Source of the DNA: Azolla caroliniana
Lineage: Eukaryota; Plantae; Polypodiophyta
Reading direction: 5' to 3'
Length of the DNA: 64,000 nt
Assembly: GCA_043228905.1 (NCBI GenBank)
Contig: JBHGNT010000010.1
Coordinates: 8,990,001 to 9,054,000, forward strand
The position numbers and the translations under genes are program-made. Positions 1 through 64,000 of this stretch are shown here, in pieces. The notes under the pieces were generated by a model. That model saw nothing but the letters and a program-made list of their open reading frames with translations. It did not search any database and was not told the DNA's origin. Within the stretch, counting starts at the first letter, position 1. Every line of letters starts with the position of its first letter.

Positions 1-1125
1 CTAGAGAATGGTTCGAGTTGGATTGTCCTGAATTTTGCTCGAATCGTCGTTCGCTCTCCTTCTTTTTGTTGATCTACCAATAGTCCACAACGTTGTGACT
101 GACCTTTTTGCAATGTGTGCAATAGGCATTTGGCTTGCCATTTCATGACTTCACCCACTATCGATTATCATTCCTCCTTCTCGGCCAACTGGTGCTTCAG
201 CTAGTTCTTCCAACATGACTCGGTCGAGTAGTGAGCTTCTGCCGAATCATCGATGGTGAGACCCATTGATTTTCGCCGAATATCCTCTATGAGAACCTGT
301 TTGATAGTTTCATCCAGATTCAGATTTGGGCTATTGTTGGCAAATGTCATGCAGAATACTTACTAGCTCATCGACAGGATCAAAATGAGAGCAAAGGCTT
401 TAACTTCTTCTTTGAAGTTAATCCCTTGGGAGGAGAGTTTAGACAATCCCTTGCGATAGGTCGTTGAATTCATCTCTCTCATCTTCATATTGAACAACTG
501 TCGAACCAATATGAGTTTCGATGAGGAGGACATCTTTTTGTAAACGGCTTGGAACTTCTCCCACAAGTCAAATGTTGATGTCTCTTTGGCCATGATGAAG
601 TAGACGTTCTCAGCCAAATGCATTCGGATGATCGACCTGGCTATTTCATCCAGGGAGCAACATTCTACTCCTTCCATAGGGAAAAGTTTTTGCCGTCGAA
701 CTTTTAGATTTCTACTCCTGTGCTGGATGTTGACGCCATGTTCTGTAGGAAGTTAGATTTGTTGACCTGGTCCTTTCCTTCAGTCATTTCTTCTCTTCTC
801 AGATTTATGTTGCTACCCAACTGCAAGTCGCTCTGCTAACACTTCTTGAGTATTGAAGTTGATGTTGAGGACTAATATTGAGGACTTGTCAGTGAGTCTA
901 GGAAACAACACAAGTAGTGATTAAGATAGAGATATGCACTGTGACAAGATTCAAAAAGATGAAAGCAGACAATTGAATGGAGAGAGAGAGAGAGAGAGAA
1001 GTGTTCAAAGAAGAATATTTTATATTAACCCTTGAACTCTCTTTTACAAGAACAATTACCTACTTAAATAGTTAGGTTAACTGTGTTCACACTAGGGATA
1101 CAAGTTTGGGCAAAGTCAGCCAACA
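1..1125 (-). mobile_element. Degenerate Ty1/copia fragment (gag N-terminus, decayed PBS, LTR)
   Basis: ORF 363-677 (-) reads LWEKFQAVYKKMSSSSKLILVRQLFNMKM, typical of copia gag. A decayed Met PBS (gctctgctaaca) lies near 830-841 and an LTR-like stretch ends ...CAACA at 1125. Homologous to 9080-9856. Confidence 0.7.
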
Positions 1126-1713
1126 TCGTGCACAACGCTTCTGCATATGTAACATTTTACATGGTATCAGAGCATGAGGGTTGAAGATCCTCTACAGCCG
1201 ACAAGCGAACGAAACACAGAGATAAGTTTTTGTCTTCCGAACAAGTTCAGTCAGGAGCATGGACAGAGGTAAGGGCAGCTCACTTCCGACGGAGAAGCTC
1301 GACAGAAGCAACTACGCATCTTGGTCGTACAAGATGCACCGGTACCTACTCGAACACAGTACTAGAGCTATGTCGAAGGAGCAAACGAAGTACCACTAGA
1401 GCCAACACACAGAGACATCTACGCTTGGGAACAAGTCGCAAGCTGAGTCTTGTACTACTTGGTCTCGTGTGTCCAAGACCAAATGCTCAGGTACATAAGA
1501 GAAGCGAAATCGTCAAAGGATGCTTGGGGGAACCTGAAGAAGTTCTTCGCGCCAACACCACAACCCAGAAGTTGCAGCTCCGTAAAGAGTTCAAGAATGT
1601 CCGATAGGGAGGTATGTCAGTAACTGACTACACCACAAAGATCAAGAAGACCTGTGATGCACTCGGCTCCATCAATGTGATGGTGGATGAAGATGAGATG
1701 ATGTAGATCTTCC

Positions 1714-2149
1714 TATCATGATATAATATGGTATGGCTTCAAAAGGATTTGAACCCATGACCTTGTGTCAGTGAGTTGAAGCCCTACCATTAAGGTATAC
1801 ATTGTAATACAAAAAATATTGTTTTCATTTATTATTTCACCTAGGAAATCCATGTATATTCTAGATTTCTCTAGAACATTCTAGAAATGTCAAGAATACT
1901 CCTAAGCACACTATAAAGAGAGGCACATGGCATTATTGAGAACCAATTCGGTTCAATACCAGTCTTAAGCCTCTTAGCTGTTCTTGTATCTTTCTTCATA
2001 TAATATAATATACTTCTTGTTGTCATCATTATCTCTCTCTCTCTCTCTCTCGTGATTCTCACACACTCTTTCCCTTCTTAGTACTAATCCTCATTCTTCT
2101 CCTTGATCTTTAGTACTAATTCTCCTTGCCTCTAGTACTATCCCTGACA
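1714..2149 (+). repeat. 5' LTR of the Tcn1-like chromovirus
   Basis: Direct repeat of 8016-8447; ends TATCA(TGTCA)...TGACA; TATA box (TATAAA) at 1912. Confidence 0.92.
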
Positions 2150-2767
2150 ATTTAAACTGAATTTGTCTTCAGCTTCGTATCCCTCCTTCCCTTCATACTA
2201 ATCTTCTTAAACTTCCTTCCTCCAATACTGGCAATTGTTAGCACTCAAGAATACCAATCTGTCTTCTCGGAGCTGCAGTGGTTGAAAGAAAATCAACGGT
2301 TGTTGGGGGATCTTCAACAAATCTCTTTATAAAAGCAGCGAGCGCAACAACAACATGGGGAGTTAGCATTACGCGTGCAACAACTTGAAGCAACCATTGT
2401 AGCATTGCAACAACAAGGACCAAGTATTCAAGGGATTCTTAAAGAGCCCAAGATCGGCCTTCCTATGAAATTCGATGGAACGTGTTCATAGTTTAGAGGA
2501 CTCCTTAATTAGGTACGATTAATCATTCAAATGCGTCCTTCCCGATATCCCACCGATGCATCACGAGTGGGTCTAGTAGGCACGTTGTTGAGCGGCTCAG
2601 CTTTGGCATGGTTCGCTCCATTGTAGAAAAAGATCTCCATTACTAAATAATTGTGAAGAGTTTACAAGCGAGTTTAAAGCTTGTTTTGGAGATACTGATA
2701 GCATAAGGACGACAATCAACAAAATCTAATGATTACATCAAGGTGGTCGTCCAGCCTCCGCTTACGC

Positions 2768-3885
2768 TGTCGTGAAGATTTTCGGCAATAGTGTGAAAAT
2801 CCCATAAAACGTACAAAATCGAGTATGAATCACATAATACAATAATTGTGAAGATAACATTTTAAATCAATTTAATATCTAAGTACAAAATGATGGAGGT
2901 TTCGAATGCACTTTATTACACGAGAAACGGACAACTAAATGTCAAGATATGAGGGTATAAAGTTTGTGAAAGGAAAAGAGAAAATTGTGAGATATCCCAC
3001 ATAGGCACGACAAATACGGCTCTCATCATATATAAGGTAGAGCAAAAGATATTATCTTTGTGTCTATGTGTGGAGCATGGAGAGTTCAAGGTAACTTGAA
3101 CTAAGAGTGGAGGTGGGCTAGCTACTCGTAAAGGGTTTTGGCCAACCAAAACCAGACCGGCGATGGAGCCGGTGATCCGGCGCCAGTGAGACACCGGCAT
3201 CCGACGGCAATCCGGCGACGGAGAGGCGGCGGCATTCGGTGCCGGTGAGACGACGGCATCCGGCGAGGCACCAGTAACCGACGGCATCCGACGAACCGGC
3301 GACTATATAAATAAATATATAAATATATATACATATATACATATACAAGGAGGGCAAGTAAGGATTCGAACCTTACACCTCTAAGTTAGGAGTCAATTAG
3401 CTTACCATTAAGCCATGCCATTTAGTTGAATTTATATTTCTATCATTGTACTTTTATGTGTAAATTCTCATACATGAGAGCTAAAATGAGTGACATGGTT
3501 ATCATGCACCACATGTAATACATAAGCGCCAAATGGCAAGCATGCATTTTATACATGTCTTGTACCCTCACATGCATCATATGCATGAGAGCATCTATAA
3601 AAGAAGGATGGGGGACGAGAAAAAACGGGTTTTTTTTTTGTTATGAAATTAAGAAGAAGAAATTCGTTATCAAATTGATTGTGTAACTTGTTTCTTAAAT
3701 CCAAAGATAAAAGTTCAATCGATCTCTCTCAATCGTTTAATCTCAACTTCTCTCTTTCCCAATCTATCTTAAGTACTTTCTCGCCAAAGCTTGCACCAAA
3801 GCTTGTACCGACTTTGAATCCTTCCGGTCCAGAACCCCGGCGGTTCCGCCTCACGATCCGCGCGTAGTGACGGATCTTCACGACA
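2768..3885 (+). mobile_element. Solo LTR (1118 bp) of a 4-bp-TSD gypsy lineage, inserted in the chromovirus gag
   Basis: Termini TGTCGTGAAGAT...ATCTTCACGACA form a perfect 12-bp inverted repeat; TSD ACGC at 2764-2767 and 3886-3889. Removing it restores gag ASAYAADF. It shares the TGTCGTGAAGA start and a CGGTYCCGCCTC motif near the 3' end with the LTRs at 42218 and 48741. Confidence 0.88.
3353..3419 (-). promoter_or_regulatory. tRNA-like sequence with Pol III A box and B box inside the solo LTR
   Basis: Minus strand reads GGCA-TGGCTTAATGG-TAAGCTA...GTAAGG-TTCGAAT-CCTTAC-TTGCC: A box, perfect T-arm with B box GGTTCGAATCC, short GGCA/TGCC closure. The anticodon stem does not pair. Confidence 0.55.
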
Positions 3886-4453
3886 ACGCTGCAGATTTCC
3901 ATCTACTCGCCTCCGATATCCCGTAGGATGATCAAGAATTCATGGAGCAATTTTGATACGGCCTACGAAATGATGTCAAAGACATACTCTTGACTTTCCC
4001 CGAAGAATCAAAATCACTTACAAAGGCAATTAGTTGAGCAGTACAATGCGATAACTGGCTTTTCGAACGACGTTCGGAATGCAAGTTACAAATGCCAAGG
4101 CCCAGGTCGGAGCCCACATACGCCTCAATCGTAGCAAAATCATTTGCAGGGGAGTCATATAATGCATCTCCGGCAAATACTCTGACACTAATGGAAATCG
4201 ACACTACACATCGTCATGGACCATTGTCGGAAGAAGAAAAGCAACAACGTTGAGCAAATCAATTATGTCTTTACGGCGTAGGACCATGGCATATCACAGT
4301 AAACTGTCCACATAGGCCAAGAAGACAGGTAAACCAAATAGTAGCTTGTACTAAACCCTAGTCTATTTCAGTAGGAGTGTGTGATAGTCCTAATAGTACT
4401 AATAGCCCAAGTCTATCGAACAAATTTGAAGTCCTTAGTCAGTTAGAAAAAGA

Positions 4454-4498
4454 GTTAAACGATAAAGTCCAACCAAAATAGGAGTTGTTTGGTTGGAT
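4454..4498 (+). promoter_or_regulatory. Putative gag/pol -1 frameshift signal (G_TTA_AAC plus hairpin) of the chromovirus
   Basis: Heptamer 4454-4460 is in the gag frame, followed by a 6-nt spacer and an 11-bp stem GTCCAACCAAA/TTTGGTTGGAT (4467-4498). The protease ORF (4493) is in the -1 frame. Confidence 0.65.
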
Positions 4499-7400
4499 GG
4501 CCTTAGGTTTGTGCAGCCCATTAGTGGTTCCATTCCCTCAAAACAAGTTAGCAATGTGTTCTTAGCTCAACTAACAGTTAGTACTAAAAGTACCCCTCTA
4601 GTACATGTCTTAACACTCTTAGATTCCAGAGCCAATTCTTGCTTCATGGATAGGAATTTTGCCCAAGCTCATCAGATATCCCTAAGAAAGCTTCCTTGCC
4701 CAACATCTGCAGTATTCATTGATGGTCGCCCCATTGCTTCCGGAAATATCGTAGAAGAGTCAGAGTCGATTCAGGTTGTCCTAGATAAATTGGTGTGTGT
4801 AGTATCATTTAATATAATTAGTAGCTCAGAGCATCCAGTTGTCTTGGGGTTACCATGGTTCGAATTACATAACCCAGACATCGATTGGAGAACAAGAGAA
4901 ATCCGGTATCAACAAACCCGAGGATCTACTGATCGAATTTCAACCATTTCTCTACATCAATTGCGTGAGGAAGGACGCACGGAATCAATGTTTGTATTCA
5001 CAGTATCAGTAAAACCATTCAACACCACTAAAGAGGAATCCATAGTTTAACTTCCAGAGAAGTATCGTCATTATGCCAACGTGTTTGATAAGGTACAAGC
5101 CAATACTCTTCCTCACCATCGACCGTATGATTGTCCCATTGATTTACAACCAGGAGAAGAGCCACCATGGGGACCGATCTACAACTTGTCACCAACCAAG
5201 CTAGAAGTCCTTCGAGCCTACATAGAGGAGAATTTGACAAACAGGTTCATTCCACATTCGAAATCTCTAACCGGCGCACCCATTTTCTTTGTCAAGAAAA
5301 AGGATGGATCACTTCATCTCATCATGGATTACCATGGCTTGAATAAGGTCACCATCTAGAATAGGTATGCACTTCCCCTTATCTCGAGTCTTTTAGAATG
5401 GATTAATGGGGCAAACTGCTTCACAAAGATCGACTTACGAGGAGCATATAACCTCGTATGGATCCGACCGGGAGATGAATGGAAGACCGCTTTTCGCACC
5501 CAATATGGGCACTTCGAGTATACAATTATGCCATTTGGTCTCAGCAGTGCACCAACAGTCTTCTAGCACATGGCAAATGATATATTCTGAGATCTCTTGG
5601 ATATCTATTTGATCATCTATTTGGATGATCTACTAGTTTATTTGAAGACTCGAGAAGACCATGATTCTCATGTACTATTAGTACTAAAACGACGTCCAGA
5701 ACATGGTCTTTATGCAAAACTAGAAAATTGTAGTTTTGGGTGCAACCCGGTGGAATTTCTAGGCTATGTCATCTCCTCAGAAGGCATCTCTATGGATCCG
5801 GCTAAGGTCAAAATTGTGGTAGAGTGGCAGGCTCCACATTCGTTGTCAGATGTGCAGTGTTTTTTAGGCTTCGCAAATTTCAACCGCAAGTTTATACAAG
5901 ACTACTCAAAGCTTATTTTGCCTCTCACACAGCTTACCGAGAAGGGGCAATTGTTTGTTTGGTCTAAGGAAGTGGACACGACTTTTGTGAGTCTTAAAAA
6001 AGCATTTACATCAGCTCTTATTCTAGCTCATGTTGATCCGAAAAAACCATTCATCATGGAGGCAAACGCGTCGGATTTCGCCCTTGGTAGCATTCTGTCA
6101 CAACAAGGCGATGATGAAAAATTGCATCCTGTGGCTTTCCACTCCCGCAAGTTTGACGTTGCTAAAGTCAACTACGAGATACATGACAAGGAGCTACTAG
6201 CAATAGTGGACTTTTTTGCACAATGGAGGCACTTTTAAGAGGGATCTTCTCATCAAGTCACCGTATTCAGTGATCACAAAAATCTTGCCTACTTCTAGAA
6301 TGCTCGTGTATTAAATCGATGACAAGCTCGATGGGCCCAATTCCTCACTCGTTTCGACTTTAAAATTACATACCATCCTGGGAAGTAGCAGGGGAAGGCA
6401 GATGCATTATCGCGATGCTCGTATCTAGCACCTCGTCTTGGTGATCTAGCATTCGATAATCAAAAGCAAGTAATCCTAGGACCAACACAATTGCAAACAA
6501 CGTGGGTTTTTGACACTCCATACGTGAAGACTTGAAGACAGACACTTTCGCTCAAGACATTCTAACACAAATTGATCCCTCTTGGGCATCCTGTTCACAG
6601 TCGCAACAACCAGGTACGAACTATCGACAATTCGAATGTCATGATGGATCACTATTCTTTAAGAAACTCTTGTATGTTCCCAATGGTTCTTGTCGCCTTC
6701 GAGTGGTCCAAAATTATCATGACACATACAACTGGGCATTTTGGTAGTACTAAAATGTTGGATTTAGTACAACGATCATTTTGGTGGCCTCATATGTGAC
6801 GATTTATCGAAGACTATGTTCGGACATGTGATACATGTTGTAGAGCAAAGATGCCAAGACATCATCTATATGGTTTATTGGAACTATTACCAATTCCAAG
6901 CAAGTCGTGGTAGTCCATTTCTCTAGATTTTATCACAGATCTTCCAATTTCAAAGGGATTTGATGCGATCTTAACAGTAGTAGATCAATACACTAAGATG
7001 GCACATTTCCTACCTTGTACTAAGGAAATCACTAGTGAAGAAACCGTCGAAATTGTCATGCGTGAGGTATTTCGGCATCATGGCCTCCCAGATAGTATCA
7101 TCAACAACCGTGGTCCTCAATTCATCTCGAAATTCTGGAAGCATCTCTTCAAAATGTTCAAGGTCACTTGTAACCTCTCCTCCGGCTATCACCCTCAAAC
7201 TGACGGACAAGCAAAACGAACAAATCAAACGCTAGAACAATATCTTCGGTGTTTTCTAAGCTATACAGGATGATTGGGCGGATATTCTCCACTTTGCCGA
7301 ATTTGCTTATAATAACTCTATCCACTCATCGACTAGGGTTACACCATTTTATGCTTATACAAGCTATCATCCTCGGTGGTGTGTATTCGAAACTCCGGAG

Positions 7401-7790
7401 TTACCCACAAATCCTCATGCAGAGGATCATTTGGAACGGTTATGAAAGATACATGCAGACCTATCTACCCATTTACATCAAGCTCAACTAACACAGAAGG
7501 ATTATGCGGATCATCATCGACTTCCATCCTATTTTAACATTGGAGATTGGGTATGGCTATTACGATGACACATCAAGACTACTCGACCATGCGATAAATT
7601 GGATTATTGAAGATTAGGTCTTTTTCGTATAATTGGAAAAATTAATGATGTCACTTTTTGTCTTGATCTACCTCCGCAACTACGGATACATCTAGTTTTT
7701 CATAGTTCTCTCCTGGAACCCTATCAAGACAACACTATTCCGAATCGTATTACACCACCTCCACCCCCGATCGAGCTTGAAGTAGGACCG

Positions 7791-7967
7791 GAGTACGAAG
7801 TTGCGGCCATCCTTGATTCCAAGATTGTTCACAACAAGCTTTACTATTTGGTCGATTGGCTAGGCTATAATCCAAGCGAGCGTACTTGGGAACTAGTCGA
7901 GAATGTAGCAAATGCTCGAGCTCTTATTGACGACTTCCATCGACAATATCCTAACAAACCAGGTCCT
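7791..7967 (+). other. Integrase C-terminal chromodomain (group I-like, aromatic cage retained)
   Basis: Manual translation: EYEVAAILDSKIVHNKLYYLVDWLGYNPSERTWELVENVANARALIDDFHRQYPNKPGP. Confidence 0.9.
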
Positions 7968-8015
7968 CAATCTAAGACGACTTGTAACACTCGTCGTTTT
8001 AAGATGGGGGGGTAG

Positions 8016-8447
8016 TGTCATGATATAGCATGGTATGGCTTCAAAAGGATTTAAACCCATGACCTTGTGTCGCATGGGTTGAAGTCCTACCATTAAGCTT
8101 TACATTGTAATACAAAAAATATTGTTTTCATTTATTATTTCACCTAGGAAATCCATGTATATTCTAGATTTCTCTAGAACATTCTAGAAATGTCAAGAAT
8201 ACTCCTAAGCACACTATAAAAAGAGGCACATGGCATTAATGAGAACCAATTCGGTTCAACGCCGGTCTTAAGCCTCCTAGATGTTCTTGTATCTTTCTTC
8301 ATATAATATAATATACTTCTTGTTGTCATCATTATCTCTCTCCTCTCTCATGATTCTCATACACTCTTTCCCTTCTTAGTACTAATCCTCATTCTTCTCC
8401 TCTATCTTTAGTACTAATTCTCCTTGCCTCTAGTATTATCCCTGTCA
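8016..8447 (+). repeat. 3' LTR of the Tcn1-like chromovirus
   Basis: Direct repeat of 1714-2149, preceded by the PPT. Confidence 0.92.
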
Positions 8448-9079
8448 CTACCTTGGTGGGTTAGCTCAGAAATACGGGCCGATTCGGACAACTATCTACA
8501 CGAGAGAGAAGTCTCCATCACTTTTTGATTCGCAATTGATGCTCATGGTAGAGGAGAACCACATGGGTGCATCACCAAGCATGCACGCCAAAAGCAAGAT
8601 GTTGTACACGGAGGCGGATTGGCCTCGTGGTCGTGGTGGACAAGGCATGTCAACACCAATGGAGGTGGCCGACAGGAGTAGAACCAAAGGCATAGAGGAA
8701 GTGTTGATAGCAGTGGACTGTCCACAAATAGGGGGAGTTAGGATGGTGTTGGGAGATGGCAAAGCAAAGCCACTGACTACTGGTATTGTGGCCGGAAGGG
8801 CCACAAAGAGAGCGAGTGCTAGAAAAAGAAATCGGATTCAGACAAAGCCAAATCGAACAGTGCCAATGGAGAGAGAAGACAAAGATCAAACTATGTTGAA
8901 GGCTCAGGGCGAGCCAGAATGGGACCCCCCTTTGTGATGAAGCACAAGACCAATTCGATGGCGGCGAGCAACTCGAAACCGATGGAGGTATGGTATGTGA
9001 ATTTCAATGCATCGAATCACATGACGAACCATGAAGAATGATTCTCCTACCTTGAGAAGCCGGAACAGTTGGGGGTCGT

Positions 9080-9856
9080 TGAAGGTGTTGATGTGGGAGG
9101 TTGCTAGCTCCGACTCCTTCATCTTCATATTGAATAGTTGTCGGATCAATATGAGCCTTGATGAAGACGATTTCTTCTCATATATGGCTTGCAACTTCTC
9201 CCACAAGGAAAATGTCAACGTCTCTTTGGCCATGCTGAAGTAGACATTCTCAACCAAACGCATCTAGAGACTTGGCTATCTCGTCCATGAAGCGCCATTC
9301 TTCTACAATCATTGAAGCCAACTTGGTGCTATGTCTTATTGCTTCAACTTGTCGTTGGATGATGAGAACACCCTGCATCATCTCCTTCCATAGGGCAAAT
9401 TTTTTTCCGTCAAACTTTCAGATTTCCACATTTGTGCCGGATGTTGAAGCCATCTTTGTTGGAGGTGAGATTTGTTGACCTTGTTTTTTCCTTCAACTAC
9501 TTCTTTCTTCTTGGGTTTATTCAGATGTTGTTGCTGGACTGCATCGCGCTAATACCAAATGTGAATGTTGATGTTACTAGAACTTGTTGAGGATCTGTGT
9601 TTGAGTCAAGCAAGACAACAGAGATAGCTAGAAAGAAGAATACTCGTGTATTGTTGCAAAAGGAAAACAAGAAGAATAGACAATTACACACACACATTGA
9701 GAGAGAGAGAGAGAGATAGACGTTTTTCTCAAAGAGATTTTTTGCATTTACCACCGAACTCTCTTTACAAGAACAATTAACTATTTAAATAGTTAGGTCA
9801 ATTGTGTTCACTTTAGAGATACAAGGTTTGGGTAGAGTCGGCCTTTTATACCAACA
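9080..9856 (-). mobile_element. Truncated Ty1/copia (LTR about 9560-9856, decayed PBS, gag start)
   Basis: ORF 8904-9263 (-) LWEKLQAIYEKKSSSSRLILIRQLFNMKM; decayed PBS GCGCTAATACCA near 9546-9557; TG...CAACA LTR similar to 845-1125. Confidence 0.72.
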
Positions 9857-10805
9857 TTTAGAGGCAGCTAATTGGACATTCTATGCAGCTTACCAAGATC
9901 CATATGAAATGGTGTTGCAATTCATCATCCGATTCTAGAATCTACGAAAGCAACTCACGAGGCCACCATTGGACGAGGATTTGAAAGAAACGTTCCTTAT
10001 AGCGCTTCAGGAACCTCTAGACAATGTTGACCGTATTGAACTTTAATGCAGACATATTGGAACAGGTGATTGATTGGGTGTTAGACATGGACCACACTCA
10101 GAATGGTAATGCAATGTCAATGGGAGCGTTACAACGTGCATTACCGAAAGAGGAGGAGTTGAGATTCCAACAGACCGTGCAATGCAGTACATGCTTAAAC
10201 CTCGACCACTCGACCTTGGAATGCACAATGACGACGCACTGTGCGTTGTGCCAATCCCACGCTCATACCATTTCGATGTGAGTATAATTTATTAAATAGA
10301 TCAACAACACTAATAAGGCAGACTGAGCCAAGAGAAGAAGAAGACCAATTTTGGCTGAGGGAAGACAGATTCTAACAAGACAATCAGTATCGACGTGATG
10401 ACCAACCCCAATATATGGAGAGATTCTGATCGGATGAGTATCGACAAGATTATTGTGAGTGGTACGAGCAGGATTATTCACTGCAATATGACCAGAACGC
10501 AAGAGCCAATAGAAGATAGTTCGGCAACAACACAGGTGATCACCGCCACAGTTACGACCAACAGCGATTTGAAGACAATCAGCAAAGTAGCCGCCGACTC
10601 CCACCACAAGACGAAAAAAGAGCTCAAGATGATAGGAGACGCCCTCAAAAAGCCAGACCATTCCAATACCATCCTAGTAGCCAGGAGGAAACGATGCAAA
10701 CGACTTTTGGCCCACAACTAGTTGGCAGGGAAAGAGTAGAAACGAGCGAGACAATCAAGCCAAAGTGGTACCATTGCAGGAAAGAGTGACATTATGCTAA
10801 CCATT

Positions 10806-11351
10806 TGTGAGGATCCAACCAACCACAACTGGTTCTTAGCAACACATATGCAAATGCAAGTGCAAACTTGGTTTAATCGATAGAAAACACAGAAGACAAA
10901 AAGGTATAGAGAGACAGGATGTTTAAGTGGAAACCTTGAAATGGGGAAAACCACGGGAGCCCACAGACTCTGAAACAAAATCACTATATCAAGAGGAAAT
11001 ACACAAATAAGAATCTCAAGGCAATGACCTTGAGTTCATTTTCATCTGAAAGATGGTTGTAGAGTTACAACTCTCTCACTCTAGTTACAGAGGCAACTAC
11101 TTTCTATAGCTTTTACGACAATGATCATCATCATATCTAACTACTTGACCTAAATATATTTATACTCATATACACAATATGTGCTATTTACAAATATAGC
11201 CCACTAACATTGAGGCTATTTACAAGTATAGCCTAGTAGGATTCGGCTGACCGAATTAGTTATGGGTTAGTCGATTTTTCGGCCTCGGCCCTATCGACTC
11301 CATCCAATCCAGCTCATGCTCTTCCCATCCGGAGGGACCTGTTTCCTAACA
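10806..11351 (-). mobile_element. Copia solo LTR (related to the LTR of copia D)
   Basis: TG...CA ends; perfect TSD CCATT at 10801-10805 and 11352-11356; terminal CATCCGGAGGGACC motif shared with 57425-58196. Confidence 0.85.
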
Positions 11352-11827
11352 CCATTGGACGGAGACGGAAAAGGCAAAGCTCTAGCAGTAAACATGTTGA
11401 TAGTAGAAGTGGCCGACGTACAACAAGTAACGACGCATAGAAAGGCGAAGCTCATTGAGTGGGAAGCTCAGAAGGTTGTTCGCAAGACGACGAAGAAAAG
11501 GGTAGAACAGGAAAATCAAAGAAATGCAGACAAAATGCAGTAGGACATGACGTAATTATCAGCAAAACCGAAGCTGACATCGGAGGAAAAACTGTCGGCC
11601 GAAGACCCAGCATGCAAGCATTGACTGATTGCCAAATCACATTGATGGTACCAAGATTCATAGAGACATTGACAGTGGTTATCATGCAAAATGAGCAATT
11701 GACGACCCCAATAAATTTCACGAATCCTAGTGAGGGATTGGCCATGATGGATGAAAAACACTTGGCTATGGTGGTGATCATCAAAGGCATAGAGGTGCCA
11801 AGCATGATAATTGATAGAGGATCTAGC

Positions 11828-12303
11828 TGTTGGGAAACCAGTCCCTCCGAATGGGATCCAGATGAGAACCGAACGAGCTGGATCGGACGAGTCGAAGGAA
11901 GGAACCAGACCGGATAAGATCCGGATCGGTCATATTTGTAAATAGCCCCAAAATTATATATGTATAAATATAACTAGGGCAACACTATTTTAGAGTGAGT
12001 TTATATAGAAGTTGTACAGAGAGAAACACACACACACACACACAAAAGCTTTTTCTATTGTAATTGTCGGTTAGCGAAGATACAAAGCTCAAGGTTGTTT
12101 CCTCTGAGTCTCATTCTGTTGTACCCCTCCTCTATAGTGATCTTGTTCGGAGTCCGAGAACTCCCGTGGTTTTCCCCGATTAGGGTTTCCATGTAATATC
12201 CTGTGTCGACCCATTTTGTGTGTAAGTGTATTAATCTTTATTTTTGTTCTGTTTCTTCCATTGTGATTGAGACTCAGTTGTGGCCGAGCACTATTTTTCT
12301 ACA
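11828..12303 (+). mobile_element. Copia solo LTR inserted in the gypsy protease active-site motif
   Basis: TGTTGGG...CTACA ends; TSD CTAGC/CTGGC; start GTCCCTCCG resembles the copia D LTR family. Confidence 0.82.
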
Positions 12304-12934
12304 CTGGCGTGAATGTGATTAGTAAAAGCATGGTAACAAGTTGGGAATCCGGGAATGGGAACCTTGTCCACTGTAGCTCCGGATGGTCGATATTAGTTCC
12401 ATCCGGCCAACGTGACTTATCCAAAACTTGGAGATCGCAATGGGGGGCCACCCATTCCAAATCTTCATAGTCGTACTTCAATTAAACTCGTCGGGGGCTT
12501 ACCCTTTGCTTTTAGGAAGACCTTCACTGAAGACTATGCACATTAAACAAAATTGGCAAAAGAATGTAATTAGCCTCCGTTGAGGGAAGACGAAAATCCT
12601 GGTGCTGACATAGGAGGGTGCGACAACGAAGAAGGAGATGACGCTGCTATACGCCGAGGGAGTACACATGATGGCAGGGCTAGCCGATGAGGAGGTCGAC
12701 TGGTACCTAGAGGAGAAACCTAAAATGGTACCATTGTTTGAGATCGATGTGGTGGAAGCAATTATCCCATGTGTCTGGGAGGGACACGGAGACAGATGAT
12801 GGCCTACAGGAGCTGGACCCAAAAGCCGTTGCTAAATTGGCACTTGTGCGAGAAATGGAAATATCCCAGCATGTAAGGCATCGACATTAGAGGAAGTCAA
12901 CTTGGGGATGGCGGAAGATCCCCTACCAATGATC

Positions 12935-14804
12935 ATAGTGTTTGATAAAGCACCCTTCTTGGTCGAATCGTACTTGCATCCCTTGCTCAACCATTTGGCC
13001 GACCGAGACCAAATTCTTCGTGATGGTGGGAACATGCAAAACATTTTTAATGTATGTTTTCTTACCTCTTTCGCCGAACGGAACATTGCCGATGTGCCGA
13101 ATCGGGTGCGTAGTGTTATCTCCGGTTTCAACATAACCGGGTCGCTCTGGCTCTCGAAGTTCGAGAAACCATTCTTTATGAGATGTCATATGGTTTGAGG
13201 CTCCGGAGTCAACAAACCATATGTCCTCCAAATTGAGGGCACTAGTTGAGGTAGAACATAGAGTTTGCTCTATGTTTCATCATGAACATTCCGCCACGGT
13301 CGGAGTTGTGTGCATACATTCCACCACGATATTCATAGTTGGAGTTGTGCCCGTACATTCCACTATACTCTTCGTAGTTGGAATTGTGCGCGTAATTCGT
13401 GAGTTGTCGGCTTGTGGAAGCCGATTCGCGCATCTTCTTTCGGCACTCTTCTTCGTGGTGGTCGAGCTTTCTGCAATATCTACATTTGGTTGCGTTTTGA
13501 CGGCTCGGGCCGGAGTGGAAGCTCCCCCTTCTTGTAAAGGTTCCTCATTGGCTTCCGTTTTGCGGCTGAAATTGGGAGTTGTTGTAGTAGGTCGGACCTC
13601 GTCCGCCTTGTCCTTGGCCAAATCGGCCTCTCGCTCATCCGCGTCCTCTTCCTCCGTTCAAGTGCGTGTAGAGCATGTGGCCTTCCGACTCATTGCTCCT
13701 TGTACGCATGTGGTTTTCTTTGACCAATAGCATTGATTGGAGCTCAAAGAAGGCAGGAGATTTCTCCCTTACTAGAACGACGGTTCGCATCGCGCCGAAC
13801 CGTGGTGCGAGGCCGCCGAGGCATATTTGCACCATCTCATCATCATTGATATTTACGCTTATCAAGTTAAGCGAGTCGCAAAGCTCCTTGATCTTCAAGG
13901 TGTATGTTGTGATGGACATGTCCCTTTGTGAATGTTGTTCAACTCTTGGCGGAGTTGAAGCCTTCTTGCGGTTGTGTTCGCCGTGAAAATCTTTCGTAGA
14001 TTTTCCAATGCCTCCTTCGGCGTATTGGCTTCACGAATGTAGCCGAGCATGTGATCGTGAACACATGTCGCCAAGCAATACATCACGCGGTTTGCGGCTT
14101 GCTCCCATGTTACGTATCCGGGAGCCGTGTCGATGGGTCGGTCTTCATGCGCTCCTTTAATGTAGCTCCAATAGCCTTGTTCGACAAGGTATTGGTGCAT
14201 CTTGTACTCCCAAGATGCGAAGTTGTTTCGATCCAACTTCTCGGTGGGGAGAGTGCTCCCCATTTGAGTATTCATTATGTCGATTCTTCTTCTTCTTCTT
14301 CTCTCTTCGAATGCGAGCTATGTAGCGAAGCTATGATAGCGATGAGCCGGTTCTTGGTCATCGGCGTGGAGCACAACACACAATCACAATGAGGCAAATG
14401 GGCTAGATCGAGCTACCAAATCGCTCTGATACCATGTAAAGAATCAAGAGATGGATTCTGTGCAGCGGAATAGATATGAATTGTGTGTGTGTGTATGAGA
14501 GAGAGAGTGTGTGTGAGACAAAGAGAATACGCAAGGTAAAGTATATTAACAAAGGAGAAAGACTCAACAAGGTGGGAGGAGGGTGCTTTATATAGTCACC
14601 CTCTCTCTTCATTAACTACAAGACTCATGGAGCATGGGGAATGTGAAAGCTCATAAGTTATGTGTCATAGAATATGATTCTATGACTCATACTAAATGCT
14701 AGAATACAAAGTGGTGACATAATGGTGACTCTTGACCGTTGGAGTGTCTATTCACTCTCAAGGTGAGTTCACACACTAGACCAAGTTGAGCTTGATTCTC
14801 AACA
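12935..14804 (-). mobile_element. Truncated Ty1/copia retaining only its 5' part (family A): LTR 14435-14804, PBS, gag, protease
   Basis: Reverse-complement PBS GCTCTGATACCA at 14423-14434; gag MNTQMGSTLPTEKLDRNNFASWEYKMHQYL; protease WFVDSGASNHM; LTR TGTAAAGAATC...TCTCAACA. Confidence 0.88.
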
Positions 14805-15140
14805 GTTTGTATTTCTTGAAGCCTTGGGAAGTTGATGTGGTCGACCCGCTTGTGCCATAGGTCGACATCCAATTTGACCTTTTGTCCTTTCACAAACACA
14901 ACAACGCCAACATCATTTGTGTCGAGGATGAACATCCTCCCATCTCTGTGCCCTCTTGCCATAATTGGACCTTCATCCTTGATGAAGCAACCATGGTGAT
15001 TGAAGCACACATGCATGCCCTAGTCGACTATCTGTCTAACCGACACCAAATTCTTGGTCATTGTCGACACATGCATGACATTTCGCATTATTCCTCTTTG
15101 GCCGACATGGCTCAGATGGAAATCACCTATGTGCTCGATG
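14805..15140 (-). mobile_element. Copia GAG-pre-integrase fragment
   Basis: ORF 14699-15016 (-) contains GRMFILDTND...DLWHKRVDHIN, homologous to 38690-38810. Confidence 0.7.
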
Positions 15141-15479
15141 GCATGTACATTTGCATTAAATGCAAATATTAATGTTCCTTAATTCACGTCGTGTTGGAGA
15201 GCTTCGAACTCTGCGAAGCTATCCACTCATTGAACCAAGTGAATGACTCCAACCACATTTTCCACCTTCAGGCATGTCCCATCACAACAACATCCCAAGA
15301 GTTGGTATGTGTTTGCCCAATAAAGTAAGACTATGGGATGGGCTCAAAATGTCGCCATGAAATGATACTACGAGAAAATCAGCTCATGTCGTGCACGCGC
15401 GCCCAACACACATATTCACACACACACACACACACTCTCTCTCTCTCTCTCAATACATGTTAGAGCCCATACCGTTAGT

Positions 15480-15875
15480 TGCCATTTGAACCATTGCTTC
15501 CATGCGACTTAGCTCACATGCATTGCGATGTGAGACAAGGAGTTGGGGCACAAGTGATGAGAGTGGTCAGTTATGCACACTTTGCCCTAAACAAGTTTGC
15601 GAGTTTGAGTATGATCACACTTTGATACAATGCTCTGCCTTTGATCATATTCGACCACGCTTTCCACATCTCTTCGACCGAGCCCAATCCTTGCATGAAT
15701 TTCTCTCACAACCACAATGTGCACTCTCGATTGAAACATTCATTGGTAACGTTCTTGAACATCAAGAGTCACTACTCACTTTCACACGTATCACGTGAAA
15801 TGTAATATTTTTGGTCTCAAAGGTCATATTTGACCACCGAAGACGATAATATAATCTATCGATCTATCTATCTCT
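15480..15875 (+). mobile_element. 3' end of a non-LTR retrotransposon (RTE-X-like C-terminal zinc finger and tail)
   Basis: ORF 15502-15798 RLSSHALRCET..W...CTLC...E..HTLIQC...IR, followed by a GGTCATATTTGACC hairpin and a (CTAT)n tail. Clade assignment is from motif recall only. Confidence 0.6.
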
Positions 15876-16047
15876 CGTTTTCTTTTTTATATTTTTAGTA
15901 CCTTATCCTACTGGTAAGTTGTTACTACAAGCACTATGTCTTGGGTTCAAAACCCAATTATCTCACCTCTCTATGATTACATACATTCATACATCTCTTT
16001 TAATTCACTAGATGCCAGTGTGGAATGTAGGGGTTGAACCCATGACC

Positions 16048-16062
16048 TCACACACACACACA

Positions 16063-16107
<45 letters not shown>
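16048..16107. repeat. (CA)n(CT)n(CA)n microsatellite upstream of RPN1
   Basis: Seen directly in the sequence. Confidence 0.9.
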
Positions 16108-16108
<1 letters not shown>

Positions 16109-16207
16109 TGTATGTACATAGATACAGACCCAGAGACGCAAGACGCAAGACGCAAGACACAGAACACATACAACATACGCAGATCCGAGGGAGAGAGGGA
16201 AGCAGCC

Positions 16208-16330
16208 ATGGCCAAGAAGCAGCTCGCCTTCTGCGTTCCCCTCCTTCTCCTGCTGTCTCTCTCCACGCTCCTTCCTGCCGCAATTGCAGGAGAACTCATC
16301 ACTGTCGCCAAGGTGGACCGCAAGGTATGC

Positions 16331-16385
<55 letters not shown>

Positions 16386-19300
16386 CTCCACAAATACATA
16401 GATCTCCTCTCTTCACCCTTATGTTCTGTAATGGATCTGCTTAGATCTACTCCTTGTCCATCTCTGAATTTGCTGTTTAATCGAAACGCTCTAGAAAACC
16501 GAAGTAGAAACAGCGCAGACGTGTAGGTTGTCTCGAGGACTCGGATCACCAAAAATAGAACTACAGAAGCTACAGATGAGCAGTCGTGCTAAAGATCAGA
16601 CATGAAATCCATTGTTTTCCTTCCTTCAAAGTCTCACGGTGTTGGTATTCCAAGCTATATACAAATTTGATGACTCTTGAGTACTAAATTTCAGTAAAGA
16701 ATATGAAAAAATGCCTAGATCCACAGTCAAGATACAAAATAAGAATTGGAACATGGAGATGTTAAATAGATGCAGAAAGCCATAGATTCTGTCAATTCTG
16801 GGCGTGCGTGTTGACGTATATGTAACCAGTATGTACATATATCCAGTCAAATCTGTATATTGACAATAGGTGTAAAAAACCCTACAGATGCACAGATTGA
16901 GGTCAAAGTTGAAACATGGATTTTGTTTCTTGAACTGTTGACATACTGGTATACCCTGTATATACATCAATCATTACTGATGTTCGAATTTATATTTTAT
17001 AAGAAGACATATAGAGTACACTGATATAGATCAAGATGGAACCTTGGATTATAGATGTTTTTAGAAGTAAAGACTCACATTTTCGAACAAACCAATCAAA
17101 GATGGTAAATTGAATTTACTTCTTGAACGGTCAGCATGCTTATATAGTTACATAGACTGAAAGTGATGTCTGCTGCGCTGTGAAACAAAATGAAAATAGA
17201 GAAAATGCACAGGCAGTCTACATTGATACAGTTCAAAGTGGAACTTTGATAATTGCTAAAATTAAAAGCATAGAAGCTGTGGTATCGATCTAGATCAAAG
17301 ATGGAAAATGGCGTTTTTACTACTGCAACATGCTGATATACCTGTTAAAATGAAAAAATTTATGGATATTTTTCAGACATCTCTTCCATTGAGCTGTCTA
17401 TTTCTAATTAGCAGACATTCTTTTCCTTCTGCGGCAAATGACACAGCAGCATAACTTATCGCAATGTTTGTCATTGTATGATTACCAACTTATCATATTG
17501 AGGGTAAATGATCAAATTAATACTATTTGTACGATGGATAGTAGGTGCGGCAAGCAGTGGTTCCCTTTTGATCATATTAGCATTTGCTGCAGTTCTACAC
17601 AGGAAGCGTAAAACCAGAGCAGCGTGATTGTATGAGAAATGTGCATATGCAATGGGCCCAGGCCTTAGATTCATCCCTCATTGTCACTTGCTAGCATCAC
17701 TAGTCTGACATCCTGCAGAAAATTTAAATTAGAACATCAAATTGTTTTGAAAAATTTCCAGGAAAATCAGGAAATGTAAACAACATGATTGCATTAGAGA
17801 TGTGCATTTGCAATTGACCCAGGTCTTGGATTTATTCCACATGGGCACTTCTCAGTATTATTAGTCTGACGTCCTGTATGAAAAAACAAATTAGAACATA
17901 AAATTGTTTTGAAACTTTTTTAGGAACATATGGGTAAACGTTTATGAAAAATTTAAGTTTCTCATTCAGTCCTCTGCTGACCCATACACTTGGAAATTTG
18001 CTAATCATAGAGGAAAATTATCAGTATATGTAAGAAGCAAGTGATGGCTCATACAGTAACACTGGGCATACTTACCACACATAATCTCAGTACTCTTGGC
18101 TTCTGTTGACAGAGACACTCCTATAATGATTTGAGTTATTAGGCCTGTTTCCATTGATTTATCGCGTTTAGATTTAATATACTCATGATATCTTAACTCC
18201 TGCACAGTATTTCAATAATTCCCTAACTGTTTCAAAATTTGAATGTTCATGTTAATTTATGTTAGATGGACCATTATAAAGGTATTCTATCCAATGGATT
18301 CCCTGAGGTTTACAATACTAATGTGGGTAATAAAAGATTAATTTGAGAGGAATGGTAATGGAAAGGCTCCGTATGTCTGGCGATGCAAGAAAAGAAAAAC
18401 ATTTCACGTGAATGAAAACAAATCATTTTGAGAAATTATAGAGAAGTGGAGTGAAGCTTCCTGGTTTGTGAAAATGCGTTCATTCACCCAGTCATGGAGG
18501 AATAAGATCCATCATGGTGAATTTGGGAAGCATTTGTGAACATTACTCAATGAGGAGTCATAGCACATATATTCTAAGAGAATGTATATAGCAGCATAAT
18601 TTCAACCTGTGATCTCCAGCTCATGGGCAAAGCTTTAACTGCTTTGTCTAGTAAAAATTAATGACTGGAATATCACATTTTTCATAAATGAATATACTAT
18701 AGCAATCAGAAATCATTTTAGAAAGCTAGAGAGCTATGGCAATGGCTTGCTATTTTCATGTATCATTCTTTTTGTTGATTGGTGTATATGATATGCCTAT
18801 TGTATTTTCTGACTTCTGTTTTACGTGTATGGTGTTTACGCATAAGTTCATGAACAATTCAAGGCCATTGGTGAAAATGGTAAATCTGACAATGTTGCTG
18901 TATTCTTCAAAGCACAATGTATTAAAAATATATATTATTATCTTGATTTGCAGGTTGACTTAAGCTCCCATAACATTAGGGCTATAACATCAATGAAGGT
19001 ACTTCTGGGAAATTTCAACTTTCTTTTCATGTGTTTACTTGCTGTTCAGCTACTAACACCATGTTTTACAACTTTATGGTAGTTTGAGAATGGGGATTCA
19101 TCTCCTGTCTCAGAGGTATTGTTTGCACTGCCCTTCAGTCAGGCAAACAACCTAGCCTTCATCGGTGCTTCCACATCTGAAGGCAAAGGGAAGAACAAAG
19201 GTTCAACAATCAACCTTCCAATAAAGTTGGCTCAGTCCAAGGACACAACCAAAGATGTGAGTCTGTATTCCATTGCCTTGAACAAGGCATTGAAATCGGG

Positions 19301-21433
19301 TGAATCGGTAACTGTCGAAATCTATACGGTCTCCACTCATGCTTTGAAGCCATTTCCAGCAGAAATAACTCAATCTGATGCACAGCTTGTTCTATATGAC
19401 GATAGTGCTCATGTAATCTCTCCTTATAATATTAAAGTGCAAATGTCACTATTCAAGATTCCAAGCACACGTATTGAATCTTATACAAAGGTAGAACCCG
19501 TAAAGCTAACAAGTAATGAATTGAGGTATGGTCCGTATGAGAATGTCCTGGCATATTCATCAAAACCAATAACGATACATTATGAGAACAACAGACCTTT
19601 TGCTGTGGTGGAAAAATTGGAGCGTGAGATAGAAATCTCCAATTGGGGTAATATTTATGTGACAGAAAATTATCATTTAGTGCATGGTGGAGCCCACCAT
19701 AAAGGAGGGTTTTCAAGGTATGTGCTGGATTGTTTAAAAGAATGCTATTGATTTCTATCATGAACATTTTGGTAATTGAGCTAGTTTTGTATGTGAAGAC
19801 TCGACTACCAAGCTAAACCTACAGTGAGTGGAGTTTCATCACTTCGTCAACTATTGGCACGACTTCCTCCACATGCCCATTCTGTATATTATAGAGATGA
19901 AATAGGCAATGTATCTACCTCTCATCTTCGAAGTGACAAAGATAAGGTCTGAATGCAGTTTATTTTAATCATTCCTCAGCTCAAATCTGAATATTCTGCT
20001 TATTCACTAGATATTTGTTCCTTTGAGCTGTATTGCAGACAGAGCTTGAGTTTGAGCCCAGATATCCTTTGTTTGGGGGATGGCATGTGACCTTCACAAT
20101 TGGATATGGAGTTCCTTTGCAAGATTTTGTTTTTAGGGCTAGTGATGGCAGAAGATTCCTAAAATTTCCTTTTGGATGCCCTCTTCATGATGTTGTTGTC
20201 AACAATCTTGTTATTAAGGTTTCATAGAAGAAAAGCTCTGTTTTTTATGCTTCTATAATATTTAACAGAAAGTGTATTATAGCTGATGTTCAGAACTTGG
20301 TATTTGCAGATAGTCCTACCAGAGGGGTCGAAGGAACCTTCTCTGGAAGTTCCCTTTGCTGTAAATGAGTCTCAGGAGGTAACTGTTCAGTGATTGACAT
20401 CAAATAATAATTTTGTAAGTAAATGAAAGCTCATACCTCGCTGTTTTTCACAACAGGTTAAATACAGCTATCTTGATAGTGTTGGAAGGACAGTGGTCGT
20501 GGTGTCAAAGAAAAACATAGTGCAGGAACATAATGTGTTTTTTGAGGTTATTTTTATTTCTGTGTGCTATATATTCTGGTTATCTATTTCCTGTATAATT
20601 CCTGTGCAATTCTTCCTGTTCAGCATTATCATTATCTATTTTTATGCAGTGTATGATTTCAGTTTACTTTTTCATTCTTGTGTAGTTATACTTCAAATTC
20701 AACTCGATTGCTATGCTGGTGGAACCACTGATGCTCGTGGCCGGTTTTCTCCTCTTCTTTGTTTCATGTATTGCATATGCGCGGTTTGATTTTTCAATAT
20801 CAAAGTCATCAGCTTCCTATCAGGCTCGTATACAGCGCGAAGAGGTAAATCTCAGAATAAGTTTTTATGAATTTTTATGCTATTGGCCACTGGTGAAAAT
20901 TTGATGTTCACTTTTTCTCTATCCATGTACAGGTAATGGATACAATCCAGAAGTTACAGAATATACTCAATTTCAGGCGAGTAAACATTAGCGAGAAGCT
21001 AGAAAGTTCCCTAAGGGATCTGGCAAGGACAGGGGATATTCAGAGCTGTAAAGCAGCTCGCAAGGCAGCTGATGCAGCTCTTAAAGAGTCTGCCAAGGAT
21101 CTGAAAGCATTGCATGACAGCCTTCTGTCACTTGCACGATCTCTGAATGTTCTACCCAAGGTTCTCACCTAGCCTCTCATTCTTTATTTGATCTGATAAT
21201 ATGTTTCTCATTGATAGCATCTATAAAACCACTCTTGGCAGGTGGAGCTGCTGATCACCAAGGAGAGGGAAAAACAGGAGAAGCTTGTACAGAAGCATAG
21301 TGTAGTTGTAGAGTCATATGAACGCAAGCTTTCTAGCAAAGAGATTGATAACCGCATTGCTCCTTATCAGCAGAAGACTTTGGCACTGAACAAGGAGATC
21401 GATGATATATTGCAGAGCATTGATGATTTGTAG
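16208..21433 (+). CDS. RPN1: Ribophorin I / oligosaccharyltransferase subunit 1 (OST1), about 620 aa, 10 exons: 16208-16324, 18954-18998, 19083-19717, 19799-19946, 20039-20218, 20310-20378, 20457-20546, 20686-20844, 20933-21160, 21242-21433
   Basis: Signal peptide [20 protein letters not shown]; ribophorin motifs [49 protein letters not shown]; transmembrane segment [13 protein letters not shown]; coiled-coil tail. All introns are GT-AG and the exons sum to 1863 nt in frame. Confidence 0.95.
16333..16385. repeat. (GA)n microsatellite at the start of RPN1 intron 1
   Basis: Seen directly in the sequence. Confidence 0.9.
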
Positions 21434-23519
21434 ACTCTGCAGTGTGCATAAACAGCAATTGCAGACAAACTGTGAAAGCTCTTAAACAGAAGTTAATTAG
21501 AAACTTTTCCAACAAATTAGTTGATATATTTTGAGTTCGTGAAAGGCTCCAAATATTATTGGACAAATTAGGATAAATTTTGATGAGCAATTGCAGGATG
21601 AATAGACCCAAATTTTGTTTTGATGAGACCATATTGTAACAGATCTCGTAGTCTATGAGTACAGCATTTCTAAAGAATAACTCATATGCTAGACCAGAAG
21701 TTTGTTGAATTATTATTCTTCTAGTTTTACACATTGAAGTTGGGATGACATAACATTTTTTTCTAGGTGCTAGAGCTTCAGGTAATAATATTAGAATTTC
21801 AAAAGGATTCTCTATTAGTATCTGGCTAGAGTAAAAGATGGTGGATCCAGGACAACTGGGAATTTTGGATTCAAATTGGTTTTGCTAGATCTTTAGATTG
21901 TGAATCTAGAAAATGGTTGGTCGTCCATTGGATGTCAGGATGCTATTTGGAACCCTTTCAATGCAGGTTTAGGGTAGTCTTCAAAATCCTATATCAATGG
22001 TAGTGGTGTTGAGTCCGAACTAGCATTATCTATGTCAAATTACATTTGTACCTAAATAGTTAACCTGCGTGGGCTTGAGAAAATGATGTTTCATGTATGT
22101 TGATCTCTATGTCAATATCATTGATTTTCATATTCGTCTAGAATCTTCTCTTCTTATAGAGGGACAAAATAGATCTCTAGCTTATTTCGTCGATTTGGTT
22201 TGGAGATGTGGGTAGAGGGTGCATTTGTCCTGGATAGAAACTTTTCATAAGTGCCACTAGATGATGGATAGGCATTATGTGTCATATGGATAATGGTACC
22301 TTGTTGCTCTTCCCTCATTATGTGTTCCTCATGCACAATTTTACGATTGTAATAAAAAAAATCAAAAGTCAACTGATTGTGATCTTTGGGGTGATGATCT
22401 TCTTTATGCCCCACATTTATTCCTTAATGTGTATATTGGCCTTTCCATAGGCAAAGAACAATTATAAGGCAAAGGGGAATTTTGAAGTTTGATGTAGAAG
22501 GTAAGTGATGTATAATCCAACAAGTTACTGTGGTTGGTGTATTTTTAATGTTTCGGAGTTTCAGGGTATTGTAGGTATTTTTAAAGCACATAGGTTTTTA
22601 AAACCAATAAATTAGCATTAAAATTAATGATTATAAATACACATATTTGAGTGAGGGGCTTGCAAAATTTTGGATTGGATAGTTGTAGACCAATGATGTG
22701 TAGAGAGGTTAAGGGTTCTTAATGGTTTTTCTAATGAGGGTTTACATTGGATCATTAGTTATTGAAGTCTATTGTATGCGAGAATTTCTCCTCTCCTAGC
22801 ATTCCTTTGTTGCATGCCATCACTTCAAGAGCGAGAGATGGGACACCATGATAATCCTAAGAAGAATGTTGATATGTGAGTTGTCATTTGAGGGCCTTAT
22901 AGTGTATGGTCATGGTCTAGTGTTGGCTCATGAATGATCGCAAATGAGAGCATAGAGCCATTACACGAGCCATTGTTGCTATTGTTCTTGTTATTGTTGC
23001 TACTCCTATAGTTGATGTCGCTCCTACTCTTCTTTCTACTACTACACTACTACCACTCATGCGGCTACTTCTACTCCTACACTAACTACTATGTCTCTTG
23101 AAACTACTTCTACTCCTATTTCTCACTACCACCACTTCTAACTTCTACTGCAGAAAGATTTGTCATCTTGAGGGGTGTCGCACTAAGTGCACATTTTTGT
23201 TTCTATTACAAGTATTTCTCCTTGCTAAAATTGCATGTTGGAGTCAAATCGTCATATATACCCTTTCATTGGAAAAACGGGGGAGAGTGGTTATTGTGCA
23301 CTCTCAAGTTACCAACAATCGCATACTACAACTTACATGAACTCTTCCTATCCTCTCTCGAATGATTGGTTAAACCAAGAAACTAGCTACCTTAATAGGG
23401 CTTAAACATTAACCATTGCAGTTAATGATATATAGAAAATACAACAAGCATCAACACAAACACAAACAGATCAACGATTGTCTTCAAATGAGCACTTAAC
23501 GTTAAGCTCATGTAAAGTG

Positions 23520-24230
23520 AGAGGGATAATAGATAGAATAGAATATCAACGAGAAGGCCAATTTGACTTATAGGACCAAATCAACCTATCATCTTGTACA
23601 TGACCCTTTCTTAAGACTCTTGAGTGAAAAATCTCTATGCAAAAATAATTCATTCACATGTCTTCTCACCCTCTTGGTGGACATTTGAGTATGACACTTA
23701 AATATGTTGCATGTCTAACAAGTGTCATCACATTCCTTTCAAATTGCAAGATGCACTAAGCATGTGATGTTTAGTGCTTCTATGGGTCGAGCATCTATTT
23801 CTATATATGATGACATGATATGATGTTGAGGATTTTACCCCTAGTTGATCACATAAAAACAAAATTTTTATTTTCTCTATTTCATTCTATGCACTAAGTG
23901 AGATAGTGTCACATCACACTTCCACTTAATAAAGTAACACAAACTACCATGGCGTTGAATAACATCAATATATTTCCCATCCTCGAGTATCACTTTGGTT
24001 GCATTGATTCTCAAACATATAATACTTATTCCAACCTATTTATCCTACCAAGATATTTGAAGCTTTGCACCACTTGTATTGGTTCTCCCTTGTATGTAAA
24101 AGTGGGTAGTGTCTTGTTTGTGTTGCCTTTATTGTCATAATTTTTGTCTAGCCCACAATAACATTTAGTCACTAATTTGATCGTGTAAAGAATAGAGTGT
24201 GATTCTATGTAGTGGAATAGGTTAATGGTG

Positions 24231-24293
<63 letters not shown>

Positions 24294-25800
24294 AAGATAG
24301 ATAGATAGGGAAAATGGAATACTCAAGAAGATGTATCTATTAGGAAGTGGAGAACAACTACAACAATATGAATATTACAAAGGAGATTACCCGACTCTTT
24401 ACGAAGTAGGATGTGGGTGCTTTATATAAGGTCGCGCTCTCTCTACACTCTCTCTTTAGAACCTTGGGGAATGTAGAGACTCATTAGTTATGGGGAATAT
24501 GGAACTCATTAGTTATGGGGAAGAGAATATGATTATATGACACATAGTTAATGTATAAGTAGTGGTGACTTTTGACCTTTGAGTGCTCATAGATTCTCAA
24601 AAGGTGTGTTCACACACTAGATTAGGTTGAGCTTGACTCTCAACAGATCAAATGTGTTCAATACTTCAAGTAAGTGTTTCATATTAGGCAAAGTATACGA
24701 AAATAAAACAACAACAGCAGTATATAGGAGCATAAAAATAAGGTGATGCATGAGTTTTGGGTCATCCAATCCTTCTCCTTTTGAAGTCTTGTTTATTGTA
24801 TCTTTTAGGTTTAGCGATACGTAGACCAAAGAGTGGGAGAGAGTGCTTGAAACCCATGTTATTCAAAATGTACTTTGAAAAACCACTATCCATGTTCAAT
24901 TGGCACCTTACTTTCAATACAATCATGTTATACATACTCTATGCTCTAATGGCATTCCAATCTCTATCGTTGTTTTCTAACGCTCTCCCTTTGATGCATT
25001 GTCAAAGGCTTTCTTGAAGTCCATAAAACAATAATATATTGTTTTCCCATGAAGTCAATTTTCTTCCATAATAACTCTTATTGTCCCCAAATGGTTAGCA
25101 ATTGAATGTTTTGGTCTAAAGTGTGCTTCACCAAGTACTCATTTAGGATTATGTTCAGCCAATGAGCTAGTCTTTTGTCCCATGATACTGCTATATAACT
25201 TTCCATAACTAAGCTAAACACGATAATCCATAGTTGGATACCACATTTTTATCTCCATGTTTATAGATTGGTTTAATCCAATCCTCTAAAAAACCTTGCT
25301 TGATATTTGATCCATGATCATTGTTATCCATACAAGAGTTTACGGTATTGTCCATTTCAAGATCTCACTTGTTATTATAGTTGCATCCATTGCTTTGACA
25401 TTAGACATCTTTTTTGCCCATCTATTAACATTTCCAATACACATGCATGATATGGTGTTTCAATACTCAAAGTCATAGGCATACCCCATTGTGCATATAA
25501 AGTTTGCATATTGTTCCATCTCCTCATTGGTGAATTCACTAATTAGATCTTCCTTTTTGCCCCTTGAGTTGTCAACGTTGATAGTTTTGTTGGAGTTTAA
25601 ACATTTGTGTTTTGTTCTGTTCTTGCATTTGATAGTATTGTGTCTTCTTTCTCCTCACCATTCATCAAAACAAGCATTGTATTGGAAATTAAGCATTCAT
25701 TGTCTAACTACATTGAGAATGACATCCTTCAATTGCTCCCAATAGTTTTCACATCTTTGCCGAGGGAGAGGTTCATGACATAAATCTCAACCTCATTTGC
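23520..25800 (-). mobile_element. Highly degenerate LINE (RT and 3' tail) interrupted by a solo LTR
   Basis: YKGEPIQVVQSFKYLG (LINE RT C-terminal motif) in ORF 24026-24295; decayed LLY(ADD)VVLF region near 24690-24740; tail at 23530-23580 resembles 15810-15870. Confidence 0.6.
24184..24645 (-). mobile_element. Copia family A solo LTR containing an expanded (TG)n tract
   Basis: TGTAAAGAAT...CTCAACA ends; TSD GATCG/GATCA; homologous to 14435-14804 and 35696-36147. Confidence 0.88.
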
Positions 25801-27099
25801 AAGTAGATTAGCTTTTCCATAGCAAAGCCGCATAATGTACTCTTGTTCCTTTTGTACTCTAATGCATTGGTCAATGTGCAATTTTTTTTCTTGTAATGTA
25901 CAAGCATAAGGGCTTGTGGTCTTAAGTCTAGTTATAATGGGCTAATACTAAATGTATTCACCATGATACATCACATTATTTCACCGATACATAGTCAACT
26001 ACATTTCATCCCCCTGAGGATGAAAGACATATCAAAATATTTGTCATTGGAAACGCATGGGTACCATTGAGAATATGCAAATTTGTGAAATTAAGCATGT
26101 GTATAGGAATCTTAACATAATACAATATTCGGACTCAAGTATGAAATTTGACTCCGTTACATTATCATCAACTTCTATTTTGATAAGTTACATCTCTAGC
26201 ATTAGAATCTCACACAACCAACACTTTTTCAATCTTATCATATGTAAGAATGCCAACACATACATCAGATAAAGGATCGTGATGATCTAGCTCATACAAG
26301 TTATAGTAGTTGGACTCTCTAATATGCATGTAACAACATGCCAAATAATGTTATCTTTACATAGTGTTGCATCAACCCAAATATATCTTTTGTATTCATG
26401 ATACTTGCATGGATACTCGTATGTAGTTTCCCAAGCCTAGATTCAATACCTAACTATAGTGACTACCCAATTTCATATATAATATGTGAAAATGGTATAT
26501 TTTTTGTCTCATAGGTCATATTTGACCTTCAAGAACGATAATAAAGATGATCATTGGAAGACATTTCACACCCAATATTGACCATTTACATATTGAGTAT
26601 GAAGTTATGCAGTTTTAGCTTATTTGATCTTACCAATGCTGTGACAATTTTTAATGCATGATTTACTATGTTTTCTAAGAGTTTCAATAGTCACAAACAC
26701 AAGTGCTTCTAGGCTTTGAACTATTCCAATTTTTTGTTACTAACCTAATTGAGAAGCCTTGTGATGCTTCTTTGTTGGAGTGTGTTTGGGCCTCTCTTGT
26801 GTTGGATTTAGTATCCCAATATGCAATCTCACATACTACTGCAATTTCACCTGATCATCTAATGATGGTTTTTGCCAAATACATAATGTTCTTTTATTCC
26901 ATATTGATATTTGATGTGGTCCAAATGGTGCGTCTAGGTGTTGTGTTCTTTGATCTTTTCAAGGTTCAAACCTATGCATTGATATTTTGGAGTGGTACTA
27001 ACCTATCTAACTCATTGGTTGGTAGTATTGGAGGCCTAGACTTCAAAGACCTACTGGGACAACCGTCCAATCGAGTTATATTTATTACTAGGCAAAAAG

Positions 27100-27650
27100 T
27101 CCTATGCACTTGCCCCATGGACTTCTACAACCATTAAATTTCCCCCTAAACCTTGGGAGAGCATTTTCATGGATTTTGCTTTGGAGCTACCTTTTCTTAG
27201 GGTTAGAATGTCCTTCCAGATCCATTGATTGATTTTCAAAGTTGACTCATTTCATTCATGCAAAAACACTTGGATCATTAAATCATAGCCCTCAATTTGT
27301 TGGGAGATATTCCATAGCGTTTTTGCATGTTGAGCTCTATTTGATTTCAAGACATCATAAAGAAAGTAATGGTTAAAGAAATTGTAATAATTAGACATTT
27401 GAGCAATATTTCACATTGTTTATCATTTACAAACATGATAATTTGGGCAAAAATGTTCTCTATTAGATAAGTTTGACTATATTGACTCAATTAAATCCTA
27501 CACAAACCAAACACCATTCTTTCTCAATTCAAGTACCATCATATTGATCCCCTCAAGTTTTTGGATATGGTCTTCTCAACCCTAGTGTACAGATCCCACA
27601 TCAATAATCTTGTGGACCCCGACCTAAGTTTCAACACCATCTCAAACCTA
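27100..27650 (+). mobile_element. Very degenerate gypsy integrase remnant
   Basis: PWESIFMDF-like codons near 27150-27180; no open frame. Confidence 0.4.
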
Positions 27651-30541
27651 CAAGGAATATCTAAAAAATGCAAATTTGTATTGTAAGGAAGCTCCTAATC
27701 TTGTTTAACGTTAGGAGATTTGCACAAGCAATCCTAAGGGGTTTTCCCCACTCAAATTTATGATATTTCACAATAAGACAACAAATAAATATAATTTTCC
27801 TATCACGCAATAACAATGAATACAAAGTGAAGATATTTTCTACATGTGTCAATCTACAAGAAACCAAATTTCTTACTTCAGCGACAAAAAATGAAATTAT
27901 AAGAATGGTTTACTCTAGTTGCTACAAATTGGACATCAAATAGAGCTTAGCTATCGAGGGAGTTGGCATCATGAAGGGTTGAACAATACTACCAAACACT
28001 AACTTGGATTCTAGTTACACCATCTTTCATGATCTTTTAAAAGGTCTAGAAACATGAACATTGTATACCTAATATATCCAATCAACTTGTGGGCAACTTG
28101 GCTATGTAGGTATTTGACATATGAAGGACTAGCACACTAGCATCAAACTTATAATTTAAATAGGTATGATTGTCTCTTTGACAAGTATATCGACATGTTC
28201 AACAAGTCAAAATACCTTGCTCCTTTAATTCTAAAGACCTCTTGTGTAAAGAGAAAAGCTCATGTTTAAGAGTTACGCCTTCATTGTCCACATCTAGCCT
28301 ATTTACCCATCTATTTCAACAGATTCCTAAACACAATGAGTCTCCTCAATTCAAGGATGTTTTGTAGAGTCAATTCTCTCTATATCTAGTCTCTTTACCC
28401 CATCTTCATGATTTGTCCTTGTCTAATTCAATAGATTCATTAAGATCACAAAGAACATACCCAATGAAGGAAGTTTCTTGAGGTGTGTTTGACATTTGGT
28501 TCCATCATCACAAAGTATTCTTGATGAATGCTAATACAACTTTGAATAACCTCTTTTTCTACTTGTTATTTAGCCAATCCCCATTTCAAGCATTTGCACG
28601 TAAATGTTCTGTGCACAGTAGCAAGCATTCAGATGAGACACATGCCCCAGGTTGAAGATGAGTCACCAATGCACTAACTCTCAGGGAATCAAGAAATTCT
28701 GTTGCTATGGGTGTTACTGTTAGAAACTCTCCGATAGAAGCTCAAACTCATAACCTGATGCTTGCGAAGTACACTGAGTTCAAGCCCAAGTCTACTTCGG
28801 ATAAGAGATGAGCAAGATTTCAACATGATTAATTAAACAGGATTTCAACAAACTTAATACTATCTATAACAAGCCAATATGAACGAACTATCGCTAAGAA
28901 CCATTTTCTGTAATCTTAGAGAATCTTCTCACAATCTGATTCATAAGTTTACTGTTAAATTTATCTAGTCTTTTAATGGGCACAAATTCAATTCAAGAGG
29001 CAGAGGTTTACATCAAAAAACTTTAATAGGAACAGAAGAGTACAAAGAAAAAATAACATAATTCAGTGCACTCATTATACAGGATTATGTTTTTGACACA
29101 ACAATGCCACCAATTGTAACATAAAACTAGGGAAAGGGTCATTTGAGTTCATTCAATAAAAAAAAATCATAGTAAATTAATTTATTGAGCTATCAAATCA
29201 TATTAATTCTTCGATATTCTAAAAGCTATATATCTTGAACTGCTCTGAAGCATAACTTCAAATATATATCAGCTGACAGATGTCACACTGGGCTCCTAAC
29301 AATTTAGCGAAGCAGCAATTGCACCAATGAAATTTCACATATTGTTTCACGCATTTCAGTAATCATTTTTTCATATAGTGCTTAGAAGATTTGCAAAGTT
29401 GGGATCTTGTCTGAAAGCTTATATTTTAAGGACTAAAATCAGGAAGTCACAGGGCAGCATACAAAGTTTTCATATCAAGAAGATACTCACAGCAATAGTG
29501 AGCATCTAACACTCCAAGCATATGCAGTCTGAATCTATCAAACAACTCATCTATCCATATTCACTCAAACACCTATTGATTTTCACCCAGCATTCAATTG
29601 CATAGCTCTCCTGATTCTTCATAAACAATACCATAAAAAGCAGACGGCACTAAAAAGGACCACCGATGAATACCTCTGTTTCAAACATACCCCCACATCT
29701 CGTTTCTGTGGAATGAGCCCCTCAATCAGGCATGCTTTTTACATTCGCAAAACTATCTACTACATACAGTTATTCATAACACCAACCACACCCCAATGAA
29801 ACATGATGAAGAGACATACATAACACACAAGCAAATTCGCACGCAATGCACATGAATCTATCCTGTGTGATAAAACTTTCATACCAACAGGAAAAAATAC
29901 ACTATGCAGGTGCAGCAATGATAGGCCTCCAAGCTGTTGGTAACACCAAAGATCACACGCAGCATCAAAATGCACAGCAAGTTGTCCAATCAGCTACATC
30001 CAACAAATCAGCTACATCATCACGAACACAGCACATCAAAGGAATCTTTTCACCATCAAATGGCCCACCACAGCTACCAGCAAATCCTCGGCCCCACTCA
30101 ATAACTACCAAAGCCCAGGGCATATTTTAAATAAAGTCAGAAACTAACTATTGTCGACCTAATTGCAAGGGCTCTTTCTTAAAATAAAATATCTAGAAAT
30201 CAACATTCCATATGTTCCATAATAGAGCATTCATAATTGCAGCCCAAAAACTGGTGAAAATCCAGGTAGCATGCATATAAGCAAGGAAAAAGTTTCTTTA
30301 GGTGACGGACTAACCATCCAGAAGCAATGTAGCCTCTGTCAAAACACTGCTGATACATATGTCGAAAAGTACAGGAAGTAGAAACCCTTAAAATATGCAC
30401 AGCAAACACAGGAATACAGTAATCCTCCTAAGTCCATCTCTTGTAGCTGCTGGCAACCCTGCAGCAAATAACAAGCTTCTTTTAATTGAAATTTTATGCT
30501 TGAGCACACCTCGAATAGAGAGGGATGGTACAATGCATTAC

Positions 30542-32247
30542 CTAAACATCTGAGTTGGGTGAAAGGCTACGGGAGCGAGGATCTGGTGTGGGGCTGTGGC
30601 TATGGCTTCTTCTTGCATCCCTTGGTGCAGCAACAGCATCAGCAGCAGGAGATGGAGATGCACTCTTCCCTCCACGAGATGAAGCATTACGAATTGGAGA
30701 GACATCCCGTGCTTTCAGAGGTGAAGTACTTTGACCCACAGATGGACTCCGCCCTCTTGGTGAAGCACTGCGTCTGATGAGAATTCAACTAATTAAATCA
30801 AAGCAAAATAGAAACCAAAATATTACGAGATTCAAACATTACTCAACCTTTTTGTATATGGAGACTCGGTCCTTTCATATGATTTATGGTGCTTTGGCCT
30901 CTCACCAGCTGCATCTCTACTGTTGCTCCGACTCCGGCTCCTTCTTCGGACAGGACTGCGGGAATGGGAACGGGAGTGGCTCAGACTCCGACTTCGGCTG
31001 CGCTTACGGCTCCGGTGATCCAGATCCCGGTTTCGATCCCTGCGGTACCTTCCCCTACTCAGGCTCCGACTCCGACTTCTTCTACGGCTGTAGTCCTCCC
31101 TGTGCCTGCCATTAATAACTAAATTGTTGAGCAGGAGAAAGAGGGAGCAATACAGTTACACTAACTAATCATTTAATAATAGAAGGAAATGGGTAGGGAA
31201 AAAACAATACCTCGATCGTCTCGGACTCCGGCTCTCAGAGTATGATACTCTCCCTCGATCACTATTCATACATCAAAGAACTTAAGAATCTGTTCACAGT
31301 TCTCTACCAGGCAAAAGATATTCATGCATATGCAAACATGGCATAAAATCAAACACTTCCAATAATATAATTTTGCTCATGCATTCATTGAGAACTAGAG
31401 CATATACCTAGTCCTTGTTTTGGGGCCTTTTCTGAAGAATAGAATCAGTGTAAGCATTAGGTTACTAAAACTACTCTTGAATTGTATCATCATTAGATAG
31501 AAATAAATTCAGAAAGTATACTCACATAGACTCTGCATTAGGACCATATTTTGCAAACTGCACCATGATTTCCCTTCCATCCACAACTTTCCCTGCATCC
31601 CAAAGAAAAGGATCAATTAGATAGAGATACATCATACAACCTACAATCAGAGAGAGGTGTAGCAAGAAGGGAATCATGCAATGTAGGAGGAACTAGTTTT
31701 TATGATGTGAAAATGAATTGAAATTCAACCCCACCGTGGAGGCGATCAACCGCCTTTTGAGCTTCATCTGCATGCTTGTAGCGGACAAATGCAAACCCAC
31801 GAGACTCGCCAGTTCTATAAATTAGAAATTTTTTCAGAGTGAGGATGGTCGGTCGACGTTCAGGAGATCGAATTTGAGAAGACAAAAAAGAGAAAGAAAA
31901 AAAAAGTAAGTACCTGCGGTCTCGGGGGATGAAGACGTCGACGACTTTACCATAGCGATCAAAAAGGGGGAAGAGGTCATCTGCACTGGTTCCTGAGAGA
32001 GAAGAACAGATGATTTGTAGAGGGAACAAGAAAAAAAGGAGAAGAAATCAGAAGAGCTCTCCTATTATCTAATCAAATCTCAGACACGGCAAGGGGATGG
32101 AGCAGAGGAAACAAGTGAAACAGGGACAAAGGACATGGAAGCAGAGAAGAAGGAGGGAGGGAGGGACTTACGGAAGGTGATGTTGAGGACGAGGAGGGAA
32201 TAGGTATCCCTGATGTCTGGGGGGCCCGAGCGACCGAAATGCGACAT
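30542..32247 (-). CDS. SC35: SC35/SRSF2-type SR splicing factor, about 280 aa; exons 32247-32172, 31992-31914, 31814-31735, 31592-31526, 31261-31211, 31105-30848, 30773-30542
   Basis: Plant SC35 N-terminus [64 protein letters not shown] (RRM), then QFAKYGPNAE and an RS domain. Introns are GT-AG and the exons sum to 843 nt in frame. Confidence 0.94.
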
Positions 32248-32253
32248 AATCCT

Positions 32254-32343
32254 CTGCTTCTACCTTCTGCTTCTGCTCTCCTCTGCTTCTGCTTCTGCTT
32301 CTGCTTCTGCTTCTTCTTCTTCTTCTTCTTCTTCTTCTTCTGC
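32254..32343. repeat. (CTTCTG)n/(CTT)n microsatellite in the SC35 5' UTR (GAA-rich on the sense strand)
   Basis: Seen directly, immediately upstream of the ATG. Confidence 0.85.
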
Positions 32344-32789
32344 TGGAAAGAAAAGAATAGGAGGAAAGCCCTAACTCCCTACCCCAAGAAGAAGATTGAT
32401 GATGATCATGGTATGCCTATGGCTATGGGTATATGGGGGGGGTCATGGCCCATGGGCATATGGCTACATGGGTACATGGGCATATGGCTACATGGGTACA
32501 TGGCTATGGCTATGGGGTTGCTTGTTGGTTTGCCAAGGTATTGTGTATGGTTATGGGTCTAGGTATGGGCCTAGGCATGGGTCTAGGTTTGGCTCTGGGG
32601 ATTTGGGTATAGATGGACCATGGTGTGCCCTTTCACACGCACATTCACCGCTTCACATGCCTCTCTTCCTGCTATTGTTGTTGTTCGCGTGGTCGTACCC
32701 TGCCCCCAACCTGGATGTAAGATGAATCTTTGCCCCCGTGGCTTGAACATAGATGATGGTGTGGGCACAAACCCTTTCCTCTTCCGTGT

Positions 32790-34620
32790 GTTTGAGATTT
32801 ATTATAATGTAAGCCCAAAATAAAGAAATAAGATTAGATAATGAAGAGATAGGCAGAAAAAAGAAGGTTGTTGATCCACCCGACCACCTACAAGCAAGGG
32901 ATCGAGATGGACCTTAGCCTTGAATAGTGTCCCATACCACCTTTATGGCTTTGAGTCGTACCTTGTACTTGCACACACTTGTCACAAAAGAGTTTATTCA
33001 CTACAAGATCACGGTCTCAATGTGGTTGAATCATGTCCCCAACGAGGATAGCTAGGCCTCATATTTAAAGCACCCATGGCCCCTATTCAAGTTCACGGTT
33101 GACCCTTAAGGATTGTCTCAATCTTTAGGATTAAAAGTAATCCTCCCTTCTTTACACTCTCGATTAACCCTCACACTCTTATCCTCGGGTGTAGAAAACT
33201 ACAACGCAAACTACCACCATATAAGTTATGGTTATGCCCATAACACTTGCTTTTTAATGGCCACTAGAAACTCTCATACTTCCTTGTTTTGGCAATGTTG
33301 TCATCAACAAAATCGTTGTCATCATTCAATCATGTTGAATACATCATCACCTATAGATTTTGTTGAGTTGCTAGTTGCTTTATAGATTGTATATATCCTT
33401 GTTGTCTTTGTTTGCCTCCTTATTCCCCACATCTATTGTACTCATAAATTATTTGAACATATGAATATGATGTGTTTGTGTGTATGGTGGTCTTTTGTTA
33501 GAGATATATTATAATGTTAACATGAAAATAACATATAAAAGAATAGAGAGAGAAGGCTCGTGCTAATCCACCCAACTACCTCTGAGCAAACGGATCAAAA
33601 TGGACCCGAGCCTTGACTAACATCCCATACCACCATTATGGGCTTCAAGTCGCACTCACCACAAGAGTTTGTTCACTACAAAATCACAATCTCGACATAG
33701 TTGAATGATGTACCCAATGAGGATATAAGCTAGGCCTTGTTTTTAACACCAGAACAAAGCCCTTTAGGCAAGTTCACAATTGACCTCGTTTTTCACACCA
33801 AAAAACTACGATATAAAATACCACCGAACAAATTATGGTTATATGCTCATAACATACTCCACCCTCTTCAAAACATTGCATTCTTGCAATGAAAAGTTAG
33901 GGAAGTTAGTATTAATGGTGTTTTTGCATTCTCGTATAACATCTTTAATATACTTATCCATCCATTTTATTTTTAATTCTTGGATTGTTTTAGAACATAG
34001 ATGTTTTGTTATAACATCAAGAATTATCTTTGGTACATGTGGTTTAAAAGCGTAAATGCTTAGAAGTGACTATATTATCGACAAAGCCAATAAGTTCTTT
34101 CAGACTAGATGGATTCCAACACCATCAAGAAAAGCAAGGTTATAGGCTTATGAACCAAAGTGTTTGAAAACTATGAAACATCCACAAAATCATGGGGCTA
34201 ATTTATTGCGTGCTTACTCATAGACAATGTCTTAGAATCACGAGACACACATTGAAATACCTTCTATCTAGGGTTAAATACACGAGGTTGCCTAATATGG
34301 TCGACATAAAAACATGTTCTATCTTGAGATGCTTTTTTATTATCTCATGTAGTATAAAATATATCTTGCATATCCCTTAAAAAGTATTGGGTGCTTCTCA
34401 ACTAATCATCATTAACATCGATCAGGGCTCCTAGTTGAAAGCCAAACATCAACATAAAAGTATTATATCTCATCGATATATGCTTGGAACAATTACAAGC
34501 AAACTCCAATTTTGGTAGACAATATTCCCATTTTGTTGGCTTTGTAACAACATATGCTAGCAAAATGTCCTTAACAATTTGGTTTAGCCTTTCCATTTGT
34601 CCATTGGATTAAGGATGGTC
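32790..34620 (-). mobile_element. Old gypsy remnant: two diverged LTR-like copies (about 32790-33245 and 33495-33854) plus an integrase fragment
   Basis: Both copies share TCCCATACCACC, TTCACTACAA and a ...CATAACA end. The second is followed by a PPT-like CTCCACCCTCTTC and by integrase ORF 34402-34596 (-) ERLNQIVKDILLAY...LEFA. Confidence 0.6.
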
Positions 34621-37600
34621 AGTGAAGCTCAAGTTCAAGGTTGTTTCTATCTTCTTAAAGACTCGTCTCCAAAAATCGTTACTAAAATTTGGATCTCAAT
34701 AATTGTGTGGCTTTTGTTACTCACAACGAAACATGTTAATGAATCAATGGAGTTATACCTCCCCTCGATATCGTTGTGCCTAGAATCCAGACCAGATTAT
34801 ACCCTTTTGATAGTGAACCGAGCAAGAGTGGTTGTAGATCACTCTAGAGCTACTAGTTTAACTAGCATGAATGGTTACCGCTTACACTTACCCTCTCGTA
34901 ATAGAATTTGATGTGTAGACAAAGAAGGTGAGAGATGAACATACGCCACTTCTTATTAAGGCCATACAAGATTAAAGGGCTTAAGGTTTGGCTCTCTTAA
35001 CTCTTAACCTTAATCATTCTTAGCTCTTAATACACTAATAGAAAGGAGAAGAGCTACAAAAGTCACAAATACTAGTTTTTATAGCTTTTTACAAAAGAGG
35101 TGGGTTCCTTTCACATTAGGTTGTCCACTGGCCATAAGGCTTCTTATTGGGTCTACGCTATCACCTTTTTCCTACTATTTTGTGGAGGTCGGTGTCCCTT
35201 GTTGGTGTCGTTTTCTCCACAAATGGTGAGGGGTAGACAACGACTTCAGCTATGAATGGGTTTGTTCTTATTTTCTTATTGTTGTTGGGGAAATCAAAGG
35301 GAAACTCAAACCAAAGAAGACGTCCTTCATTATGTGATATGTATAGGTTCTACTAATCATAGGAAAGTACGACTATTGGATCCTTTAAAGTCACAACTTG
35401 GTTTGTTTGTGGAATTACGACTTGATCAAATAATTTGTGATGTGGGAAAGGAAGCCTCATGTTTGTGAAGTACTTGGGACAAGCTTTAAGGTTCATGAGG
35501 ATCTATTGCTTCCGTTGAGGAATTGGTGGAGAAACCGCCCTATGATGGTGTTCATAAGTAGGTTAAGGGAGATTTGTTGCAAATGTATGCACCTGACGTG
35601 ACATGATGCGTTTCAGTCAAAGCAATTTTTTGGTTTTGACTACGTAATGTGATGGAAATTGAATCTTTAGTCACAAAGGAAGTGATTCTGCTTCATGTAA
35701 AGAATCGAGTGTGATTCTATGCAGTTGAATAGATTAAGGATGTGTTGTGTGTGTGTGAAAGAGGAGAGACGAGAGACACGAGATAGATAGATTGGAAAAT
35801 GAAGTAATCAAGATGGATGTATATATTAACAAGAAGTGGAGAACAATTACAACAATATGAGCATTACAAAGGAGATTAACCGACTCCTTACAATGTAGGA
35901 GGAGGGTGCTTTATATAAGGCACTCTCTCTACACTCTCTCATTACGCAATCTCTCTAGAACCTTGGGGAATGTGGAGACTCATTAGTTATGTGGAATATG
36001 GAACTCATTGGTTATGTGTCATAGAATATGATTATATGACACATAGTTAACTTGTAGAAAGTAGTGGTGACTTTTGACCTTTGAGTGCTCATAGATTCTC
36101 AAAAGGTATGTTCACACACTAGACTAGGTTGAGCTTGATTCTCAACACACACCCTCAAGCTCAACTTTGGTCGGCTTTTGACTTTCGGCCTTCCTATGTT
36201 GTCCATCTTATCTTATGTCCGCTTCAGCCAGTATCTGATTCTCTCTTCAAGATTGGCAAGTCAAGGATCGTCAATCCAAGGTCTGACATGAATCGCCGAA
36301 GCTTGTCGGCTCCTAGGGCTTTGGTGAAGATGTTAGTTGTCTGGAGATTCGTACTTATGTGTTGAAGGTCAACATCTCCAGCCTGAACGTGCTCTCGGAT
36401 GAAGTGATAGTACACTTCGATATGCTTCGTGCGCATGGAACATCGGGTTTGAGCCAGATGAATATTGCTCATGTTGTCGCAGTAAAGGGGAATCAAATCC
36501 TTGATGGGAACGCCAAGATCCTTCAATATTCTCTTTATCAAAACAACTTCACATGCAGACACAATCGTGTCCCTGTATTCGGCCTCTATGCTCCAAAGTG
36601 CGATAGTTAGCCACTTCTTGCTACTCCAGGAGATGGCTCCACTTCCGAGAGAGAAGACAAATCCTGAGATCCATCGTCGGTCGGCTCTGCAGCTTGCCTA
36701 GTCGGCATTGGTGTACCCTTCGAGTCAAATTGGTGTGGTAGACTTGTAGAGAATTTTGTAGTCCATCGTTCCACTCACGTATCGTAACACTCGCTTAACA
36801 CAATCTAAGTGAATATTGCGTGGAATTTGCATGAATTGGATATGGAAGCCGACCGGATAGTTGAGGTCGGGTCGAGTGACCATGAGATAGATGAGGCTTC
36901 CAATCAATTCTCGATACAGAGTCAACACACACTCTTCTGTCCTGGAGTCAACAACTAGCTTTAGGTTTCGATCAAGATGGGTTGCCACAGACTTAACCTC
37001 AGTCATCCCGAACTGTTGAGCGGCAAGCTCAATTGGAGCCGGATTGGCTGGACAAGCTTGAGCCGGTGAGTGAGACGGATCGGTGAGCAAAAGAGCCGGT
37101 GAGTTGGGGAGCCGGTAGCCGGATCCATCAGTAACCGGAAGCCTAGTTGCATCTAGACTACTAGGGAGTTATTACTCTCATAGTTAGTGTTAGACGCTCG
37201 AGTGAGCATTGAAGTACACCGTACTTTTGTTAGTCCGTATGGACTTGTATAAAAGTGTTCGCTGAACACATATGATGTATAGAGCGTTGATATAATTTTT
37301 TGAATAGAGATTCTTGTTCTCTCTCTCTGACTCTCCCGCGTACTGTTAAGCTCTCCATTAAACCTGTTCTCTGTTTTTTGTTTCTTATTGCTTCCGCACG
37401 CTATTTGTTTTTACATGGTATCAGAGCGCGAGGGTTGAGAACCTTTGCAACCGATATTCACTTTCGCAAGAAGAAAACCTAACCTTTGTAAAGAACAGAA
37501 AAATAACCATGGATAGAGGAATGGTTAGCTCGCTTCCGGTGGAGAAGCTCGACAGATCCAACTACGCATCTTGGTCATACAAGATGCACTAGTAACTGCT

Positions 37601-40600
37601 TGGGCATGGTTACTGGAGTTATGTCGACGGAGCTAATGACTCAGCACCTGATGCGCCACACAAGGACTTCCTGGTGTGGGAACAATTGGCAAGCAGGGTG
37701 ATGTACTACTTTGCGTCCAGTGTCGGAGACCAGCTGTTGAGCCACGTCCGAGATGCCAAGATGCCGAAAGAGGCTTGGGGAAACCTGAAGAAGGTGTTCG
37801 CCGCAAGCACAGCAACCCAGAAGCTGCAACTCCGACAGGAGTTGAGTAATGTCCGACAGAAGGACATGTCGGTGGCTGATTACACGACCCGAATCAAAGA
37901 GATTTGTGACTCATTTGCCTCTATCAACGTCACTATAGAGGAAGACGAGATGGTACAGGTCTGTCTTGGGGGCCTGGTGTCTAAGTTCCGAGCTTTCCGG
38001 ACAGCAGTACGTACGAGGGAGAATACGCCGTCATTTTTCAACTTACAATCGATGCTCCTTGTAGAGGAGAACCACGTCGGTGCATCAACAAGTGCACCCA
38101 CCGACAACCGGATGTTGTACACGGAGGCGGATCGGCCCTATGGGCGTGGTGGACGAGGCAGGTCGGCACGCAATGGAGGCGGCCGGCAAGGGCAAGACCG
38201 ACGGCACAGAGATCGTGCCGACAACAGTTCTGGGACTTCCACAAGCAGGGGGAGTCAAGGTGGCGCCGGAGGTCGGCAAGACAAATCCGCCACGGAATGC
38301 TAGTACTGTGGCAAAAAGGGCCACAGAGAAAGCGAGTGCTGGAAGAAGCGCGCCGATTTGGACAGATCTGGATCCGGAAAAACCGGTCGAGAGAACCGGC
38401 AAAGCTCGCACTACACACAAGGATCAAGAGGATCCGGAACCGAGAAGACCGGTAAGGGGCCAACCTTGGTGATGAAGCACGAGGCAAACTTGATGAAGAA
38501 GACCACTTCCAAATCAGAGGAAGTGTGGTACGTTGATTCCGGTGCATCAAATCACATGACGAGCCACAAAGAGTGGTTCTCCTTCTTGGAGAAACCGGAA
38601 CAACTGGGAGTTGTCGAAACCGAAGACGACACTCCTCACCCAATCGTCGGCCGGGAGGAGGAGGGCCAGATTATCGCGCAAGGGCGTAGAGATGGAAGGA
38701 TGTTCATCCTCGACACCAATGACGTCGGCACCGCCTTGTTCGCCAAAGGACAGAAGGTTGAATCGGATATCGACCTGTGGCACAAGCAGATCAGCCACAT
38801 CAATTATCGGCGACTTCAAGACTTGCAAACGAAACAAGTTGTTTTCGGTTGCCGAAGTTTAGTGGCCGGAAGGCCCAAGTATGTCAAACCTGCCAACTCG
38901 GGAACCAACACGGGCTTCCATTCCCCACCGAACAAAATCGTAGTCATAACAAGCTCAACCTTATTCATTCAGATGTATGGGGACCGGCACAAAACGCGAG
39001 TCTTGGCGGGAGTCGATACTTCATCTCCTTCATCGACGACTATAGCCGGCACACATGGATCTACCTCATTGAGCGGAAGAGCGAAGTCTTCGACTGTTTC
39101 CAAAACCTCCAGAGCATGGTGGAATAGGAATCGGAGAGGAAGATCAAGTGCTTGCGGTCAGATGGCGGAAAAGAATATTTTTCCGGCCAATTCAACAGTT
39201 ATCTGTAGCAAACAGGAATTCGGAGAGAGTTCAGCTGCAGATACACACCGGAGCAAAATGGTGTGGCCGAAAGGAAGAATCGGTCGCTTGTCGACGCGGC
39301 AAGGGCAATGTTGGAAGAGAAGAGCATGCCCCATTTCTACTGGGCGGAGGTGGTCCGGACAACCATCTACATCCAAAACCGGATCGGTGACAAGGTGTCC
39401 GCGCATGAGCTGTATTTCGGGCGCAACCCGAATTTGAGACACCTTCGGATTTTCGGTAGCATAGCATATGTGCATGTGCCAGATGAGAAGCGGAGGAAGC
39501 TGGATGCAAAATCGGAGAAGTGCATCCTCGTCATCTACTCATATGAGCAAAAGGGGTATAAGTGTTATAACCCTTGGACAATGTAGGTCCGAGTTAGCCG
39601 CGATGTTGAGTTTGATGAGACGGCATCATGGTATGCCTTACCAGCTCCGACTTCTGACCCCGACCCAATACCAGAGGATGAGGCTAGTGAGCCTGAATCG
39701 GTCCAGCTAGAAGATGATGACTCCGGGACTCAAGAAGAGAGTCCGGAATCGTTTCAGTTGAGTGGGCCGAACGAGAGACTGGGTCAATCCGACCAGTCAG
39801 AAGAAGAACTAGCGAGTAGTGAAGACTCTGTCGTGCTCTCCCCGCGCAAGGAACCGAGGAGACGGTTCACGCGCAAAGAGAAGGGGGAGAAGAAGATGTC
39901 GGATTATGAAACCGGTAATGATGAGTCGGATCAGAGTGGATCCGACTCCGGAAAGGAAAATGACGGTTCTTCAGCACCGAAGACTGAACCGGCCAAGAAG
40001 GGCCTCAAACCGGGTAACAGTGGGTTACGCCGATCAACCCGCCAGAAGGAACCTGTTAAGCGGTACGGGTACAATGAGTACGTAGCACATCACTATGCGT
40101 ACATGACCAAGGTGGCGGAAGTGCGTGAGCCGGAGAGCTACGCAGAAGCGGCAAAGGATGCACATTGGCATGCCGCTATGGAAGAAGAGATGCGGGCACT
40201 TGATGCCAACGATACTTGGGACCTGGTTGACCCTCCCCGTCACAGTAAACCGATCGGATGCAAGTGGGTGTACAAGGTAAAGTACAATGCCGACAGTTCA
40301 GTTAACCGGTACAAGGCCCGGTTAGTAACGAAGGGATACGCACAGACCCACAAAATCGAATATGACAAGATCTTTGCTCTTGTAGCGAAGATGACGACGG
40401 TTCGTGTGGTACTGGCGGTTGCTGCGGCAAGGGGGTGACATCTTCACCAGATGGATGTGAATAATGTATTTTTTCAAGGAGATATTGAAGAAGAGGTCTT
40501 TATGATACAACCCCCTGGTTTCCAGACGGAGATGAACAAGTCGGCGATATGCCGGCTAAAGAAGTCACTTTATGGCCTGAAGCAAGCCCCCCGAGCTTGG

Positions 40601-43022
40601 AATGCGAAGATCACGCACCTGTTGCGTAAGATGGGGTTTGCAGACTCCAAGTCCGACTCTTCGTTGTTCATCTGGCAAGGTTTAGACGGTCCCATTCGCA
40701 TCTTGTTGTACGTTGATGATCTGGTCATCACCGGACCCGAACTCGATGAAATTAGCCGAGTCAAGTCCCAATTGTCGGATGCGTTTGAGATGAAGGACTT
40801 GGGGGACCTTCACTATTTCCTTGGGATCGAGGTGATCCGAACCCCCGACGACATATTGCTCTCACAAAGGCACTATGTGTTGAATATGTTGTACAAGTTC
40901 GGCATGACGAAATGCCGACCTATCTCTACTCCCCTGGACCGGAACCAGAAGCTCCATCCCGACTCCGAACTAGCCTGCGATGAGAAACGGTTCTGACAAA
41001 TTGTCGGAAGCCTTATATATTTGACAATCACCCGACCCGACATCAACTATCTGGTCGGTGTGATTAGCCAATTCATGCGGAAGCCGACCGTAGAGCATCT
41101 TCAGTGCGCGCACTGAATACTGCGGTATGTGAGTGGCACGAAGGACCGGGGCTTGTTATATCGGCGCGGTATACCCGAAGTGTTGGTCGGTTACACAGAT
41201 GCCGACTGGGCCGACGATGCCTCAGATCGCCGATCAACCTCCAGTTACATGTTTTCCCTAGGTAGCGCGACTGTTGCGTGGAGCAGCAAAAAGCAGCCAA
41301 CAGTTGCTCTGTCGAGCATTGAGGCTGAGTATCGGGGCGCTACCATTGCCACCTGTGAAGCCATTTGGCTTCGACGACTGCTGCAAGACCTAAGGATCGA
41401 GGTACCAACCTCGATTCTGATCTACTACAACAATATAAGCAGCATGCAGCTCGCCAAGAACCCCATATTCCATGCTCGCACAAAGCACATAGAAGTGCAC
41501 TATCACTTCGTGCGTGAGCGTGTCCTGAGTGGTGAGGTCGAACTTCGGTATGTTCACACGGATCGGCAAGTTGCCGACATCTTCACCAAACCACTCGGAT
41601 CGGACAAGTTGCAGCACTTCACCAAAATGCTTGGTGTTCAGCATCTCGACATGCCACATTTGAGGGGGAGAACAGGCAAAGACGCCGGAACGGGTAAAGG
41701 CAAAGAGACTACTTATTGCACCGGTGAGGAAAAAAACCGACGAAGGGAGAGTCATGAAGAAGAAAGGAGCCGAGTCGACACATCCGAACAAGTCAGAACA
41801 AGCGGCAGCGGCGGTAGAGTCAAGAAGGACAGAGCCGACCGGAAGAAGAAGGCCAAGACCCGGACATGGTCCGATGTGGTGAAGGGCTTGGAACCAGAAG
41901 ACGAATCGGGAGCAACTGATTCAGATGAGAGCTGGAACGAATCGGAGATAGTCGATTCGGTTCAACAGACAGATTCGGAAGAACCGGATCAATTCAAGGC
42001 CAAGAGGACGAGAAGGTAGCGAAAGTCGACGCCAACACGAAGGAATCGGCGAACCGGCACGCACCGAAGTCATAGCAGTGAGGGAGTTGAATTGGGCCAG
42101 TTGAGCAGACAAGTCGACCGAGGAGGTCGAGGTGCGCAGAACAAGAGGGGTCGCGGCAAACAGAACCGGACCGGACGAGGAGCGTGAGCAAGGCGGAGTG
42201 ACGCCAGAAGGACCCGGTGTCGTGAAGAAAACCGTCCATAGGCGGAATCGGCGCACCAAGGCGTGGGAACCGGTTCTTCACGCGCGCACGCTCCGAGTTG
42301 TACATAGAAGCGAATTAGGAGGATAATCGGCGGGAACGGGCCCTAACACAAGTGGAGACAAAGACCGCGCGAACAGTCTTTTCGGGCACGCGCGCGAGCT
42401 AAGGGACGGCACGAGTCGGCGGCGTAACTACGCGGATGCGTGAAGAACGGAGCGGATCCCTGTTCGAAAGGGACAGGGAATAAAGCTGACATGACGGCCT
42501 GCTCGTCGGCCTATATAAGAGCGGGGAAAGAGCTGTTGCAGGCATCTCGCAGGGGAGAGAACGAAGTGCTGTCGGACCGTTTCTGGACGCTTCTCTCTCT
42601 CTCTGTGTTTCCTTCCTTCTTGAGCTCCAGAGCTTTCTGTGCAGGGTTCCGAGGAGGCTTGCGCTGTTTCGAGGAACGCCCGAGTGCTTCCGGCAGCACC
42701 TCCGACCGGCTACCCCTTTGTGCGTCGAAGCGAACAGGCATCGGCATCTGTTCGCCGGCCTGTTCGGTTGAAACCAACCTGTGCCCCATCGAGGGTTGTA
42801 GTCGCGTTAGCCATAACTTTCTTAATATATATATTTAGTCATTCGCATCTGTCTGTGTCGGTGTTCGTTCGCGTTCTCCGTGCTGAAGGGCCGTGTCCCT
42901 GTGTATCCCCGGTCCTGCGTAGCCGGTTCTCTCTCTTCCTCCTCCCTCACTTGCTCTTTGGTTCGAGACCCCCGCGGTCCCGCCTCGTTTCCACACGCAC
43001 TTGCGTAATAACTCGACATCTT

Positions 43023-43040
43023 TGGTGAACCCGACGTGAA
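43023..43040 (+). promoter_or_regulatory. Primer binding site complementary to the 3' end of tRNA-Trp
   Basis: TGGTGAACCCGACGTGAA is the reverse complement of TTCACGTCGGGTTCACCA, the plant cytosolic tRNA-Trp 3' end as I recall it; 4 nt downstream of the LTR. Confidence 0.85.
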
Positions 43041-43062
43041 GGAGGCGGCAGAAGAGCAGAAG

Positions 43063-45189
43063 ATGAGGGGGTCGGATCTTGCAGAGGCCATGGCTTCGGC
43101 CGTGGATCGGATTGTAAACGCGCGCGAGGGCACCGGTGCCCTCGACAGAGCTATTGAGGCGGTCGTCGGCACGATCGGCCGGTTCGATGGGAGGGATGCC
43201 ACGAAGTATCTGGCGTCCTACGGTGCAGAAATGCTGATGCGGGACATTCCGGAAGAAAGGCGTCTTGCCGGATTTCCCCGAGTGGCAATGCCGAGCATCC
43301 ATGCGGAGGTGCTCGAGGTGCGGGCGGAGAGCCGTACCTGGGAAGAGTTCGAAGCTCGGCTCCTAGAGAAATACGGGCTGGACGACGCGCTCCGGCTTTC
43401 GAAGCGAAGGTTCATGGAATGGGTGGAATCCCCGGGGAAGGGAAGAAACGCGTCGGCACTCCTCCGGGAGTTCGAGGAAAACTTTGCGCGCCTTTCGGCG
43501 CTCGACCGAACCATCCTGGACACGAGCCGGGTCTTACTGTTTGTCAAGTCGGTCGACGAGCGGGATCGGGAGCAAGTGGGCCTCTTGCTGGAAACCGAAG
43601 ACGGGCTCACTACCGACTGGGCGGCTGTCAGGAAGGTCTGTGGCCGTTTCGACAAACGGCGAGAATGGGCGGATAACGGGGCAACCGGGTCGGGCTCGGT
43701 CGCAGCAAGGAAGCTCGAACCAGCGCCACAGGTGCGAAAGGAAGAGACCCGAGAGTGGTTGGAAACGGGTTCGGCTTCGACCGGCGTAGTCAGAGGCTCA
43801 ACCGGAGGAGCGGCGCTGGAGGAATTGACGAAGGCGATAAAGGACCTCCAAATCGCGCAGGCCCGAAGGGAAGGAGGCGAACCGGCTCGTGACCGACGGC
43901 CGGCGGCAGGAAACAGGTGCATGTGGTGCGATGAAGTCGGCCACATTCGGAAGGACTGCGGCGACTTCGCGGAGGCGCTGAGGAACAGGGTGGTGTACCT
44001 GTGGGAAGGACGGGTGCATGCCATCGACACCCGAAGGGCCCTGAGCCGAAACGACGGGCGAGGTGGTATGAAAAGGTTGATGGAAGAGGCGGCGGCCCGA
44101 CACGCGGAAACCGTCCACTACTCGGCGTCGGCCGGCATTCGAGTCGGGGGCGGCGAGGCCCGAAAGGAAAGCAAAGCCGGATTCTGGCCGACGATGCTAG
44201 AAGGCCTTGCCGGTGCAGGGCTAAAAGGGGAGGAATCGGACCGTGCGGAGAAACGGGTACGGGAGATGACCGGGTGGAGCGACCCGGTCGAGGAAAAGAC
44301 GGGCTTCGTGGAAGCCGCTTGCCGGAACTACGAGGCTCTGGTAGAAGAGAAGCGGGTGGGGAAACCCGGGACGACCGGGCCCTCACAACGATACGAGACC
44401 CGGTCCGGGCCACGACGGGACGAAGCCGGCGGGGCCGGTACGCAAGATAAACCCCAGAAGGGCGGGTACCGTCTGGGGACGGAGATAGAAAGAACCACGG
44501 ACTTACGAAAGGTCCTGGAGGAACGGATCCTCGACAGCAAGGTGGAGCTGTCGTTACGAGAGGTGCTGGGAATCGCCAAGAAGGAGTTCCATGACTCCAT
44601 CGTGGACTTAGTGAAACGGAAGAGGCTGTCAACGGAGACAGAACCGGAAAGACCGGTGGAAGTGCGGACGACGCACCTAGACGACATGGCGCTGGGAGAC
44701 GAGTGGGCGGAAAGCCACTATTCGAGACCGCACTGGGCCCGAGCGACCACGGAAACCCCGGTGAAGATCGGCGATGTCCAGGAACCGGTGATAGCTTTGG
44801 TGGACCACGGATCGGAGATCAATTTGATGTCCATGGACTTCTATAAGAAGGGCAAATGGCCGATCAACACCAAGCACGGGTGGAAAATAAGGGCAGCAAC
44901 ACGCGCCACCGAGGAACTGCACGGGGCCTGTCCGAATGTGCGAGTCAAGATCGGCGACGTCGAGATTGACCAGCACTTCTTCGTGCAGGAGACGTCTTCG
45001 CATCCGGTCATACTGGGAGAGCCGTACATCACGGCGGCGCGAATGGAGACCAAGGTGCTGGACAATGGTTCGGCCTACGCAAGGGTCAAAAGCCAAGACG
45101 GGCGCCATTCGGTCCAGTTTCTGACGGTACGGCCGAACCACGAACGTAACCGCGACTCCCTCGGTTCCGAAAACCGAGAGGATTTTTAG
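43063..45189 (+). CDS. Gag-protease polyprotein of the gypsy element
   Basis: First ATG at 43063; zinc knuckle CMWCDEVGHIRKDC; aspartic protease ALVDHGSEINLM...VILGEPY; ends at GAT TTT TAG. Confidence 0.93.
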   Translation: MRGSDLAEAMASAVDRIVNAREGTGALDRAIEAVVGTIGRFDGRDATKYLASYGAEMLMRDIPEERRLAGFPRVAMPSIHAEVLEVRAESRTWEEFEARLLEKYGLDDALRLSKRRFMEWVESPGKGRNASALLREFEENFARLSALDRTILDTSRVLLFVKSVDERDREQVGLLLETEDGLTTDWAAVRKVCGRFDKRREWADNGATGSGSVAARKLEPAPQVRKEETREWLETGSASTGVVRGSTGGAALEELTKAIKDLQIAQARREGGEPARDRRPAAGNRCMWCDEVGHIRKDCGDFAEALRNRVVYLWEGRVHAIDTRRALSRNDGRGGMKRLMEEAAARHAETVHYSASAGIRVGGGEARKESKAGFWPTMLEGLAGAGLKGEESDRAEKRVREMTGWSDPVEEKTGFVEAACRNYEALVEEKRVGKPGTTGPSQRYETRSGPRRDEAGGAGTQDKPQKGGYRLGTEIERTTDLRKVLEERILDSKVELSLREVLGIAKKEFHDSIVDLVKRKRLSTETEPERPVEVRTTHLDDMALGDEWAESHYSRPHWARATTETPVKIGDVQEPVIALVDHGSEINLMSMDFYKKGKWPINTKHGWKIRAATRATEELHGACPNVRVKIGDVEIDQHFFVQETSSHPVILGEPYITAARMETKVLDNGSAYARVKSQDGRHSVQFLTVRPNHERNRDSLGSENREDF

Positions 45190-48100
45190 AGAGGACTGCC
45201 AAGGCGTGGGGCCGCGACAGTCCGGATGCTCCGGGAAGACCCCACATCTGTACGATAAAACCGTGTACAATAGGTAGGAAATTTTGCTTCTCCGGCAGCG
45301 GAGCATGTGCGATGGTCGGCATCGCCGGCCGAGAGAAAACAAAGACGGAGGGGAGACTTCGAGCGTGCGGAGTTCTCGGCCCTGACGAAGAAATCAACGG
45401 AGCCGTGGAGGCAGTCTCCTTCGACGACACCTTGGGAATGCTGGGGAAGGTAGTCGAAGAAGACCTTGACGAAGACCGGACGATACCGGTATGTTCAGAA
45501 GAAATGTACGAAGTCATCGCGGACTTCGGTCGAGGGCTCGAGTCGGAACGGACGGCCCGAGTTGGCACCAAGTACAAGACTGTGGACCGGAAGGTGAGGC
45601 CGGTTGCGGCGCCCTTACCGGAGGGCAGCGAATCCCGGATCAAAGGGGTTGCATCGGACCCCAGCTTACGAGATCCGGCCTGCATAGGACACACCTTCAC
45701 CAACGAGACGCTCCGCGAGCTGAAGATAGGTGGGGGCGGGTTCCTACTGCCGGTGGAGGAAGACCGGTTTCGGAGGATGCTCGGAAGGCACGGGAAAGCC
45801 TTCGCATTCTCACCGGAGGAAATCGGGTGCGTAGACCCGACGATCGTAGAGCCGATGGTGATATTCACGGTACCGCATGTACCGTGGAATCTCAAGCCAA
45901 TTCCGGTTCCAAGAGCTCACATCCCGAAGTTGATGGAGTTGTTGAAGCAGAAAGTTGTTATGGGCATTCTCGAGCCGTCGAGCGCCCCGTACTCGAACCG
46001 GTGGTTTACGGTACCAAAGAAAAACGGATCATTGCGCTTCATTCAGGACCTGCAACCGGTCAATAGGGTGACCATTCGGAACGCAGGGATCGGACCGACC
46101 ATAGACGAGTTCGCGGAGGCCTTCGCCGGAAGGTCGATTTACTCGGTCGGTGATCTATATTCAGGGTACGACCAGTTCCAGCTAGCCGTGGAGAGCAGAG
46201 ACATTACGACGATGCGAACTCCCCTCGGCCTAGTGCGGATGTGTACGCTGCCGCAAGGAGGGACCAACTCGGTGGCCCACATGGTGAATGCAATGAACAA
46301 GGTGCTGAGGGACTGCATCCCGGACATCACCATGCCGTTTCTAGACGACATCCCGATCAAGGGTTGCCCGGTAGAAGAGAAGGACGAGACGATCGGGCCG
46401 GACGGATGCCGGCGATTCGTGGTAACGCACATCGACGACTGCGAGAAGGTGCTGCAAAGGCTAGAGGATGCGAGGCTCACTTTCTCGGGGGAGAAGTCAG
46501 CCTTCGGGCAGTCGGAAATCATGGTGGTCGGACATTTATGTGGACCGTATGGCCGGAAACCGTCTCCGGCAAAGATAGAAGCCATCTCCGCGATGAAGCC
46601 TGATTGCAGCTCGGTCACGGAAGTACGAAGATTCTTGGGAGCATGCGCCTTCTACCACATATGGATCCCGCATTACGCGCACGTCGCGGAGCCGCTGTAC
46701 GGACTATTGAAGAAAGGGCGAAGATTCGAATGGCTAGACAAGCACACGGAGTCGGTCCGGAGGCTGAAGGAGGCTCTTTCGGCAGCACCGGCGCTCCGAA
46801 AGGCCGTCTACAGGAAGGGCACCCCAGTGTACATAACGGTTGACACGAGTCCGACCGGAATCGGGTGGGTCGTCAACCAAGAAGACGAGGACGGCAATCG
46901 GTTTCCGATCCGATTCGGCGCGAAGGTCCTCAGCGAACGGCAGCGAGGATACGCCCAGGTTAAACGCGAACTCTGGGGTATCGTTTCGGCGGTGAAGGCC
47001 GACAAGGACTATCTGATCGGGACAGAGGTAATCATAGAGACGGATTGCATGCCGATTCTCGGCATGGTTTCCGGATGCGCGACGCCGGACCTGGCAATGC
47101 TCAGGTGGATAGCGTACATCAAGTCCCTGGACCCGGAAATACGACACATTTCCGGTAAAGACAACGCCATGGCCGACATGCTTTCAAGGGCGAGATTCGA
47201 TGACGAGGGCGGCATGGTTTCGGAGGACGAAGAGGTCGGCGTGGACTTCTTCGAGGCTGCGTATGTAACAACCGACGGAACAAGCACTCCGGCGCTTAAC
47301 GACTTCGACGCGAGCAAGTACGACGGGGAGTGGCTGCAGATCGGTGGGTTTTTGAGGACAATGACGCCCGATGCGTCATGGACGAAGGACGAGGCCAACC
47401 GGATCCGGAAGAAAGCGTACCGGTTCTTTCTCCGGGATGGCTATCTATGGAAGCACCCGAAGAAGAGGGACGGCGCTCCGCTCCGGGTGGTGGCGACGAA
47501 GGAAGAACAGGAGGAGCTGCTGACGGCCTACCACGACAGCCCTTGGGCTGGACACCGTGGGACTTGGGCTACGTTTGAGAAACTGAAGGGGAAGCATTGG
47601 TGGCCGGGGCAGTACCAGGACGTGCATCGGTTCGTGACAACTTGCGAGAGCTGTCAGATGCACTCCATAGTCCGACATCGGGACGAGCTTCACCCCACGT
47701 ACCCTCCGACCATCCACTTCAAATGGATGGTAGATCTGGTGACGATGCCAATGGGGGTAGGACAGATGCGGTACCTGGTCCTAGCGCGGGAGGATCTGAC
47801 GAACCAGGTGGAAGGCCGGGCCCTTCCGAACAAAACGACCGCGGCCGTATGTCGGTTCCTAATCGAGGACGTGATATGCCGGTACGGGTGCGTCAGGAAG
47901 ATCGTGGCTGACCGAGGGGAGTTGGACGCCGAAGAAGCCGCGGAGCTGTTCGACCGGCTGGGGGTCAAGCTCTCGCTCACCACTGCGTACAATCCGGAGG
48001 CGAATGGAAAGGTGGAGCGCGGACACGGACCGATCGTCAAGGCGTTGATTCGGGCATGCGGAGGCCGAGTCGGTAACTGGCCGCGGCTGCTACCTTATGC

Positions 48101-48764
48101 TTTGTGGGCAGACCGGACCACGCACAGTTCGGTAACCGGGTACATGCCGACGGAGCTCATGTTCGGCCAGAAGCCGATCATGCCGATAGAACGGACGATC
48201 TCCTCGTGGGCAACGGTCGACTGGAGGGACGAGATGAGCCGGGAGGAGTTGTTGGCCGCACGTATACGACAGCTCGAGCGGAGACCGGAGGACGTGGCAC
48301 TGGCTACGGAGAAGCTCCGGGTGGCGAGGACAAAGAACAAAGCCCGGTTCGACCGAACGCACCGGCTACGACCGAAGAAAATCGACGAAGGTGACTGGGT
48401 GCTCGTCTACGACAGCAGCCTCGACAACCAGCACCGAGCTACACGGAAGTTCGCACAAAGGTGGTTCGGGCCTTACGTGGTGCGGAGCGCCAATGACAAC
48501 GGAACATATCACCTGGCGGAACTAGACGGCACGAGAATGGCGATACCGGTTGCAGGGAAGCGGATCAAAGCGTTCAAGAAGCGACACGACGACGAGCCAG
48601 ACCCAGCTCTCCTAGTCAGCAGTGACGAAAGATCCGAAAACGAGGAAGAACCGACGGGCGAAGAAATGAAGACGGGCCGGTTTTCTCCGTCCCAACTCTC
48701 TTGGTGCATACCGGAGGATGCACGGTTAGGTGGGGGCGGATGTCGTGAAGAAAACCGTCCATAG
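45180..48764 (+). CDS. RT-RNase H-integrase ORF, open from the slippery site at 45180 and probably reached by -1 frameshift
   Basis: Checked codon by codon, the -1 frame has no stop from 45180 to the ATG at 45312. RT DLYSGYDQ, LPQG, FLDD; RNase H VDTS; integrase H-H-C-C zinc finger, D-D-E core and GPY motif. The stop codon lies 24 nt inside the 3' LTR. Confidence 0.92.
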   Translation, partial: GFLERTAKAWGRDSPDAPGRPHICTIKPCTIGRKFCFSGSGACAMVGIAGREKTKTEGRLRACGVLGPDEEINGAVEAVSFDDTLGMLGKVVEEDLDEDRTIPVCSEEMYEVIADFGRGLESERTARVGTKYKTVDRKVRPVAAPLPEGSESRIKGVASDPSLRDPACIGHTFTNETLRELKIGGGGFLLPVEEDRFRRMLGRHGKAFAFSPEEIGCVDPTIVEPMVIFTVPHVPWNLKPIPVPRAHIPKLMELLKQKVVMGILEPSSAPYSNRWFTVPKKNGSLRFIQDLQPVNRVTIRNAGIGPTIDEFAEAFAGRSIYSVGDLYSGYDQFQLAVESRDITTMRTPLGLVRMCTLPQGGTNSVAHMVNAMNKVLRDCIPDITMPFLDDIPIKGCPVEEKDETIGPDGCRRFVVTHIDDCEKVLQRLEDARLTFSGEKSAFGQSEIMVVGHLCGPYGRKPSPAKIEAISAMKPDCSSVTEVRRFLGACAFYHIWIPHYAHVAEPLYGLLKKGRRFEWLDKHTESVRRLKEALSAAPALRKAVYRKGTPVYITVDTSPTGIGWVVNQEDEDGNRFPIRFGAKVLSERQRGYAQVKRELWGIVSAVKADKDYLIGTEVIIETDCMPILGMVSGCATPDLAMLRWIAYIKSLDPEIRHISGKDNAMADMLSRARFDDEGGMVSEDEEVGVDFFEAAYVTTDGTSTPALNDFDASKYDGEWLQIGGFLRTMTPDASWTKDEANRIRKKAYRFFLRDGYLWKHPKKRDGAPLRVVATKEEQEELLTAYHDSPWAGHRGTWATFEKLKGKHWWPGQYQDVHRFVTTCESCQMHSIVRHRDELHPTYPPTIHFKWMVDLVTMPMGVGQMRYLVLAREDLTNQVEGRALPNKTTAAVCRFLIEDVICRYGCVRKIVADRGELDAEEAAELFDRLGVKLSLTTAYNPEANGKVERGHGPIVKALIRACGGRVGNWPRLLPYALWADRTTHSSVTGYMPTELMFGQKPIMPIERTISSWATVDWRDEMSREELLAARIRQLERRPEDVALATEKLRVARTKNKARFDRTHRLRPKKIDEGDWVLVYDSSLDNQHRATRKFAQRWFGPYVVRSANDNGTYHLAELDGTRMAIPVAGKRIKAFKKRHDDEPDPALLVSSDERSENEEEPTGEEMKTGRFSPSQLSWCIPEDARLGGGGCREENRP

Positions 48765-51700
48765 GCGGAATCGGCGCACCAAGGCGTGGGAACCGGTTCT
48801 TCACGCGCGCACGCTCCGAGTTGTACATAGAAGCGAATTAGGAGGATAATCGGCGGGAACGGGCCCTAACACAAGTGGAGACAAAGACCGCGCGAACAGT
48901 CTTTTCGGGCACGCGCGCGAGCTAAGGGACGGCACGAGTCGGCGGCGTAACTACGCGGATGCGTGAAGAACGGAGCGGATCCCTGTTCGAAAGGGACAGG
49001 GAATAAAGCTGACATGACGGCCTGCTCGTCGGCCTATATAAGAGCGGGGAAAGAGCTGTTGCAGGCATCTCGCAGGGGAGAGAACGAAGTGCTGTCGGAC
49101 CGTTTCTGGACGCTTCTCTCTCTCTCTGTGTTTCCTTCCTTCTTGAGCTCCAGAGCTTTCTGTGCAGGGTTCCGAGGAGGCTTGCGCTGTTTCGAGGAAC
49201 GCCCGAGTGCTTCCGGCAGCACCTCCGACCGGCTACCCCTTTGTGCGTCGAAGCGAACAGGCATCGGCATCTGTTCGCCGGCCTGTTCGGTTGAAACCAA
49301 CCTGTGCCCCATCGAGGGTTGTAGTCGCGTTAGCCATAACTTTCTTAATATATATATTTAGTCATTCGCATCTGTCTGTGTCGGTGTTCGTTCGCGTTCT
49401 CCGTGCTGAAGGGCCGTGTCCCTGTGTATCCCCGGTCCTGCGTAGCCGGTTCTCTCTCTTCCTCCTCCCTCACTTGCTCTTTGGTTCGAGACCCCCGCGG
49501 TCCCGCCTCGTTTCCACACGCACTTGCGTAATAACTCGACACCGGGCAGAAGGACCGGTTGCCACAGACGTTGACATTATGACTGGACCTCAAGTTGAGC
49601 TTGAGGGGGAGTGTTGAGCGGCAAGCTCAATCGGAGCCGGATGGGCTGGATAAGCCTGAGCCGGTGAGCGAGACGGATCGGTGAGCCGGTGAGCACCCGG
49701 TGAGCAAAAGAGCCGGTGAGCTGGGGAGTTGGTTAGCTGGATCCATCAGTAACCGGAAGCCTAGTAGCAGCTAGACTACTAGGGAGTTATTACTCTCGTA
49801 GTTAGTGTCAAACGCTCGAGTGAGCATTGAAGTACACCGTACTTCTGTTAGTCCGTATGGACTTGTATAAAAGTGTTCGCTGAACACATACAATGTACAG
49901 AGCGTTGATATAATTTTTTGAATAGAGATTCTTGTTCTCTCTCTCTGACTCTCCCGCGTACTATTAAGCTCTCCATTAAAAACTTGTTCTCTGTTTTTTG
50001 TTTCTTATTGCTTCCGCACGCTATTTGTTTTTACACGAACTTATATAATAAGTTGAGGATGTAGTGCCATTGGGAGATCATAATGCCGGCTAGAGTCCAA
50101 ATTACCTGCCAAGGAAGTAATGAAGCTCTTTCATGTCCGCCATCTCAAATTTTCTGGAGAGGAGGGCCTTGATCTTGTTGATGTCGACTAGATGCTCACC
50201 TCCAATGACCAGATCATCAACGTATAGGATGATGAAAATCCGACTTTTGGAATTGCTTCTTACATAGAGGGAGTTGTTAGATTTTGACATTTTGAAGTTG
50301 ATTCGATGAAGATAATGTGTTATCTTGGAATGCCAAGCACGTGGTGCTTGCTTAAGGTTGTAGAGTGGCTTCTTCAGTTGGCAGACTGCTTTCGGATGGT
50401 TGTTAGATTTGAAGCCAGTTGGTTGGACCATGTAAACCTCCTCTTCTAATTCGCCTTGGAGGAAGGCCTTCTTTACGTCCATCTAGTGGAGGTGCCACCC
50501 TTTTGGTGTTGCGAGTGCAATCATGGTTCGAATAGTCGTCATCTTTGCCATCAGGGCAAAGGTCTCTTCATAGTCGACTCCATGTGTCTATGTGTATCCT
50601 TTCGCTATGAGTCGGGCTTTATAGTGATTGACAGAGCCGTCGACGTTATACCTCACCTTGAATATCCATCTACAACCAATTGCCTTCTTGTGAGGTGAGT
50701 GGGGAACTTGCATGCATTGCTCCACAATTTGGCTAACCGAGACCAAATTCTTCGTTATGGTCGATACATGCAAGATGTTTTTTATACAAGTTTGTTTGTC
50801 GTCTTTTCCAAATGGGACATTGCCAATGTGTCAAATCGGATGAATAGTGTTGTCTCCAATCTTGACATAGCCGGGTCGATCCGGCTCTTGTAGGTCCCAA
50901 AACCATTCTTGATGGGACGTCATATGGTTCGAGGCACTGGAGTCGACAAACCATACATTTTCCGGGCTGGAGGCACTAGTCGAAGTAAAAGCTGACATAG
51001 AATTTGCTCTATGTCTCATCACGAACATTCCTCCATGGTCATCATAGTCGGAGTTGGTGGCGTAATTGGTGAGTTGTCGGCTTGTAGAGGCCGACTCACG
51101 CTTCTTCTTTCGGCACTCTTCTTCATGATGGCTGATTTTACCAGAATATCTACATTCAATTGAGTTGTTTTGTCGGCTTGGACTGGCATGGAAGCTCCCC
51201 CTTCTTCCGAATGTTCCTCGGTTGTTTCCATTTTCTTGCCGAAATTGGGAGTTATTTTCATAGGTTGACCTTGTTTGCCTCATCCTTGGCCGAATCACCC
51301 TCTTCTTGCTCGACTGCGTCCTCTTCCTCCGTTCGAGTGTGTGTAGAGCATTTGACCTTCCGAGGCGTTGCTCTTGGTTCAAACATGATTTTCTTCAACC
51401 AATAACATTGATTGAAGATCGAAGAAAGAGGGAGGATTCTCCCTTGTTAGGACGACAATTCTCATTGTGTCGAACCGTGGTGCGAGGCCGCCTAGGCATA
51501 TTTGTACCATCTCATCATCCTGCACGTTGACACTTATTGAGCCAAGTGAGTTACAAAGCTCCTTGATCTTCACGGTGTAGCTTGTGATGGACATATCTCG
51601 TTGTTAGATATTGTTCAACTCTTGACGGAGTGGAAGCTTTCATGCCATCGTATTGGCGGCGAATATCTTCTTGAGATTCTCCCAAGCTTCTTTCGGTGTC

Positions 51701-52128
51701 TTAGCTTCTAGCCAAGCATATGGTCATGGACACATGTCGACAAACAATACATCACTCGGCTTGCCGCTTGCTCCCATGTTGAGTAGTCGACATCCTTTGG
51801 GTCAGGTTTATTTTCTTGTGCTCCTTTGATGTAGCTCCAATAACCTTGGTTGCAAGGTATTGGTGCATCTTGTACTCCCAAGATGCAAAGTTGTTTCGGT
51901 TCAACTTCTCGATGGGAAGAGAGCTACCCATTTGAGTATTCATGATGGGCGATGTAGATTTCATTCTTCCTTTCCTTCTCTCTCGAACACGAGCTATGTA
52001 GTGGCACTACGATATCCACGAGCCAGATTTCCTTGAATCGTTGGCGTAAACACAACACACGAGGATGGGCTAGATTGAGCTACCAACCTCGCTCTAATAC
52101 CATGTAAAGAATCGAGTGTGATTCTATG

Positions 52129-55100
52129 TGTACATAAGAGAGACAGAGAGAGTAGAATAACATACACTCAATTCAAAATAATAACACTTTGTACATACAA
52201 ATGTCTTGCAAAATACTTTTTATACAAGTCCTTAAAAGGACTGACAGAAGTATTGACAAGTACTTCAATGCTCATACGAGCGATTGACACTGACTCCTAG
52301 AAATATGGCTACGTACTAGGCTAGGATCGTAGACCTCTAACGGCCTACCGGTTACAATCCAATATGTCTCTCCAATCCGGTTCTTGGTTCCGGATAGCGA
52401 TTCAGATACCTATCCAGTTCTCCGTTCAAGTTACCGATCTCGCTCTGGCTTATTTAGCCGATTCGGATCTGGTTGAGCTTGTCCACTCAACACTCCCCCT
52501 AAAGCTCAACTTCAGGTTGGATCATTGTGTTAGTGTCTGCCGAACCTTGCGGTCGGCTTCTTTTGGTGTTTTCTTGCCTTGCTTGCGCTCTACGACCCGT
52601 CCGATTTCGCTTCCCACGACCCGTCCGATTCCGCGCCTCTCGACCTTCTCGATCGGTTGTCTGCTCATCAGGGCCATCTCAGATCCTTTGCTGTTGCGAC
52701 TTCGACGCTTCTTGACCTGTCGGTTCCTCCGTGTTGGTGTCAACTTCCAATGCCTTCTAGTCCATTTGGCCTTGATTTGATTCAGCCCCTCTGAATCGAA
52801 CTCTTCTTCCGAATGAGGTGCCTCCAATTTGTTCCAACTCTTGTCCGAATTGGTTGTCTCCAATACGTCCTCAATCTTCAGGCCCTTCACAACATCAAAC
52901 CACTTCTGGGTCTTGGCCTTCTCCTTCCGGTCGGTTGTGTCTTGACTCTACCGTCGTCGTCGCTTGTTCCGACTTGTTCGGATGTGCCAACTTCTTCAGT
53001 CAACTCGGCTTCGTTTTTCTTCTTGTCTCCCCCTGCTTCATTTGTTTCCTTCTCTCTAGTTGATTGTCCGATGCCTTTGCCTATTTTCCTGGTTTCTGTT
53101 CTGGTTCTGGTTCTCCTCATACCAGTACCAGTATTGGTTCTCCGCCTCAAGTGCAACATGTTGAGATGTTGAAGACCAGGCATCTCCGAAAATTTTTGCA
53201 ACTTGTTGGTTCCAAGGGCTTTGGTGAAAATGTCAGCAACCTGTCGATCCATTCGAACATACCGGAGTTCGACTTCATCGCTCATGACCTGCCCACACAC
53301 AAAGTGATAGTGCACTTCTATGTGCTTTGTCCGAGCATGAAACATGGGGTTCTTGGCCAGCAACATGCTACTCATGTTGTCACAGTAGATCATGATCGGA
53401 GTCGGTACTTTGATCGGGAGGTCTTGCAACTATCAACGAAGCCAGATGGCTTCACAGGTGGCAACGGTAACGCCCCGATACTCAGCCTCAGTGCTCAAAA
53501 GAGCCACTGTTGGCTGCTTTTTGTTGCTCCACGCAATAGATGCGCTACCTAGAGAGAACATGTAACCGGAAGTGGACCGACGATCTGACGCATCCGTATA
53601 TCCGACGCATCACTGGCCCAATTGGCATCTGTATATCCGACTAGCTTTTCGGTTATACCGTGTCGGTATAACAGTCCCTAGTCCTTAGCGCCGCCAGCAT
53701 ACCTCAACATTCGGTGTGCGCACTAAAGGTGCTCCACGGTTGGCTTCTGTATGAATTGACTGATCTCTCTGACTAGATAGCTAATGTTGGGTCGGGTGAT
53801 CGTTAAATAAATAAGGCTTCTGACAATTTGTCGGAACCGTTTCTCATCGCATGCCGGTCCGGAGTCGGGACGAAGCTTTAGGTTCCGGTCAAGGGGTGTG
53901 GAGATTGGTCGGCAATCGGTCATGCGGAACTTGAACAACATATTCAGCACATGGTGTCGCTGTGAGAGCAATATGTTGTCGGGGGTATAGATCACTTCGA
54001 TCCCGAGGAAATAATGAAGCCCCCCTAGGTCCTTCATTTCGAATGCGTCCAACAATTGGGACTTCACGCGGCCGATTTCAGTGAGTTCGGGATCGGTGAT
54101 GACCAGATCATCCACGTATAACAAGATACATACCGAACCTTCCGGACCTTTCTAGATTGTTGAGCGGACAAGCTCAACTGGATCCGGATCAGCTGAATAA
54201 GCAAGGGCCGAATCGGTATTCGGAACGGAGAACCGGATAGGTATTCGAAACCAAGAACCAGATCAGAGAGATGTTTTAGATTGGAACCGGTAGGCCGTTA
54301 GAGGCTTACGGATCTAGTCTAGTACATAGGCATATTTTTGGGAGTCAGTGTCAGTTGCTCGTATGAGCATTGAAGTACCTATCAATACTTTTGTCAGTCC
54401 TTTTAAGGACTTGTATAAAAGTGCTCACTGAGCACATTGTATATACAGAATGTTATTATTTTGAATTTAGTTTACTGTTCTGCTCTCTCTGTCTCTGTCT
54501 TTGTGATTCAAGCTTCCATTAAACCTTGTCTCTGCTTTATGTTGCTATCCGAATAAACCGATTTGTCAAAGCTTCCGAAAAGAAGGAAGATATGGATAGA
54601 ACTATGGTGAGCTCGCTTCCAATAGAAAAGCTCGACCGGAGCAATTATGCGTCCTGGTCGTATAAAATGCACCAATACCTGTTGGAGCATGGATATTGGA
54701 GCTATGTGGAAGGAGCAAATGTAGCAGCCCCGGATTCAGCACACAAGGACTTCCCGGTATGTGAACAAGCAACGAGTAGAGTATTGTACTGTCTCGCGTC
54801 CATGTGATTTCAGAATCGGGTCGGAGTCGGTAGAGAGTACCAGGATGCTGACTCGTCAAATTCGACATCTTGGCTTACTCGTACTTGCTTGGTCTGGGGG
54901 TTGTAGCACTTATACCCTTCTACTCATGTGAGTAGCTGACCAAAATGCACTTCTCCGACTTAGGGTCCAACTTTCTCCATTTCTCATCCGACACATGCAC
55001 ATATGCTATGCTACCAAATATCCTAAGGTGCCTTAAATTCGGCTTCCGCTCGAAATACAACTCGTGTGCTGACACCTTCTCCCCAATCCGGTTTTGGATG

Positions 55101-56454
55101 TAGACGACTGTCTGGACCGCTTTGGCCCAATAGGACTTGGGCATGCTCATTTCTTCCAGCATTGCTCGTGCCGCCTCCACAATTGACCGGTTCTTCCTTT
55201 TGGCCACACCGTTTAGTTCCAGTGTGTATTAACAACTGAATTCCTTCCAAATTCCTTTCTGTTGCAGATAATTGTTGAATTGGCCGCAAAGTATTCTTTT
55301 CTGCCATCCGACTGCAGGCACTTGATCTTTCTCTCTGTTTCCCGTTCAACAAGACTTTGCGGGTTCGGGAAACAGTCGAAGACTTCACTTTTCTTCTCAC
55401 ATCCACGTGTGCCGGCTGTAGTCGTCTATGAAGGAGATGAAATATCCGCTCCTGCTAAGACTAACGTTCTGTGCCGGTCCCCATACATCCAAATGTATTA
55501 GATCGAGCTTGTTACGGCTCTGGGTTTTTTCAGTGGGGAACAAAAGCCAGTGTTGCTTCCCAAGTTGGCAGGCTTCACAAATTTGGGCCTTCCGACCATT
55601 GAATTTTGGCAATCCGAAATCAACATGTTTCGATTGCAGGTCTTGAAGCCTCTAATAGTTGACTTGGCTGATCCGCTTATGCCACAAGTCAATATCCGAC
55701 TCGACTTTCTGTTATTTTGCGAACAAAGCGATGCCAATGTCCTTGGTGTCGAGGATAAACATCCTCCCGTCCCGGCTCCCTTGCGCAACGATCCGGCCCT
55801 CTTCCTCAATGAAGCACCCAAGATGCATAAATTGCACCTGCATCCCTTGGTCGATGATCTGCCGGACTAACACTAGGTTCTTTGTGATCGTCGGGACCTA
55901 AAGCACGTTCATAAGCTTCCCTTGTTGCCCGAGATCACTCAAGGGGACTTCTCCGACATGCATGATCGGGTGAGGAGTGTCGTCTTTGATTTCGACAATT
56001 CCTGATTGCTCCGACTTTTCCAGAAACGAGAACCACTCTTCATGGTTTGTCATCTGGTTAGATGTTCCGGAATCAACATACCACACTTCCTCCGATCCGG
56101 AAGTGGTCTTCTTCATCGAGTTCGCTTTGAGCTTCATCACAAAGGTTGGCCCTTTTTGGTCTTTTCGGTCCCGGATCGTTTTGATCCTTCGGCGTAGTGT
56201 GAGTTTTGGCGGTTCCCTTGTCTGGCCTTACCGGGTCCGGATTTTTCTGAATCGGTGCACTTCTTCCAGCACTCGCTTTCCCGGTGGCCCTTCTTGCCAC
56301 AATACTAGCATTCTGTGTCGTCTTTCGATTGCCAGTTTCCAACGCTACCTCGACTCCCCCATGCTTGTGGAGGGTCTAGAACTATTGTCGGCACTATCTT
56401 CGTGCCTCCGATTCTGCTCTTGCCGGTTGCCGCTATTGCGTGCCGACCCACCTC
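52129..56454 (-). mobile_element. Degenerate Ty1/copia element C (related to B): 3' LTR, RNase H, RT, integrase, protease, gag end
   Basis: LTR ends ...CTCAACA at 52492 followed by PPT CTCCCCCT; ORFs 52887-53429, 53723-54124, 54920-55207 and 55898-56140 are homologous to B; gag is cut at 56454 by the next insertion. Confidence 0.87.
54158..54802 (+). mobile_element. Inverted C-family LTR plus gag start embedded inside element C
   Basis: TGTTGAGCGGACAAGCTCAAC is an inverted homologue of 52129-52492; LTR end and PBS are missing; gag MDRTMVSSLPIEKLDRSNYASW. Confidence 0.8.
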
Positions 56455-57889
56455 TGTCACACTTTAGACTCAAACCTCTGACTTTTAACACACACAGTAC
56501 ATTGTGTTGTGTTAACAACCATATGGAAACTCTTGTGAATTGTCCAGATTCGATTGTGAACTTGTATATATTGTACAGTCTACTATATAGTACATTCGAG
56601 AATATTCTAGTCATTAGTATATTCTAGAATTATTCTGTGGTATATTCTAAATGGGTATATTCTTGAGTATATTCTAGAGATATTCATTCTCGGAAATTGT
56701 ATAAATATGTGTAACATCCTTGGTCCCTTTCAAGGGATTCAACACCAGTCATTTACACATCAATCTAGTATTCTCGTTTCACCTCATCTTTGTCTCCTTG
56801 ATCTTTATTTCTGTCTTCATGCCCTCATGTCGCTCACAACAACTAGAGTTCCTAGCCTCGTCACATCTAGCACCAAGTTCATCCGTCGCTTGTAGCCCCA
56901 TCATTTGTGCTCCGTCCTAGTCCGCGCTTGGTGTGTCTGTGACAGTTTGAATCCCTTCCAACTGGGAGCACCACTCGTCTTCGTCATCGCCTTTGCTTCT
57001 AGAGTTACCATCATCACCGTCCTTGCTTCTGGAGTTACCGTCATCAACATCCTTGTCTTCGATGTCATCATTTTCAGCACCTCTTCGTACAACCATCGTC
57101 GTCATCAACACTACTTGTCATCATTTTGCATCACAGTTTTGGTGAGGAGTGCTTTCGATCACTCACCTTCCCAGTTCCGGTGGGGGTCACAACCACTCAC
57201 TTTCCTGGTGGGGATCGGATCATTGCTCGGTTGCACTACATTTTCGTTATAGTTCAAGTCTCGCGCCACTTTCTATTGATGAGGACCGATTTCGATCGCT
57301 CACCTTCTAGTTTCGGTGGGGGTCACAACCGCTCATTTTCTTGGTGGGGATCGCGTGGATTTCTCTCTAGCGCTACCATTTGTGTTGTGTCTTGAGTCAA
57401 CCTCGACTATTTACCCTCTCATAATGAGAGGATTTGACGCTATCAAATCTTTCGCCTCTCGGCCACAACCGAGACAACACGGATCAATGCAGCAGAAAAT
57501 GGAAAAAAAAAACACAAAGAGACGAATACACAGGGTATAACGTGGAAAACCCTAAACGGGAAAAACCACGGGAGTGCACAACTCCAACTATCACTATACA
57601 CTGGAATATACAATGGCGAGCTGCAAGGCGACGACCTTGAGCTCGCTGTCCTCGCCACAGGCGGCGGTATTACACAGAGGCGTCGACCTCTTCGTTTCTC
57701 TCTCTAGCGGCTGCTCTCACTTCGCTCCCTCTGAGTGAAAACAGAAAATAAGCAACAACATAAAACAGTTTGCCCTAAGTCATATTTATACATATATGTC
57801 TTTCGGGCTATTTACAAATATAGCCTCAAGGGCTCTTGGCAAACATATTCACAAATATGTCCCCGCATCCGGATCTCCCTCCGGGTACA

Positions 57890-58135
57890 TTCGTCATCCG
57901 GCTCCGTAACCGGGGTCTTCATCATCCGGCTCCGTAGCCGGGGTCTTCATCATCCGGCACCGTAGCCAGGGTCTTCGTCATCCGGCTCCGTAGCCGGGTA
58001 TTCATCATCCGGCTCCGTAGCCGGGGTCTTCATCATCCGGCTCCGTAGCCAGGGTCTTCGTCATCCGGCTCCGTAGCCAGGGTCTTCATCATCCGGCTCC
58101 ATAGCCAGGGTCTTCGTCATCCGGCTCCGTAACCG
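57890..58135. repeat. About nine tandem copies of a 26-27 bp unit (TCATCCGGCTCCGTAGCCRGGGTCTTC) in U3 of the copia D LTR; repeated at about 62782-63027
   Basis: Seen directly in both LTRs. Confidence 0.9.
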
Positions 58136-58206
58136 CAACCGGGCTTGCCGTCATTCATCTCCGGACATCCCATCCGGAGGGACCGAAATCCCAACAAACT
58201 CCCCCT

Positions 58207-61200
58207 TCACTTCGGCATGGGATGTCTCTCCAATCCGATCCTCTTCCGGCATGCTTCCAGCTTCTTGTCGGGTGTGAGCACTTTGGTCAGCATATCTGAG
58301 CCGTTCTCGTCCGTGTGGATCTTCGTCAGCACGAACTCCTGGTCTTCTATCCTTTCCCGGATCCAGTGATATCTTCGCTGGATGTGCTTCGTCCGGGAGT
58401 GATAGGCCGCGTTCTTCGCAAGGTGGATGGCACTCTGACTGTCGCAGTAGAGTCGGTACTCCTCCTGCCGGATACCGAGCTCTCTAATGAAGTCCTTCAT
58501 CCATATCATTTCCTTGCCGGCTTCAACAGCCGCCATGTACTCCGCCTCCGTGGTTGACAACGCAACCGTCTTCTGCAGCCTCGACTGCCACGAAACAGCT
58601 CCCCCTGCATACGTCATCACATACCCTGATGTGGACCGGCTGGTATCTACATCAGCCGACATATCCGAATCGGTAAAGCCGTCGAGTTCGGACTTACCGG
58701 AGCCGAATCGGAGGCACACGTTTGCCGTGCCCTTCAGGTATCGAAGTATCCACTTGACCGCGTTCCAGTGCTCTTTGCCGGGATTGCTCATGTACCGGCT
58801 CACCACTCCGACTGCGTATCCTATGTCCGGTCTTGTACACACCATTGCGTACATCAAGCTTCCGATGGCAGAGGCATATGGTACTTTCATCATGTCCTCT
58901 TTCTCAGCCTTTGTCTTGGGGCTTTGCTTGCTGGACAACTTGCAGTTTGCCGGGAGAGTTGATCCGACCGGTCTTGCTTCCGACATGTTGAACCGGTGAA
59001 GCACCTTTGTTACGTACTTCTCCTGTGACAGCCACAACTGCTTCTTCTTCCGGTCTCGGATGATGTGCATCCCTAGTATTTGCCTCGCCGGACCTAGGTC
59101 CTTCATTGAGAAGGTTCGTTGAAGTGCTTTCTTCAGCATCCGTATCTTGCCCTGGTCCCGTCCGACGATCAGCATGTCGTCCACGTACAGGAGGAGTATT
59201 AGAGAGTCTCCTCCTTCGAACTTCTTCACAAACACGCAGTGATCGGACTGCGTTTTGTGGTACCCTTCGTCGGTCATGAAGGAGTCGAACTTCCGGTACC
59301 ATTGCCGGGGAGCCTGCTTCAGTCCGTAAAGGCTCTTCTTCAACCGGCATACCAAGTGCTCCTTCCCTTTCATCTCGAATCCTTCCGGTTGCTGCATGTA
59401 GATCTCTTCTTCGAGGTCACCGTGAAGGAATGCCGTCTTCACGTCCATCTGTTCTACCTCGAGGTCCATGCTTGCCGCTATGCTCAGCACCGTCCGGATG
59501 GAGGTCATCTTCACTACCGGGGCAAATATCTCGTCGAAATCGACGCCCTTCTTTTGCTAGAACCCCTTCACCACGATCCTGGCTTCGTATCTCGGGGGGT
59601 TTCCGGCATCTCCCGGTTTCAGCTTGAACACCCACTTGTTTCGTAGTGCCCGCTTTCCTTTTGGCAACTCCACAAGTTCATATGTGTGGTTCTCATGCAG
59701 GGAATCCATCTCGTCCTGCATTGCACTCAACCATCTGCGGCTCTGGGTGTCATGCTTTGCTTCTTCAAAGCTCTCTGGCTCCCCCTCGTCGGTTAGCAGC
59801 ACGTGCTCTGGTTCCGGAAATCTCCGGGGGGCCCTTCTCTCTCTTAGAGGATATCTCCGTTCCGGAGCTTCGGTAACCGGTTCTTCCGATTCTTCTTCAT
59901 CCGAATCCATTTCGGGATCGGGGCCGGTTCCGGTATCATTTTCATCTTCTTCGGCCGGTTCTGTTTCTTCATAGTCTTCGGCCGGATCCTCGAGTGTTAA
60001 CCGGTCCCTTGCCGGTCGGGGCTGCTCCTCGTAGAGTTGATCCTCACCGGTCGACTTGGAGCTCTTCATCTTCTTCTCCGACTCCCAGTCGGCGAGTGTC
60101 TTGTCCTCCATGAAGATGATGTCTCGACTCCTGAATATCTTCTTGTCGACCGGGTCCCATACTCGGTAGCCGAACTCGTCGTCGCCGTAACCGAGGAATA
60201 TGCATGGCCGGGTCTTTGGATCTAGCTTTCCTCTCCGGTCCTTTGCCACATGCACGTATGCGAGACACCCGAACACCTTCAGATGCCGGTAGGACACTTC
60301 CTTACCGGTCCACACTTTCTGCGGCGTGTCCCCGTCCAAAGGTACTGAGGGTGATCTGTTTATCACGTATGTCGCCGTCGACATTGCCTCAGCCCAAAAC
60401 CCCTTGGGTAATTTCGCATGTGCCAGCATACTCCGGACCCTCTCCATTATGGTCCGGTTCATCCTCTCGGCCAGCCCGTTCAGTTCCGGCGTCTTCGGCA
60501 CAGTAAACTCGAGCCGGATTCCCTTCGAGCGACAGTACTCCTGGAACTGCCCCCGGTATTCCCCTCCGTTATCCGCTCGTATCGCTTTCAGCTTCTTGCC
60601 GGATTCCCTTTCCACTCTCGCGTGGAGTTCTTTGAAGACGGATAATACTTGGTCCTTTGTCTTCAACGGTGCCGTCCACAACTTCCGGCTATGGTCATCT
60701 ATGAATGTTACGAAGTATTGGGCTCCGCCATGTGACTTCGTTTCTACCTGACACACATCAGTGTGCACCAACTCCAATGGTACACTACGTCTCGTCGGTG
60801 GCCTTGAGTGGAAGGAGGTCCGGTTTTGCTTACCGGCCAGGCAGTCGGTGCACTTCTCCAGGTGCACATGCTTCACCGGAATAAGGTTGTCTTCTGCAAG
60901 CCTCTTCATCCCCTTCTCACTCATGTGGCACAGTCTCTTGTGCCACAGCTCACCGGCAGTGTCGGCTGCCACGTTCAGCTCCTCCGGACATAGCCGGGAA
61001 TTCATCAGGTACAGTGTGTTGACCTTCCGGGCCCGAGCCACTATCAGGCTCCCCTTGCTGAACTTCATGACACCGTTCCGGATGCTACCCGTGTAGCCTT
61101 CATCATCTAGCCTCCCGGCCGAGATCAGGTTCAATCGGACCTCCGGAACGTGTCGCACATCCTTCAGCAGCATCTTGCATCCGGTTGATGTCATCAGCCA

Positions 61201-62283
61201 CACGTCTCCTATGCCGGCAATCCGGCATGTGCCTTCATTTCCCATCCGGACACAGCCGTGCTCACCGGTTGTGTAGGATGAGAAGTATTTCTTCTCCGGG
61301 GTCAGGTGGAACGACGCTCCGGAATCGACCACCCAGGTCATCTCTACACCGGCAAGGTTCAGCTCCCTCTCTTCGGTAATGAGCATGATTTCTTCTTCAC
61401 TTGCCGCGAGTGCCGTCGTTCCTTTCCGGTCCTGCCCTCGCCGATCCGGACCTCTCCGGTCCGTGGCTCCCCGGTATGCACCGTTTCTCTCCGGTGACTT
61501 CTTCGAATCGGTGTCGTCGGCTCCGTTGTCTTTTCGGTAATGCCGACAATTCTTCCGGAAGTGCCCCGGCTTCCCACAGTGGAAGCATGTGGGTCTTCCT
61601 CTTGACTGCGACCGGGTCCCCGACTTCTCCCGTCTTTGCGGACTCCGGTTCCATTGTCTTCCCCGTTCCGATTCGGTAAGCAGCGCCTTCGAGTCGGAGA
61701 CCGGTTCTTTATCTCTCCGACGCGCTTCTTCGTTCAAAATACTTGTCTTTACCGTTTGTAGGGACAAGTTATCTTCGGTGCAGGAGGTGCTGAGAGTCAC
61801 CACCAAGTTCTCCCAGCTGTCCGGCAATGTACACATCAGGATGATGGCTTGCATTGCATCCTCCAACGGGAACTTGATCGCCGCAAGCTGGTTCACGAAT
61901 CCCATGAACGTGCTTACGTGTTCCACCATACTCTCGCCGTCCCGGTACTTGAGGTTCACTATCTTTCTCATCAGGGAGGTCCGGTTCAACGCATTCTTCC
62001 TCTCGTAGAGGCCCGACAGTTTCCTCCACATCTCATATGCGTTGGTGTCGTTCGCCACGTGTTGTAGAACGCTCACGTCGACGTATTGCCGAATGGTTGC
62101 AACGGCTTTCCGGTTCAGAAGCCTCCACTCCGTCTCAAGTACCCCCTTGGGTATTTCCGACCTGTCGATCGGTTCATACAGGTCCCGAACAATGAGCAGA
62201 TCCTCCATCTTTATCTTCCAGTCGGCGTAGTTCTGCGCATTCAGCACCATCATCCCCGGCTGCCCGCTGCTGCCGCCTTCCAT
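58207..62283 (-). pseudogene. Gag-pol of copia D, complete except for one in-frame TAG at 59557-59559
   Basis: ORFs 59557-62370 and 58207-59514 are in the same frame; junction reads KGF*QKKGVDFDEIFAPVVKM. Zinc knuckle CFHCGKPGHFRKNC, protease VVDSGAS, integrase, RT LYVDD and RNase H FTDSD are all present. Confidence 0.9.
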
Positions 62284-63134
62284 TTTCTGTGTTACCGTTG
62301 CTCTGATACCAGTTTGAGAGGATTTGACGCTATCAAATCTTTCGCCTCTCGGCCACAACCGAGACAACACGGATCAATGCAGCAGAAAATGGAAAAAAAA
62401 AAAACACAGAGAGACGAATACACAGGGTATAACGTGGAAAACCCTAAACGGGAAAAACCACGGGAGTGCACAACTCCAACTATCACTATACACTGGAATA
62501 TACAATGGCGAGCTGCAAGGCGACGACCTTGAGCTCGCTGTCCTCGCCACAGGCGGCGGTATTACACAGAGGCGTCGACCTCTTCGTTTCTCTCTCTAGC
62601 GGCTGCTCTCACTTCGCTCCCTCTGAGTGAAAACAGAAAATAAGCAACAACATAAAACAGTTTGCCCTAAGTCATATTTATACATATATGTCTTTCGGGC
62701 TATTTACAAATATAGCCTCAAGGGCTCTTGGCAAACATATTCACAAATATGTCCCCGCATCCGGATCTCCCTCCGGGTACATTCGTCATCCGGCTCCGTA
62801 ACCGGGGTCTTCATCATCCGGCTCCGTAGCCGGGGTCTTCATCATCCGGCACCGTAGCCAGGGTCTTCGTCATCCGGCTCCGTAGCCGGGTATTCACCAT
62901 CCGGCTCCGTAGCCGGGGTCTTCATCATCCGGCTCCGTAGCCAGGGTCTTCGTCATCCGGCTCCGTAGCCAGGGTCTTCATCATCCGGCTCCATAGCCAG
63001 GGTCTTCGTCATCCGGCTCCGTAACCGCAACCGGGCTTGCCGTCATTCATCTCCGGACATCCCATCCGGAGGGACCGAAATCCCAACACATAATAGAAGA
63101 AATCGAGTCAACCGCTTCACTTGCACTCCTTTGA

Positions 63135-64000
63135 CCATTCGTGTTCCAGTTCTTGGTGAGGGCCGCATGGTCGCTCACGTTCGTTCGTGTTCTAGTTCTC
63201 GGTGAGGGCCGCATGGTCGCTCACGCTCGTTCGTATTCCAGTTTTCGGTGAGGGCTGCATGGTCACTCACGTTCGTTCGTGTTCCAGTTCTCGGTGAGGT
63301 CGGTGAGGGCCACATGGTCACTCACGTCCGTTCGTGTTCCAGTTCTCGGTGAGGGCCACATGGTTGCTCACGCCCGTTGGTGTTCATGTTCCAACTCTCA
63401 GCGAGGACCAACATGGTCTCTCATGCCCGTTGGTGTTCGTGTTCCCAGTGAGGACCGCATGCCCATTGGTATTTGTGTTCCAGTCTCTGGTGAGGACCGC
63501 ACATGGTCGCTCACTCCAACTATTGTTTGTGTCCAGATCCCGGCGAGGACCGACATGGTTGTTCATGTCTGCTGGTGTTCATGTTCCAGTTCCCGGTGAG
63601 GACCACACATGGTCGCTCATATCCGTTCGTGTTCCAGTTCTCGGTGAGGGCCGCATGGTCGCTCAGGCCCGTTGTTCCAACTCTCGGTGAGGACCAACAT
63701 GGTCTCTTATGCATGTTGGTGTTCATGTTCCCAGTGAGGACCACACATGGTCACTCACGCCCGTTGGTATTCGTGTTCCAGTCTCCAGTGAGGACTGCAC
63801 ATGGTCGCTCACTCTAACTATTGTTTGTGTTGCAGATCCCGACGAGGACCGACATGGTCACTAATGCATGTTGTTGTTCATGTTCCCGTTCCCGGTGAGG
63901 ACCACACATGGTCGCTCATGCCCATTGGTATTCGTGTTTCAGTTCCCAACAAGGACCGCACATGGCCGCTCACGCCTGTTGGTATTCATGTTCTAGTCCT
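63135..64000. repeat. Tandem array of 45-52 bp hairpin-forming units with about 300-bp higher-order periodicity
   Basis: Unit is roughly CGTGTTCCAGTTCTCGGTGAGGACC(N)ATGGTCGCTCACG; the block at 63336-63630 recurs at about 63631-63930. Confidence 0.85.

Follow-up and report, generated by a model that had tools for sequence, protein, structure and literature searches.

A conserved slippery heptamer and predicted pseudoknot between protease and reverse transcriptase in a Phygy-like Ty3/gypsy lineage, with a probable -2 variant in a sister family

The Ty3/gypsy retrotransposon described here very probably gains access to its reverse transcriptase (RT), RNase H (RH) and integrase (IN) by -1 slippage of ribosomes at a G_GAU_UUU heptamer, stimulated by a downstream pseudoknot, which would yield mostly Gag-protease (Gag-PR) and a small amount of a Gag-PR-RT-RH-IN fusion. 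As judged by sequence comparison, the cassette is not specific to this copy and is lineage-wide and ancestral in the Phygy-like lineage. With slightly better than even confidence, we further propose that a bryophyte and fern lineage meters RT and integrase by one ancestral G_GAU_UUU pseudoknot cassette, and that in one branch, whose members continue to amplify in this genome, it has been retuned to a natural, protein-free and pseudoknot-driven -2 shift at AG_GUU_UUU with one spacer base fewer. If conserved as it appears, the -1 pseudoknot signal would clearly exemplify -1 recoding among nuclear retroelements of plants, and a single genome would contain thousands of copies of it.

An intact element with two overlapping reading frames

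The element, a full-length non-chromovirus of the Ty3/gypsy type, occupies positions 42218..49541 (7,324 bp) of the window, i.e. the whole 64-kb stretch of DNA that was analysed, and lies, as do all features given below, on the forward strand. It is intact, as the initial annotation had claimed: the 5' LTR (42218..43018; 801 nt, TG...CA) and the 3' LTR (48741..49541) are identical over 801 nt, which marks the copy as young, and the element is flanked by a 4-bp target duplication, CCGG (42214-42217 and 49542-49545). The primer-binding site (43023..43040) is the complement of the 3' end of tRNA-Trp(CCA) as encoded in this genome; the five loci examined among its 64 genome matches were all tRNA-Trp, and no tRNA gene is present within the 64-kb window. 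A purine-rich tract upstream of the 3' LTR (48728..48740) is likely the polypurine tract. ORF1 (43063..45189; 43012-45189 and 725 aa from stop to stop, first ATG at 43063) comprises Gag with a CCHC knuckle (43918-43959), a DUF4100 region and an aspartic protease with a DHG motif (within 44797-44817), and terminates in Asp-Phe-stop. ORF2 (45150..48764; 1204 aa) is located in the -1 frame and consists of a leader of about 130 residues, RT with the FLDD motif at 46338-46349, RNase H and integrase; it is devoid of a protease, and its earliest ATG does not occur before 45312. The two frames overlap by 37 nt ahead of the ORF1 stop and fill the internal region without any extra ORF, and the domain order PR-RT-RH-IN between the LTRs is that of Ty3/gypsy elements.

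By Pfam alone, the protease of ORF1 remained below threshold, and a fold search was needed because a sequence search of the PDB returned no match. By its predicted fold (AlphaFold pLDDT 84.8), the tail of ORF1 belongs to the proteases of retroviral type; the best Foldseek matches were RVP domains of Ddi1 (E 1e-6), followed by retroviral proteases. The earlier reading of ORF1 as Gag plus protease, with an RT-RH-IN frame in -1 that stays open from the heptamer onward, was thus upheld. The clade assignment as Phygy-like is based on the 4-bp NCGN duplication, the tRNA-Trp primer-binding site and the lack of a chromodomain, none being detected in ORF1 or ORF2 by a Pfam scan at E 0.1. Phygy, as described in REXdb (Neumann et al. 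2019, PMC6317226), similarly has an NCGN 4-bp duplication (CCGG here), a tRNA-Trp primer-binding site, neither chromodomain nor aRH nor an extra ORF, and a compact internal region; its reference size, a descriptive range from a single species, is 7,656-9,968 bp as compared to 7,324 bp here. The ORF organisation of Phygy is given there as ND, and the accessible part of that article mentions no recoding signal for it. Homologs of ORF1 include proteins of Physcomitrium patens, and the named relatives of the element are from a moss, liverworts and a fern. No relative was found among the viral contigs searched.

The slip site and the predicted pseudoknot

In this copy, the heptamer G_GAU_UUU (GGATTTT, 45180..45186) is positioned in the ORF1 frame and is immediately followed by the ORF1 stop codon TAG (45187-45189), which provides the first bases of a 6-nt spacer (45187..45192). 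The 5' arm (45193..45203, with GGACTG at 45193-98) and the 3' arm (45213..45223, with CAGTCC at 45218-23) of stem 1 enclose the 5' arm of stem 2 (GTGGGG, 45206..45211), the partner of which (CCCCAC, 45240..45245) follows 16 nt past stem 1. The positions of the heptamer, the stop, GGACTG/CAGTCC and GTGGGG/CCCCAC, and the distance of 6 nt between heptamer and stem, had been correctly given by the initial annotation. The heptamer is of the X_XXY_YYZ type, with G_GA accepted as a variant of XXX, and resides in the zero frame within the ORF overlap. Stem 1 comprises six perfect pairs here, and C 45199 opposes A 45217 at a position which is a U-A pair in most relatives; its z value of -1.4 is weaker than the family mean of -3.1. 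The pseudoknot of this copy scores only at the borderline against 40 shuffles (p ~0.049), and GGATTTT by itself is common, with 11 matches on both strands of the 64-kb window. It is therefore the conservation and covariation among relatives, not this copy alone, by which the cassette exceeds chance. Minimum-energy folding, which cannot display a pseudoknot, yields stem 1 together with competing hairpins, and no Rfam family fits the cassette apart from a single chance match (E 4). A hairpin located 5' of the heptamer was rejected as a core part; it is present here and reaches z < -2 in only 8 of 34 representatives (mean -0.9).

Of the 30 genomic copies closest to the element, one of them being the window itself, 28 have an intact heptamer; these copies are 98-100% alike and thus too close for testing selection. 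Genome-wide, the cassette pattern gave 3,830 matches as opposed to 3 for a reversed control. Among 81 DNA rows collected without any heptamer filter, ORF1 ends in Phe in 63, and 62 of these carry GGATTTY, while the 30 nt upstream of the heptamer are only 31% alike among relatives. As background, within the protease region G precedes Asp in 84 of 309 cases, GAT is found in 194 of 309 and TTT in 73 of 172. The variant heptamers GGGTTTT, GGATTTC and GGTTTTC remain slippery, and the stop codon may be TAG, TAA or TGA. Similarly, the ends of 91 ORF1 homologs, mostly metagenome-called, are DF (62), GF (3), NF (3), xF plus five residues (19), VF plus one residue (2) or other (2); in a few families the ORF1 stop is located five codons further on, within stem 1. 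The 80 DNA loci stem mostly from one accession number range and may represent a single sampling campaign.

With respect to the ORF1 stop, RT is in the -1 frame in 58 of 72 anchored rows and in the +1/-2 frame in four; ten are undetermined and none is in the same frame. In 13 of 32 representatives the -1 frame opens no more than six codons from the heptamer end, which pins the slip site. Among the 34 representatives, which had been chosen with a heptamer filter that dropped 7 of 81 rows without a heptamer near the stop, the RT frame is free of stops for the next 110 codons in 30, and either other frame is closed in all 34. A protease is missing from 83 of 84 ORF2 homologs outside Riccia. In one relative, P0111, known from a single contig, protease and RT share one frame.

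In 32 of the 34 representatives, the pseudoknot scores better than the corresponding 40 dinucleotide shuffles (p <= 0.05). In stem 1, 84% of cells are paired, compared to 27-44% in slid controls, and two-sided changes occur in 9 of 11 pairs; the covariation of 0.384 versus 0.242 was equalled in 0 of 500 shuffles. In stem 2, pairing with the own partner scores higher than pairing with swapped ones (15.7 versus 13.2; 0 of 10,000 permutations). These counts are uncorrected for the relatedness of the loci. Both checks suggested at the outset, conservation of the heptamer and covariation of the two stems, hence turned out in favour of the cassette. The spacer measures 6 nt in 32 of 32 rows of the -1 type in alignment A2, within the range of 5-9 nt accepted for -1 signals (PMC7618472). 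The conserved 3' stimulator is accordingly modelled as a compact H-type pseudoknot, of which the lineage supplies dozens of natural variants.

In the mechanism that we propose, ribosomes would likely pause at the predicted H-type pseudoknot 6 nt downstream of the heptamer, and we infer that a minority would slip back by one base, with tRNA-Asp shifting from GAU to GGA and tRNA-Phe from UUU to UUU in tandem. The junction peptide would then read ...REDF followed by LERTAK..., and the fusion might be packaged by virtue of its Gag part, RT and IN being freed by the protease. As the -1 site of PEMV2, G_GAU_UUU has been tested in wheat-germ extract (PMC4737148).

A sister family with RT in the -2 frame

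The same genome harbours a sister family (98 genome matches; 7,907-8,001 bp; LTRs >99.5% identical) with the site AG_GUU_UUU, a 5-nt spacer and RT in the -2 frame. Target duplications, CCGC and ACGC, were recognised in two of four elements, the other two not being clean. Two subfamilies, both with AG_GUU_UUU, continue as UUU_G, which accounts for most of the 98 matches, or as UUU_U; the -1 frame is closed, in the UUU_G subfamily by an immediate stop. The lineage pseudoknot is predicted to be retained at a distance of 5 nt. This family likely slips back by two bases, and the ancestral -1 cassette was likely converted to -2 by the change of the site to AG_GUU_UUU and the shortening of the spacer to 5 nt. 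The loss of 1 nt from the spacer goes in the direction favouring -2: at an engineered U6A site, a shorter spacer has been found to favour -2, as explained by mRNA tension (PMC3458567). The arterivirus PRRSV similarly uses AG_GUU_UUU for nsp2TF, with the -1 frame closed at once (PMC7618472, PMC5009743). However, PRRSV is described as having no RNA structure at the site and as requiring nsp1-beta, which binds a C-rich motif, whereas the sister family has a predicted pseudoknot at 5 nt; an unstructured 3' CCCANCUCC motif of the arterivirus type was not found in the sister family, where the pseudoknot occupies its place.

Since +1 and -2 are the same reading frame, RT of the sister family could instead be reached by +1 slippage on the U-run, with a junction one residue shorter. 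Natural access to that frame is mostly by +1, which pseudoknots can stimulate, as in antizyme (PMC5009743), and +1 re-pairing is possible in the UUU_U subfamily. In the commoner UUU_G subfamily, however, tRNA-Phe would re-pair poorly after a +1 step, whereas a -2 step leaves the A-site UUU fully re-paired in both. In addition, both subfamilies retain the -2 site of PRRSV, the UUU_G one with the same immediate stop in -1, the spacer has changed in the -2-favouring direction, and a relative with G_GUU_UUC and a 6-nt spacer (L105) has RT in the -1 frame. We therefore consider +1 slippage unlikely and favour -2. If true, the -2 shift would, in contrast to that of PRRSV, provide the only access to an essential enzyme, here in a nuclear-encoded element, and the branch would put the mRNA-tension model to a natural test. 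The sister pair renders the spacer-tension rule directly testable on two natural cassettes of about 90 nt.

Alternative routes to ORF2

An intron of the Ogre type, by which some transcripts would be spliced over the junction so that the stop is removed and the protease fused to RT, appears very unlikely. Gene models from Riccia do span the junction (in 24 of 36, protease and RT are joined, at a similar point in three), and 17 of 34 representatives, the window among them, have a donor-like GT no more than 150 nt before the end of ORF1. Gene predictors, however, often invent introns across frameshifts, and apart from one within stem 1, most rows have no GT position near the stop in common. The would-be intron encodes an alignable peptide, unlike a non-coding spacer; its RT frame remains open in 30 of 34 representatives, and each of the other two frames is closed in all 34. 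RNA-seq, recommended initially as the check for an intron, revealed neither a splice joint nor a heptamer indel at the junction in three poly(A) runs at a depth of only 8-20, with reads from one study that map to both strands and stem from related families of another organism, 85-95% alike; indels were listed from 3 reads and 5% upwards. The sole GT..AG skip belongs to one low-depth contig of a run that is probably DNA and lies downstream of the cassette. Splicing would also leave the heptamer, the fixed spacer and the pseudoknot unexplained.

Separate production of ORF2, whether by reinitiation after the stop, from an internal start or from a subgenomic RNA, with the structure serving as an initiation, packaging or dimerisation signal, is highly improbable. 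In-frame ATGs do precede RT in ORF2 (45312 here), and gene callers place the starts of ORF2 proteins downstream of the junction; yet the first in-frame ATG is located anywhere from 1 to 109 codons past the site, and no start codon is common, even between two families of the -2 type. Moreover, the constraint sits on silent positions of X_XXY_YYZ in the ORF1 frame, and the starts of the RNA reads, at low depth, did not pile up.

Slippage of RNA polymerase or RT, by which an extra U in the U-run would fuse the two frames in some of the RNAs, is scarcely credible. The site has five consecutive U, a one-base deletion at the heptamer is present in one genomic copy (L029) among the closest 30, and RT slippage at shift sites has been described (PMC5737552, PMC5737442). 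The heptamer in the RNA reads, however, showed no indel at the above threshold, GGATTTC and GGTTTTC interrupt the U-run while tRNA re-pairing is retained, and a spacer of 5-6 nt suits ribosome geometry. Readthrough of the stop codon is rejected because RT is in the zero frame in none of the 72 anchored loci, nor do these show the continuous PR-RT frame which the initial annotation had named as speaking against a frameshift.

Comparison with known systems

The split between Gag-PR and RT-RH-IN, regarded initially as an unusual expression strategy, is in itself known: it prevails in the plant elements Ogre and Retand of the Tat clade, via an intron or stop codon (PMC6317226), and occurs in alpharetroviruses. 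Ogre has a spacer or intron, or a stop, at PROT/RT, and Retand a single in-frame stop or one ORF, as opposed to the overlapping -1 frame here; both carry aRH. In the corresponding table, overlapping frames at PROT/RT are not the prevailing form of any lineage (PMC6317226). The novelty here lies in the combination, in the Phygy-like lineage, of an overlapping -1 frame and a pseudoknot, and in the sister family with RT in -2. Our literature search found no description of this cassette, and it is absent from the accessible text of PMC4917564, PMC5911963, PMC5006619, PMC2864245, PMC11963269 and PMC7466625.

The closest functional analogue is the retroviral shift that places only RT and IN behind it. 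These retroviruses are of a virus family different from that of the element, MMTV and HTLV have a second shift ahead of the protease, and the alpharetrovirus heptamer differs from G_GAU_UUU. In the alpharetrovirus Rous sarcoma virus, a -1 shift between gag-pro and pol with a 3' pseudoknot likewise leaves only RT and IN behind it, and the same holds for beta- and deltaretroviruses with their shift between pro and pol (PMC4276931, PMC5009743).

The designation as a plant-RNA-virus type of signal applies to the heptamer and the adjacent stop and not to the stimulator, which is a compact H-type pseudoknot. RCNMV, a dianthovirus, uses the same heptamer, and G_GA sites are found in dianthoviruses, insect flaviviruses and mesoniviruses too. 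The umbravirus PEMV2 has G_GAU_UUU with a stop at or just past the site and a short spacer (PMC4737148). In umbra- and dianthoviruses, the stimulator is described as a long hairpin with a bulge, which follows a 5-nt spacer and makes a long-range contact with the 3' end, in contrast to the local pseudoknot at 6 nt here; a bulged hairpin of that type was not found as the conserved structure. Capture of the cassette from a plant RNA virus was rejected, as the match extends over no more than 7 nt, G_GA sites are found repeatedly among unrelated viruses and the stimulators differ.

The cassette also explains why gene models of moss, liverwort and fern break or invent introns at the junction. Among the distant matches from a 50% representative search, some ORF1 homologs still end in DF, GF or NF.

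The element and its reading frames

According to the initial annotation, a -1 frameshift cassette separates protease and reverse transcriptase (RT) in a gypsy element of the window, and all of its coordinates proved correct on the window sequence: the heptamer GGATTTT (45180-45186) is followed by a 6-nt spacer, which opens with the stop codon TAG (45187-45189), and then by a predicted H-type pseudoknot (45193-45245). The surrounding LTR retrotransposon (42218-49541, plus strand, 7,324 bp) has LTRs that are identical across 801 nt and a target duplication, CCGG, and was inserted among copia-type remnants. Such remnants lie around or beside it at 37014-42217 and 49542-50000, where two repeats of 93% identity (about 37014-37379 and 49612-49997) resemble the LTRs of an older element into which this one inserted. 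ORF1 (43063-45189, plus strand) encodes a CCHC knuckle and a C-terminal domain with the predicted structure of a retroviral-type aspartic protease (pLDDT 84.8), for which Foldseek returned Ddi1 protease domains as best matches (E 1e-6), followed by the XMRV, EIAV and HIV proteases. ORF2 (45150-48764, plus strand) occupies the -1 frame, encodes RT, RNase H and integrase without a protease, and has its first ATG 42 codons downstream of the heptamer. The protease motif is DHG in place of D[ST]G (44803-44811), which is invariant in an alignment spanning this motif, and the RT catalytic motif, usually YxDD, is FLDD (46338-46349), as in the protein homologs P0016 and P0019. The ORF2 leader of about 130 residues between shift site and RT region (45186-45570) is poorly conserved, yet always open.

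The target duplication matches NCGN, and the primer-binding site is complementary to tRNA-Trp of the same genome (5/5 loci examined, of 64 matches), both of which are given as marks of the Phygy clade by Neumann et al. 2019 (PMC6317226). We refer to the element as Phygy-like on the basis of these two marks. Homologs with species names are from Physcomitrium patens, Riccia and Adiantum. The tRNA-Trp 3' pattern also occurs in tandem clusters on two contigs of the genome, C8 (17796786-17823371, matches spaced about 1.2 kb) and C16 (4989495-5105657), which represent tRNA-Trp gene arrays or tRNA-derived repeats.

Conservation of the predicted slip site

Within the window alone the signal is weak, since GGATTTT occurs 11 times and the pseudoknot of this copy barely exceeds its shuffles (p about 0.049). 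Among the 30 closest copies fetched from the same genome (of 40 scored, the window copy being one of them), which are 98-100% alike, the heptamer is intact in 28. Searched across the genome, a pattern in which the heptamer precedes a stop-like triplet, three unconstrained bases and the beginning of the stem gave 3,830 matches versus 3 for the reversed control. The conservation among relatives that the initial annotation called for was borne out in 81 DNA rows (the best 80 of 168 loci plus the window): without a filter for the heptamer, ORF1 ends in Phe in 63 rows, 62 of which carry GGATTTY. Elsewhere in the protease, by comparison, the same residues show G before Asp in 84/309, GAT in 194/309 and TTT in 73/172 cases, and the 30 nt 5' of the site are a mere 31% alike between rows. 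The RT frame, determined with the nine rows lacking an anchor left out, is -1 in 58 of 72 rows, +1/-2 in four (two intact families and two decayed copies) and undetermined in 10; the continuous protease-RT frame that would speak against a shift was found in none of the 72.

Among the best 120 of 234 ORF1 homologs, 91 do not correspond to named eukaryotic gene models; these end in DF (62), GF (3), NF (3), xF plus five residues (19), VF plus one (2) or otherwise (2), and the 29 named models in DF (3), the plus-five form (7) or other ends (19). Protease is absent from 83 of the 84 non-Riccia proteins within the best 120 of 202 ORF2 homologs. The remaining one, P0111, is a distant relative on one contig whose protease and RT share the same frame, either because the shift was lost or through an error of one base.

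A conserved predicted pseudoknot

A heptamer close to the stop is present in 74 rows, the other 7 being set aside, and these were reduced to 34 representatives. In 32 of them, a predicted H-type pseudoknot that starts 4-9 nt 3' of the site scores above 40 dinucleotide shuffles; the other two are decayed copies. The alignment of the 32 -1-type rows is gapless from the heptamer through stem 1, and the spacer is thus fixed at 6 nt. Stem 1, modelled at 11 pairs, is paired in 84% of cells (27-44% in slid controls), and its core comprises eight pairs, as the outer three are often broken. Two-sided changes occur in nine pairs and 0/500 shuffles reached the covariation score, both figures being uncorrected for relatedness and most loci perhaps stemming from one sampling campaign. 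The loop arm of stem 2 fits its own 3' region better than that of another family (15.7 versus 13.2; 0/10,000 permutations, uncorrected for relatedness), most sharply where loops are altered, e.g. at loci L076, L095, L101, L102 and L109. Both predicted stems show the covariation that the initial annotation had proposed as a check. In the window's subfamily, stem 1 contains a C-A mismatch and is below average in strength.

The stop lies five codons further on in four of the 34 representatives. An ORF1 extending five codons beyond the heptamer and ending Pro-Leu-stop is seen at L083, L102, L106 and L108 and in P. patens and Adiantum proteins; as these codons form the 5' arm of stem 1, this protein end is likely kept through RNA constraint.

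Mechanism

Protease and RT might alternatively be joined by splicing across the junction. Speaking against a frameshift, 24 of 36 Riccia gene models contain such a fusion, in three cases at a comparable position; we take these to be probable predictor artefacts. Against an intron, the RT frame is stop-free for 110 codons past the site in 30/34 rows, with both other frames blocked in 34/34. A scan of about 12% of each of three poly(A) RNA runs gave 376, 213 and 732 element reads and zero joints, and at the site of the relative L032, covered 8-20 reads deep, neither a joint nor an indel in the U-run appeared; being of low depth, from both strands, from related families in another organism and from one study, these reads are a weak test. 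Separate initiation of ORF2 fits poorly with a first in-frame ATG whose position varies from 1 to 109 codons downstream. Readthrough of the stop is rejected, as RT is in the wrong frame.

We consider the cassette to be real and conserved and, judged from sequence comparison, very likely functional. With high probability, the ribosome would undergo tandem -1 slippage on G_GAU_UUU while held by the predicted pseudoknot. For pea enation mosaic virus 2, the same heptamer directs a -1 shift in wheat-germ extract, and a nearby stop matters there irrespective of its identity (PMC4737148); the variation between TAG, TAA and TGA observed here is as expected from this indifference. The outcome would be much Gag-PR and little Gag-PR-RT-RH-IN, the same logic as in alpharetroviral gag-pro/pol (PMC4276931).

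A sister family with RT in another frame

Two loci that pair together in the protease tree (support 100/99), L073 (cassette at 2492-2574) and L076 (2830-2912), end ORF1 one codon beyond AG_GUU_UUU and keep the predicted pseudoknot at a spacer of 5 nt. Their -1 frame closes after 5 and 0 codons, whereas the -2 frame is open for 1,099 and 1,152 codons, respectively, and their ORF2 is 62% identical to that of the window, aligning from the stem-coded peptide onward. The motif has 98 matches in the Azolla genome (loci L111-L129 among them) versus 0 in the control. Of 15 such loci examined, 13 carry RT motifs in the -2 frame, one of which has them in frame 0 as well, and two are decayed copies. Four loci, picked because their frames are open, proved to be complete elements whose LTRs are 99.5-99.9% identical, three of them with the 1,152-codon ORF2; thus, the arrangement is propagating and does not stem from a damaged copy. 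In PRRSV, AG_GUU_UUU serves as the -2 site (PMC7618472) and a -1 shift runs into a stop immediately (PMC5009743), and spacers 1-2 nt shorter than those for -1 favour -2 (PMC3458567). More likely than not, the sister family reaches RT by a -2 shift; a +1 shift would produce the identical frame and is the less likely of the two. At locus L105, where the site is G_GUU_UUC and the spacer measures 6 nt, RT is still in -1.

Full-text searches returned no listing with a description of this cassette; Gao et al. 2003, Repbase and REXdb files 1 and 3 lay outside their scope and may bear on novelty. In supplementary file 5 of Neumann et al., the Phygy organisation is entered as ND, and breaks between protease and RT are listed for Ogre and Retand only, via spacer or stop (PMC6317226). 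According to Atkins et al. 2016, pol was in +1 in those plant elements whose frames are separate.

Elsewhere in the window, a long direct repeat (57503-63082; copies 4,892 nt apart and identical over at least 300 nt) contains a 28-nt tandem array and probably represents another LTR element of very recent origin, on the minus strand.
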